Source: Azolla caroliniana
Taxonomy: Eukaryota > Plantae > Polypodiophyta
Assembly: GCA_043228905.1 (NCBI GenBank)
Contig: JBHGNT010000010.1
Coordinates: 7,750,001-7,814,000, forward strand
Direction: 5' to 3'
DNA: 64,000 nt
Shown here: piece after piece, positions 1 through 64,000 of the stretch
Layout: every line of letters starts with the position of its first letter
Numbering within the stretch: position 1 is the first letter of the stretch
Notes under the pieces: model-generated
Databases searched by the model: none
What the model was told of the DNA's origin: nothing
What the model saw: only the letters and a program-made list of their open reading frames with translations
Translations under genes and position numbers: made by a program

Positions 1-1343
1 CGTAGCCATTGACTGTCAGTGCCTTTTTGTCGTGCCGGTTCTGGTTGTGGCGTGACCTCTGTTCTCGTTGGAAGCCCTTTTTGGATTGTTGACTGCAGCG
101 ACAACTCCTACTCTTGTGGTGCTTGCTGCCCCGGTGAGGTAGGCAATTCAATTACCGGTTCTTGGACCACCGGCACTGCTGCTTCTTGCTGCACATGTAG
201 CTCTTCAATCGGTTCTAGTTGAACCGGTTCCACCTCCTTCCTTGGCTCCAGTCCCTCAGAGCGGGGTGTCGGTGCACTGTCTTTCACCGGACCCGATTCG
301 TCCCCCTTCTACTCCGCATCGCTACGCTTCTAGCAACATAGGAGGTTTTCGGCGGGGTCTTCTTCTGCCTCCTCCTCTTGGGTCCTGATATTGATCTTCA
401 TTGCCAAGGGGTCCGCCTCTTGTTCCTGCCGGCGCAGCTTGATTTTCAGAGGCCATACTAGTGGCTCTACCGATGTCTCTGTCTCTACTTGCCTCTTTCG
501 GCTAAGCGGTTCTTTCCCTTGCTCCGAGGTACTGCCCTCTTTCCAACCAGGCGTGTGCTTGGCCAGAAGTTGTTGTTGTTTTGAAGGTTTGTTAGGCGTG
601 GTCTCTGTTACTCAAACCCTCTTCTTAGTCCTTACCGGCTCCACCGGTGGCGCCAAAAGAGTCAGCCATTGAGCCATGACCACCCATAATTTCTTGTCGT
701 TCTGGACTGATTCTATCACTGTCCGCAAACAATCGGCGATGATTACTGACCAATCCACTTGCACCCATGTGTACGTAGCAATGATGAAACCGGCTTTGTT
801 CTTTAGCATTGACGGGGGTCAGGGGTACACAAACCCATACTCTTGGAGGACACGAGCCACTTCTCTGAACAGGGGGTCCTCACCGCCCTGTGTCCGGTGA
901 GCCTTACTAGCGAGGGAATACTCGCCAAAAAACTTCGTTAGTGTTTCAGGAGAAGGGTTCTCAATCGAGTAGATACCCCCTTCCGGTAGTCCGATTAGCG
1001 CGCGGATGGTTTCCTCCGTTATGACCTCCATGTCGATTTTCTGCACAACTTCTTCTGCTTCATCGTGCAGCGGTGCCTCTACTATCCTCGGGAAGCCTCT
1101 CAACCCATGTTGGTTGAACCACTTCTTGGCTGTTTCGGAAAGTGCCATAGGTTCCATCTCGTCATCTAGTTCTGCGAGGGTAGGTAGGGCCGATGTGCTT
1201 GTTTGTGCTTCTTGCGTCCGTTTGCTCACTTGTATTGTCCTTTGTACACTCAGTGCTCTGTGTTCGCGAAATGAAAGAGACTCTACGAGGAGGAGGTTTC
1301 GTGTTCCCATGCTTGGCGCCTTTCTCGATGCCCTCGCATGCAC
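1..1343 (-). pseudogene. Additional ORF downstream of Gypsy integrase (unknown function), disrupted
   Basis: ORF 819-1343 (KKWFNQHGLRGFPRIVEAPLH...FFGEYSLASKAHRT) aligns by eye with ORF 51877-52479 (RRWLVEKRLDGYIRVAEAPPH...YFGPHSSFTKAYRT). It continues via 612-809 into an acidic low-complexity region. Confidence 0.7.
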
Positions 1344-3504
1344 GTCGTGTACTATAATAGCAACTATGTGACACGTGGTGCGCTTTAACTAGGCTTTAAA
1401 TAGCCACTACACCTTTTCGAGGTGTCCGTTCGTTCCTCGCCTCTGCATGATGATCTCTTTTCTTTTTCTTTTTTTCTTTTAGTTCCAATTACCCGGTAAC
1501 CCCGGCTCCCTTGTCTGTTGTTCTTCATGGTTGCCGGCCAACTGCTTGCCATTGCCTATTTCCGCATTGTTCTCCAGTTGATGAAACAAGTTCTGAGGCA
1601 TGGGTCCATAATATGGTTTAAGTCAGAACCCATTTACCCACTTGTCCAGCACCTCACTGGCTAGCGTTCCCAGTTGATATGAGCCGTTGAACTCTCGCGT
1701 TATCCAATATGGTCCAGTCCACCAGAACTGTAGCTTCCCTGGCATCTTGCCCATCTGGGTCTGGAACACTAGTACTGGCTTGCTGATGCCAAACATCTTC
1801 TCATTACCCTTCCGGTGGAGGTCGACGAATGCTTTCCTTCGTTGTTGCTCGAGTTCCATCTGCATTAGGCTCGCTATTCGGTGCTCCTCCAGCTCGCATA
1901 GTGCTGCTAACCGGATTTTTTCCAACTCCTTCTCGCTCAGCCACTCCCAGACCCATATCCGTAAGCTTGGAATCTAGAACTCAATTGGCATCACCGCTTC
2001 GAGACCAAATGTTAACCGGAATGGTGTTGTCCGGATACTTGTTTTGTATGCCATCCGGTAAGCCCATAACGCGTTGTGCAGGTTTGTATCCCAATTGGTT
2101 CGGTTCTCATTGACAATCTTCCGGAGATTGTTCTGCAGAGTTTTATTGGTGGACTCGGCCAATACATTGGCCTGCAGGTAATAAGGGGTGCTTCACTTGT
2201 GTACGACCGCATAAAATGTTGTTAGGCTTTCCACCACATGGCCGAGGAAGTGTCCACCTTGGTCGCTGATTAATTCGATTGGACATCCATACCGGCACCA
2301 GATGTACTCGTACAGGAACTTTGTCGTTGACGTCGCGGTATTGTCCCGTAATGCCTTGGCTTCCACCCATTTTGTATAGTAATATGTGGCGACAATTATG
2401 TACCTGTTGCCGGTTCACATTTCTGATGGCTTGAATGGTCCAACGAAGTCCAGCCCCCATTTCGGGAATGGCTCTAGAGGTAGTACCGGCTGGTGCAGCA
2501 TGTGCGCTTGTTCCATTGGCTAGCCCATTCTTTGACACAGATCACATTCCTTCGTATATCAGACCGAGTCCTTTAGTGTCGTTGGCCACCATAGGCCGTT
2601 GGGCCATATTTTCCTTGCCATAGCTTCACCGGCATAATGTCCTCCAGCGACCCCACAATGCGCTTCCCGTAAAATGGTGTCTTTTTCATCACTCCAGACC
2701 GCTCACCACCATATGTCGTCCGCTCCTTTATGATACAATGTATCCTGCACTAGACAAAAGTGTCGGCTTTGCACCGCCAACCATTTACGTTCATCCCGGT
2801 TCATCTCCTCTGGGGGTAGTCCGGTGCTTAAGAACTAGTGCATATTCGTTAGCCATTTGTCCTCGTTCGCGATTGTCCCATCTATCGTGGTTTCCACTAT
2901 AATTTTAAACAATGCTGCATCCGGAAATTCATCTTGAACACCGTCACCGGTTTCTCTGGATTCTAGCTAGCTCAAGTAATCGGCAACCACATGTTGTATA
3001 CCCGGCCGATGATAGATCTCAAATTCAAATTCTTGTAATAATAATGTCCACTGGGCCAGCTTGCCGGTGAGTGATGTCTTCGAGACCAAGTATAAAAGCG
3101 TTGAATGGTCTACATGGAATGAAAACTTGCGGCCCAACAAATAATGTCGGTATTTGGTGACACTGTATATCATTCCTAGAGCTTCTCTTTCCGTAGTGGA
3201 ATAATTCCGCTCCGCCTTTGACAGCTTCCGGCTAGCATAGTACACCGGTCAGTACCACTTCGGTTCGGTAAGTTGCATGAGTACGCAGCCGATTGCAATA
3301 TCCGACGCGTCCACGAAGACATGGAACTCTTTTGACCAGTCCAGGGGTTGTACCACTGGTGCTTGTGACAGCATTACCTTGAGTGTGCGGTAAGCCTTGT
3401 CCTCTTCATCCGTCCAATTAAACGGTGTCTGGTGTACAGCTGTGTGTAGTGGCGTGGCGAGGTCTGCCAAGTACCGGAGCATCCGGCTATGCCATCGGAT
3501 CTGG
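1..3504 (-). mobile_element. Degenerate non-chromovirus Ty3/Gypsy internal region (RT end, RNase H, integrase, extra 3' ORF); continues off the left edge
   Basis: Minus-strand ORF fragments: FHVFVDASDIAIG (3249-3482) and YYASRKLSKAERNYSTTEREALG (2967-3245) = RNase H; AESTNKTLQ..LHNALWAYR (1974-2162) and GKLQFWWTGPY (1623-1925) = integrase, in Gypsy order RH then INT. Many stops and frameshifts. Fused to Copia RNase H at ~3504/3505. Confidence 0.9.
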
Positions 3505-5060
3505 CAGATCCTTCAGGAGCCTCTTGAGCCATATGGCTTCGCATGTCATGACAAGCACTCCTCGGCACTCGGCCTCCTCAACGTTGTTACTGCCGGTTGC
3601 TTCTTACTGCTCCAGGCGATCACGGAGCTTCCAAGTGAAAATGCATATCTGGATGTAGACCTACGGTCGCTGGCATTTCCGACCCAATTTGCATCCATGT
3701 AGCCGACAAGTTGTCCGGCTACACCGGCCCGATATAGAAACCCCCGATCCTTAGCGCTGCTAACATATCTCAAGATTCGATGCATGCACTGAAGGTGCTC
3801 CACGGTTGGATGCGCCATAAATTGACTAATCAATCCGGCCAGATAGTTGAGATCCGTCCAGGTGATGGTCAGATATATTAGTCTTCTTACTATCTATCAG
3901 AACCTTTTCGGGTCGCATGCCATTCTGGAGTCGGGGCGGAGCTTCACATTCCGGTCTAGTGGAGTCAAGACAGATTTGCATTCTGTCATACCGAATTTGA
4001 AGAGCATACTCAACACATAATGCCGCTAACTGATCAGTATGCCTTCCAGGGTGCGAATCATTTCAATCCCGAGGAAGTAATGAAGGTTGCCGAGATCATT
4101 CATTTCAAACGATGCCGCAAGCTGGGATTTGACGCGACCTATTTCATCCAGGTCGGGGCCGGCGATGACAAGATCATCCACATGGACAACTATGTTGACC
4201 GGTATGATCCAACCTTGTCAGATGAAAAGTGAAGAGTCCGATTTCGATGAAGCAAACCCCATCCGACGCAGTCTTTGCGTGATCTTCACGTTCCAGGCAC
4301 ATGGGGCTTGCTTGATTCCGTAGAGGGACTTCTTCAATTGGCACACTATTGATGTATTCACTCCGGACTGAAATCTGGGGGTTGAGCCATAAACACATGT
4401 TCCTCAAGATCGCCTTGCAAGAACGCTTTTATCATATCCATTTGATGTAGATGTCACCCCTTCGCCGTTGCCACCGCAAGCAAGACAAGGATGGTCATCA
4501 TCTTCACGACCGGCGCAAACGTCTCATCATAATCGATGTCGTGCTGTTGCACGTAGGCCTTGGCCACTAACTGGGCCTTATACTTGTTGACGGAGCCATC
4601 GGTGTTGCATTTAACCTTGTATACCCACCGGCAACCAATCGGCTTTACTCCTTTCAGTACATCCACTAAATCCCACGTCTCATTTTCCGTGAGTGCGTGC
4701 ATCTCTTCCTCCATAGAGGCACACCAATTTGCATCCTTCGCCGCTTCTACGTAGCTCTCCGACTCATGCACTGCCGCCACTTTCGTCATGTATGCATAAT
4801 GATGCACCATATACTCATTATACCCGTACCTCTTTATGGAATTCTTCTGGCGAGCCAATTGGCGCACTTTCTGCTCTACCAATTTCTTGGCCTTCTTGGC
4901 CGACTCAGACTTCTCTTCCGAAGGCCCTTCTTCGATCCATCTGGAATCGGATTCGCTCTTATCCGACTCGTCTCTGCCGGTGGCATATTCCGATATCTTC
5001 TTCTTCCCCTTTTCCTTGCATGTGAACCGTCTCCTCAGTTCCTTGCGCGGGGAGAGCATG

Positions 5061-5312
5061 GCACATGCACATATGCAATGTTGTCGAATATCTTAAGGTG
5101 CCTTAAATTCGGCTTCCACCCGAAATACAGCTTTCTCCGCTTCTCATCCGGCACCTGCACATATGCAATGTTGCCGAATATCTTAAGGTGCCTTAAATTC
5201 GGCTTCCGCCCGAAATACAGTTTTCTCCACTTCTCATCCGACACCTGCACATATGCAATGTTGCCAAATATCTTAAGGTGCCTTAAATTCGGCTTCCACT
5301 CGAAATATAGCT
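5061..5312. repeat. 90-bp tandem triplication inside Copia integrase
   Basis: Units at 5061, 5151 and 5241 (third partial); in-frame peptide LYFxxKPNLRHLKIFxNIAYV repeated three times in ORF 5035-5556. Confidence 0.95.
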
Positions 5313-7444
5313 CGTGTGCTGACACCTTATCCTTGATCCAGTTTTGGATGTAGATGGCCGTCCGAACCGCTTTGGCCAAGTAGAACTTGGGCATGCTCTT
5401 CTCCTTCAACATTGCTCGTGCTACCTCCACAATCGACCGATTCTTCCTTTCGGCCACACCATTTTGTTCCGGTGTGTATCTGCAACTGAATTCTCTCTGA
5501 ATTCCCATTTTGCAGATAACTGTTGAATTGGCCGGAAAAGTATTCTTTTCCGCCATCCGACCGCAAGCACTTGATCTTCCTTTCCATTTCTCGTTTGACT
5601 AAACTCTACAAGTTCCGGAAATAATCGAAAACTTCACTTTTCTTCTCGATGAGGTAGATCCACATGTGTCGGTTGTAATCGTCGATGAAGGAGACGAAAT
5701 ATTGGCTCCCCCCAAGACTAACGTTCTGTGTCGGTTCCCATATATCCGAATGTATTAGATCGAGCTTGTTACGACTCCGGTTTCTTTCGGTGGGGAATGG
5801 AAACCGGTGTTGCTTCCCAAGCTGGCAGGCTTCACATACTTGGGCCTTCCGGCCACTGAGTTTCGGCAATCCGAAAACAACTTGTTTTGATTGTAGGTCC
5901 GGAAGCCTTCGATAGTTGACGTGGCCGATCTACTTGTGTTAGAGATCGATGTCTGATTCAATCTTCTGTCCTTTGGCAAACAAGGCGGTGTCGAAGTCGT
6001 TGGTGTCAAGGATGAACATCCTCCCGTCCCGGCGCCATTGTGCAATAATCTGGCCCTCTTCTTCAATGAAGCACCCGGGGTGCTTAAACCGCACCCACAT
6101 CCCCTAGTCGACGATTTGCTCGACCGACACCAAGTTCTTTGTGATTGTCGAAACATGTAGCATGTTCATCAGTTTTCCCTTTTGTCTGACATGGCTTAAA
6201 GGGACTTCTCTGACATGCATGATGGTGAGGAGTGTCGTCTCCGGTTTTGACAACTCCCGGTGGCTCTAGCTTTTCCAGAAACGAGAACCACTCTTTGTGG
6301 CTCATCATGTGGTTAGATGCTCCGGAGTCAACGTACCACTCTTCCTCCGATCCGGAAGTGATCTTCTTCATTGAGTTCGCCTTGTGCTTCATCACAAAGG
6401 TTGACCCTTGTCCGGTCTTACCAGTACTGGATCCTTCCTATCCTTAAGCGTAGTGCGAACTTTGTCGGTTTCCTCGATTGGCCTTGTTGTATCCGGATTT
6501 GTCCAAATTGGCACGCTTCTTCCAGCACTCAATCTCTCTATGGTCATTCCATCCACAGTACCAACACTCCGTTGCAGTCTTCTCTTGACGGTTTCCAACA
6601 CCGTCTTGACTCCCCCTACTTGTGTAGGGTTCGAAACTATTGTCGGCACTTTGTGCCTCCGGTTCTACTCTTGTCGACCGCCTCCATTGTGTGCCTACCC
6701 ACCTCTTCCTCCACGCCCATGGGGTTGATCCGCCTCCATGTACAGCATCCGGTAGTCCGATTGAATGGTCCTTGACCCATTCGCGTCGATTGCATGTCAA
6801 AGAAGGACGATGGCTTCTCCCAGGTGCAAATTGCTATCCGGATTGGCCCGTACCGTTGTGCTAGACCACAGAGGCAAATTTGGATCATCTCGTCATCGTC
6901 CACTGTCACATTGATGGAATCAAGCGTGTCGCAAATTCCTTGATCTTGGTGGTGTAGTAGATGACCGACATGTCCTGTTGTTGGATACTGTTAAGCTCTT
7001 GCTGGAGCTGCAACTTCCGAGCCATGGTACTTGCGGCGAATATCTTCTGGAGATTTTCCCAGGCCTCCTTTGGTGATTTTGCATCCCTGATGTAGCCAAG
7101 TATCTGGTCGTGCACACAGGATGCAAGACAATACAATACTCTAGTCGCTCCTTGTTCCCAAACTGGGAAGTCCTTGTGTGTTAAATCCGGCGCTGCTACA
7201 TTTGCTCCTTCCATGTAGCTCCAGTATCTGTGCCCCAGCAGGTACTGGTGCATTTTATACAACCAGGACGCATAGTTGCTCCGGTCGAACTTTTCTGTTG
7301 GAAGTGAGCTCATCATGCTTCTGTCCATACCTTCTCTTTTCGGTTTGTTCTTTTACCGGTGGTTAGGGTTTGTCTTCAGAAAAAAAAAAAAAAAAAAAAA
7401 GCTTGTCAGCAACAAAGGTTCTCAACCCTCACACTCTGATACCA

Positions 7445-7878
7445 TGTCAAAGTTAATATGCAGAAGCTTTGACAAACTGGTTTATCCGGATACCAACAGA
7501 AAATAGAAAATGAAGGTTTAATGGAAGCTTAAACAACAGAGAATACACATGAGAGACAAAGAGAGTAGAAAGCATAAACTCAATTCAAAATAATAACGCT
7601 CTATACATATAGTATGCTCAGTGAGCACTTTTATACAAGTCCTTACACGGACTGACAGAAGTACTAACAAGTACTTCAATGCTCATACGAGCGCCTGACA
7701 TTGACTCCTAAAAATATGCCTACGTACTAGGCTAGATTCGCAGGCCTCTAACGGCCTACCTGTTACAATCCAATCCGGCTCCTGGTTCCGGACACCGATC
7801 CGGTTCTCTGTTCCGGATACCGATACAACTCAAGCTTATTCAGTCGATCCGGATCTGGTTGAGCTTGTCCGCTCAACA
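7445..7878 (-). repeat. 5' LTR of the minus-strand Copia
   Basis: Minus strand reads TGTTGAG...TTTGACA and is directly followed by the tRNA-iMet PBS. The right flank resumes a different Copia RT. Confidence 0.85.
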
Positions 7879-8761
7879 CACATTGTTCGGGATCGAACAA
7901 AGAAACTACTATGGTTGTCACAGGAGAACTACGTGACAAAGGTGCTCCAGAGATTCAACATGTAAGACATGAAGCCAATCAACTCGACACTGCCCACAAA
8001 CAGTAAGTTGTCCCGGAAGTCAATGTCTGAAGACAAAAGCGGAGAAGTTGAGATGATGAAGGTCCCCTATGCCTCAGTAGTCGGAAGCCTAATGTATGCA
8101 ATGGTATGTACTAGGCCGGACATTGGATACGCAGTTGGAGTCGTTAGCCAATTCATGAGCAACCCAAGCAAGGAACATTGAACGGTAGTCAAATGGATAC
8201 TTCAATTCCTGAGAGGCACCTCAAGCATGTGTCTTCAACTCGGCTCAAGTAACCCCACACTGGAAGGTTATACTCATTCAGACATGTCAGCTAATGCAAA
8301 TACTAGCCGATCCATGTTGAGATACGTAATGACCTATGTCGGGGGAGCTATATCGTGGCAGTCGAGGCTGCAGGAGGTCGTGGCACTGTCGACCACGGAA
8401 GCCGAGTATATGGCTATAGTGGAAGCCAACAAGGAAATAATATGGATGAAGGGGTTTATCCGAGAGTTGGGAATTCAGCAAGAGGAATTTTGACTCTACT
8501 GCGATAATCAGAGTGCCATCCACCTTGCGAAGAATGTCACCTACCACTCAAGGACCAAGCACATCCAAAGGAGATACCATTGGCTTCGAGAGTGAGTAGA
8601 AGAAAAGGAGTTTGCTCTGATGAAGATCCACACGGATGAAAACGGAGCAAATATGCTGACAAAGGTGTTGTTGGTCGAGAAGCTGAATGTGTGCGGACAA
8701 AGGGTCAAATTGATGAAGTACCCCATGCCGGAGTGAAGGGGGATTTTGTTGGGAAAACCGG

Positions 8762-8783
8762 TTTAGGGTTTAGGGTTTAGGGT
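8762..8783 (+). repeat. Plant telomeric repeat (TTTAGGG)3
   Basis: TTTAGGGTTTAGGGTTTAGGGT read directly. Confidence 0.95.
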
Positions 8784-9189
8784 ATTCCTCTAATTTTCCT
8801 ATGATCACCCCACCTCTTGCCCTATTATCACTCTACCCCTCCCTCTTTTAGTGATTTTCTCCTACCCCTCCCCCTTTCATTCTTCTTAATCTCACTCTAC
8901 CCTTTCCTCCTCCACTTTAATTTCCAATCTACCCTCCAATTGTTCTCAATTTAGCTTCCTACCCTTGCCCTCTCATACCCCCCTCTTGTTTTCAAAGATC
9001 TCCATACAATCTTTTCATACACACCAATATACTTCACCCTCCCTAACTCCCACATCACACACTTCTCTTCTACCCTTCCTCTCTCTTTCTCTCTCACACT
9101 CCCTTACTTGTTTTCAAATAAGCCCATAAAATCTTTTATCCCACACCAAATATATCAACCCCCATACCTCCCACATCATCAAATTTGAA

Positions 9190-9230
<41 letters not shown>

Positions 9231-9241
9231 CTTATCTTCCC

Positions 9242-9249
9242 TATATAAA
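9242..9249 (+). promoter_or_regulatory. TATA box upstream of hammerhead
   Basis: TATATAAA ending 16 nt before the start of ribozyme stem I and ~30 nt before the CTGATGA core. Confidence 0.5.
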
Positions 9250-9264
9250 CCCCTCAAATTCTAC

Positions 9265-9322
9265 ATGGTCATGTGCACTGATGAGCTCTTTAAGAGCGAA
9301 ACTAGTTTGCCACATCGACCAT
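9265..9322 (+). ncRNA. Minimal type I hammerhead ribozyme
   Basis: Core CTGATGA (9278-9284); stem II GCTC-tttaa-GAGC (9285-9297); GAAA (9298-9301); palindromic stem III AAACTAGTTT; cleavage triplet GUU (9305-9307); stem I ATGGTC-ATGTG-CA pairs with TG-c-CACAT-c-GACCAT. Confidence 0.88.
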
Positions 9323-9410
9323 TCCTTTGTATTACCTTTTAAGTTTGTTAATATGAATTAGTTTTTAGTGTATCTCTCTCTCTAAACTTTGTACATATAT
9401 ATCTTTCTCA

Positions 9411-9468
<58 letters not shown>

Positions 9469-9573
9469 ACTCATATTTCTCTTCTTTCACTCTCATTCTC
9501 CCTCACATACACCCACCCACCGATTGTATACCGCTCGCACTCCTTGTATCGACCTCACGGTCTAAAACTCACG

Positions 9574-9593
9574 AACCCTAAACCCTAAACCCT
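9574..9593 (-). repeat. Plant telomeric repeat, reverse orientation (CCCTAAA)n
   Basis: AACCCTAAACCCTAAACCCT read directly. Confidence 0.93.
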
Positions 9594-10182
9594 CCCTCCA
9601 GATGGGAAGATTATGAGCCAAATCAAATCGAGAGCTGACAGAAAATTCAGCCGAGGCCGAAAATCAACAAATCGATTTAATAGCCGATTCAGGAGGCTAT
9701 ATTTGTAAATAGTCTGAATGTGCCCATTGGGACTATATTTGTAAATACCCCTGAAAGTTGTATTAGTATAAATATAACTAGGGCAAACCCGATGAGATAG
9801 AATCATTATAGTGAATAATTAGTGCAGTTGTATATGGTTGTATAGTTGGAGAAGGTAGTTGCCTATATAACTAGACAAGAGTGAGAGTGAGAGTGAGAGT
9901 GAGAGTGGGTGTAACTCTGTAGCCGTTAGTCAAGGAAGAAGAGGTCAAGGTCGTTGCCTTGAATCCTCTTGTTGTACTCCTCCCCTTATAGTGATTCAGT
10001 TTGGAGTTTGTGGACTCCACATGGTTTTTCCCATTCGAGTTTTCCACATTAGAAATGCACGTGTCTCTATACTTTCTGTTTTCTGATTTCTGTTTTCTGT
10101 TTTGTCTGTACACTATCTTTCAAGTTCTTTGCACCCGCATTCTCATACGAAGAAACCAGTTGTGGTTGGATCGATTCTCAAG

Positions 10183-10470
10183 GTAGCAAACTATAACAGA
10201 TTTTAAGAGTAAAGGCAACCTAATCAGAGACAAGATCAGAGAGAAAAACAAGGAGCAGAGAAACACCAAAGTAGACACAAGGTAATGTAAGTGTATTATT
10301 CTCTCAAAGTTACAATGGCACAGTGTATGAAAAGAACAACCCTAAAACTAGGTTACAAAAGTCGGTTTAAATACTGACTAACTTAGGGCAAGTGCCCTTT
10401 GCAGTATTTACAGAAATAACCTAAACCTAGTGTGCCCAATGGGACAATGTGAATACGACCATTATATACC
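10183..10470 (-). repeat. Possible LTR fragment
   Basis: Composition and layout resemble a minus-strand LTR (A/G-rich stretch, TTACA, TTTAAATA). Termini not resolved. Confidence 0.3.
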
Positions 10471-11900
10471 CATATTTGATAGGTGAATGGTTCGAACAAT
10501 GGGATGACAAGAGAAATAATATCAACACCAAGGGTCTAGGAAAGAACGGGACGATCATCCAATTAGGATAAATAGATGAAGGTGCAAGTTGGTCCCTGAT
10601 TAGAATTGTGGCACGAGACGACAAGAAATGGAAGGTGAATCCACCAGTCGATGAGGTTAAGGAGAACCTGATCTTGTACGTGGTTGGAGGCAAGCCGCTC
10701 GAGTGTTTAGAATGGGATCCTGTAGAATATAAATGGATGGGAGAACAAGATAAATCAATAGGTTTCTTCGAGTACTTGATGCACTTGGAGAGAAAGTTAT
10801 CCTTGCAATGTGAGAAGTGCACCAATAAATGGGCCCATGTAGTTGTCGATTCGGTCTTCGTGGATAGAACCAGGAGCAAGATATGGAACTCATCCCTCCC
10901 CGAGAAGATTAAAGTGTTTTTTTGGTTAATCACCTAATGGCTTGTTCCAACCGGAGAATGGCTTGTGAAAAAGGGTGGCATGAGCGATTGCAAGGCCTGC
11001 AGTGCGAGTTTGGAGGACATCGCACATTGTTTGTGGAGTTGCCCACGTGCCCAAGAAGTTTGGAGGAGGAGATTAAGAATCTTGGCTTGGGGCGGGGTTA
11101 ATGTTCATGTATCGAGTGCAACAGCTATCTGGTTGGCTATTGAATCGGTTGCATGGTTCTGTGCTTGAAATGGAAATAGTCCTTCTTTAAAGGTCGTGCA
11201 TGGAAATGTACAACCCTCAACACAAGGGGGTTCATTCTACATACAAGAACAATACGTGGACATTTGGTTATTAGTGATCGGCCTTATAGTTTGGCAAGTG
11301 TGGGTATCTACATGCAAGGAGTCTTTCACGAGTAAGCGGACCCCATTGACCAAGAGTTTAATGATGATCTAGTTTAATCTTACTTCTAGGTTACGAGGAG
11401 AGTTTGAAAGCATTCGAGGGACCTCGTATGTGAGTGAAGAAGCTAGAGGTCGTTTCCTCTTGAAATGGAGAGGTTTTCTAATGCTGCAAATGGTGGATGG
11501 CAATGGAAAGTGGATAATTTATCAACCACCACGGTGGTTGTTCCCTTTGAGGGTAACAAAGATCGGAAATAGGTGGGCGTTGTCACGTGAGGAGATTAGA
11601 GGATGACTATGCTGAATTAGGGTCGTATGAGGCTGACGTTGAGGGTATGCAGTCAAGTAATACTATGCTCATCGGATGCATGTTGTTATAATCCAGATCG
11701 TCCAAGGGAAGGTCGCTCATCCTCCTTTGTTCATCCCTCTTGATTAGGTGATTATTAGCTTCTTTTTTTGTTGATTCCTTTGTACATGTTGGCCTCTTTG
11801 TAGCCATGCAAGTTAGCTTGTAATATATGAGTTGTTGTATATTATCCTATGTACATTGACTTAACTAATGAAAGTAGTAAAAGAAATTTGGAAAAAAAAT
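10470..11900 (+). mobile_element. 5'-truncated L1-clade LINE (ORF2 C-terminus and 3' UTR)
   Basis: IWNSSLPEKIKVFFWLI and CKACSASLEDIAHCLWSCPRAQEVW match the zf-RVT zinc-binding region. Degenerate A-rich tail at ~11870-11900. Confidence 0.8.
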
Positions 11901-13116
11901 TCCAACGTATCTTGTTCACTCCCATAACAAGTGATTTTTTGGATGTCACATGCCATGAGGAATACGAGCATGGTTCCACAAATAAGGCAATGTAGCAAGT
12001 CATACAAAGATTACAAAAATCCCATTGTGTGAATGAAGGTTGTAAAAGTAGTGTCCCATGCTACGTTCCCATTATTGTGGACAAACTAAGAAATATGGAA
12101 TGCATTTTACCATTGAAATGGGTTTTTATGGCCTCAAGGACAGCTCCGATGGAGTTGAAAGACAACGACTCGCCTTCATCCAACAATGGTTGTCCTCTCG
12201 CTTTCTTGAGTTAGTGGGCATCCACATAAGATGGAACTATCGCGTCCCTACAGGGATTTGCATATAACACCCTCATATGTAAACTTTTATAACTAATGAA
12301 AAGAGTTATTTGTTTGGAAGAAAAAAAAAAAAGAATTTCAGTCTCTACAATAAATGAATCCTGTGTCATGTCCATCATGAACATCATATCATTCAAATGT
12401 GAACATCTCTGGATAGTATATACCTAAAAATGTGTTCATGTGCACTATCTATTTTATTGATCATGCTTGTAGGACAATATTTATGATTGCATACTTAAAT
12501 GTTCTTTTTCTAAACGTAATAAAGTTAAACACCTCAAGAGAGGTGGTTTGTTGTATGTCTTGCAAAGTGGGAAAGTTTTTCAATGGATTTTGTTGTTGAA
12601 TAGTTTATAACCCACAAAGGTCATAACTCTGTTTGCATAAGAGTGCATAGAATTGCCGAGATGAATAAATTTATTGCCTCAAAACTATAGTTACATGTCA
12701 ATCATTTTTGTCATCTAAAAGTTTACCTAACATTTTTGGTAGGAGATGTTAAAACAATGGAATAGAGTTTGGTCATTCAATATTAATGATTTTCTTGAGA
12801 TGAACGAGAGCATTGAACATGTTAAGCAAGTATTAGAATATATGTTTGTGCATATATTAATGCGAATCAATTGAACCAAGAGAACTTTTCTTCCTTTATA
12901 GTTCGCATACAACAAAGCACCATGTGTGTGTATAACAAGACTATTCATGTTGATGTATTGTTTTCAACCACAATTAAAGCTCAAAGTCCCTATAAAAGGA
13001 GATCCAAAGGAAGTGTTAAAAGGGGATAGTGGAGAGACCTAAGACATGTTGAGATACAACACAATCCTTTATATTAGAGAGCAAGGATAGAGAAATATGT
13101 ATATACTAGAGGATGG

Positions 13117-13213
13117 TATGACTTTCTACACTTAAGCACATTGGTGGTGTAAGGGAGAAAGAACTTATGACTTTCTATACTTAAGCACATTGGTGGTGTA
13201 AGGGAGAAAGAAC
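13117..13213. repeat. 49-bp tandem duplication
   Basis: TATGACTTTCTAyACTTAAGCACATTGGTGGTGTAAGGGAGAAAGAAC twice. Confidence 0.9.
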
Positions 13214-14250
13214 CCTCTATAACCATGATAACTCTATACATAATGGACATTTCATTTTATGACTTTATCTTTTGCTATTGAGCTAGTGTGAGAATATAGA
13301 TTGTGTGCTTAGGAGTCATCCTCAATGGGAGTTCCATAGGAAGAGAAAGCATGATGAATTGGACTGTAGTTGAAATGATTACGTCAATTTGTTTAAAGAT
13401 CACAAGGTCAATGCACCAAATTGGCATGTAGTTTTAGAAAAGTGATATATGTTGATGAGATTTGACCCCCGAGACCTTATGTTGGTAGCCCAATAACTCC
13501 CACTACAATAACCTATTTGCTAGAATAAATTGTTGGATGATTACGATGTGACTCAATGTGACATTGTTGTGTGACGATGCTATTATATGCGCTATATATT
13601 GTTTGTTGTGAAATAACTGTAGCAATTAGAAGCCCCAAACAAAGATGCAGAAATTAACAATAACCTTTGAAATGTTGACAAGCGTTCTAAATATCATGTG
13701 GCGAAAACGATAAATATAATGCACGACTTTCGTTATTTGAAATGTAAGCATTACGATAACTTTCCAAGCAAGTCTTCTTGAAACAATAATTTAAAGTACA
13801 ATGTTAATAAATGAAGAAACTTTGTCAATTTTGTTGAACTCCAAACTACTTTTCCATTGAGGAAATGTATACAATGAAGAAAAAAACTGTTATGCAAGCA
13901 GACACGTTCCATGGAGAAAAAGTAGGAATAAATAAGGTGAATGTGTCTACTGTGCACGATCCCCTACATTCTACAAGTGTTGCCATTGAGGCACATTTGC
14001 ATTGTAGATGAAGCTATATTAGGATGCTTGCATATGAAACTATAGTGATGTGTAAACAAGAATATTGTCAATATCATACGGTATACCATAATGGTTTGCT
14101 AGACAAGGAAGAAAAGTGAATGACATATCAACAAGGGCTTACACCAAGATTACTAAGGTGGATACAAATACCTCTTAAGATCACGACCATTTGGTATAAC
14201 AAACATTGGAATAGGATGCACAGCTTTAAGGTCTCCACAAAACCTTCCTA

Positions 14251-14407
14251 TACGAGCCTATACATATTGTGTCGTAGTGGTGCTAACTATATGTAATGTA
14301 TGCATGCATGCATGTTCCCATATGAGCCTATACATATCGTGTTGTAGTGGCACTAGCTATATGTAATGTATGCATGCATGCATGTTCCCATACGAGCCTA
14401 TACATAC
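14251..14407. repeat. 70-bp tandem repeat, ~2.2 copies, upstream of UXS
   Basis: Units start at 14251, 14321 and 14391 (TAyGAGCCTATACATA...TGCATGCATGCATGTTCCCA). Confidence 0.9.
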
Positions 14408-14647
14408 CATATGTATGTATGTTTTGTGAAAGCAACTAAACTTAAGAGGGTCCAAACAAAACATATTGGCTCACTCTCTACATTGCAGAGAATCCAGTCA
14501 GAGGTATCCACATGGTCGTGTGGAGAGGAAGCACGACTACTTTTATTCATCGATGTATGTGTCGAAAGGTGTAAGCAAGCGAATCGCATATAGAGATACA
14601 CATGCGCAAGACACAGAGTGCGTGCAAGGAGCGCGTGGGACGAGATA

Positions 14648-14648
14648 G

Positions 14649-14678
<30 letters not shown>
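14648..14678. repeat. (GAA)n microsatellite
   Basis: About 10 consecutive GAA units. Confidence 0.9.
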
Positions 14679-14679
<1 letters not shown>

Positions 14680-15107
14680 TATTGTTGCGAGCTTATTCTT
14701 CTGCGATCGTGACGGAAGGCCACACACACACACATGCACATACTCACTCACCCACGTTCTCTCTGTCTCTCTTTCACAACACTCACAATCAAAACAAAAA
14801 ACAAGACAAAGAGGGGAAAAAGAAGAAGAAGAAAAGCTCAACTGTTTTATAATAATTGCATTTTAATCCCCCCCGCCCCCCCTTATGTTTTGGTTAATTA
14901 CAAAAGGAGCCCTTTTACCTTTCTCATACAAAAAAGAGACTAAGCAAGATCTATCATTCAACCTTTTCTTTCTATGTATGTCCAACACATACATACATAC
15001 ATATATATATATAATATACATACTACTGTATACATATTACATATACACACAGAGACAGAGACAGAGACAGAGACAGAGAGAGAGAAAGAGAAAGAGTCTG
15101 CATTGCC

Positions 15108-17505
15108 ATGGCCACTCTCAATCACCGCAGAGCAGAGGAACCCCCTTCAACTAACCCTAACCCTAACCCTAACCCTCCCCCCTCCTCTGTTTCTTCCTCC
15201 ATGAAAGCTTTGGAGAAACCCCTGCCCATGCGAATGCGCCGTGCCCTGGATTACGCCCTCCGCGAGCAACGCCCCCTCTTCGTGATCCTCGGCATGCTTC
15301 TCTCCTCCGCGATCTTCCTCATTCTTGCTCATACTTCCCCATACTCTGATTCTTCTTCCCAACAGGGACAACTGGTAGCATCGTATAAGAGAGGGGATCC
15401 GTCTGCTCTGATGCATCCAGAGATCCATGGCTATATGCCCGGCCACTTTGTAGGGCATGGTCTGAAGCCGGGTGCCAAAGTTCCCCTTGGTCTGAAGAGG
15501 AAAACCCTTCGTGTTCTGGTTACAGGAGGGGCTGGATTCGTGGGTAGCCACCTTGTGGATCGCCTCATCGAACGTGGCGATAGTGTCATCGTTGTCGACA
15601 ATTTCTTTACAGGCCGCAAGGAGAACGTTCTGCGACACCTCAAGAACCCGCAGTTCGAGCTCATCAGGCATGATGTGGTAGAACCCCTCATGCTTGAAGT
15701 GGACCAGATCTATCATCTCGCTTGCCCGGCATCACCTGTCCACTACAAATATAACCCTGTCAAGACTATTATATCCATTTTTGCCAGCAATAAGAGTGTA
15801 TGTGTATGTGATTATACATAAAAATCATATGCATTTTGCCTCTTCCTTTTGCATCATCAAAGTATATCTATGGGGTATTTTGAATGTTATGCATGTGTAT
15901 AGTTATGTGATGCATGTGCATATGTTTTATCTACAAAGGAATTTCCTATTACATGCCCTTGTTCCTTGACTACTTATATACAAGACAAATGTGGTGGGCA
16001 CTTTGAATATGCTTGGTCTGGCAAAGAGAGTCGGTGCGCGATTCCTGCTTACGAGCACAAGCGAAGTTTATGGAGATCCATTGGAGCATCCGCAGAGAGA
16101 GACATATTGGGGCAATGTCAATCCTATTGGTATACTTCTTCATCCATTGACCTAATCCACATACACATGGGTAAATATTATTATCCCAAATTTCTGAATT
16201 GATAGGCCAATATCTCTACTTGTTCTTTTCATATAGGTGTTCGGAGTTGCTATGATGAAGGTAAAAGGACGGCGGAAACTCTCACAATGGATTATCATCG
16301 TGGTGCAAATGTTGAGGTATGCAGTTTACTCGCTGAACCATGGCTATTTCTTAGAGCTGGAATTCACACAAAACTACTAACAAATATTGGAGTAGGCAAA
16401 AAGATTCACTTTTTACCATGGGTAGTTCTGAGAACTAAAAAAAACCCTCGCTTTTGCACAGGTTCGCATTGCACGCATCTTCAACACATACGGTCCAAGA
16501 ATGTGTCTTGATGATGGACGGGTGGTTAGCAATTTTGTTGCTCAGGTTTAGAACATTTCCTTCTCTTACCATGTATAAAAATTCCAGGTTAAAGCCTTTT
16601 GATTGCTTGACTCAATGTTTTTTTTGAATAACGTATATATATGTGGGTAGGCTTTGAGGAAAGAACCTATGACCGTTTACGGCGATGGAAAGCAAACAAG
16701 GAGTTTTCAATTTGTTTCCGATCTTGTAAGCAGAGTAGTAACTTTGAAATAATTTCTCTTTCTTTTCCTTGGGTTATATTTTGCCACTAATTTCTTATGT
16801 GGATCCTTCTTTCCTAGGTTGAAGGATTAATGCGTCTCATGGAGAGTGACCACATTGGCCCTTTCAATCTCGGGAATCCTGGAGAATTCACCATGCTAGA
16901 ACTGGCCGAGGTAACTTCATGGTTTTGTCACTACTTTAATTATGATCATGTATGTTAGTAGCTACTTATGGTACTTCTTTACTAGTAGTTATGGTCATGT
17001 TAGTAGTAGTTACTTAAGGTTTTCTTTACTAGTTAGGCATAGTTATGCTGGTATTTGTCTCATTTTTCTTCTCTTGATGAGGGAGTTTTTGTGTTATAAT
17101 TAGGTTGTGAAAGAAGTTATCGACCCGAATGTTATTAGCTACTTATGGTCTTCTTTACTAGTAGTTATGGTCATGCTAGTAATAGTTACTTAAGGTTTTC
17201 TTTACTAGTTAGGCATGGTTATGCTGGTATTTTTCTCAATTGTTCTTCTCTTTGATGACAAGGGAGTTTTGTGTTATAATTAGGTTGTGAAAGAAGTTAT
17301 TGATCCGAATGCTAAGATCGAGTTTAGGAAGAATACCGAGGATGATCCGCATATGAGGAAGCCGGATATCACAAAGGCAAAGAATTTGCTAGGGTGGGAA
17401 CCAAAGGTCTCATTGAAAGCAGGTCTTCCTATGATGGTCGATGATTTTCGACAGAGGATATTTGGTGATATTAAGGGAGGAGTAGGGAGTGAGGGTACAA
17501 TGTAA
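15108..17505 (+). CDS. UXS: UDP-glucuronic acid decarboxylase (UDP-xylose synthase), membrane-anchored type, 454 aa
   Basis: Exons 15108-15770, 15982-16129, 16237-16316, 16462-16545, 16651-16725, 16818-16910 and 17284-17505 splice in frame (1365 nt). N-terminal TM segment ([17 protein letters not shown]), GGAGFVG Rossmann motif, [10 protein letters not shown], catalytic [15 protein letters not shown]. Confidence 0.97.
15771..15981 (+). other. U12-type AT-AC intron (UXS intron 1)
   Basis: 5' end ATATCCAT, branch site TTCCTTGAC (15962-15970), 3' end ...ATAC. Removal gives the conserved NPVKTI|KTNVVGT junction. Confidence 0.93.
16952..17311. repeat. ~180-bp tandem duplication spanning the UXS intron 6/exon 7 boundary
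   Basis: TTATAATTAG|GTTGTGAAAGAAGTTATyGAyCCGAATG occurs with acceptor G at 17103 and at 17283, each preceded by the same ~150 bp of intron. Confidence 0.93.
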
Positions 17506-18879
17506 GGTGGAGTCAGGAGAGTGCGAAATTCCAACCAGCCCATCTTTTTTTAGCAAATGTCGAATGCCTAAAGAAGATATTGGAAGTTTGATTTTTTCCG
17601 ACCGAATCGCTTCCGATAAATATTTCAAGATTTGTAATTATAGTGGTGTTTTGAGAGTAATGAAATTCTTGATATTTATGATGATGGGCGATTGTTGTAA
17701 ATGATTCACAACTTAATCTAGCATGAGTTGCATTTTTTTATCAAGAAAATTTTCAATTATGAGTTTTGATCAATGGAGTGAACTGCAAAATTGATTCTTC
17801 TAAGGTTGAGACCGTTTATTTTATCATACTATTGCATGGCCTAAGAAGGTCATGTCGTGGATTTATTGTCATGTCCTCATGGATATGTATTTGAATCACA
17901 ATATTCACAGCATGGAGATGTGAAACAATTTAGAAATAATAGAACACTCCACAAAGACGAGCAAAAATGCATAGGAAGAGGTACAACCTATAAGACCCAA
18001 ATATGATTAGCAAATAAATAAGCAAATGGTTTGTTCTAAACAAGTCCATGGTCTCAAGAAGATACGTACTCCATGTATGCGATCCTATAACTCAAAAGAT
18101 CTAGAGGGTGAAATTAATAACATGCCTAGCCAAGTATGTGATCCTAATACCTATATAACTCAAAAGATCTAGAAAGTGAAATTAATAATGTGCCTATCCT
18201 TTCTATGGATCATTTTGCTTTACCATTTGTAGTTGTGCATGTTTGTGGAACACTAGTATGTATTAAGAATACAAGTTGTCTTAGTTGGGGGCTCATGATG
18301 ATATAATATCTACTTTATTGTCCCCAGCATACCTCTTTCCCATTAGTTAGGAGAGATTTTTACATAAAGGCTATACAAAGGTAGCTTATATATCAATCGG
18401 GGAATCACCCCCCAATCGAGTTCTAGAATATGAGAAAGCAACTATGGTAACGTACATATCCTCTCATATTTTCTACTTAATGTAAGTAGGTACCTAGAGC
18501 TATAAACATACTTACTTCTTGTTTCCATGGCATGTAAGCATCTAATTAGGGGGCTTCCAACTTGTATTGATAGGATGATAAGTTTGAGGGATATTTAGTT
18601 TTATTGTCCCAAGCATACTTCTTGTTTACATGCCATGTAAGCATCCAATTAGGTGACTTCCACCTTGTATAGGTAGGATGATAAGTTTGAGGACGTGTAA
18701 AATGAATTATGTCCCCACCTATGAGTACCTCAGTCCCTCTATTTACATTGTTGCAAGCAATTGAAGGTGTGCATATTTACCTCTCTCGATGTAAATCCCA
18801 CATCTAGTGAATCGAACAAACCATTCAAATCAGCCCTTTGTCACTCTCTCACTTAGTGCATGGAATGAAATAGAGAAAA

Positions 18880-19716
18880 TCCAAAAAATGGTATTAGGTA
18901 GACAATTGGAGGTAAATTCTCAACATCCTATCCTATCATGCGATTAGAAACATGTGCTCACCCCCCCTAGATATACTAACAATGCAAAGAGTATGTAAGT
19001 ACATAACAAAAGTCAAGAATATGCTTGATCATAGATTGCCCAAACAAGCTTGGAACATAGGATGCAAAGTACAAAAACCCAATAAGATATGATTGTGCTT
19101 CAAATTATGAAATGGTTTAAGATATGGTTGGTAAAAGATCTATTGGAGCTCTCAAGTGATGCTATGTAGTATGTGATCATTGAGGATAGATTAGTAGAGG
19201 CAAAATGGATGAAGTGGCAAGACACTAAAATGTCAAAATTGGAATATCACATTGCAAATATTAACCCCCCCCAATACAAGGAAAAAATGCCAAAAACATA
19301 TCCAATGCATCCCACTACCCCCATGAGTGTTAGCCCTCAAAGAGCCAAAACATTTCTTCAAACTTGCTCACACAAGTTAGGTATTGAGGTAGCATCATCA
19401 TGCAAACATGAAGATATGCAATGTATGCAATGAAAACCTAAACGAGGATGAATACCACTCACTTATCACATGCTCAACATATAAAGTAATTCGTGAGAAG
19501 TATGATGACTTATTAAAAGGACATGATGATGTGAGTGTTGTACTCAAATTTACACTGCGAAAGGTGAGCACATGTGCATGTATTATTTTCATTGAGTTTT
19601 TATTTCATAGTAACCCTCCTTCATAGGAAGGAATCACACACAAGATGATATGTCGATTTGGTCTCATAGGTCAATTTGGCTTCATCATGGACGATAAAAA
19701 ATTTATTCTATTCTAT
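18880..19716 (+). mobile_element. Degenerate RTE-like LINE 3' end
   Basis: TCSHKLGIEV and ICNVCNENLNEDEYHSLITCSTYKVIREKY (C-terminal zinc-knuckle motif); (TATTC)n tail near 19704-19716. Left boundary is approximate. Confidence 0.6.
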
Positions 19717-22700
19717 GGGTGTTGCAATAAGCTCAACTCCAACAATGACATATGAGGCTTAGGCTTGCTTTTACATAACATGGGATGCCATGATCGAAGT
19801 CAATTTTCCCAAATGTAGTGAGGTATCTTAACTTCAATCACAACATCAAAATTTCCAAAGCCCTCGATTACATTCACTATTCTGATAGTGTAACTGATGA
19901 ACTTCAAAAAAGATTTTAAAATGCCTTACATGTCCATATCGAAACATTGATTTTAAACGCAAGGCTAACCATGACCATTTTATCCATATTTTTTAACATT
20001 CGTATTTTTCAATTTCGAGATGTTATTATTAGATGTGTGATAGGGCATCGATAACGCATCTAGCAAAAAACACCTACAACAAATGGAATCATAATGACGA
20101 ATTTATGCTCAAAAATCAAAGTATTAAATGGGACCATGAAAAACGAAGATATATGATGGTCATGACTCATGGGTTATAGTGATAAGATCAACTCAAACCC
20201 AACCCCAACCCCAAAGAACTCTAGGAGATTCATGTTAGTTCAACATATAAACTTTTATTACGCAAAACATATTTCTTCTACCTAACCTTATGTAAACGAT
20301 TGAGTATCTTTGGAGTTGTCCTTTTGCCTCTTTACTTTAAATATTATGAATCACGTTTTATCATGTCTTTCTACAAACTATAGACCTTACGATTGTGCTT
20401 CACATCGAAAAACAAATAATTCCACCTTTTCGTATGGTGTAAACTAAATGGCCACCCAAATTTATCTTACTTTAAAAAGATTTACTATTTCTCTAAAAAT
20501 GAACATCTGCTGCATAAAATACCTTTTTATCATTCAACTGAAAATTTATGAAAAGTGTCTTGGGTTGCATCTAAAGGTTCTATTGACGGTTTGTAATGTT
20601 TCCATAACGAATTAAGCTTACGTTTATCACTTACTATTTTTTATTCAAAGCAATTGTCAAGTTTCACAATGTGTGGTTTAGTACTCTTTTTGTCAAGATG
20701 GATGTACCATTTATACTTTACAATCAATCTCAAAAGTACTTTTCTAAGTTAGACCGTGTAGATCTCGTGTGCAAAAATGTTGTTGATATTTATGGAAGTA
20801 CTCTATTTTGTTTGACAAGGTTCTTTCTATGTTAGTTTAGCATGTGTTACAACTTACCATAACTATTAATGTCACCACTTGATAATCTCAACTCCTTAAT
20901 ACTTCATATTAACTTTTGCCATCACTTTTCTTCTCACCAAGTTATGTGTTTATTTGAACATGGGTGTTGATTCATAAATTCTTGTACTCAAAAGGTTTAT
21001 CCCTCAAACCTCTTTCATATCCCCCTAAGTTTTATTCTCGCTTTTCCTTTTTTGAGGGCCAACATCACATTAGCAGCTGGCAACTTGGCACACTTGATCA
21101 CAATCATTCTCAATTTCTCTATTATAGGTAGACCGTCATTGTTAATTGCAGTACCATGAAAAGATATCAGTTCATCATTAGTCTTAATTAATTATATCTC
21201 ATATTGTGATTAGTCATAATCACAATTATATCATTCATTACAATACATCATTATTCATATAACTACTCTATACTTTTCATCATCCAATCAAAATGTTAGC
21301 ACATAGCTTTCTAGGACCGGAAAAAACATCCCATTTTGTAGCATTGACAACCTCTCATTTTAATATGATACAAAATATATTAAAACCATATGATAATGCG
21401 AGGACTTTGCTACGATACTTGGGACCTATATGTTGAGAATGTGGTATTTGAGGAGATTAAAAGTATGTGAAAGCTCACAAGACTAAGATGCTAAGTTAGA
21501 GAAAGGACATGCAAATTACGTTATTTCTGGATAAATAAATGTATAGGTGCGCCTCATGACTAGATTGTATGCCCCCTTACATGGTGTCTCAAAGAGGTGT
21601 TCCATAAATTACAACCATATTTACCTCGTGTCACACATCATATCTAAACCATATGATATGATGCTAGAACTTGTTTATGTATACATCACTTTATAAGTTG
21701 GATGTGCGTAGTAGTTCAAGTCCTACTTTGTACATCATATCATTTTTACGTCGAATAATTTATAATATATATTATAAGAAAGTCTATTGAGACTGACTAA
21801 ATACCTCTTTGTTGAGCGTCATCAATCGGTATGCCATTAAGATATAGAGAGTCATTGATAAATATGTAACATAAATTAAAAATGTACTCTTGTTAAGTCT
21901 ACAAGTGTCATTGGTGCATGTGAAAGACAACCAATTGTATATAAAGATCTCTCACCTTACATCGAGGATAAGAGACCATCATAAGATGATTATCATGAGT
22001 GGCATCTTGTGCATTAAATAATGCTTATTTTAGGCTAAGGTGCTTCTCCATCTCCATTTATGCTTTCTCAATCTTCTATTAAATATGTAACCAACATTTT
22101 GACATCCCTTTTACACGAAAGTTGGGATAGTGAGTATTTATCTAGCATTTATAATGAGTAAAAGCATCCATGAAGCTTAACTTGTTTTTCCTTCTTTGAC
22201 CACATTGTTTCTCATTATTTTAAGTAGAATTTAAAGAAAGGTTGCGACCCTTGAATTAGAAGTCTTGAATGAAAGTCCATGTTTTATGTGGCTATCTCCA
22301 TCCGGACGGATCCACTCGTGTTGAAACATTGACTATTCCTTTGAAAGACATCATTTTCCTTGATCTTCTATTGCTAGTATAAATTCTCGCTTTATGACCC
22401 TTTCCACTTAACCTCCACAATAAAGAATTCAAACATTCATCAATACCAAAGTCCATTAAACTAACGTATGTATATGCCTTAAGAAATACAAACTTCTCCA
22501 CATTTCTGTTGAGCATTTGTCGCCTTGAACATGCACCATCAATTTGCCATATTCCCTTTCATGAGCTTCACAATTATCCTCATTGAGCCATAACAATATA
22601 TCATGGCACTTTTCAATAATTGCACCATTGATTCCAAGTGTATACAAGTTCATTAGCTTCAATACAAACTTTATATGATCAAAAGCAAGTAACCATAATT

Positions 22701-24014
22701 CCATTTGCAACCAACTCATCATTGAAACCATCAATCATAATCATATGTTCATCCATTATGTTTTCCAATGAATTAACATTCTCTATTCAATGCATGTAAA
22801 CAATCTTTTAAGTTTCATTCAAAGCCTTGTGTTCAAAAGGAAGTGATTCAAATGTCAAATGACCCATATGTTTTAATCTATCATTGTAAATATAATTGTA
22901 ATCATTAATTGGGATTTCAAGAGCAACCCAACTCCAACTCCACCTTGAACATTTCTTCCAAGCATGTTGTTACCCATTTGTAAAGATATTGTAAAGTGTT
23001 TACTATACCTTCATTTCTACACATTTCAATGGCATTAACAAGGCATCAGTACCTAAGGGCAAAGTTTGGTACATAGAAAAGGGGACAAGAGGTAGATCAC
23101 TTAGGTGTGAAAAGGCATGGGGGTCAATGTAAAGACTATGAAAATCACTTTTAGCCGTCCCCACACTTTTCCTTGATCTCTTCATTTTAGATGTATAGAT
23201 TAATCTCATATTCCTTAAAAGTTTCCAAGTCTTAAGCATTTCTTCCTAACGATTTGGACCCCTTTGTATCTAGTTAATTATATGGTAAGCAAAACACATA
23301 GGACTTCGCTTCTATATACATTCTCTTGTCAACAACAAGAGAATGTCCTTTAAGTACGTTATGTGTATTTTTATTAGCATTGAGTGAAGTGAATTTAAGT
23401 GAAGCTCAACCAAGTGATTAACACCAACTCTAGTAAACTTAGGGAGGGCTTGGGATACGTACCCACTTGCATTGCCAACACACAACCAGATGTTGGCCTA
23501 GCCAGCCCCACATAACGATCTTGGTGTGAAGATCGACTAAGTGACCAACACTAGCACTAGAAAACGTAGGGAAGGCTTGACATCTATACCCACTTGCATT
23601 GCCAACCTTCAGCTAGACGTTGGGCATGGCCCCATATAACGATCATAGTGTGGGAAGAAGACTCTCCTGATGAACCATGTTAGGAAGGAAACCCCCAAAG
23701 ATTTACTATATATTAAGATAAATGAATCTTATGCTAATTCTTGAGCACCCACTAAGTTGGAAATGTTGTTCACCATCAATAAAAACTTCTCTCTCTTTTT
23801 TGAGACATCAAGATAAGATTTGTACACAAACACTCACCATAAAAGTGTGAGCTTATTGCTTTCTTGAGCATAAACATCATAAGGATCAAGATGCATCACT
23901 TGGACAATCTTTGAATTTGCGCTCAACAAATGTTTCTTTTGCTAGCTTCAAATTCAATCATCCTATTGATGCCTAGCTTATATAACTCACTTGTAAAATT
24001 TATGAGAGCAAATA

Positions 24015-24303
24015 CCAAACATAATGAGAATCAAATTAATCCAAACATAACGAGAATCAAAATTAATCCAAACATAACGAGAATCAAATTAATCCAAACA
24101 TAACGAGAATCAAATTAATCCAAACATAACGAGAATCAAAATTAATCCAAACATAACGAGAATCAAACTTAATCCAAACATAACGAGAATCAAATTAATC
24201 CAAACATAACGAGAATCAAATTAATCCAAACATAACGAGAATCAAAATTAATCCAAACATAACGAGAATTAAATTAATCCAAACATAACAAGAATCAAAA
24301 TAA
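24015..24303. repeat. 26-27-bp minisatellite, 11 copies
   Basis: Unit CCAAACATAACGAGAATCAAA(A)TTAAT starting at 24015, 24041, 24068, 24094, 24120, 24147, 24174, 24200, 24226, 24253 and 24279; no spacers. Confidence 0.97.
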
Positions 24304-24314
24304 AATATTGGAAC

Positions 24315-24577
24315 TTACTATCATAACTTTAGTGAAGGCATTTCCATTAGATCAACACATAAAGAGTACCATAATTCATGATATAATATAAGCCATGGCC
24401 AATTCATCCATCCATCCATGGCTATGGTTTCCATCTCTTCTTGGCCCTAACCATCCTTACTACCATAACTTTAGTGAAGGCATCTCCATTAGATCAACAC
24501 ATAGGAGTATCATGATTCATGATATAACATAGCCATCCATGGCTATGGTTTCCACCTCTTCTTGGCCCTAACCATCC
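24315..24577. repeat. ~120-140-bp imperfect tandem duplication
   Basis: CTTACTAyCATAACTTTAGTGAAGGCAT...CTTCTTGGCCCTAACCATCC twice. Confidence 0.9.
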
Positions 24578-25124
24578 CATCTGTCTGTTTTCCTGTCTCA
24601 GTTCGTTAAATTAATGGGTGGAAGCTGTCCATTTTCTCTCTGTGTGTCTCTCTCTCTCTCTGCCTCCCTTCTTCTGTTCTCTTTCCCCTCTCAGAAGCTC
24701 CCCACATAAAACGAGAGAGTTTGGTGACGGTAAGGTCCCATCTCTTTTGGTTCCCTGTTTTTCTTTTTAGTTTGTTCAAACTCTCCCGTTGTCTATTCTC
24801 AAATACGCAAATGCTTTCTGCTGTTGTTTGAATGCTTATATCTCATGAAATCCTATTGCCACTACGAGATACATTCACCCACAACATGATTTGTGTTGCA
24901 TGAGAGAAAAGAAATGTGGGATTTGAATCTATTGAGAGAGAGAGAGAGAGAGAGATCATTTCCCCACTTTGTGGTATAACCGCCTACGGATTCATGCAAA
25001 AATGTTCATCATGGTATTATGAATCAATTGAGAGGTATACATATAAGATGTTTTGATTAACATTCTTGATCATGATCTCTGTCACAGTGCAGCAATTCTA
25101 AGATCGTCACATCCTCCTCGATAC

Positions 25125-25418
25125 ATGAGAGAAACCTTACAAAACATGCAAGAAACTATACCGACGAGAGCGGAGGATACCGCCGCCGAAGAAGAATTGG
25201 ATTCTGCCCTTACACAACTCATCAATGAACTTGGGGAGGCTCTAGCCCGCCTTCGATTCGCCGAAACTGTTGAAATCCATACTTGTGAGCAATATGTGCA
25301 TTCCATAAATTTCTTGAGAAAGGCTCATCCATCCCCCCAACACATGAAGCTCTTAAGAACCCTCTTGGCCTTGTCTCAATCTCATGTTGATGGCTCGGAT
25401 GATGATACAAAGGAGTGA
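25125..25418 (+). CDS. Hypothetical 97-aa acidic, helical protein (putative orphan gene)
   Basis: Open frame MRETLQ...DDDTKE with higher GC than its surroundings. Upstream CT-rich leader and a plausible 5'-UTR intron 24730-25087 (G|GTAAGG...CACAG|); T/G-rich 3' flank. No family recognised. Confidence 0.5.
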   Translation: MRETLQNMQETIPTRAEDTAAEEELDSALTQLINELGEALARLRFAETVEIHTCEQYVHSINFLRKAHPSPQHMKLLRTLLALSQSHVDGSDDDTKE

Positions 25419-26941
25419 TTGTTTTTTGTGTGTATGATCGTATGATATTAATCAATTTGTCAATCTTACATAGATGTGTTTGGGATTGAAATTTAAATGT
25501 GTAATCAAGCAACTAACTAAAGCTCTTTGTTCCTTGTTGCTTGATATATGTCTTTGGATAATGGGATTGAAAACAAACACACAAACTGGCCTAGCATTAA
25601 CTTTTGGACTATGCATTGATGCATTTTACCTATAAAACACCTACAGTAACAACCAAACAACGAAAACACATTTGCACAAACTATTGGAATGGAAAGATAA
25701 CATAAGAGCATGGATACTTTGCATTTCCGATCAATGAGTATAGGGATGTCCAGGTAAATGTGCATGGATGGCTCAATACAATCAGAGATTTGTCTTTCTT
25801 CTCTTTTGGGAGAGTACCTTTAAAACTTAAGTATAACATAGATAAATCAATTTGTAGTGTATCAAAAATCAGAAGCAAACCACTAGGTAGTGTTGTACTA
25901 GTATCAACATCACTTGGAATGTCAAGTATCCTTGATTTCTCAATGTTTTACTTCTTTACATAACAATTGTTACTGAAGTTTCTCGGCAAAAACTTGTGAT
26001 AGATGCGATCAATTATTACATTGAGAAGTTGAATTATATAGGTCTTCTGAAGCTTAATTGCTTATCAAAATTACTTGATATTAAAGCTCAGGCAACACAT
26101 CCTTCCTCAAAACAACAATTCTCGAGGGAAATAATGGTTTAATCATTGAATTTAGATTGTTGATTGTTGATAATAAAAAATCATAGGCTCATTAATCTTG
26201 TTAGAATCAGCAAGGAATCCTCATCTCGATGGGTTATCCCACATCGAATCTACCCTAGCAAGATTTTCGCATTAACTTTTGGACAATACATTGATGTTTT
26301 TTTACCAACAAAACATCTACTGCAACAAACAAATAACAAAAACAAATTTGTACATTTCAAAGCTTCTTTATGGTGTACATAGGGAAGTGGTTTTCAGCTT
26401 TTGCCATTGTAATAGAAACATCCATATGACATACTTCAGTCTAGAAACCTCAACCTCTTCTATCACCCTCTTCTTCTGTAAGGGTGTGCTGATGCAGGTG
26501 ACATACAGTACCTATCCTTGATCACATAAATGAATATGCACTTCAAAACAAAAGCGCCCAAGAAAGTTACTGTTTGGGAGTAGGACTCTAGTTCCACGAC
26601 AGAACCAATGGTACATGATAGTCAAGTTGAAGTTCAGAAATATATCATTGAGACTTACTAATTTGATTGCTTTGAACTTGAACAAAGTTGGGTGTTAAAT
26701 ATCGACATCATCGTTGTGTGGAATTTAATCTCTAGAAGTGGAGGCATACTTTATAAGGAAGTTCGCTTTAGCGGATCTTTGCTTTTTCAAAAAATGGATT
26801 CTTCTTTGACTATATAATCTACCTCCAGATATTTGATGAGTTCTGAAAACTACAGTATCTTGCAGACAAGAGTCAGCAAAACAAAAAAATGAAATGCATT
26901 TTGTGGTATACGACACAGCATTCTTAGGCAGGCAGCCCATC

Positions 26942-29900
26942 TCAGTTTCTTGCTTCGGAGTCCTGTCTTTCAAGCAATTCTCTGATCAGAAATTCTTCTG
27001 AAACCTCTGTTTCCTGCTTTAAAGACTTCAACTTTCGATAACCCAAATCAGTGCCAAAAATCCTGCATTGGCGAGGGAATATTATGCTAGCTATTACTCA
27101 CGATTAAATCCCAAAACAATTAAAAAGCACAAAGCCAATAATTCTGCATCACAGGGGTATATTAAGCGAACTACATAAAGGGGTATATTAAGCTAGCTAT
27201 TAAAGTTTATACCTTGAAACAGTTTTAAAACAAAAATGTTCAGCAATTTCAATATACCAGTCCATATAAGTGAATGTGGATGAGTAGTTCCCAGATTTTG
27301 TATACAGAAGTCGATGATGGTAGTCATGGAAATCAGCTCTGCACAAAATTTATTGTATTAGACATATTACATTACTGACAGAAATAAGATACTGTAAGTT
27401 ATGCACTCGTTATAATCGTAATCAATATTCATCCTAGAGTTTTTACTTTTTGTACCACTTCGGCAAACTTCCATAAGCAAAAAGCTGTTAAATTAGAAAT
27501 ACCCTTACTATACCAGGCTAGCATGAAACTTACTGTTAAATTAATATCTTTGAAAGGCTAGCACGTGACTAATGAGGCCAAAAGATATGTCTTTGTGCCA
27601 CTGTACCTATGAGAAAACGTATCCTCCTATGGGCAAAATTTTAACTGTACCTCTGAGAAATGAAACAGGTGAAGTATCATATTAACTTTTGCAAATGCCA
27701 AAAAGCCCCGACGTTATGAACATAAACTGGGAAAGCAAGGATTAGGAATTAGATGTTAATATTCTCAATGGAAAGCTGTCTGATAATTCATACATGATAC
27801 TGATCCATGATAGCTGCTAAGTATTCCAAGTCTCCTGCGAGAGGATCTGTGAATCTATGGGCATATAGAGCATCCCAGCCGAAATGTTCTATCAAACTGG
27901 CATAGAAGGAAACTGTTGTATTGTCACTGGGTAGTACCTGTGACGAAATATTTAGTCTAAACATTGATAATCTCCGTAATCCATATTATGTTGGGTAGTG
28001 GCAGGTGTTGTATTCCTCTATCTCAAGCCTCTGTAAAGATTCTATATATTGCTGATCACGGTGATCCAAGGTATGTTGTGTAGCGGCAGGTGTAGTATTC
28101 CTGAACATTCTAAACTGGTAATCTGTAAAGATTCTAAATATTGCTGGTAATCCATTATATGTTGTGTATCGGCAAGGGTTGTATTCCTCTATCTCAGGCA
28201 TCTGTGAAGGTTCTAAATATTGCTGATCACGGTGATCCAAGGTATGTTGTGTAGTGGCAGGTGTAGTAACCTGCATCTCAAGCCTCTGCCATATGTAAAA
28301 TATCCTCTCTTCATCTATGTACAGACCAATATCCACATCCAGCTTGTGTGATAGCGGGCACAATTCAGCAATAACACACCTAACGTCATCAGATAAGTGG
28401 ACATCCATGAAGGTAGGGTGGCATATGAACCACCTCTGACTCCATAAATTTCATCCATCCCAAACTCCTACGAGGGGGGTAGGGGTGATAACCATGTCCT
28501 GCCATCCAACTGGGTAAGGTCCTCGTGATAACCCAACCAATTTTTGAGTCAGAGAAGGATACTTATATTGAATTCAACAAACTTGAGATGGATGTCAAGG
28601 TTTTCACACAGCCCTACTTTGGCCCCACAAGGTTGCAGCATCAGAAATAATTTGCACACTACCTAAGAAATAATTTGCACACTACCTAAGCCTTCAATAG
28701 CCCCAGTTCCACGTCTGCAGCCCCTTCTACACCCCCCAGTAATCATGTAATGTCTGAAATATTGTTGGTTGATCTATGTTACAACAAGATTGGTGGTCAC
28801 CGTACATAGATGTAAGCATGCATCTACTATGTATCTTGAAAAAGTTCTCTAGTATAATATGGTCTTAGAAGTTCACATTCTATCTATTTCATTTATAATA
28901 ATCAAAGTATGTATATTCATTATCAAAAGCTCATCCCATTGTACCCAACAAATAGCAATTCCACGGATGAAAGAAAATGGGTTCATTGCATCACAGTGAG
29001 AAAAATGATCAGTGATAAGTTAACCCCTAGGGACATTTTAGATACTGAAGCGATGACCCAATAGTTTGGCCCAAAAAAACGAGAGGCATGTGCATATTCA
29101 ACATCCCTTTGTATATGTGCAACTTCGTAGCAGCATTAGTCAAGCCTGATTAGTTTGGTTATCCTGTGAGCACTTGGATTTCTGGATCATGGTTTTCTTT
29201 AGTTCAGGCTACGAAGACTTCTATTAAGAAGGCATTGCACGAAATCCATTTCTTGTAATTTTACAAGGTTATCAGCCAGAACCTCATTATCTGTTGAAGA
29301 ACCTTTTACTTACATCCTTGCAATCACATATGCTTTTGCAACTTTATTATAATCAAAGTTTGGTTGGACATGGATTTACTTCATATTACCATAGTCAATA
29401 GGTTTCATGGAGAGACAAACACAAATGCATAAATGGAAATACCATACAGAAAGACCAGAAAAGTATACCCGCCATAAAGTGGAAATATCTTTGAAAGACT
29501 CCACGGAAAATCATAGCCACAATGAGCTTCAACAGTCTCCAGAACTCTCAATACCATCCAAAGCCAAAGTGTCAAAAGATGAGGTCCTGTTATTGCTGGT
29601 CCAAAGAAGGTTGCAAATCCAAGGAAAAGTATCTCAGCGGGATGGGCATACTCGGATGTCAGTCCAAAAGGAGTTGCATATCTGCATAGTTCATAAGAAT
29701 AAGACTAAATCATATTTAAATTACTTAATGAAGTATTCCACCATGTTTGGAATCTCACTCATGATGTACACTATGCACATGCTTGTAAAGCCATTTGGTA
29801 TGCAGTATTCTATGACCCCAATAAAATATGAAGTCTTCAAGAATAAAATATGATATAATCTGGAAAGCAACGATTTTCCTGCCAAAATAATGACAGGATA

Positions 29901-32900
29901 TCAAGGTGAGGTTGAGTCATTTTGAGAAATCCCCACTTAGATGACATAAAATTTGAAGTTATGCTTACCACGAAGGTAGCGGCAATGTAGATGACATTCC
30001 CATCCTCTTAAACACAGGATATGCGAGCATCATTAATGGCAGATTTACGCAGGTATGATAAATCAATAATCGAGTGATGCACTTCTCTTGAGCTGCTGAT
30101 GTATTCATTTTATTCTGAACATTTGCGGAGAAAGATAAAATAAGTATATCCTTACAAACAAGAAGTTTGTCTTCAGACAAGTTACATTGCTTATTAACTT
30201 TTAAACCAGCTGCCTATTACAGGCATGAATGTAAATGTATACATGCATTGGACTCACTTTGCTGAAATTGATATGCGGAGAAGAGTGGGATCCCAAGAGG
30301 AATAACTAGAAAGTATTGAAAACTAGAATGCTGACAACATTAATGTAACTAACTGATGAAAAGCCCCATCGATTAGGTGAGTTGGGCAATGATATTTCCC
30401 ACAGGAAAAACAAAACACAACATGCATGAAGCACCAAGAATTGGATCTATTGGATGAAGAGCTTGAGCATGTGTTTGGATATCCCTAGCCACAGCGTTGG
30501 CCCTTGCCTGAATACTTCTAAAAATGCAGATTTCCATGACAAAATGCAAATCCAAGAGGCTTTTATTATTGCATTGGCAAGTGATATTGATGAGAACGTA
30601 TCTTGATGCACACATTCTTCTACCGGTGCATTGATAAGCGAAACTAGTAAGGATGTATCTTAATGGACACCTCAACCAATGGCTAGTCAAGAAAGTGAGG
30701 ATACTAATGCCATTGCTTTGATGTGGAGATGGTTTAATCAATCAGATATGCAGATTTTTCATGGCTCCGTACAGATTTGCATATTACGCAGTTTGTTAAT
30801 AAGGTCAATATATCATGCATGAAAATGCAGATGTCAGATGGTATATTGTTGCACCATTATTTGTGATGATGGATTGAAACTTGGTGCAGAGCCATCATGA
30901 ATTTCTTTCTTTTGTATGGTAATGTTGCCTCTATGAGGTTACATCTAGAGAATATAAATCTAGTGAATTTATCTTCAGACACCTTACTGAAATTATCCTT
31001 GAGTGGATGCTGAAAATGTAATTTCAATATGCACTAATAACCAATGGCATTAGTGAGGTAAAAGTTGGACATTTTCCACAAGATGTACATGTCATCACTC
31101 GAATGGGGTCATTGGTAAAAATAATTGTATTATGAAACTAATTAATGATCATAAAAAAACCATAATTTCACATGGCATTGTTTGGGTCCCTTCATAAGAA
31201 AAACTGTTTCTTTGTCTACTATTCATTATGTCAAGAAATTTCTAGGATGCTACATCTAGGCAGTGCTTGAGAAAGCTTATGGTTCATGAAAAGTTCATGA
31301 AAACGGAAGGTTTTTATATCCTTTGAGAAATTGAGGTGACTCATATAATATGGCCGTTCTTCTTTTGGGAAAGATTCAAGAACAACAGTTAAAGCATGCA
31401 TTTAAATATGGAAGATTATGCCGCCACATTATCGGTACTGGCCAGTGAGAAAGCCTATGGTTCATGAAAACGTCATGAAAAAGGAAGCTTTCTATCCATT
31501 GAGGATTCAAGCTGACCCATATTATATGGTCATTTTCTTTTGGTAAAGATTCAAGAATAATAGACAAAGTATGCATTTATACATGGAAGCTTATATCTTC
31601 ATATGATAGTAAGGAGCCAGCTAGTAGACATGATACATGGTTTAGTGCTATTGAGCTGAAGTTATTACCATTTAGTAGGCTCATGATTGTATGATCAAGA
31701 ATCCAAGGAATGTGATAGGTAATGAAGGAGATAGTTGTTGGGGTATAGGCCTATTTATAAAGGCCAAAAGTCACTTATCACTTTTCGTTTTTGGGCCAAG
31801 TTCAGTGTGAGCTTGGCAAACCCTAAATGGGTCATATAAAACATAAGTTAAAAACTTTTGGATCTCACTTCTAAAGGTGAGCTCCTCCAACTATCTCTCT
31901 CTCTATCTTTTCAGCCATCGCTCTACTGCTACACCTAAAGCCCTGAGTGTTCCTCGGCCCTATTGACAATTTCTGACCCTTTCAATAGTGGCCACAAGAA
32001 TACGTGTTTTAAGTTTATTGAACTCAAGATAGTCCCATGTAATGAGCTCAATATTGAAAGATCAGGAAACTAAGAAGTATGCAAGATAGTGAGACCTCAA
32101 AAGTACAAGAGATAAAATACTTACATCTGGTAAAGAAGAACATGGACATAATTGCATGTTGTGAGATATATGGTTCATCCCACATGGAAAGAAAAGAATG
32201 TGAAGGTGAGTGACAATCTTGAGAGAGTACTCAGATGATGATTTAGCGTTGTAATATGTTCTCATTGATTACTCAAAAGAAATGTAAGGCAGAAAGTGGT
32301 ACTTCTTCAACCACACTTTCTCAAGGCATAGTAGTCTTTTGATGTGAGAGAAAGGGGCACATCTCTCATAGATAAATTGTCTCTTTTCCTTCTTAGACAC
32401 AAATGCCTGTTTTCATACATACAAACTTGAGGTTATTCCAAAAATAAAACAAAGCAGATATGATTGAATGGAGATAGCATTGAAAAAGTTGACGAGAAGG
32501 ATGACGGTCAGCTCCTCCAGTTACAAGGGTCGCAAAATGATGATGACCACAGGTGGCCATTAGCATTTGGCAATATAACTCAGGTTTTTACCTTGGCAGG
32601 GTGCTATTCTACCACTAGAACACCAGAGAACATTTAGAGAGAGCGGCAAATTCACATGGGATACATTGCATGAATGAGGAACACAAACAATGATGAGACT
32701 ATCCCTTCTTGTGATGAAATCAAACTCATGCAAGAAAATGGTATGGGAAAGAGCAAAAGGAGAAGGAAATGGGATGAATTCCTTCATATCTTATAGATGA
32801 CCAACTTTTCTTCAGCCACATTGAGACTTCATAATGAGATAAGTGGGCTAACTTGTGAATTTTTGAGGCTGGCATTTTCATTGATGGACAGGGAGGTTCA

Positions 32901-35051
32901 TAAGCGATGATGAGAAGAACTCTGAAGAGACTTTGAGGCTCTATAGTCAAAGCATCATACTTTTGGCATCTGTTTTTGTTTGCCACCAAAGTCCAATTCC
33001 CTTCCACTTATGTGGATTGCACATTTGGCTTGACTGATTAGTTCTTATTTTGTCATTTTCATTCTTTATCTAATCTCAAATTTTGACAATTCTAAAGATG
33101 ACAGGAAACACTTCATATGGTATGAGTCAGTAATTCTTAATCATAAAATTCCTGTATTTAAAATAACTTTCCTCAAAGACCATTGGGATACCATTTTGCA
33201 TACTAAGGTTGCTGAATTTGATAATGAGGAATTTCTATTCATTGACAACAATGCAGAAGCGAGACTTGATGAAATTTGTGAATCATATCAGAAGAGTTTC
33301 CACTAATATTTTGCAATTGAAACTTTTAAACCCGTTTGGTTTGTTTCCACAATCTAGCCTGTGCTCATGTTTCAAGCCTTTGGCTTGATTGAATGGTTTC
33401 ATTTAATCATTTTAACACAGCTTAACAAGGTGAAGAGCATAATGCCTCGGTTTTTCCAGAATGTGTGGTTCTTTTCATGCCAATTATAGCATATGTTGCA
33501 TTTTTTTAGTGTGTCACGCATTATATTATGCATGACATTTTTTTGGTAGCCTAAATTGCATGTTCAGTGTCCTATGGTTGTTGTAGGAGAATTAACTATT
33601 TTTCTGCTTAAGTGTAGCTATTCTAAGAAATAATTCCATTTGATGAAGTTCGTCTCTATGTTGAAATTAAGCACACTATATATATCACAAAACAGATATT
33701 TATTTGCTAATAGTGGGTTACATAGCCAAGGCTTGCAAACACACAATTTGCATTGATCAAGAGGTCTCCAGATTGATCCAGGATACATTCCATCAAATAA
33801 TAAAAGAAAAAGTGAAAAGATGCAATAGTCAATGAATCGCTTCTTCCAAAATAAGAAAGGACAAAAAGCATGTTAGAGCTGAGATATTAACATTGAAAAT
33901 GCAATTGTTTGATGTCAAGTCAAGAGTAAAGCACGAGAATGTAGTTATTTTATTAGAAGACACGGTTTTGTCATAGCTATGTCAGGATTGTTTCGTAAAC
34001 GCACCTGGATTTTGTATTTCTGGAGGCCACACATTTCCATAAAAAGGTATGGTAAACCTGACAAGAAGAAGACACTCTCATGGAGAATGAAACTTCCAAT
34101 AGATGCAAGCTGAAATTCTGTGAAATTGTCGGTCAGGTACTACAACATTACCAATACAACAAATTAGAGTCACGGATTATCGAACATACAACAATTTGAA
34201 AGAAAACATGGTAGATTAAAAACATAGAACACAAACACAGAAACACAACCACAGTGGCTACTTGTAAAGCACTTCTTAAGCAGCATGCACAACAATAACT
34301 TGAAAGTTAAAGTATTAATGCCAAGAACATGCATCACGAATCCAGGGAGATCTCCAAGGTGTTCATTTAAAAAATTTAGCAAATGTAAGAAGTATAACAT
34401 AAAAAAAGTAGCAAGAAAGAGCCATGGGAGCTTGTAGATTGAGCAAAATCTTGATGATAAATTGAAAGTTACCAGAAAACAACTTGAAATATACAAAAAC
34501 TAAGCCAATAATATAGTACCATGAGCCATCATAGCCAAAACAGATCATGTTATCAATGCACTCTTTGTCAACCAGCAATAAAACTAGATAAAAATGCCAT
34601 GATCCTATGTTTGGAAAGAAAAGGAAGCAATCAGAAAGCTGCAAGAGAAGTACCAAACAATTAAACTAGAAAAAAAGGAAATTTGCAAGGAAAAGGGATC
34701 GAGGGAGAAAACGAGATATTCGCAAGTGAAACGAAACATAAAGAGCTTTGCATGAAGCGACATGGATGAGTGAAACCCTGGGGAGAGGGATGCATCTTTC
34801 TTGACGAATGACGGAGAATTAGGAAGGAAAGTAAGGGGTGAGAAAGATATTTGCAGATAGAGACGCGTATGAAACGGGGAAGAAGAAGAAGAAGAAAGCG
34901 CATGAAAACGATGAAAAGGTCCCCCGGGGAGGGGTACAAATCAACGTTTTAAAAAACGCACAGAAACAAGCACAGACAGAGAGAGAGGAAGAGAGAATGG
35001 CATTGCATTGCATACCTGCCAAGCTTGTTCGAGGGCCAACGTGGCCGCCAT
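26942..35051 (-). CDS. SMO2: Sterol 4-alpha-methyl oxidase, SMO2 family (methylsterol monooxygenase 2), 283 aa
   Basis: Exons 35051-35016, 34139-34005, 30114-29969, 29878-29759, 29681-29469, 27338-27258 and 27062-26942, all GT-AG, in frame (852 nt). Motifs FQLASIGSFILHESVFFLSG and EYATPFGLTSEYAHPAE; His boxes HRILH, HSVHH, HDYHH. Confidence 0.96.
27730..28780 (-). mobile_element. RTE-like LINE 3' remnant in SMO2 intron 5, with internal duplication
   Basis: ORF 27986-28408 begins LSDDVRCVIAELCPLSHKLDVDIGLY..EERI (SH-L-I-GRY-type LINE motif). The QHTLDHRDQQY..EIEEYN block is duplicated. Boundaries are approximate. Confidence 0.55.
31262..31595. repeat. ~180-bp diverged tandem duplication in SMO2 intron 2
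   Basis: TGAGAAAGCyTATGGTTCATGAAAA...AAAGATTCAAGAA...ATGCATTTA twice. Confidence 0.8.
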
Positions 35052-35310
35052 AGCCAGGGCGGGGGAGGGTAACACTGGCTCTTTCCCTTGCCTTCTTCCT
35101 TCTTCTTCGCCTTTCCTTCCTTCGATATATTTTCCTGAAGCGATCTTTCTCTTCCTTCTTCTCTCTGTATGTATGTATCTGCAGGCAACAAAAAGCGACA
35201 GAGAAAGAGAGAGCGGAGGGGGCAAAAATATAAATACTGAGAATATATTTCGTTTTCCTATTTCCTTTTGTTCAAAAACTCTCCATCAAGGCTACATACA
35301 TTTGTATAAC

Positions 35311-35332
35311 AAATAAATAAATAAATAAATAT

Positions 35333-35375
<43 letters not shown>

Positions 35376-35428
35376 TCTATTTATTTATTTATTTATTTAT
35401 TTATTTATCTATTTATTTATTTTATTTA
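35311..35428. repeat. (AAAT)5 abutting (ATTT)n microsatellite
   Basis: Read directly; the two tracts are reverse complements meeting at 35330/35331. Confidence 0.95.
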
Positions 35429-37831
35429 CTATACAAATGTAGGTAGGCTTTTGTGGATGGGGATGGAAGGCCTCACTAATTTTAGCATATGAATCAAAAA
35501 TCAAATCTTTTTTGCATCCATCCATCCACATGTAGTGTACCCACCACCACCTCTTGACGCCTCGACTCGTCACGTGCTCCCTGCGGCTGCCATCTCGAAA
35601 ATCGAAAACTCGTGTTTGTTTCCCTATCGTTTCACATCTCCATATCAACCACACCTGCGTCTAATCTAGCCGAGTCGTTTCACAAAAGCCATTAGCAATG
35701 CTCCGCTTGTTCATTGGCATGTGCAGTGCCCCTATTACGGATCGAACTAATGATGAGCCAAATAATAAGAGAACACAGAGAAGAATAGATTAAGGGTCCT
35801 TAACCACACCAACTACCCCCAAGCGAATGCAATGCAGTGAGGCAAATATATAAAATACCATCAATGCCCCACACCATTGAATATTGTCCCTTGGTTGTTG
35901 AAATAACAAATCCGAAGAAGAGAGTTTAGCTTCACTAACAAAGTCTCCACGAGTGTCTTTAGATGTTGTAATGAAGAGGGTAGCCAGTTTCCTCTATATA
36001 GTTGAACACCTAAGGCTCTCGTACCACCACATGTTCTCACATGTCATAGGTCCTTATGGGTTTGTCCTAGTTCCTAGGATAATTAAATTTCCAATTTTCA
36101 TATCCTTAATCCATTAAGTTTAGCCACAAAATTCATTTGTAAAGGTTACGTATAACAATGCAAAGGCAACTTCCGCTCGAAAGCACCAAGTTCGCTTTTT
36201 CAAGCAATTCAAGTGCCAACGAACCTAAAAATGAAAATGTGTGGGTTCAAACAAAATGAATGGGGCATTCAAAAAAACATTATTACAATTAATGAGAAAG
36301 TGCATACTTGGATGCTTAATATGTTCTTGTGTGTGTTATCCTCATCAACCGCCCCTCTCAAGGTCCCAATACATCTAACTCGCTCCTAACAAAATATGGC
36401 GATTTGGTTTATTCGTTCGAAAAGAGGACATGAATTGTTTGGCTAACAAGTAGCCTTACCACTGTCCTATTGAAATGAAGAAGAGCCTTCTCATTCGTGT
36501 GGGCCAATCTATGAACTTTTCAAGCCTAGGATCAAGCTCCTCAAAAGTTACGTTGTTGAGAACCCCAAAAAAGACTACATCTACCATTCCAATCTCTTGT
36601 CAAGGTACTCATCTTGTTTCTCAAGAAGCCATATGGATCATTCTATCTTTGAGTTGCCATCGTCAGCTAAATCACTTAACCACCATGAATCTATATCCCT
36701 TACTTTTTATTAAGAGCTTCTAAGCCACCTTATGAGATAGTCTTCTCTAAGACCAGCCTACACGACACCTAAAACATAGTTCACATCGAGCAATGACGAG
36801 TGAAAAACTAAAATGCAAACCTACAATGAGCATGTCAAATACATGGTAATGTCATTTGGACTTACAAACACATCAATCATCTTTTAGTACAGGGTGAATG
36901 TCATTTTCTGAGAATAAATGGACCAGTTCACCCATTTGAACATCTTGGTCTTCACACAAACTTCACATTACACATACATATGTTTGCTTCATCCTTATCA
37001 AGCTCCACAAACACAAGTATGTTACACTAGTCCCTTAGTGATACCACAAGGACATCCAATGAGATGTAATTGAACCACAAAAACTCCAAAATAACATAGT
37101 TTTGGACTGTGGTTGGTATGTTTCTCTCATTTCTAATGGTTTCAAACAAAATATAGTGAAAACTATCGCCTTTGTGTTCTCAATATACACTCTTGAATTT
37201 CAATACATTCAGACTACCTTTTCCATAACAGTTATTTTGCAAAATGTTTGCAAGAAATGACCATAAGCATAATATGATCATATTTATGAGAAGCAAAACC
37301 TTAAGCAAAACCTGCAATTGGTGAATATCCAGTTGGAAAAGTGTACTAACAAAAATGGTTTAAATGAAATAAGTTTAGAATTATCACATTTAGAGTTTCC
37401 AAACCTTTCATAGAAGCTGGAACCACTGTCGAAAGGCTAATATCCTCTTGGAAAAGTATATGGACTGGCCATGTTATTCCATACATTTGAAATGAAACTT
37501 TCAGTATTCCAATTAAAGAAATTGAGACACTGTTGAAAGTACAAAATGGCCATTCTTATGTGCACATTTTGGAAGCCCTTCTAAAACATACGAAAACCCA
37601 ATATACATGTTATCTTGTAAATGTTGATCAACACCTGTCCATCACAAAAGTCACCTAAAACACCAATGTATGGTCGGTCAATCATGATGGTAGCAAAGTT
37701 GGAGCAACTTCCATTGATTGACCAACCAATGTCAACATCTTCTACTAAGGCTCCGCAACAAATTCAAAAGTGAATCCTCTGTTTCACTAAAAGCCATTGC
37801 ACAATGCATACTTGAAGTTATATCAGGGTTC

Positions 37832-40800
37832 TTAAGAAAACAACTTCTGGTTCAAGTCTTCAGATGCATTGAAGTCGTCTCCTGTTCCTATATCTATAAG
37901 AACAAAAAAATCAAATAGCTTTTTAGGGAACAGCAAACTTACCATTTACTACAACATTAATTTATTCTGACATTAGAATGTACTGGATAGAAACTATCAC
38001 TCATAAAAAATAAATAAAGATGAGTAATAACAAGAAGAAAATCCACTAAAATGTTTAGCAGGACTGAGAGATTGTAGACAAAGAAAAGTAAATGTGGCAA
38101 CAAGAAATCTTCAAATATTTTTTACATATTGTACATTACCTCATAAACGTACATATATAGATCAAGATATTAACAGATAATGATATATAAACATGCACAC
38201 ATCTACAAATGCGTAAATATATCATATATCCACTGCATATAGCCCCCATCTCAGTCAACTCACTTGCCCCCACCATCCTTCCAATCCACCATTTCACGTA
38301 TAAACATGCACACGTCTACGAATGCGTAAATATATCAGAGGTTTTGACTTGTTCACATGTCATGCGGTGCTGCATGTGGCCCATATCTCCGTCAGCTCAC
38401 TTGTCCCCATCATCGTTCCAATCCAATCCACCATTTCATATATAGACATGCACACATCTACCATACACATAGTTTTTTGATTTCTTATGTCATGCGCTGT
38501 GTATGGCCCATCCCTGTCAGCTCACTTATTCCCATCCTCATTACACCATTTCATGTTACTATCTAGTATTAGTTATACATGGCTCTCCATGATACACATT
38601 ATACCTCCATATTTTTAAATGAAATAATAGATGCAGCTCTATGGTATCTACCTGACCATCAATGAGTGGAAATCAAAGAATGTTTCCCATAACATTCCAT
38701 ACCCAAGCATTTACACATGGACATTAATGTGGATGACAAGAGAACAAAAAATACTAATATCTCAGAACAAGTGAATATAACTGAGACGTACATTTAGAAT
38801 TTATACCAACATCCAATTTGAGATGTTATTAGCTGGTTTAAGATTTTATTTGCATCTAGTCATGAACAAATTTCTACATTTCAGCTGTTTCTGGAAGTTT
38901 TTCCAGGATACAGCTCTTCCTTCCCCAATCTCATTGTCTTCCTAAACTTGTCCCATTCCTAAGTCCCAGGCAGTCCTAAACTGCACTACATCAACTATGG
39001 ACTTGTCCATAAATAACCAGCTTATTACAGCAAATTACTCATTACCACTGGTAATGGTTTCCTCTGCGCATATGTTTGGAAGATCTTCCCACATATGCAG
39101 ATACCCTAGGTTTTTTGCTTCTAGCTTAAATGTTTTGAAGATGAACTTACATATTTTGCTGCCACAGCACCATTACCATCTCTTACATGTATGTAAGCTA
39201 TTCCCACTTCTCTTAACAACATTCCACCATTTAGAGAGAGTTTTTCTCAGGGTACTAGAGCAGGCTCTGATAGACCCCCTGGATGCACGTGCTTCAAATC
39301 GAGTTTGCAGGATTTGTGCTTTGCAGTAAAGTTTCAGTCAGTCTCCTTTAGGTTGCATAGAACTTGTTGAGGCTGCAAGGATCTTGAAAGACTTTATCAA
39401 TGATTGGCCCATCTAGGGGTCAGCAAACCTATGAGAATAGACTTTTTATCCGATCATTTTTCTCCCATACATTCAGCTAGTTTTTGTATTGTTTAAACTA
39501 TTGATAGTTTAAGCTGTGACAGGCCCTTGCCATTGCATGAAGAATCCAATTGTCTTCTGCTCTTTAGCAAACACCATTTTAAGTAACTTGTCCATCTCTA
39601 TTGATGCATGCCTTGGTTGGGTTGCCAATTGAAAGAAGCTTGGTGATCTTTGGTAGATTTTCTACTCGTGATTATGACTTGTCAGTAGGTTCAGTTGTTC
39701 ATCGATCATTTCCAGAATTCTGATAGTCATGAAAAATGGTGTCAAGTCTTGGCATTACCAGTTTGTACTACCCTCCCTCCATACAAGCTGCAGCATATCT
39801 TACATAAATTTAGGATTATGTATTGTAAATCAGTGTGTATGCATAGTACATATTCTCTCAGCTCTATTCTGTAATTTCTTACCTTTCTCAATGTTTCATT
39901 CATTGTCTTCAAGTAACATCTAATTTTAGAGAGATGAATAGCAATCTACGATATTTACCATAAAATTCAATAACTTGCCAGCTTCAATTTAGCCATCCCA
40001 ATGTGATAAAAATTGGCACTTTCTTTACATTACATTCATGTCCATCCATACAAGGTATAGAACGCATTCCATCAATCCATACAAGGTAAGGTACGATATA
40101 GAGAGGTGCACAAAATCATGACAAATAATGTGTTCTGCTTTCTACATCAATCTAACAACATCCATGCATGGAAAGACACCATAATAGGAGGGGAGGGAGC
40201 CTCACATCCACGGCATCCATGTAAAATCAGCAGCCAATTAGACAGGAGATGAAAGCATAGCATCTACAATATCTACATGACATCACGCCTACAGGTTATA
40301 GCAAAATGTAGCACATTAGAAGGGGAGAAAATAGTTCACAACTATGGATTCCAAGGTTCAAGAGTTACTTACAAATGACCTGCTTAATGTAACTACATAT
40401 AAGCGATACGTTTTATGCTTATCAGTACAAAATATCAAGTTCGTTTTGAATAGCTCATTAAGAGCCTTTTCCAAGCATTGAAATTCTCTAGCTGTCATTG
40501 AGTAGTACGCAATGCCCTTGGTATAACCACGTTGAAGGGTATGGAAGCCCTTTTCTATGGGGTGGCTCTACTTCAAATTTCAATAATAGCGCAGTTATCT
40601 TGGAAAAAATATAACTCCTTGGTTTACATGTAAATAATTATAGAATCACGAAACGGTTTGTTTGTATACTGCCATCTTTTTACACCTATTTGAGATCAAG
40701 TAGGGCAGCAGCTTTATATCATGAAGACTAAATTTGCACTGTTTTTCATGAAATAGATATATTTTTGCCTAATTGAAGCTCATATTACTGACAAACTACA

Positions 40801-42203
40801 ATAAGGAACACATCAGCAAGAGCATATACTAACAACACACTAGACACAGAAAGGAATCTAGTAGCTTGGAGGTACCTGATTGTAACTGATCATTCCACTC
40901 TTGGATCACCTGCATTAGTAAAAAGGCAAATTAAAGAAGATAATATATTTCATCTTCAAATTATCTAATCTTTGATCGTTGGAATATTCACCTTCATGAA
41001 TGAGCAGTATATATCATCATCAGCATCACACGAAATTGGCGCACCAGTTCGAGCATACATGCGCCGAGCTACTGCTCGATTGCCAATCAGAACCTCTTTT
41101 GTCTTGTCAATGAGATCCTATGTCAGAAAAGTTAAATTAAGATAGAGAAGTGAGAAATATCAATTTTTAAAAACGATAATGAAAAACAAGGTATGTCTAC
41201 TAAAGCTGGACTGATTTGAGTACTTTTTTGGTAACCATAAGTTTGAGGAAGTACAAAAAAATCAAAACGTGGTAATCATATTAAAAAAACAGTACCAAAA
41301 ATCAAATATTACTAGCTCAAAAAAACAAGTTGAGGACTTGTTCAGAGGCTACACGATTGAGGAGTATAATGATCAAAATATAGTAATCAAAACTGCAAAA
41401 AATATATTTTGGAATTAAAATATGGCAAAAGCAAGCTGTGTATTTGATGGCATATAAGATTTAGTGCGAGATAATTTAATTTCAAAAGCAGTATAAAAAA
41501 TCAAATATGGCTACTAAATTTAAAAATTTCCCAAAGCATATTATGTACTTGCTTGGTAGCTAGAAGATTAAAAAGTACAATGGATTCAAAAACTAGTAGA
41601 GTTTTCGGGCTACAATATTCTTTCTAGATATGGCAAACAGAACTCAAAAGGAGCAGTAAATTAAAATTAACCTCTACTGAAATTCAAGAAACTAACTGAG
41701 AACGTACTTGCTTGGCATCCATAAGCTTTTCACAGTCATGTTCAATCTGTGGAAGTTCATCTTGAATTTTCTTGATGCGTATTAGAAGCTTAAATGGATC
41801 CACCTGCCAAATCCATGAAAAAAAATTCAAGTTAAAACATAACAATAGGAAACCATGGGTATAGAGCGGAAAAATATACATCACGCAGCACAAAAAGATA
41901 AAGGAAGACAAGTTCATGAAAACGGACAAACCTGCTTTCCACTGAATTCTGTCTCTAGTTTTCCTTGCACATACTGTAGGAATGTGGTAAGAGGAAGAGC
42001 GGGTAGAAGGAAAAAAAAAACACGAAGTCAAGATCGTTATGAGAGAAAGGAAACGAAGCCAAAACGTTCAGAGATGCGAAATAAAAATAAAAATGCAAGA
42101 AACGAAGTAGGAAATGAGGAGGAGGAGATCATACGGAGAGGTCATTCTTGGCTTTGATGAAGATCTGCTCGAGGCTGTCGATGGCGATGGCGGATGTCTT
42201 CAT
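37832..42203 (-). CDS. SKA2: Spindle and kinetochore-associated protein 2 homolog, 142 aa
   Basis: Exons 42203-42135, 41973-41932, 41803-41708, 41117-40992, 40909-40876 and 37893-37832 (GT-AG, 429 nt). Protein MKTSAIAIDSLEQIFIKAKNDLS-YVQGKLETEF...DPFKLLIRIKKIQDEL...AKQDLIDK...VIQEW...EDLNQKLFS matches plant SKA2 motifs. Confidence 0.88.
38183..38560. repeat. Diverged ~115-140-bp tandem repeat (3 units) in SKA2 intron 5
   Basis: TATArACATGCACACrTCTAC...GCCCCATCTCAGTCArCTCACTT recurs near 38185, 38298 and 38440. Confidence 0.75.
38870..39990 (-). mobile_element. Probable heavily degraded L1 LINE ORF2 fragment in SKA2 intron 5
   Basis: Minus-strand Trp-rich, coding-like remnants. No clean diagnostic motif, so the assignment is tentative. 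Confidence 0.3.
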
Positions 42204-43044
42204 CAAAGTTACAGTTGAGGGGAGTGCAACGTATTCTTCGTTTGCCGCCACAAAAATCGCCGAAGGATCTCCCGAGTAATGATCATACTATACTATACTG
42301 TACTGTACTGTAAACACCGGAGAAAGCACGCAGAAACAGAGAAGGAGGAGCCCGCAGAGAAACACAGAGACAGAGAGACGAAGCACATTCAAAAATTTCC
42401 CCCCCCCCCAAAAAAGTTTTCTCTCTGCTTTTTTTTTTTCCTTTTTTAAAACACTTTATTCACTTCACTTTTTTTCTTTTTCCTTTTTCTTTTATTTTAG
42501 ATAAAACAACATTGGACGGTCCCGATCGTCTAGAATTTTCCGAGACGAGTTCAGGGCCGTCCAAGCCCTAGATTCACGAACTCTCACTATTTAATGTTTA
42601 TGTATCAAATAGTGACGAGGCACTCACCACTCGTTCCGACCGGTCAAGTCAAGTCAGGTTGGGTCAATTCTGGTCGGGTCAGGGCAGGGCAGCTCAGACG
42701 GCCATTTGTTCGAAACTAAACGATCTCTCTCTAAGTAATGTACATAATGTAAACACTCGAGAGTCGAGACTCGTTCTGTCATGTCAGGTCCGGTCAAGTT
42801 AGGTCAAATGCACTTAAAATATTTCATATTAAGAAAGAGTGTGCAATGTGCATAGAAGGTTCTTAGCATCTATCATCAAATGCACTTAAAATATTTCATA
42901 TGATTTCTGGCATACAAATTCACTAATTCAATGTGGGATGAAAGGTCCTCATGTAAAGTTGGTTCTCAAACACGTGCACAACACACCTCATGCCAATTCT
43001 AGAGTTATTTACAGACACTTAAATCATTTGGAACAAATTGGTAT

Positions 43045-43491
43045 TGTTAGAGCTAGATCCTAATGTCAACATAGGATAAGGAAATATAAATAGATAAGAG
43101 AGGAGAGGAGAGTGAGAAAGAAGGGTGTCGACCCACCCGGCCGAAGGGATCGAGACGGACTCGAGCCTCGATCGACATCCCATACCACCGTCGTGGCATC
43201 AAGTCGCACCTGGTACTGGCGCGCTCGCTTCAAGAGTTGAGCACCATGAGGACAGAGTCTTGACGTAGTCGATAATGTGTCAAATGAGGGTAGTTAGGCC
43301 TCATATTTATAACCAGACCTAAGGCCCCCGTGCAAGTTCACACTTGGCCTTTATGGGTTGTCTCAGTCCCAACTATTAAAAGTAATCCTTCCCTTCTTTA
43401 CACTCTTGTTTAACCCTTACACTTTATCCACATATATAGAATACTACGGTACAATCTTACCACGGGATATTATATGGTCATGCCCGTAACA
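43045..43491. mobile_element. Solo LTR (447 bp)
   Basis: TGTTA...TAACA termini with a perfect 5-bp TSD GGTAT (43040-43044 and 43492-43496). Confidence 0.88.
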
Positions 43492-44214
43492 GGTATAACT
43501 AATGACATCCCTATAAAACTTTAATGGCATAATTAATGGCCCTCAACAAAAAAGTCATTTGGTTTGAGTTTAAAAAGAAATTCTTATAATATATCTTATT
43601 TATACTTATCAAATATGTGCGTATATGTTTTATTCAATTCTTTAGAGCACCAACAAATGTTACATCTTAGATCAAAGCTAATCTATGCTTCAATGGTAGC
43701 GACACCAACTTCAAGGCCTGCACAAACACCAACACCTGCTTCTGTTACCGATTAGGAACACGGTCTACAGTCAGTCCTTCGACCTAGACCTCAAAGTGAT
43801 TGTGTTGCAGCAAATGGTATCGTCGTAGCATAATACTTAGTGGGATACCTCCCGTATCCTAGTAGCGTATAAGGGAGACGGCTACTACCGAACTCCTTAG
43901 ACAATGGACTAGCAACCACACTGTTACTCACGCCTACACTCTTACGACTACGCTACGCCACCCAAGAATCACAGACACACAGTAGATTAACCACAGATAC
44001 ACACAGGAATCGGAGAAGATAGAACTCTATTAAAATACGCCTTTTACATTCAAAATTACATGCTACCTCTATCAAAGGTTTTCTGCCCTTTATATACGTA
44101 GGGTCTTTTAGTCGTTCACGCTTCCCACGTGAACCATTTACATGCGTTACAATATTACTCTATTCTATATTACTGCGCTCTTGTCCGTCGGTTACTATTC
44201 CGGCGGACAACACC

Positions 44215-44255
44215 TGGCACGCCTGTGGGACAGTGCCATGGCATGTCGAACCCAC
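44215..44255 (-). other. Split tRNA-Arg(UCU) 3'-end-like motif at the PPT position
   Basis: Minus strand reads GTGGGTTCGA-catgccatggcact-GTCCCACAGGCGTGCCA-gg-TGTTG(LTR). The plus strand reads as a PBS, TGGCACGCCTGTGGGAC. Confidence 0.75.
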
Positions 44256-45622
44256 CCCTTTAATGTTCCTCCAAAATGGCCCTGATGTTTGGTTCTGCTA
44301 CGGTGTCCGAGTCCGGGGACGGCGTAGGGCCCGTAGGTGCGTCGTTGTGTGGTTCCCTTGCTTGGTCGGGAGGGCTTCCCATGGTGTCGTTGGCGTCCTG
44401 TGTGGGAGGTCCGGGTTCTACTGGCTCTTCTTGGGCTATTGGTATTGGTTCAGCCATCCACGGGCTTGCGGTAGGTCGTGGCTCTGTTTCGTCCGTCATT
44501 TCCTCCGTGATGTTGGTCGTCGGTGTATGCTCTAGAGAGTGGGGTTGCGGTTCCTCTTAGTCTGAAACGTCCTCCGTGATGTCGGACGTAAGCGTATGCT
44601 CCGGTGGGTGAGGTTCCTCTTGGTCGGTGGTTTCGTTGTTTGGTATTGCGGGGGACTCCGCTCGCCATTCTGTGCTGTTCACCGTAGTGGTAATTTCTGG
44701 TGACATGGCCTAAGGTTCCTCTTGTTCGGCAGTATCCGAAATTGGTATCGCGATGGATTCCTTGTTTGTTCGTGTGCTGCCGGCTTGCATGTTCTAGTAA
44801 AACATGTCCTCTTGACTTTCGCCAAAATCATCTAGTAGTTGCACGAGTTCCTCGGAATGTTGGTCCGCTAGCGTGCGATAGTCCTGCGTTAGGTCCTCGC
44901 GTACTGCCGCAATGCTTTCCTCATTGAGTTTGTAGAACCCTAGGCCGTCTTTCCTTCGGTTCTCCTAGTCCGCCTGGTACGTATGCAATTCCGCCGCTTG
45001 TGCAGCCCACGCCATCCATCCTTTGTCTAGCGCCGATTTTAATTGCGCAGTAAACCTCTCCCGATTCGTTTGCAGAAGGATGCAAACGTTGTCTGTTATG
45101 GCTTGGCAACGGTTGCGTGCTTCTTCTAAAGATTTCTTGAGGTTTGCAATTTCTTCTTGACTAACCGCCGCCGCTTCCTCATAAGTGCTCCTCATCCTGC
45201 GTAGAGCTGAGATTCCTTCGAATGTAGTTCTTCCAGTTTTCCCATTTCATTGTTTAGGCAGATTTCTAGCTAATGTCTCCTCTCTTGTTCTCCAACCAGC
45301 TGCTCGTCGAACCATGCTTTCTTCTCCAATAAGGCCCGGAGTCCCGCGATTGCCACTTCCGATTTTTTCACTTCCTCCCGTAATTGGGCATTTTCTTCTT
45401 TTGTCTGGGTGTGCTGTGTTGTCTCCGCTGCGAGTTTCTCTTCAAGGGTCTTCACTGCCTTTCGGCCGTTGGCCCGGATGTTCTTTTCTCTATCCGAGGA
45501 CTGGTGAAGTTCGGCGCAAAGACGGTCAATCTCTAATTCCGCCAATTGCACGGCTTGTTTCAGTTTCGAGGCAATGGCGGTCTGAGCTTCAATTTCTTCC
45601 CTTAGGGCTTTGATGGTGTTGG

Positions 45623-48600
45623 TGTTGGGATTACGGTCCCTTTCGGATGGGATGGTCGGATATCGGAGATGAATGCCGACAAGCCCGGTTTCGGTTTCGG
45701 ATCCGGATGACGAAGACCCCGGTTTCGGTGCCGGATGACGAATGTCCCCGGAGAGCGATCCGGATGCAGGGACATATCCGTGAATATGTTCGCTATGGGC
45801 CTCTGAGGCTATAGTGGTAAATAGCCCAAAGTCATATAAGTATAAATATGACTTAGGGCAAACAGTTTTACTGTTGCTTCTCATTTTTCTGTTTTTCCAC
45901 TTTAGAGGAGTGAAGAGAGAGCAGCCGTGAGAGAGATAGAGCGTGAGAGAGGAAGAGGTCGACGCCTCTGTGTAATACCGCCGTCTGTGGCGAAGAAAGC
46001 GAGCTCAAGGTCGTTGCCTTGCAGCTCGCCATTTTATATTTCTCTGTGCATAGTTTGGTTTGGAGTCTCGCACTCCCGTGGTTTTTCCCGTATAGGGTTT
46101 TCCACGTTAATCCCTGTGTATCGTGTCTTTCTCTGTATTTCCTATTTTCTGCTCCATTAATTCGCGATTTCTCGGTTCTGGCCGAGTGGTGAAGGTGAAT
46201 CGAAGCGTTGATTCCCAACAAACTGGTATCAGAGCGAGTTGCTGCAGAAAATGGAAGGCGGCGGCAGCGGGCAGCCGGGGATGATGGTGCTGAATGCGCA
46301 GAATTACGCCGATTGGAAGATCAAGATGGAGGATCTTTTGATTGTTCGGGACCTGTACGAACCGATTGACAGGTCGGAAATACCGAAGGGTGTACTTGAG
46401 TCGGAGTGGAAGCTCCTGAACCGGAAAGCCGTAGCGACGATCCGACAATATGTCGATGTAAGCGTCCTACAACATGTGGCGAACGACACCAACGCATATG
46501 AGATGTGGAAGAAGCTGTCGGGCCTCTACGAGAGGAAGAATGCGTTGAACCGGACCTCCCTGATGAGGAAGATAGTGAATCTCAAGTACCGGGACGGCGA
46601 GAGTATGGTGGAACACGTAAGCACGTTCATGGGATTCGTGAATCAGCTTGCGGCGATCAAGTTCCCGTTGGAGGATGCAATGCAAGCCATCATCCTGATG
46701 TGTACATTGCCGGAAAGCTGGGAGAACTTGGTGGTGACTCTCAGCACCTCCTGCACAGAAGATAACTTGTCCTTACAAACGGTAAAGACAAGTATTTTGA
46801 ACGAAGAAGCGCGTCGGAGAGATAAAGAACCGGCCTCCGACTCGAAGGCGTTGCTTACCGAATCGGATCGGGGAAGACAATGGAACCGGAGTCCGCAAAG
46901 ACGGGAGAAGTCGGGGACCCGATCGCAGTCAAGAGGAAGGCCCACATGCTTCCACTGTGGGAAGCCGGGGCACTTCCGAAAGAATTGTCGGCATTACCGA
47001 AAAGACAACGGAGCCGACGACACCGATTCGAAGAAGTCACCGGAGAGAAACGGTGCATACCGGGGAGCCACGGACCGGAGAGGTTCGGATCGGCGAGGGC
47101 AGGACCGGAAAGGAACGACGGCACTCGCGGCAAGTGAAGAGGAGATCATGCTCATCACCGAAGAAGGTGAACTAAACATTGCCGGCGATGAGACGACCTG
47201 GGTGGTCGATTCCGGAGCATCGTTCCACCTGACCCCGGAAAGAAGATACTTTTCATCCTACACAGCCGGTGAGCATGGCTGTGTTCGGATGGGAAATGAA
47301 GGTACGTGCCGGATTGCCGGCATCGGAGACGTGTGGTTGACAACCCCGACCGGATGCAAAATGCTGCTGAAGGATGTTCGACACGTTCCGGAGGTTCGAT
47401 TGAACCTGATTTCGGCCGGGAGGCTAGACGATGAAGGCTACACAGGTAGCATCCGGAACGGCGTAATGAAGTTCAGCAAGGGGAGCCTGATAGTGGCTCG
47501 GGCTCGGAAAGTCAACACACTGTACTTGATGAATGCCCGATTATGTCCGGAAGAGCTGAACGTGGCAGCCGACACTGCCGGTGAGCTGTGGCACAAGAGA
47601 CTGTGCCACATGAGTGAGAAGGGGATGAAGAGGCTTGCAGAAGACAACCTCATTCCAGTGAAGCATGTGCACCTGGAGAAGTGCACCGATTGCCTGGCCG
47701 GTAAGCAGAACCGAGCCTCCTTCCACTCAAGGCCACCGACGAGACGTAGCGCACCATTGGAGTTGGTGCACACTGATGTGTGTCAGGTAGAAACGAAGTC
47801 ACATGGCGGAGCCCAGTACTTCGTAACATTCATTGATGATCACAGCCGGAAGCTGTGGACGGCACCGTTGAAGACAAAGGACCAAGTGTTGTGCGTCTTC
47901 AAAGAACTCCACGCGAGAGTGGAAAGGGAATCCGGCAAGAAGCTGAAAGCGATATGAGCGGATAATGGAGGGGAATACCGGGGGCAGTTCCAGGAGTACT
48001 GTCGCTCGAAGGGAATCCGACTCGAGTTTACTGTGCCGAAGACGCCGGAACTGAACGGGCTGGCCGAGAGGACGAACCGGACCATAATGGAGAGGGTCCG
48101 GAGTATGCTGGCACATGCGGAATTACCCAAGGGGTTTTGGGCTGAGGCGATGTCAACGGCGACATACGTGATAAACAGATCACCCTCAGTACCTTTGGAC
48201 GGAGACACGCCGCAGAGAGTGTGGACCGGTAGGGAAGTATCCTACCGGCATCTGAAGGTGTTCGGGTGTCTCGCATACGTGCATGTGGCAAAGGACCGGA
48301 GAGGAAAGCTAGATCCAAAGACCCGGCCATGCATATTCCTCGGTTACGGCGACGACGAGTTCGGCTACCGAGTATGGGACCCGGTCGACAAGAAGATATT
48401 CAGGAGTCGAGACATCATCTTCATGGAGGACAAGACACTCGCCGACTGGGAGTCGGAGAAGAAGATGAAGAGCTCCAAGTCGACCGGTGAGAATCAACTC
48501 TACGAGGAGCAGTCCCGACCGGCAAGGGACCGGTTAGCACTCGAGGATCCGGCCGAAGACGGTGAAGAAACAGAACCGGCCGAAGAAGATGAAAATGATA

Positions 48601-50935
48601 CCGGAACCGGCTCCGATCCCGAAATGGATTCGGATGAAGAAGAAGAATCGGAAGAACCGGTTACCGAAGCTCCCGAACGGAGATATCCTCTAAGAGAGAG
48701 AAGGGCCCCCCGGAGATTTCCGGAACCAGAGCACGTGCTGCTAACCGACGAGGGGGAGCCGGAGAGCTTTGAAGAAGCAAAGCACGACACCCAGAGCCGC
48801 AGGTGGTTGAGTGCCATGCAGGACGAGATGGATTCCCTGCATGAGAACCACACATATGAACTTGTGGAGTTGCCGAAAGGAAAGCGGGCACTTCGAAACA
48901 AGTGGGTGTTCAAGCTGAAACCGGGAGATGCCGGAAACCCCCCGAGATACAAAGCCAGGATCGTGGTGAAGGGGTTTCAGCAGAAGAAGGGCGTCGACTT
49001 CGACGAGATATTTGCCCCAGTAGTGAAGATGACCTCCATCCGGACGGTGCTGAGCATAGCGGCAAGCATGGACCTCGAGGTAGAACAGATGGACGTGAAG
49101 ACGGCATTCCTTCACGGTGACCTCGATGAAGAGATCTACATGCAGCAACCGGAAGGATTCGAGAAGAAAGGGAAGGAGCACCTGGTATGCCGGCTGAAGA
49201 AGAGCCTTTACGGACTGAAGCAGGCTCCCCGGCAATGGTACCGGAAGTTCGACTCCTTCATGACCGACGAAGGGTACCTCAAAACGCAGTCCGACCACTG
49301 CGTGTTTGTGAAGAAATTCGAAGGAGGAGACTTTCTAATACTCCTCCTGTACGTGGACGACATGTTGATCGTCGGACGGAACCAGGTCAAGATACGGATG
49401 CTGAAGAAGGCTCTTCACCGAACCTTCTCAATGAAGGACCTGGGTCCGGCGAGGCAAATACTAGGGATGCACATCATCCGGGACCGGAAGAAGAAGCAGT
49501 TGTGGCTGTCACAGGAGAAGTACGTGACGAAGGTGCTTCACCGGTTCAACATGTCGGAAGCAAGACCGGTCGGATCGACCCTCCCGACAAACTGCAAGCT
49601 GTCCAGCAAGCAAAGTCCCAAGACAAAGGCTGAAAAGGAGGATATGATGAAAGTGCCGTATGCCTCAGCCGTCGGGAGCTTGATGTACGCCATGGTGTGT
49701 ACGAGACCGGACATCGGATATGCAGTCGGAGTGGTGAGCCGGTACATGAGCAATCCCGGCAAAGAGCATTGGAACGCGGCCAAGTGGATACTCCGATACC
49801 TGAAGGGCACGGCAAACGTGTGCCTCCGATTCGGCTCCGGAAAGCCCGAACTCGACGGCTTTACCGATTCGGATATGTCGGCTGATGCAGATACCAGCCG
49901 GTCCACATCAGGGTATGTGATGACGTATGCAGGGGGAGCTGTTTCGTGGCAGTCGAGGCTGCAGAAGACGGTTGCGTTGTCAACCACGGAGGCGGAGTAC
50001 ATGGCGGCTGTTGAAGCCGGCAAGGAAATAATATGGATGAAGGACTTCATTAGAGAGCTCGGTATCCGGCAGGAGGAGTACCGACTCTACTGCGACAGTC
50101 AGAGTGCAATCCACCTTGCAAAGAACGCGGCCTATCACTCCCGGACGAAGCACATCCAGCGAAGATATCACTGGATCCGGGAAAGGATAGAAGACAAGGA
50201 GTTCGTGCTGACGAAGATCCACACGGACGAGAACGGGTCGGATATGCTGACCAAGGTGCTCACACCCGACAAGCTGGAAGCATGCCGGAAGAGGATCGGA
50301 TTGGAGAGACATCCCATGCCGAAGTGAAGGGGGAGTTTGTTGGGATTACGGTCCCTTTCGGATGGGATGGTCGGATATCGGAGATGAATGCCGACAAGCC
50401 CGGTTTCGGTTTCGGATCCGAATGACGAAGACCCCAGTTTCGGTGCCGGATGACGAATGTCCCCGGAGAGCGATCCAGATGCAGGGACATATCCGTGAAT
50501 ATGTTCGCTATGGGCCTCTGAGGCTATAGTGGTAAATAGCCCAAAGTCATATAAGTATAAATATGACTTAGGGCAAACAGTTTTACTGTTGCTTCTCATT
50601 TTTCTGTTTTTCCACTTTAGAGGAGTGAAGAGAGAGCAGCCGTGAGAGAGATAGAGCGTGAGAGAGGAAGAGGTCGACGCCTCTGTGTAATACCGCCGTC
50701 TGTGGCGAAGAAAGCGAGCTCAAGGTCGTTGCCTTGCAGCTCGCCATTTTATATTTCTCTGTGCATAGTTTGGTTTGGAGTCTCGCACTCCCGTGGTTTT
50801 TCCCGTATAGGGTTTTCCACGTTAATCCCTGTGTATCGTGTCTTTCTCTGTATTTCCTATTTTCTGCTCCATTGATTCGCGATTTCTCGGTTCTGGCCGA
50901 GTGGTGAAGGTGAATCGAAGCGTTGATTCCCAACA
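45623..50935 (+). mobile_element. Full-length young Ty1/Copia retrotransposon (Tork/Tnt1-like)
   Basis: 598-bp LTRs at 45623-46220 and 50338-50935 (TG...CA; 4 mismatches found by eye), TSD GTTGG on both sides, PBS TGGTATCAGAGC (46224-46235, tRNA-iMet), PPT GAAGGGGGAG (50326-50335). Confidence 0.98.
46251..50327 (+). pseudogene. Copia gag-pol polyprotein with one in-frame stop
   Basis: Single frame: gag, CFHCGKPGHFRKNC, WVVDSGAS, HHCC, VHTDV/DNGGEY integrase, LLYVDDM RT, FTDSD RNase H. TGA at 47955-47957 in KLKAI*ADNGGEY, where R (CGA) is expected. Confidence 0.95.
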
Positions 50936-53697
50936 GTTGGTTGTTGGTGTAGCTGCCTGTTGCGCCGTAGTCGCGTTATTTTCCAACTTCGTGATGCGTT
51001 CATTGGCCTTTTGTAGCTCAGCTTGGGTCAGTTTAACCTTTTTCCAGACATTTTTATTTTTAATCGCCATATCCTTGGTGCCCATACTGACCTTTGCCAG
51101 TTCCCTATGAACTTCGACAAGGGCCGCATTTAATGGGGGTAGTTCCATCCCCATTCGGCGTATACCGACGTTCCTCTGCCAGCTGACTCTAGCTAATTGA
51201 TCCTCATCGTTGCTTTCCGCCGTTTGTGTTAACACGCGCTCGATCATTTGGCGCTTCGCGTGCTCCTTGGCCATTCATTGTGAGACTTTTATTTGTTGCG
51301 TTGCCATGAGTTCAAAAGTGGTTCCGAACTATAATAGTGCGCCGAACTCATGGGCTGTGTCCGGAATGTCCGGATACGCCAAGACCTCGCTTTCTGCTGT
51401 CAATACAGCTTTCCCCCGTTGTGACTGGGCCATAATGATCAGTCGTGGTTCCCGAATTACTTCAAAGGTGGTGTTGGGCTCCGTAGCTATGGAGCTGTCG
51501 CCCACGATCGTCGTCTCCGTGGCCACGACTGTGTCTTTAACTAACCCGCACCCATCTTTCTTGTCCAATCTCCGCCGTTTCGGCCTCGGGCTTTCTTGTC
51601 ATGGTTTGGCTTCCGACTCCTATGCCGCTTCCTGGGTGCGCTCAACCTGCTCTTCCTATGTTGTTTGCGTGTTCGGCTGGGCGGGTTGGGGTTCATCCTC
51701 CTACTCTATAGTGGCTATCTCCGCTAACCTTTGCTTCGTGGATCGAGGCGGCAGCGTGGGTTTGCTGGGTTGCGGTGCCGGTAGACCTTGGGATGGGAAT
51801 AGTATCGTCATATATTGTTGTATGATAGGCCTGAGCTTTTTGCCTCCTTGATACGCGTGTAGGCCTTCTCGTAACGTCAGCCTCGTAATGACCCCCCAAT
51901 TGATCGTACACCCTTCAAAGGTATTAATGATGATACCTGCCTTCTGCTGGGCATCCCATATGCGTTTACATGTACGCATCCGACCTCCAATAGGAACTTG
52001 GCGATTTTGCGGAAAAAGGAATTTGGGATCTCCTTCGTTCTATATGCCTTGGTGAATGACGAATGTGGACCGAAATATCTCTGTAGGGATTGCGCAGGTG
52101 GGATTTCGAAATGCCTTTCACCCAGTGATGACAGGTCCAGCTTTTTCCGGATGGATGAGTTGGTGACCGTGTCGATGTTGAGCTTCCTAGCGATGTCCAG
52201 TGTGTCAGGGTGTGGAGGTGCCTCGGCGACTCTGATGTACCCATCCAAGCGTTTCTCCACGAGCCATCGACGCAAGGCGGTAGGGATGGATATCGGCATA
52301 GTCGGAATAGGCTCATGGCTAATGGGTGAAGACTGTTGGTTGCGGCAAGCTTGAGCTCTGTGATAGGATGGAGAGGAAGGTGAGGAAGGGGAGCGATGAG
52401 AGCGATGAGAGTTAGAAGGTTGATTTCTGTATTGTGCAGAAAACCTTCTATTTCCTTCTTTTTGTGGCCTAGGGTTCATTGGTCAGTGAGCCATCGTGGT
52501 GTCGCGTGTTCTTGGCTTAGAAGTCAGTGCATGCCTTAAGTCCTTTTAATAGCGTCACTATCTTCTCTTCTTCTTTTTTCTTCTTTTTTTCGTAACGGTT
52601 ACATACAATACTATTTTTACACCATAATACAAGTGGGGCCGTCTACTTACTCCGCAGATTCTCCGGCTTTGTCCTGTCCGACGGGGAACAGGTTAGGTGG
52701 CGTAGGTCCCAGATAAGGTTTAAGGCGAAACCCATTCACTTTTTGTCGTAACACTTCCCCGGCCAACGTGCCCGTTGAAACGTGCCCTATTATGCTCCTA
52801 CTATCTAATACGGGCCTGTCCAGCGGAATCTTAATTTTCTTGGCATATGCCCCATGCGTGTTCGGAAAACTAATACCGCTTTTCCAACCATAAAATCTTT
52901 TTCACGCGAATGCCGGTGTCGGTCCACAAACGCTTTGCGTCGCCGTTGTTCTTGCTCTAATATGGCCATACTGCGTAACCTTGTTTCTCCTAGCTCTAGC
53001 AGTTGTTGTAGCTATACTTGTTTGGATTTGCCCTCTGGTAGCCGGGCTCGTACTTGAATCCACAGACTGGGTACTTGGAATTTGACTGGCATCACGGCCT
53101 CCAAACCAAATGCTAGCCTGAACTGTGTTGGTGTTGGTCTTATAGCTGGTACGATATGCCCATAACACGCCGTCGTGAAGATTTTCGGCAATAGTGTGAA
53201 AATCCCATAAAATGTACAAAATCGAGTATTAATCACATAATACAATAATTGTGAAGATTACATTTTAAATAAATTTAATATCTCAGTACAAAATGATGGA
53301 GGTTTCGAATGCACTTTATTACACGAGAAACGGACAACTAAATGTCAAGATATGAGGGTATAAAGTTTGTGAAAGGAAAAGAGAAAATAGTGAGATATCC
53401 CACATAGGCACGACAAATACGGCTCTTATCATATATAAGGTAGAGCAAAATATATTATCTTTGTGTCTATGTGTGGAGCATAGAGAGTTCAAGGTAACTT
53501 GAACTAAGAGTGGACGTGGGCTAGCTACTTGTAAAGGGTTTTGACCAACCAAAACCGGACCGACGATGGAGCTGGTGAGACGACGGCATCTGGCGCCGGT
53601 GAGACGACGGCATCTGACGCGGCACCGGTAACCGACGGCATCCGGCGAACCGGTGTCTGGTGACTAGATAAATAAATATATAAACACATACAAGGAG

Positions 53698-53764
53698 GGC
53701 AAGTAAGGATTCGAACCTTGCACCTCCGAGTTAGGAGGCAATTGGCTTACCATTAAGCCATGCC
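53698..53764 (-). other. tRNA-derived sequence (Pol III A and B boxes) within the LTR
   Basis: Minus strand TGGCTTAATGGTAAGCC (D arm, A box) and AAGGTTCGAATCCTT (T arm, B box). Anticodon and acceptor stems do not pair, so it is not a tRNA gene. Confidence 0.65.
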
Positions 53765-54651
53765 ATTTAGTTGAATTTATATTTCTATCATTGTACTTTT
53801 ACATGTAAATTCTCATACATGAGAGCTAAAATGAGTGACATGGTTATCATGCACCACATGTAATACACAAGCGCCAAATGGCAAACATGCATTTTATGCA
53901 TGTCTTGTACCCTCACATGCATCATATGCATGGGAGCATCTATAAAAGAAGGAAGGGGGAGGAGAAAAAACGGTTTTTTTTGGGTTATGAAATTAAGAAG
54001 AAGAAATTCGTTATCAAATTGATCGTGTAACTCGTTTCTTAAATCTAAAGATAAAAGTTCAATCAATCCCTCTCAATCGTTTAATCTCAACTTCTCTCTT
54101 TCCCAATCTATCTTAAGTACTTTCTCGCTAAAGCTTGCGCCAACGCTTTTACCGACTTTAAATCCTTCCGGTCTAGAACCCCGACGATTCTGCCTCACGA
54201 TTCGTGCGTAGTGATGGATCTTCACGACATAATCCGACGGTCACCTCGTCGTCGCTAGTGCCGCCGCCGGATGCCGTCGGTTATCGGTGCCTCGCCGGAT
54301 GTCGTCGTCTCACCGACGCCGGATGCTGCCGGATACCGTCACCTTGCCGTCGTCGGATTGTCGTCGGATGTCGGTGTCTTACTGGCGCCGGATGGCGCCG
54401 GATCACCGACTCCATCGCCGGTCCAGTTTTGGTTGGCCAAAACCTTTTACGAGTAGCTAGCCCACCTCCACTCTTAGTTCAAGTTACCTTGAACTCTCTA
54501 TGCTCCACATATAGACACAAAGATAATATCTTTTGCTCTACCTTATATATGATGAGAGCCGTATTTATCGTGCCTATGTGGGATATCTCACAATTTTCTC
54601 TTTTCCTTTCACAAACTTTATACCCTCATATCTTGACATTTAGTGAGGAAT

Positions 54652-56049
54652 TCATATATGATAAAACGCGCATGTTCCAAGGAACCTTCGAACCTCCGTT
54701 TGGTTTTCGCATTCTTCTTTCATGTCTTGGATTGAGTTCACTTTGGATGGCGAGGGCTTCCGGTCGTATGCTCCACACAAGTGACCTACCACCAAGATCT
54801 CCGGTTGCCCGAATGCAGATTTTTCTCCCGAAAATGTCAAATTCGCATCTTCGAGCCTTTGAAGCACCTTCTCGCAATCTTTCATATGATCCGCAATGAA
54901 CTTTCTACAACCTTCCTTATCTTTCGATTCATCTTTCTCCTCATCTGAACATCCTTTTATCGGAATATCATCCAAGAATGGCATCGTGATGTCTGGGATG
55001 CAATCCTTCAAGACTTTATTCATGGCATTCACCATATGAGCCACCGAGTTCGTTGCGCCTTGGGGTAAGGTACACATCCGCACAAGCCCGATCGGAGTCC
55101 TCATGGTTGTAATGTCCCGACTATCGATCGCCAATTGGAATTGGTCGCCAATGGAGTAGATGGACCGGCCCGCAAACGCTTCGGCAAATTCGTCCACACT
55201 CGAACCGATTCCGGCATTTCGAATTGTCACCTTGTTGACGGGTTGAAGATCTTGGATGAATCGCAATAATCCATTCTTCTTCGGCACCGTGAACCACCTA
55301 TTGGAATAAGGAGCATTCGACGGTTCTAGAATTCCCATACTCACCTTCTCCTTTAAGAGCTCGATTAGCTTCGGAAGGTGTGCTCTCGGAACCGGTATCG
55401 GTTTCAAATTCCAAGGCACATGAGGCACCGTGAAGATCACCATCGGCTCTATAACCTTTGGGTTAGCGCATCCGATTTCTCGTGGGAAGAATGCGAAAGC
55501 CTTCCCATGTCTCTCAAGCATATCGCGAAACATTCGCTCCTCTTTAGGGAGAAGGAAATCCTCCTTTCCAACTCGTAGCTTCCCCTTCGTCTCTTTGGTG
55601 AAGACATGACCTATCTTCTTCGGATCTCTTAAGCTTGGATCGTTAGCGACTTCCTTCATCTTTTGCCAGCTATCTTCTGGTAGCGGAACCGCAACTGGCT
55701 TGATCTTCTTATCCACCGTTTTATATTTCGTGTTGATGTCAGCTTCCTTCATCGAGATGCCACGACGGTATTCATCGATGATAGCGTACATGTTGACGGA
55801 GTTAACCGAAATCACGCGTTGGTTGTGAAGATAGCTCAAGTCCACGACGTCCTCGATTTCACCGATGGTGTCGTTAAATGAGGCTTCTTCCATAATATGA
55901 GTCACGAACTCTCCTTCTTCTATTATGTTTTCTTCTTTCAGCATCTTCTCGAATTCTTGTATCCAGTGCTTGTGCTTCTTGTCGGGTAGTACTAGTTTAC
56001 ATGCGCCACTAGGTGTGACACATGTTGCTTCTCCTCGCAATCCACGCAC
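54652..56049 (-). pseudogene. Gypsy reverse transcriptase (truncated pol)
   Basis: ILEPSNAPYSNRWFTVPKKNG..LRFIQDL, LPQGATNS, PFLDDI. Small internal deletion; RNase H and integrase absent. Confidence 0.9.
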
Positions 56050-56258
56050 TCTTCTTTCTTGTGGGGTCTTGTGATTGCTCGGACTATTTGTGTCCCATGC
56101 TTCAATAGTTCGCTCTAAAAATCCGAGGATTCGCCTCCGAGACTATCTCGATTCCTTTCATGATTGGCTCGCACCGTTAGGAATTGGACCGATCTTTGGT
56201 TGTCAAGACTCTTTACTCGTGCGAAGGCTGCTCCATTATCGAACACTTTGGTCTCCAT

Positions 56259-58313
56259 TCAAGATGATGTGATATAAGGTTGCCCTAGGATGACAAGATG
56301 CGACGCCGATTGTTGTACGAAGAAGTGTTGATCCATCTCCACATCCCCGATCGTGACTTTGATATTGGGACAAGCTCCGTACAAGTCCTCCGTAGACTTT
56401 GTTGCCGCGCGAATCTTCCATCCGTGGTTTGTATTGATTGGCCATCTTCCTTTTTTGTAGAAGTCGGTTGACATGAGGTTGATCTCCGAGCCGTGGTCGA
56501 TCAAGGCTTCCACAATCTCTTTCTTCTCCCCGATCTTCACCGGCGTCTTCGTTGTCGCTCGTGCCCAATGAGGTCGAGTATAGTGGTTGCCCACCATATC
56601 TTCATCGATTTCGTCTCTTGCCATCGTTATGGCATTCGTTTTTGCTTTTTGCGGCTTCTCTAATTCCTCGTCCGATTGTTGTCTCTTTCTCTTTACAAGG
56701 TCCACGATCGTGTCATGGAACTCCTTCTTCGTAATGCCAAGCAATTCCCTCAAGGACAAAGTTACGTGGCTATCAAGAACTCGTTCTTCGAGAATCTTCT
56801 TTAGGTCCGTCGTCTGCTCTATGTCTGACCTTAGCTTATAGGTAGGTATAGTCCTTGTCCTCCGAGCGGGGTCTTCGACACCAACCTTTACGAGCCGAAC
56901 CGTTTCTTCAACTCGTATGCTCGGCTCCCCTTTTCGGCTTGATTCTCGTTCCTCCGTTTGTAAAGTTCGACTCGTCTCCGCATCGTCCTTCTTTTTCGCA
57001 TTCCTTGTTTCATGTCTTTTTGATGGGCCTTGCTCTTCTATTCTCTTTCTCTTTTCTTCGACGAACACCTCGTGGTTGTCGTACATCACCTCTGCCAGTA
57101 TGGTGTTGTCGTCCACCGGATCCGACCACCCGGTTATGCTTTGCACGCTTTGGTCCGCAAGCTCTACCTCGTTCGATGTGACTTTTCCCTTCTTCTCATA
57201 TTCGAGAACGGAAGTCCAAAACTTTGCTCCCGCTCTAGCAGCTTCAGTCTTGTCTTTCCCGACTCTTATTCCGGCCGATGCAGCATATTGCATCGCATCC
57301 ACATGAGTCGCATCGGCATCCTCCATAGATTTCTTCATTCCTCCTCTTCCGAAATTCACCCGTAGGGGTCTTCTAGTCTCGCTTGAGCAGATCATGTTGT
57401 CCTCTACGTATACGATATTTTGTCGAATCGCCTCTCGAAGGCTCACACAATCCCTTCTCATGTGGTCCATGCTATCGCACCACACGCATCTAAAGGGTTC
57501 TTTTCCTTTAGGGCCCCGACGATTCATGTTGGCTAGCGTGACCTTCTCGAACTTCTTCGCTAGCTCTTCAATGATGTCGTCATCAATCTTCTTTTCTTCC
57601 ACGTCACTTTGTCTTGGCGGCTCAGCTACTTTCGGCAATCTTGCTTTCTCCGTGGTAGTCGATCCCGTCAAGTCGGTGTCATCAACCCATTGGCGACGCT
57701 TGTCGAGCCTATTGCATGCCCGTTTCACCGCGATCCAGTCCGCTACGAGCCCCTTTGCTTGGGTATCATCTTCGAGAAGAGTCCCCAATTCCCGTCTATC
57801 CTTTATGTCCACGGCCTTCAAGAAGTACAACGTCTTGTCCTCTTCAAGCAACACTTGGTCCGTATTGGGGAGACGACTAAACATCTGGTCGAATTCGTCA
57901 TACACCCTCGAGACGCTCATCTTCTTATTCTTCTTCTCTATCCACTTCATCAGGGCATGTCGAGTCATCCTTGTTGAGTCTTCAATCACGAACTCCGCTA
58001 GTATCGTTTTCTCGAACTCGGACCATGTTGTCTTACCTTCTTGAAGCTCGATGACGCGTCTTTGGATGTTGTTGGCGACAACTCTCTTGAAGCTTACGAT
58101 TTGACGTGCCTTGGATACATCCCTCTGATTCATCTCCCTTCTATATGCATCAAGGAACTTCGTAACGTTCCTTCCATCGAATTGGCCCTCGAGCTCTACG
58201 ACACGATCGATAGCCTTCTCCACGCTCGCGTCGTTGTCCCGAGATCTCATCATTTGCTCAACGATTAACATCATCCTTTCGAGCTCTCCCGCTTGGTTGC
58301 TTGAGGACGCCAT
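56259..58313 (-). CDS. Gypsy gag-protease ORF with zinc knuckle and DUF4100-like region
   Basis: CVWCDSMDHMRRDC knuckle, YKLRSDIE...VTLSLRELLG (DUF4100-like), ALIDHGSEINLM aspartic protease. First ATG at 58313. Confidence 0.85.
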   Translation of the reverse strand: MASSSNQAGELERMMLIVEQMMRSRDNDASVEKAIDRVVELEGQFDGRNVTKFLDAYRREMNQRDVSKARQIVSFKRVVANNIQRRVIELQEGKTTWSEFEKTILAEFVIEDSTRMTRHALMKWIEKKNKKMSVSRVYDEFDQMFSRLPNTDQVLLEEDKTLYFLKAVDIKDRRELGTLLEDDTQAKGLVADWIAVKRACNRLDKRRQWVDDTDLTGSTTTEKARLPKVAEPPRQSDVEEKKIDDDIIEELAKKFEKVTLANMNRRGPKGKEPFRCVWCDSMDHMRRDCVSLREAIRQNIVYVEDNMICSSETRRPLRVNFGRGGMKKSMEDADATHVDAMQYAASAGIRVGKDKTEAARAGAKFWTSVLEYEKKGKVTSNEVELADQSVQSITGWSDPVDDNTILAEVMYDNHEVFVEEKRKRIEEQGPSKRHETRNAKKKDDAETSRTLQTEERESSRKGEPSIRVEETVRLVKVGVEDPARRTRTIPTYKLRSDIEQTTDLKKILEERVLDSHVTLSLRELLGITKKEFHDTIVDLVKRKRQQSDEELEKPQKAKTNAITMARDEIDEDMVGNHYTRPHWARATTKTPVKIGEKKEIVEALIDHGSEINLMSTDFYKKGRWPINTNHGWKIRAATKSTEDLYGACPNIKVTIGDVEMDQHFFVQQSASHLVILGQPYITSS

Positions 58314-58354
58314 CTCCAAGTATTAATCTCGACTTGATCCTTCCTACCGCCTCT

Positions 58355-58372
58355 TTCACGTCGGGTTCAACA
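58355..58372 (-). other. Primer-binding site complementary to tRNA-Trp
   Basis: Minus strand TGTTGAACCCGACGTGAA versus the complement of the plant tRNA-Trp 3' end as I recall it, TGGTGAACCCGACGTGAA (1 mismatch); 8 nt from the LTR end. Confidence 0.75.
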
Positions 58373-58380
58373 CTTAATTA

Positions 58381-58692
58381 TGTCGTGAAGATCCGTCACT
58401 ACGCGCGGATCGTGAGGCGGAACCGCCGGGGTTCTGGACCGGAAGGATTTAAAGTCGGTACAAACTTTGGCGCAAGCTTTAACGAGAAAGTACTTAAGAT
58501 AGATTGGGAAAGAGAAAAAGTTCAATCGATCTCTCTCAATCGTTTAATCTCAACTTCTCTCTTTCCCAATCTATCTTAAGTACTTTCTCGCTAAAGCTTG
58601 CGCCAAAGCTTGTACCAACTTTAAATCCTTCCGGTCCAGAACCCCGGCGGTTCCGCCTCACAATCAGCGCGTAGTGACGGATCTTCACGACA
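58381..58692. repeat. Long inverted repeat made of two LTR 3' ends
   Basis: ~140-bp arms (TGTCGTGAAGATCCGTCACTACGCG... and ...CGCGTAGTGACGGATCTTCACGACA) around a ~30-bp spacer. Confidence 0.93.
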
Positions 58693-59381
58693 ACGCTATG
58701 CAACTTGGTGTCCCAATCCGTCCTGTTCTCATTGACTAACTTTTTGAGGATAGTTTGGAGGGTTTTGTTCGTGGACTCCACCAAGCCATTTGCCTGCGGG
58801 TAATACAACGTACTTTTTTTGTGCTCCACAATGTAATGTTGGGTCAGTTCGCTGATGACCATATTCAGAAAGTGACTCCCTTGGTCACTAATGAGCTCGA
58901 TAGCGTAGCCGAAACGACACCAGATGTGTTTGTAAAGGAATTTCGTCGTGACTGTCGCGGTATTCTCGCGTAGTGGTTTCGCTTCTACCCACTTGGTACA
59001 GTAATCCGTAGCCACCAGGATGTACTTATTGCCTGTTCGAGCGGCCGCCGGGGTAAAGGGTCCCACGCAATCTAACCCCCACTTTTGGAAAGGATCTAGT
59101 GGCAACATTGGTTGGTGTGGCATTCTTGCGACTTCCGTGGGTTGGCCAAGTCGTTGGCATAAATCACACTGTCTACAATATTCATACGCGTCCTTTTGCG
59201 TCGTCGGCCACCAAAGTCCTGCTTGCCAAATTTTCCGGGCCGTAATATCGCCCGCGTAATGTCCTCCCGCCGTACCACAATGGGCTTCGCATAGAACCGC
59301 GGCCTTCTCATCCTGCCGTATTCCGCGCCTCCAGATGTCGTCACTGCCCTTGTGGTATAGTATGTCTTCCACTAAACAGAA

Positions 59382-60980
59382 TGTTGGGTATGTGAGGAAG
59401 AGTGAGAAACACACAAGAGGCACACACAAGAAGCTCAAACAAAGAAGCACTCACACAAGGAAGACAATTGTTGGAATAACTCTCTCTATTGATGAATGAT
59501 ACAAAAACTAATAGGAGCTGAAATATATATCCCTAAGTACTAAGTACCACCACATATGAGTGACTCATGTATGTGGTAACATGGGGAAAAAACCTCTAGC
59601 CAACACTAGAGTAAAAAGTGCCCATGTATTGGGAAAAATGGTTCACATCAAAGCTACTCGAATAACACGTAAGTGTAACAAACCCCCCTGGAGCGAATGA
59701 TATGAACATGTACAAGGAGTGACAGATCAGCCCCCACAAGGCAATAATCCTAAAGCTTTGCGAAAAGCTTCAAAGTTTTCTCGTGGAAGAGCTTTGATGA
59801 ATATGTCTACCACATTATCTTGTGTAGGCACATATACCAAATCAATATCTCTTGCATGAAGGCGCTCTCTCACATAGTGATAATGCACCTCAATATGTTT
59901 GGTCTGTGCATGAAATACAAGATTCCGTGCAATAGGCAATGCACTCTGACTATCTGTGAGAATACGTGTAGTAACATCAATCTCCATCCAAATATCCATC
60001 AAAAGGCGTCTTAGCCATATACACTCCGCTGTAGCTGTGAAAACTGCCCTGTACTCAGCTTCACAACTTGATGTCGCCACTGTACGTTGCTTTTTACTCA
60101 ACCAAGATATACATGAGTTTCCAAGGAAAAAGCAATTACCACTAGTGGACACGCGAGTATCGTAACAACCAGCCCAATCACTATCTGTAAAAGCATGCAA
60201 GCATGGCTGAGTATCTCTACCATAAAAGAGACCCAAGCTCAAAGTGCCTCTAAGATATCTAAGCACACGTTTCACTGCTTGCCAATGCTTAGTGCTAGGG
60301 CTATGCATGAATCGACTCAACTGGGAGACTGCATAATGTATATTCGACCTTGTATTGCATGCATATATAAGACATCCCACAACTTGTTGATAAAGAGAAG
60401 TATCAAATGCATCACTAGAATCCTCAACAGAGAACCTAAATCCTGTCTCCACGGGTGTAGAAACTGGCTTGCAATCCTCAAAGTCAAAATGATGAAGTAG
60501 TTTTTCAACATACTTTCCTTGATGAATAACCATTCCCCCCTCAACGGATACAAACTAGATGCCAAGATAGCAGCTCAAAAGACCAGGATAAGTGACTTCA
60601 AAAGTATGCTGCAAATCAACCATAAGAAAATCAAGTTTTACTTCACATGACCCAGTCAAGAGTATGTCATCAACATAAAGAACGAGCACTAGAAGATCAA
60701 CCCCATCTTTGCGTACATAAAGTGTGCTTTAAATCGGACTACATGTGAAGCCAAGAGCAATCAAGTGCTTATGGATTTTTTCATACCATGCACGTGGAGC
60801 TTGCTTGAGACCATACAAGGCCTTATGCAAGCGACAAACCATATGCTCTTTCTCTTTCGTAGCAAATCTAGGAGGTTGCTTCACATAAACCTCTTCTTGC
60901 AAATCACCATTTAAGAAAGTTGTTTTTATGTCCAATTGATGCATTTTCCAACCTCTTTGGGCAGCCAATGCGACCACCAT
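59382..60980 (-). mobile_element. 3' fragment of a Ty1/Copia (RT, RNase H, PPT, 3' LTR 59382-59680)
   Basis: QLDIKTTFLNGDL..LYGLKQAPRAW (60729-60980) and FTDSDWAG..SWLSKKQ..TKHIEVHYHYVRE (59727-60533). Minus-strand GGGGGG-TT-TGTTAC LTR start. Confidence 0.9.
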
Positions 60981-61346
60981 GAAGCAACGACATATATTAA
61001 ATAGAAAGGTCAAGAAAACACTAGCTGCAGGTTGGAAGCAATGGTCAGCTCAAGTAGTCGAATTGCAAGTCCTATGGGCGAACGCCGAAAACCGAAGGAA
61101 AGAAGGAAAAGGCTTCTACAAGATGGACGACAATAGCATACAAATTATCCGAGAAGACCTCACCGAGGATTTTCATGCCCTAGCCAATGCCACACCAAAG
61201 CCATCGGCACCCTCCTTAAGGAATTCAATGACGACCAAATGCTGTTGATGATCGAAACGGAGCAAGCCTTGAACGATGACACCCCGAAACAACCTGCCAC
61301 AGTCGACAAACGACCGATAAAGCCGGATAGCCACACCCCAACCTCA

Positions 61347-61621
61347 TGACAGGAACTACACGCTCCGATGAACAACGCTCGGCCACAACCGAGTCTAAAA
61401 TCAAACACAGAAAACGGATAATGAACGCACGACACAAAGGAGAGAAGAGTACACAGGATGTTTAACGTGGAAAACCCTGAGAGGGAAAAACCACGGGAGT
61501 TCACAGACTCCAAACTATCACTATATCACAATGATTACAACAGTGAGCTCACGGAGGCAACGACCTCGTGCTCACGATCTTCGCCACAGGCGGCGGTTAC
61601 AACAGAGGCAACGACCTCTTG

Positions 61622-61652
<31 letters not shown>

Positions 61653-61992
61653 CACTGTTACGCGCTCTCTGATCTAGCAGCAACAAGAATGACAACTACT
61701 CTCTAAGTTTGCCCTAAGTCATATTTATACTAATATGACTTTTCGGCTATTTACAAATATAGCCCCAATGGACTCTCAGAAAACATATTTACGAATATGT
61801 CCTTCCATCTAGTGAGCACTCCTCACCGGGCCTGCTTCACCCGGCGCTTGCCGGGTACTCCTCATCCGGTTCTCACCGGGTATTCCGTAGTCGGGTACTC
61901 GTCATCCGGTTCTCACCGGGTCTTCCGTAGCCGGGTACTCGTCATCCAGTTCTCACCGGGTCATCCCATCCGGAGGGACCTGTTTCCTAACA
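61347..61992 (-). mobile_element. Solo LTR of a Tork-like Copia (646 bp)
   Basis: TG...CA termini with TSD CCTCA (61342-61346 and 61993-61997). Shares GTCATAT..TATAAATATGACTTAGGGCAAAC and CTCCCGTGGTTTTTCCC with the 45623 LTR. Confidence 0.93.
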
Positions 61993-62203
61993 CCTCATCG
62001 AAATCCCTGACCAACGACAAAAAGGAGCTTGCAACAGACATTTCAACCGAAAACACCAACGCACCACAACCCGACCCTACGACCATTCCAAAGGATGAAA
62101 CCGCAGAACCAAACCAGAGGGAGGGAATCCTCCACATTTTGATCGAGGATTAACTGTAATTAATTTCAACAAGGTTTTCTTTCGAATGGGAAATTTCGAT
62201 TTG

Positions 62204-62244
62204 TTGGGTTCAACGTGCCAAGGCACTATCTCATGGGCTTGCCA
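62204..62244 (+). other. Second, more degenerate split tRNA-like motif at the PPT position
   Basis: TTGGGTTCAA-cgtgccaaggcact-ATCTCATGGGCTTGCCA-ag-TGTTG(LTR); same spacing as the 44215-44255 motif. Confidence 0.7.
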
Positions 62245-62756
62245 AGTGTTGTTCGTGGGCCAAAATAGTAACATATGTGAAACGTAATAAGTATTAGGTA
62301 ACATTAGGTAAAACAACCGAAAGCAATCAGAAGCAGCCAAAATAAACACAACCGTAAACGTGGAAGGAGGAGCGCGCCAAGGAACATCTATATAAGGAGC
62401 AGTAGATCGAAGGAAAGAAGATAGGAGAAGATATAGGAGAGAAGTCTGAGGTTACTACATAATTAGTCCTACTATAGTATATCTGATACATTCCGGCAGA
62501 TAGTAGTGTAACTATAATCACTACTCATTTTGTAATTTAAACAATGTTGGGTCTATGATTTTGTCATTGTTTGCTTTTAATAAGTGTTAAGTAACCTATC
62601 TCTCCCTATCGTGTATTCATAGTCGAGGGTTCCTCTTATGTAATCTGTAGGGTGTCATCCCGTTTCGTAAAAGCGATCTGACCACCACGTACCACAATCC
62701 TTTGGTCCAATTCTAGTGAGGAATCGAAGGTGTCGCCTCCGGAGAGGAAGGCAACA

Positions 62757-64000
62757 CTATTTAAGGCATTATAGTCAACACTTCTAACTAGATTCTATCT
62801 AGGTAACTACGAAGTTACATGGTTGACTAAATAACTAAACTAAGTTAAGCTTGATCTCTCAACACGACCCCTCAAGCTCAAGTGTGAGGCGTCCGACATC
62901 TGCTTTAGCTTTCGTCGGCTTCGTGTGCTTCCGTCCGACCTTCGGCTTTCTTCGTCGTGGCAATCTCGGTTCCTCCCCGTCAAGACGGTGACAAAGGCTT
63001 GTAGTGTGTGGGCAAAGGTCGACTACTTCCACCCATCACGGGTTACGAGCCGCTTCGGTGGAGCTCTTGGGCTCTTGTTCGGCCGCTACCTTCATAGTGA
63101 TGGGCCATGTACTTGTTGTAGTCGAGTCGAGTGACGGGATTCTTCTCTCTAGAAGAGCATCGAAGTTTTTTGCTCGCCGATGTGAGCGCCTTTTTTACTC
63201 TGGGTGTCCACATGATGGGTACACCAAACTCATTGTCTAGTGAGGGAGCCGACACATCCGAATCACTATCGTCGGGGTGACTGACTTCTTATTCGGGCAT
63301 CTTACCTTTGCCTTTGTCCAAGGTCGTACTTGGCTGCGATGTGCTTGCATCACGTGAAGGCTCGTGTGGTCCACTTAGCTCGGTAGAGCTTGGACAGTCC
63401 TTTGGTGAAGGGCTTGGCCGAATATCATCCTCTGAGTTGACGTTCAACTCTTCCTTGGTCGTGTCGGGTTGAGCCAAACCAAGCTTAAACCAAGATGTCG
63501 ATTCGTCGAAGATTACATCTCGACTCACCCGAACTTCTCGGGTCGAAGGGTTATAGCACTTGTATGCCTTTTTCTCTGACGAGTATCCTATGAGGATACA
63601 TTCCTCCGACTTCACGTTAGGCTTCTCTCGTTGTTCGCTCGGGATGCGTACATTCGCAATGCTTCCAAACACCTTGAGGTGCGACAGGATCGGCTTCCTT
63701 CCGACGAGGAGTTCGTATGGAGTTAGCTCATGCACTCCATTAGTGGTGCATCAATTCATGAGATAGACGGCCATGGATGCCGCTTCGGCCCAATAGAAGT
63801 TCGGCATGTGCTTCTCATGCATCATGGCATGTGCTACCTCGAGTATTTGCCGATTCTTCCTTTTGGCTACTCTATTTTGTTGGGGTGTGTGTCGGCACGT
63901 GAATTCTCTCCAAATGCCTTCACTTTGGAGGTAGGAGGTGAATTCATCGGAGAAGTACTCCTTTCCTCCATCCGATCATAGGCATCGAATGTGCTGACCG
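62757..64000 (-). mobile_element. Internally deleted Ty1/Copia (integrase, linker, PPT, start of 3' LTR at 62864); continues off the right edge
   Basis: TPYELLVGRKPILSHLKVFGS..CILIGYS..VSRDVIFDE. The YNKYMAHHY linker resembles YNEYMVHHY of the 3505-7878 Copia. RT and RH are absent. Minus-strand GAGGGGTCG-TGTTGAG. Confidence 0.85.

What the first reader, a model, noticed from the sequence alone, without database searches (positions are those of the whole stretch)
8762..9593. Telomere-capped, ribozyme-bearing mobile insertion: candidate non-autonomous Penelope-like element at a telomerase-healed break
Seen: an ~830-bp ORF-less insert splits a Copia LTR 15 bp from its start with no real TSD (one shared T). 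Both target 3' ends continue in correct telomeric register: top strand ...CCGGT+TTAGGGTTTAGGG, bottom strand ...GAGGGA+GGGTTTAGGG. The G-rich strands therefore point inward from both sides. Inside are a pyrimidine-rich region with an ~80-bp imperfect direct repeat (~8977 and ~9098), (CT)n tracts, a TATA box and a hammerhead. The ribozyme-sense strand ends in CCCUAAA repeats. Known: minimal type I hammerheads mark Penelope-like element pseudo-LTRs, and endonuclease-deficient PLEs (Athena, Coprina) use C-rich telomeric stretches to prime on chromosome ends. Inference: an RNA that anneals to telomere repeats added at an internal break and is reverse-transcribed in place, so it integrates interstitially without its own endonuclease. 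The alternative is a family with telomeric terminal inverted repeats.
Basis: partly seen in the sequence, partly recalled or inferred. Interest (0 to 1): 0.9.

Follow-up and report, generated by a model that had tools for sequence, protein, structure and literature searches.

The report
Ribozyme retroelement bridging telomere-capped break
A shortened copy of a many-copy, gene-less, ribozyme-carrying mobile element sits in a fern-like plant's Copia repeat exactly where the DNA once broke, and both broken ends carry short telomere repeats, a rare natural trace of a break patched by telomere-type synthesis plus reverse transcription.

Summary
An 831-bp ORF-less insert (8762-9592) splits a Copia LTR 15 bp from its start. 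No target base is lost and at most one T is duplicated. It is bounded by (TTTAGGG)3 on the left and CCCTAAACCCTAAACCC on the right. A well-formed minimal type I hammerhead lies at 9265-9322.

The insert is not a complete element and not a transposon with telomeric inverted ends. Seven metagenome contigs hold the same family. It is a non-coding unit of about 1.6 kb, arranged in tandem or as pseudo-LTRs, with variable 5' truncations and a fixed 3' end equal to window 9572. None of those copies has telomeric repeats at its junctions.

The window copy is therefore a 5'-truncated 3' fragment (8834-9572) plus 51 nt of unique sequence. The telomeric tracts belong to the target's broken ends, and their polarity fits only that reading. 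The canonical 3' end abuts one G-strand tract, as expected if that 3' end primed reverse transcription.

Its claim of an intrinsic CCCUAAA tail is not supported.

The junctions occur in three independent read sets under two organism labels, so this is not an assembly artefact. The scan had already found this element family on other DNA of the same genome. Unchecked notes there report similar telomeric 5' junctions.

The parts
8747..8761 (+). First 15 nt of the host Copia 3' LTR (TGTTGGGAAAACCGG), the left half of the target. The Copia pol C-terminus and a purine tract lie just upstream.
   Evidence: the sibling Copia LTRs start TGTTGGGATTACGG|TCCC; sibling LTR contigs.
8762..8782 (+). (TTTAGGG)3, a G-strand telomeric tract that continues the left target 3' end. 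The first T may belong to the target.
   Evidence: It is absent from the sibling LTRs and from the family copies.
8783..8833 (+). 51 nt of unique CT-rich sequence between the telomeric tract and the start of family homology. It is either filler or a strongly diverged element part.
   Evidence: Identity to the family copies is 0.28-0.43. The local alignment score lies within the shuffle range. Read depth is only 8-14, against hundreds to thousands further in.
8834..9572 (+). Family segment: the 5'-truncated 3' part of a multi-copy non-coding hammerhead retroelement, ending at the family's canonical 3' terminus.
   Evidence: BLAST to L001-L007 at 82-89% identity always spans insert positions 73-811. 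In L004 the element ends at the same nucleotide against unrelated flank. Loose ends appear at 8834 and 9572 in the reads.
8955..9230 (+). Imperfect internal tandem duplication with a period of about 121 nt. The copy number of this segment varies between family members.
   Evidence: There are extra copies in L001, L002 and L004.
9243..9254 (+). TATA-like box (CTATATAAACCC), about 12 nt upstream of the hammerhead.
   Evidence: The block 9233-9262 is 100% identical in all family copies. Promoter function is inferred, not tested.
9265..9322 (+). Minimal type I hammerhead ribozyme motif. Helix III is a single base pair with a palindromic CUAG loop. The predicted cleavage site lies after U9307.
   Evidence: A compensatory pair change at 9289/9293 is seen. 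The core 9275-9310 is shared by many contigs with unlike flanks.
9412..9465 (+). (CT)n microsatellite of variable length. A second (CT)n tract lies at 9190-9228.
   Evidence: One X21 contig replaces 9309-9513 with 26 nt.
9533..9572 (+). Conserved 3'-terminal block of the family, a candidate recognition or initiation site for the reverse transcriptase.
   Evidence: Identity is 0.96 across copies. Depth is high up to about 9580 and then falls roughly 40-fold.
9573..9575 (+). GAA junction. The AA is shared between the family terminus (..CTCAC-AA) and the telomeric register. The G is extra.
9576..9592 (-). GGGTTTAGGGTTTAGGG on the bottom strand, a G-strand telomeric tract that continues the right target's 3' end (..GGAGGGA).
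   Evidence: Contigs X1 (9521-9710) and X2 (9491-9721) span this junction.
9593..9900 (+). The rest of the host Copia LTR (TCCCTCCAGATGGG...), the right half of the target.

Best explanation
The insert is a 5'-truncated copy of a multi-copy, non-coding retroelement of Penelope-like organisation. It lodged in a double-strand break in a Copia LTR, and both 3' ends of that break had been extended with telomeric G-strand repeats.

Shown:
- The target is interrupted between GG and TCCC with nothing lost and no TSD.
- Both telomeric tracts run 5'->3' toward the break on the target's own strands. That is the polarity of capped chromosome ends, not of a capped insert.
- The element's canonical 3' terminus abuts the right-hand G-strand tract, while its 5' end is truncated.
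- The telomeric repeats are not family sequence.

Inferred:
- Telomerase most likely added about 3 repeats to ..CCGG(T) and about 2.5 repeats to ..GGAGGGA. An RT copying a C-rich RNA is the alternative.
- The right-hand ..GGGTT-3' end then primed reverse transcription of the element's RNA. It did so either through the terminal AA or through a read-through CCCUAAA tail from a telomere-resident source copy. The RT was supplied in trans by an endonuclease-less PLE.
- The cDNA stopped early or switched template (the 51 unique nt). It was then joined to the left-hand G-tract by a template jump onto that overhang, by annealing of a few non-templated bases, or by end joining.
- This copy has a single dimer-dependent hammerhead and no partner copy, so it is probably inert now.
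For: - Empty site and precise interruption.
- Telomeric tracts, their rarity and their inverted polarity.
- Family structure: L001-L007 show an A-B-A(-B) arrangement and 5' truncations at four different unit positions. The 3' end falls at the same nucleotide in L004 and in the window, and no telomeric repeats occur at those junctions.
- Non-coding.
- Hammerhead with a PLE-type palindromic loop 3 and a compensatory change.
- The hammerhead block and the 3' terminal block are the most conserved parts and the most abundant in reads.
- Both target 3' ends are G-rich (CCGG(T) and GGAGGGA) and enter the telomeric register through one shared base.
- The junctions are present in three runs.
- Both telomeric tracts are still perfect although the copy differs by 11-18% from its relatives. 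Most of that divergence therefore predates the insertion.
- Literature: EN-less PLEs attach to G-rich telomeric overhangs (PMC8557442, PMC6431247). PLE hammerheads are type I with a short palindromic helix III (PMC4209133). Telomerase inserts telomeric repeats at double-strand breaks in vertebrates (PMC7215372, PMC2246262).
Against: - This is a single locus. I could not examine other telomere-flanked copies. Recurrence rests only on unchecked notes from the same scan.
- The family consensus has no C-rich tail, and one relative (L004) ends against ordinary flank. Telomeric priming is therefore not the family's only route.
- No PLE RT was seen in the window or in the seven contigs, so the RT source is assumed.
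- The 51 nt at 8783-8833 are unexplained.
- The canonical 3' terminus rests on two copies plus a drop in read depth.
- Telomerase cannot be told apart from an RT copying a telomeric RNA template on sequence alone.
Confidence: 0.6

Rival explanations
1. Two-step origin. The break was first repaired with telomeric additions on both ends joined head-to-head, giving (TTTAGGG)3(CCCTAAA)2.5. Later this hairpin-prone palindrome broke again, and the element inserted at its centre by endonuclease-independent retrotransposition.
For: Telomerase-made interstitial telomeric inserts at break sites are documented, including one locus with head-to-head tracts (PMC7215372). The element sits between the two tracts. 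Family copies elsewhere insert without telomeric repeats.
Against: It needs two independent breaks at the same nucleotide, with no loss of repeat register. Two G-rich overhangs are not complementary, so a direct head-to-head join is not favoured. The element's 3' end sits exactly at a G-strand 3' end, as expected for priming.
Confidence: 0.13
2. DNA-level filler. The whole block, or the element part of it, was copied or captured as DNA from a (sub)telomeric array of such elements during break repair, by synthesis-dependent strand annealing or end joining. No reverse transcription took place at the site.
For: In other EN-less PLEs, subtelomeric arrays interleave the elements with short telomeric tracts (PMC6431247). 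From general knowledge, plants often patch breaks with filler DNA copied from elsewhere. The 51 unique nt look like filler.
Against: Telomere-attached arrays give telomeric tracts in direct orientation on both sides of an element, not inverted. Capture would not be expected to end exactly at the family's canonical 3' terminus. Depth over 8783-8828 is the same low figure as over the unique junctions, so there is no sign of a donor copy.
Confidence: 0.12
3. The telomeric tracts were made not by telomerase but by the retroelement RT copying telomeric RNA. On the right, the template was a CCCUAAA read-through tail of an RNA from a telomere-resident source copy. On the left, the template was the same kind of tail in an abortive priming event, or a G-rich telomeric transcript reached by a template jump.
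For: PLE RTs are the sister group of telomerase RTs, and EN-less PLEs use C-rich tails (PMC8557442, PMC6431247). An unchecked note reports a hammerhead followed by C-strand repeats 694 kb away. The left tract is exactly three whole repeats.
Against: No family copy seen here carries such a tail. This rival does not change the main reading of a break bridged by reverse transcription from telomeric 3' ends.
Confidence: 0.12
4. A DNA transposon or MITE family whose terminal inverted repeats happen to be telomeric repeats.
For: A perfect 19-nt inverted pair lies at the two ends.
Against: There is no TSD. Seven related copies have no such ends, and instead show variable 5' truncations and continue into a further 890 nt of family sequence.
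Confidence: 0.01
5. Assembly or chimeric-read artefact.
For: None was found.
Against: Contigs from runs of three samples in three studies span the left or the right junction with 1-4 mismatches.
Confidence: 0.01

Closest known systems
Endonuclease-deficient Penelope-like elements (Athena/Terminons of bdelloid rotifers; Coprina of fungi, protists and plants such as Selaginella)
   Same: The element's 3' end is joined to the 3' end of a telomeric G-strand. Copies are 5'-truncated and border on telomeric repeats. They carry a type I hammerhead and form tandem or pseudo-LTR arrays. No endonuclease-type TSD is present (PMC8557442, PMC6431247, PMC4209133).
   Different: The site is interstitial, inside an LTR, not a chromosome end. 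The two telomeric tracts are inverted, whereas the telomere-addition model predicts direct tracts. The family consensus has no C-rich tail. The hammerhead lies about 265 nt from the repeats rather than next to them. There is no RT ORF.
Non-autonomous hammerhead retroelements (retrozymes; PLE-associated non-coding repeats)
   Same: They are non-coding, multi-copy, have a hammerhead in each repeated unit, and are presumably mobilised in trans (PMC4918200, PMC7761336).
   Different: Plant retrozymes have complete LTRs with type III hammerheads, a PBS/PPT and a 4-bp TSD. This family has a type I minimal hammerhead, a truncated upstream repeat, no TSD, and a defined 3' end that is not at the cleavage site.
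Telomerase-mediated insertion of interstitial telomeric repeats at double-strand breaks (primates, rodents, horse)
   Same: Telomeric repeats appear in an otherwise contiguous sequence when compared with an empty site. They are in register with the target's 3' end through minimal homology, and little or no target sequence is changed (PMC7215372, PMC2246262, PMC8537989).
   Different: Here both ends carry a tract, the tracts are inverted, and a retroelement cDNA bridges them rather than the ends being joined directly. The organism is a plant with TTTAGGG repeats.
Endonuclease-independent LINE-1 insertion at breaks and dysfunctional telomeres (from my own knowledge of Morrish et al. 2002 and 2007; not read here)
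   Same: A retroelement RNA is reverse-transcribed from a pre-existing 3' end, including telomeric ends. There is no TSD and the copy is 5'-truncated.
   Different: That is a different element class (non-LTR LINE), seen in cultured repair-deficient mammalian cells. This is a natural germ-line event in a plant and involves a non-autonomous PLE-like element.

Membership tests
Hammerhead ribozyme (type I, minimal PLE-type) | Catalytic core: CUGAUGA, GAA, the A15.1-U16.1 pair and a non-G residue at position 17 | tested here: met
   9278-9284, 9298-9300, A9301/U9306 and U9307. My descriptor finds 1 site in the window and 0 in 300 shuffles.
Hammerhead ribozyme (type I, minimal PLE-type) | Helix II with G10.1-C11.1, supported by covariation | tested here: met
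   The 5-bp helix is 9285-9289 with 9293-9297. The pair 9289/9293 is U-A here and C-G in all 8 hammerheads of L001-L007. Both forms occur at matched depth in four runs, with no half-changed form listed.
Hammerhead ribozyme (type I, minimal PLE-type) | Open helix I (type I topology) and a 1-bp helix III with a palindromic loop, allowing dimer formation | tested here: met
   Helix I is 9265-9277 with 9308-9322, about 14 bp with two bulges. ACUAGU is self-complementary. Helix I never varies in the copies seen, so there is no covariation for or against it.
Hammerhead ribozyme (type I, minimal PLE-type) | Reaches the Rfam gathering score | tested here: not met
   The best match is Hammerhead_3 at 19.9 bits against 48.5, E = 0.25. 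There are no matches in L001-L007 at E <= 0.1. Minimal PLE hammerheads are poorly covered by these models.
Hammerhead ribozyme (type I, minimal PLE-type) | Self-cleavage | not testable with these tools
   This needs in vitro transcription of monomer and dimer constructs.
Penelope-like elements (PLE) | PLE-type reverse transcriptase ORF | tested here: not met
   No ORF exceeds 58 aa in the insert. In the family contigs there are only low-complexity open frames of 126 aa or less. At best this is a non-autonomous derivative.
Penelope-like elements (PLE) | Pseudo-LTR or partial tandem organisation with a hammerhead in the repeat | tested here: met
   L004 reads A(492-688)-B-A(1-688) followed by flank. 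L001, L002, L005, L006 and L007 are A-B-A(-B) arrays. Each A carries a hammerhead.
Penelope-like elements (PLE) | Variable 5' truncation with a constant 3' end | tested here: met
   The 5' ends fall at A645, A492, A369 and B465, and at 8834 in the window. The 3' end falls at the same nucleotide in L004 and the window. The 3' end rests on two copies.
Penelope-like elements (PLE) | Mobilisation by a PLE RT that shares the terminus | not tested
   No PLE RT sequence was available in the window or the loci. Unchecked notes report EN-less PLEs in this genome.
Telomere-attaching EN-less PLEs (Athena/Coprina) | A short reverse-complement telomeric stretch is part of the element's 3' end, immediately downstream of the hammerhead | tested here: not met
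   In 9 family 3' ends, position 9572 is followed by unit part B or by unrelated flank, never by CCCTAAA. Here the hammerhead lies about 265 nt upstream of the repeats.
Telomere-attaching EN-less PLEs (Athena/Coprina) | The element's 3' end is joined to the 3' end of a telomeric G-strand | tested here: met
   The bottom strand reads ..GGAGGGA-GGGTTTAGGGTTTAGGG-TTC followed by the antisense of the element's 3' end.
Telomere-attaching EN-less PLEs (Athena/Coprina) | Terminal or subterminal chromosomal location | tested here: not met
   Both flanks are the two halves of one LTR, so the site is interstitial.
TIR DNA transposon / MITE | Terminal inverted repeats shared by family copies, plus a TSD | tested here: not met
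Plant LTR-type retrozyme | Two complete LTRs with type III hammerheads and a 4-bp TSD | tested here: not met
   The topology is type I. The upstream repeat is truncated in L004, L001 and L007. No TSD is seen in the window or in L004. A PBS/PPT was not searched for systematically.
Telomerase-made interstitial telomeric insert at a break | Telomeric repeats are absent from the empty site and continue a target 3' end in register | tested here: met
   The enzyme itself cannot be identified from sequence.

The most novel reading that the evidence does not exclude
In this fern-like plant, endonuclease-less Penelope-like elements and their non-coding hammerhead parasites routinely integrate inside chromosomes. 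They use double-strand breaks whose ends telomerase has briefly extended. The telomeric 3' end primes reverse transcription, and the second telomere-capped end is then captured. This leaves inward-pointing G-strand tracts. It would be a telomerase-coupled, endonuclease-independent integration and repair pathway, and it would explain how EN-less PLEs spread away from telomeres.
Probability: 0.3. Interest if true: 0.8.

Novelty: new variant of a known kind. Interest (0 to 1): 0.55.

Why it matters
EN-less Penelope-like elements are thought to be confined to chromosome ends because they need a free telomeric 3' end. How some of them, such as the EN-less families of Selaginella and Chara, reach internal sites is an open question (PMC8557442).

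This locus is a clean natural footprint. The target is intact to the nucleotide. Telomeric G-strand sits on both broken ends. The canonical 3' end of a PLE-like element lies at one of them. That is what one would expect if an internal break, transiently treated as a telomere, can serve as an integration site.

If a genome-wide census shows the pattern is recurrent, it would link telomerase action at breaks, retroelement-mediated break repair and the intrachromosomal spread of EN-less retroelements. It would also extend telomerase-made interstitial telomeric repeats, documented so far mainly in vertebrates, to plants. As a single locus it remains an informative but anecdotal molecular fossil.

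Tried and rejected
1. Other copies in the window: none. BLAST gave only microsatellite matches.
2. The host Copia's own 5' LTR was not found in the window. I used the sibling Copia at 45.6-51 kb and read-derived siblings as the empty site instead.
3. Rfam found nothing at gathering level in the window and only a sub-threshold Hammerhead_3 match. It found nothing in the family contigs, and no tRNAs were found there.
4. I tried to reach further copies through spurious ORF 'proteins' that cover the 3' block. The first search was swamped by low-complexity words. The second found no candidate.
5. Scans of bacterial/archaeal genomes and of viral contigs with the 3' block were blank, as expected.
6. 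Homology of 8783-8833 to the family was rejected. The score lies within the shuffle range and identity is 0.28-0.43.
7. A telomere-like stretch after the second hammerhead of L006 (ACCCTAACACCCCC..) does not match even a relaxed telomeric pattern. I dropped it.
8. Gladyshev & Arkhipova 2007 and Arkhipova et al. 2017 are not held in the library. Their content is cited only as summarised in PMC8557442 and PMC6431247.
9. The depths are summed contig depths, not copy numbers. I use them only to show which parts are multi-copy.
10. X21 is only guessed to be RNA. Its contigs span the junctions between the A and B parts of the unit, but I do not count them as proof of transcription.
Full report
**1. 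Observation**

Window 8762-9592 is an 831-bp insert. It begins with (TTTAGGG)3 (8762-8782) and ends with CCCTAAACCCTAAACCC (9576-9592). The two ends form a perfect 19-nt inverted pair with 791 nt between the arms. They are the only telomeric 14-mers in the 64-kb window: 3 matches against 0.05 expected, and 0 of 100 shuffles reach 3. No ORF in the insert exceeds 58 aa.

The + strand is pyrimidine-rich. It has two (CT)n tracts and a 157-nt imperfect tandem duplication with a period of about 121 nt. It also has a TATA-like box and, at 9265-9322, a hammerhead motif.

**2. The target**

Upstream of 8747 lie the C-terminus of a Copia pol and a purine tract. TGTTGGG at 8747 starts the 3' LTR. A related Copia in the same window (45.6-51 kb) has gag, integrase and RVT_2 domains. 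Both of its LTRs start TGTTGGGATTACGG|TCCCTTTCGGATGGG.

Contigs of sibling LTRs in public runs read GGGAAA-CAGG-TCCCTCCGGATGGG and join 8756/8758 directly to 9593. The insert therefore lies exactly between ..CCGG and TCCCTCC. No target base is lost and at most one T is duplicated. Sibling LTRs do not contain the segment natively.

**3. Not an artefact**

Independent runs hold contigs that span the junctions:
- X1 covers 9521-9710 with 1 mismatch.
- X2, from another study, covers 9491-9721 with 4 mismatches.
- X5, under another organism label, covers 8703-8849 with 2 mismatches.

The insertion is thus shared by samples under two organism labels. Either it predates their separation or the two are very close.

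**4. The hammerhead**

The motif has these parts:
- CUGAUGA at 9278-9284.
- Helix II: GCUCU/AGAGC with a UUA loop.
- GAA at 9298-9300.
- A15.1-CUAG-U16.1 and U17, with predicted cleavage after 9307.
- Helix I: 9265-9277 paired with 9308-9322, open at the end, so the topology is type I.

The fold energy is -20 kcal/mol, z = -3.75. My descriptor finds this one site in the window and none in 300 shuffles.

Helix III is a single base pair capped by a palindromic loop (ACUAGU). Cervera and de la Pena describe this architecture for hammerheads that act as dimers in PLEs (PMC4209133).

The helix II pair 9289/9293 is U-A here and C-G in all eight hammerheads of the related contigs. Both forms occur at matched depth in all four runs. 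This is a compensatory change.

The core 9275-9310 is shared by many contigs whose flanks differ (loose ends at 9275 and 9310). Rfam scores the motif below threshold: Hammerhead_3 at 19.9 against 48.5 bits.

**5. The family**

A scan of metagenome contigs with the hammerhead core returned seven ENA contigs, L001-L007. BLAST of the insert against them always covers insert positions 73-811, which is window 8834-9572, at 82-89% identity.

In those contigs this segment ('A', 688 nt in L005) alternates with a further conserved segment of about 890 nt ('B', starting AATTTGTAGTAATTTCTATGGAGG). The arrangement is A-B-A(-B). A contig of run X21 from the window's own organism label continues from 9572 into the same B sequence.

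The unit has no real ORF, no Rfam family and no tRNA.

The 5' ends of copies fall at different unit positions: A645 in L001, A492 in L004, A369 in L007, and within B in L005. L004 ends at the nucleotide equal to window 9572, against unrelated flank and with no evident TSD. No telomeric repeat, even a relaxed one, lies at any of these boundaries.

Along the window copy, conservation against the contigs is as follows:

| Window region | Identity to family copies |
|---|---|
| 9233-9382 (TATA-like box, hammerhead and the following 60 nt) | 0.90-1.00 |
| 9533-9562 (3' terminal block) | 0.96 |
| 8783-8833 | 0.28-0.43, not family sequence |

Read depth shows the same picture. It is hundreds to thousands over 9252-9392 and 9487-9580, only 8-14 over 8782-8828, and falls about 40-fold after 9580. 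These are summed contig depths, not copy numbers.

**6. What it is**

The insert is a 5'-truncated 3' fragment of a multi-copy, non-coding, hammerhead-bearing retroelement. The family's organisation is that of Penelope-like elements: pseudo-LTR or partial tandem arrays, variable 5' truncation and a fixed 3' end. In the window this fragment is preceded by 51 nt of unique sequence.

The telomeric tracts are not part of the element.

**7. How it got there**

Polarity is the key. On the top strand the left target end ..CCGG(T) continues as TTTAGGG repeats. On the bottom strand the right target end ..GGAGGGA continues as GGGTTTAGGGTTTAGGG. G-strand running 5'->3' toward the break on both sides is the polarity of two capped chromosome ends. 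A linear DNA with its own telomeres would show the opposite arrangement.

Both target 3' ends are G-rich and enter the telomeric register through one shared base. The element's canonical 3' terminus (..CTCAC, then G, then AA shared with the repeat) abuts the right-hand G-strand, and its 5' end is truncated. This is the footprint of reverse transcription primed by that telomeric 3' end.

EN-less PLEs (Athena, Coprina, Terminons) use the same logic at real telomeres (PMC8557442, PMC6431247). From my own knowledge, endonuclease-independent LINE-1 does so at breaks and dysfunctional telomeres.

Joining to the left-hand tract is inferred. It could be a template jump of the RT onto that G-overhang, annealing of a few non-templated bases to ..GGG-3', or end joining. 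The 51 unique nt would be filler from this step.

Telomerase is the simplest source of the tracts, since it is known to insert telomeric repeats at breaks in vertebrates (PMC7215372, PMC2246262, PMC8537989). An RT copying a telomeric RNA cannot be excluded.

Both tracts are still perfect (38 nt) although the copy differs by 11-18% from its relatives. That divergence is therefore mostly subfamily difference and not decay after insertion.

**8.

- The CCCUAAA 'tail' is not intrinsic to the family. Nine family 3' ends continue into B or into flank.
- The hammerhead is about 265 nt from the repeats, not adjacent as in Terminons.
- The element is a fragment, not a complete unit.
- No RT-bearing partner was seen here.

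**9. Rivals**

- A two-step origin: a head-to-head telomeric scar that later received the element.
- DNA-level filler copied from a subtelomeric array.
- Tracts made by an RT from telomeric RNA rather than by telomerase.

None of these is excluded. The first two are less economical, for reasons given under Rival explanations. The TIR-transposon and artefact readings are refuted.

**10. Earlier scan notes**

All are AI notes and I checked none of them. They say this genome is a fern-like non-seed plant that carries this kind of non-coding hammerhead element in many places (s1-508913, s1-497272, s1-504006, s1-504014). So the scan had found the family before on other DNA.

Several first-reader notes report telomeric repeats at PLE 5' junctions with polarity opposite to the Athena model, and break-repair-like junctions (s1-517002, s1-510725, s1-501229, s1-514421). 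One reports a hammerhead with C-strand repeats 694 kb downstream (s1-508936). I could not read those sequences. They are leads for the census proposed under the next steps, not support.

**11. Verdict**

This is a known kind of element (a non-autonomous PLE-like hammerhead retroelement) in an unusual and informative junction context, so I rate it a new variant of a known kind. As a single locus it is of moderate interest. It would rank high if the pattern proves systematic.

Noticed in passing
window 45622-51000: A near-intact sibling Copia with both LTRs, starting at 45622 and 50337. Its ORFs carry gag, zinc knuckle, integrase, SH3-like and RVT_2 domains. It is 74.6% identical to the pol end of the host Copia and served as the in-window empty site.
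   Followed up: partly
window 54200-60600 (- strand): A Gypsy-type element: ORFs with RVT_1, integrase core and H2C2 zinc-binding domains, plus a weak DUF4100 match.
   Followed up: no
window 5060-5329: Three tandem copies of a 90-nt unit (94% and 78% identity) inside the degenerate region upstream of the host Copia pol end. The host Copia's 5' LTR was not found in the window.
   Followed up: no
window 15108-15821 (+): An open frame whose C-terminal part matches the N-terminus of NAD-dependent epimerase/dehydratase (PF01370, E = 6.5e-13). It is probably the first exon of a host gene.
   Followed up: no
window 9309-9513; run X21 contig: One family copy in a run guessed to be RNA replaces this 205-nt stretch, which includes the (CT)n tract, with 26 nt. 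It then continues 571 nt beyond 9572 into unit part B. Another X21 contig runs from upstream sequence into 8834-8916. If X21 is RNA, the family is transcribed across unit boundaries, as expected for tandem or circular forms.
   Followed up: partly
L001, L002, L004 (A part, unit positions ~163-345): The segment that is duplicated in the window copy (period of about 121 nt) is present in an extra copy in these relatives. This internal repeat therefore expands and contracts within the family.
   Followed up: partly
L004 1594 and 3465: A complete insertion of the family (truncated A, B, full A; 1872 nt) has no recognisable target-site duplication and no telomeric repeats. The family may therefore insert without an endonuclease-type staggered cut in general.
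   Followed up: partly
window 1-10000: The base composition is strongly skewed. AT skew reaches -0.28 and GC skew is about -0.1 to -0.16, with GC 44-51% against about 35% in the middle of the window.
   Followed up: no
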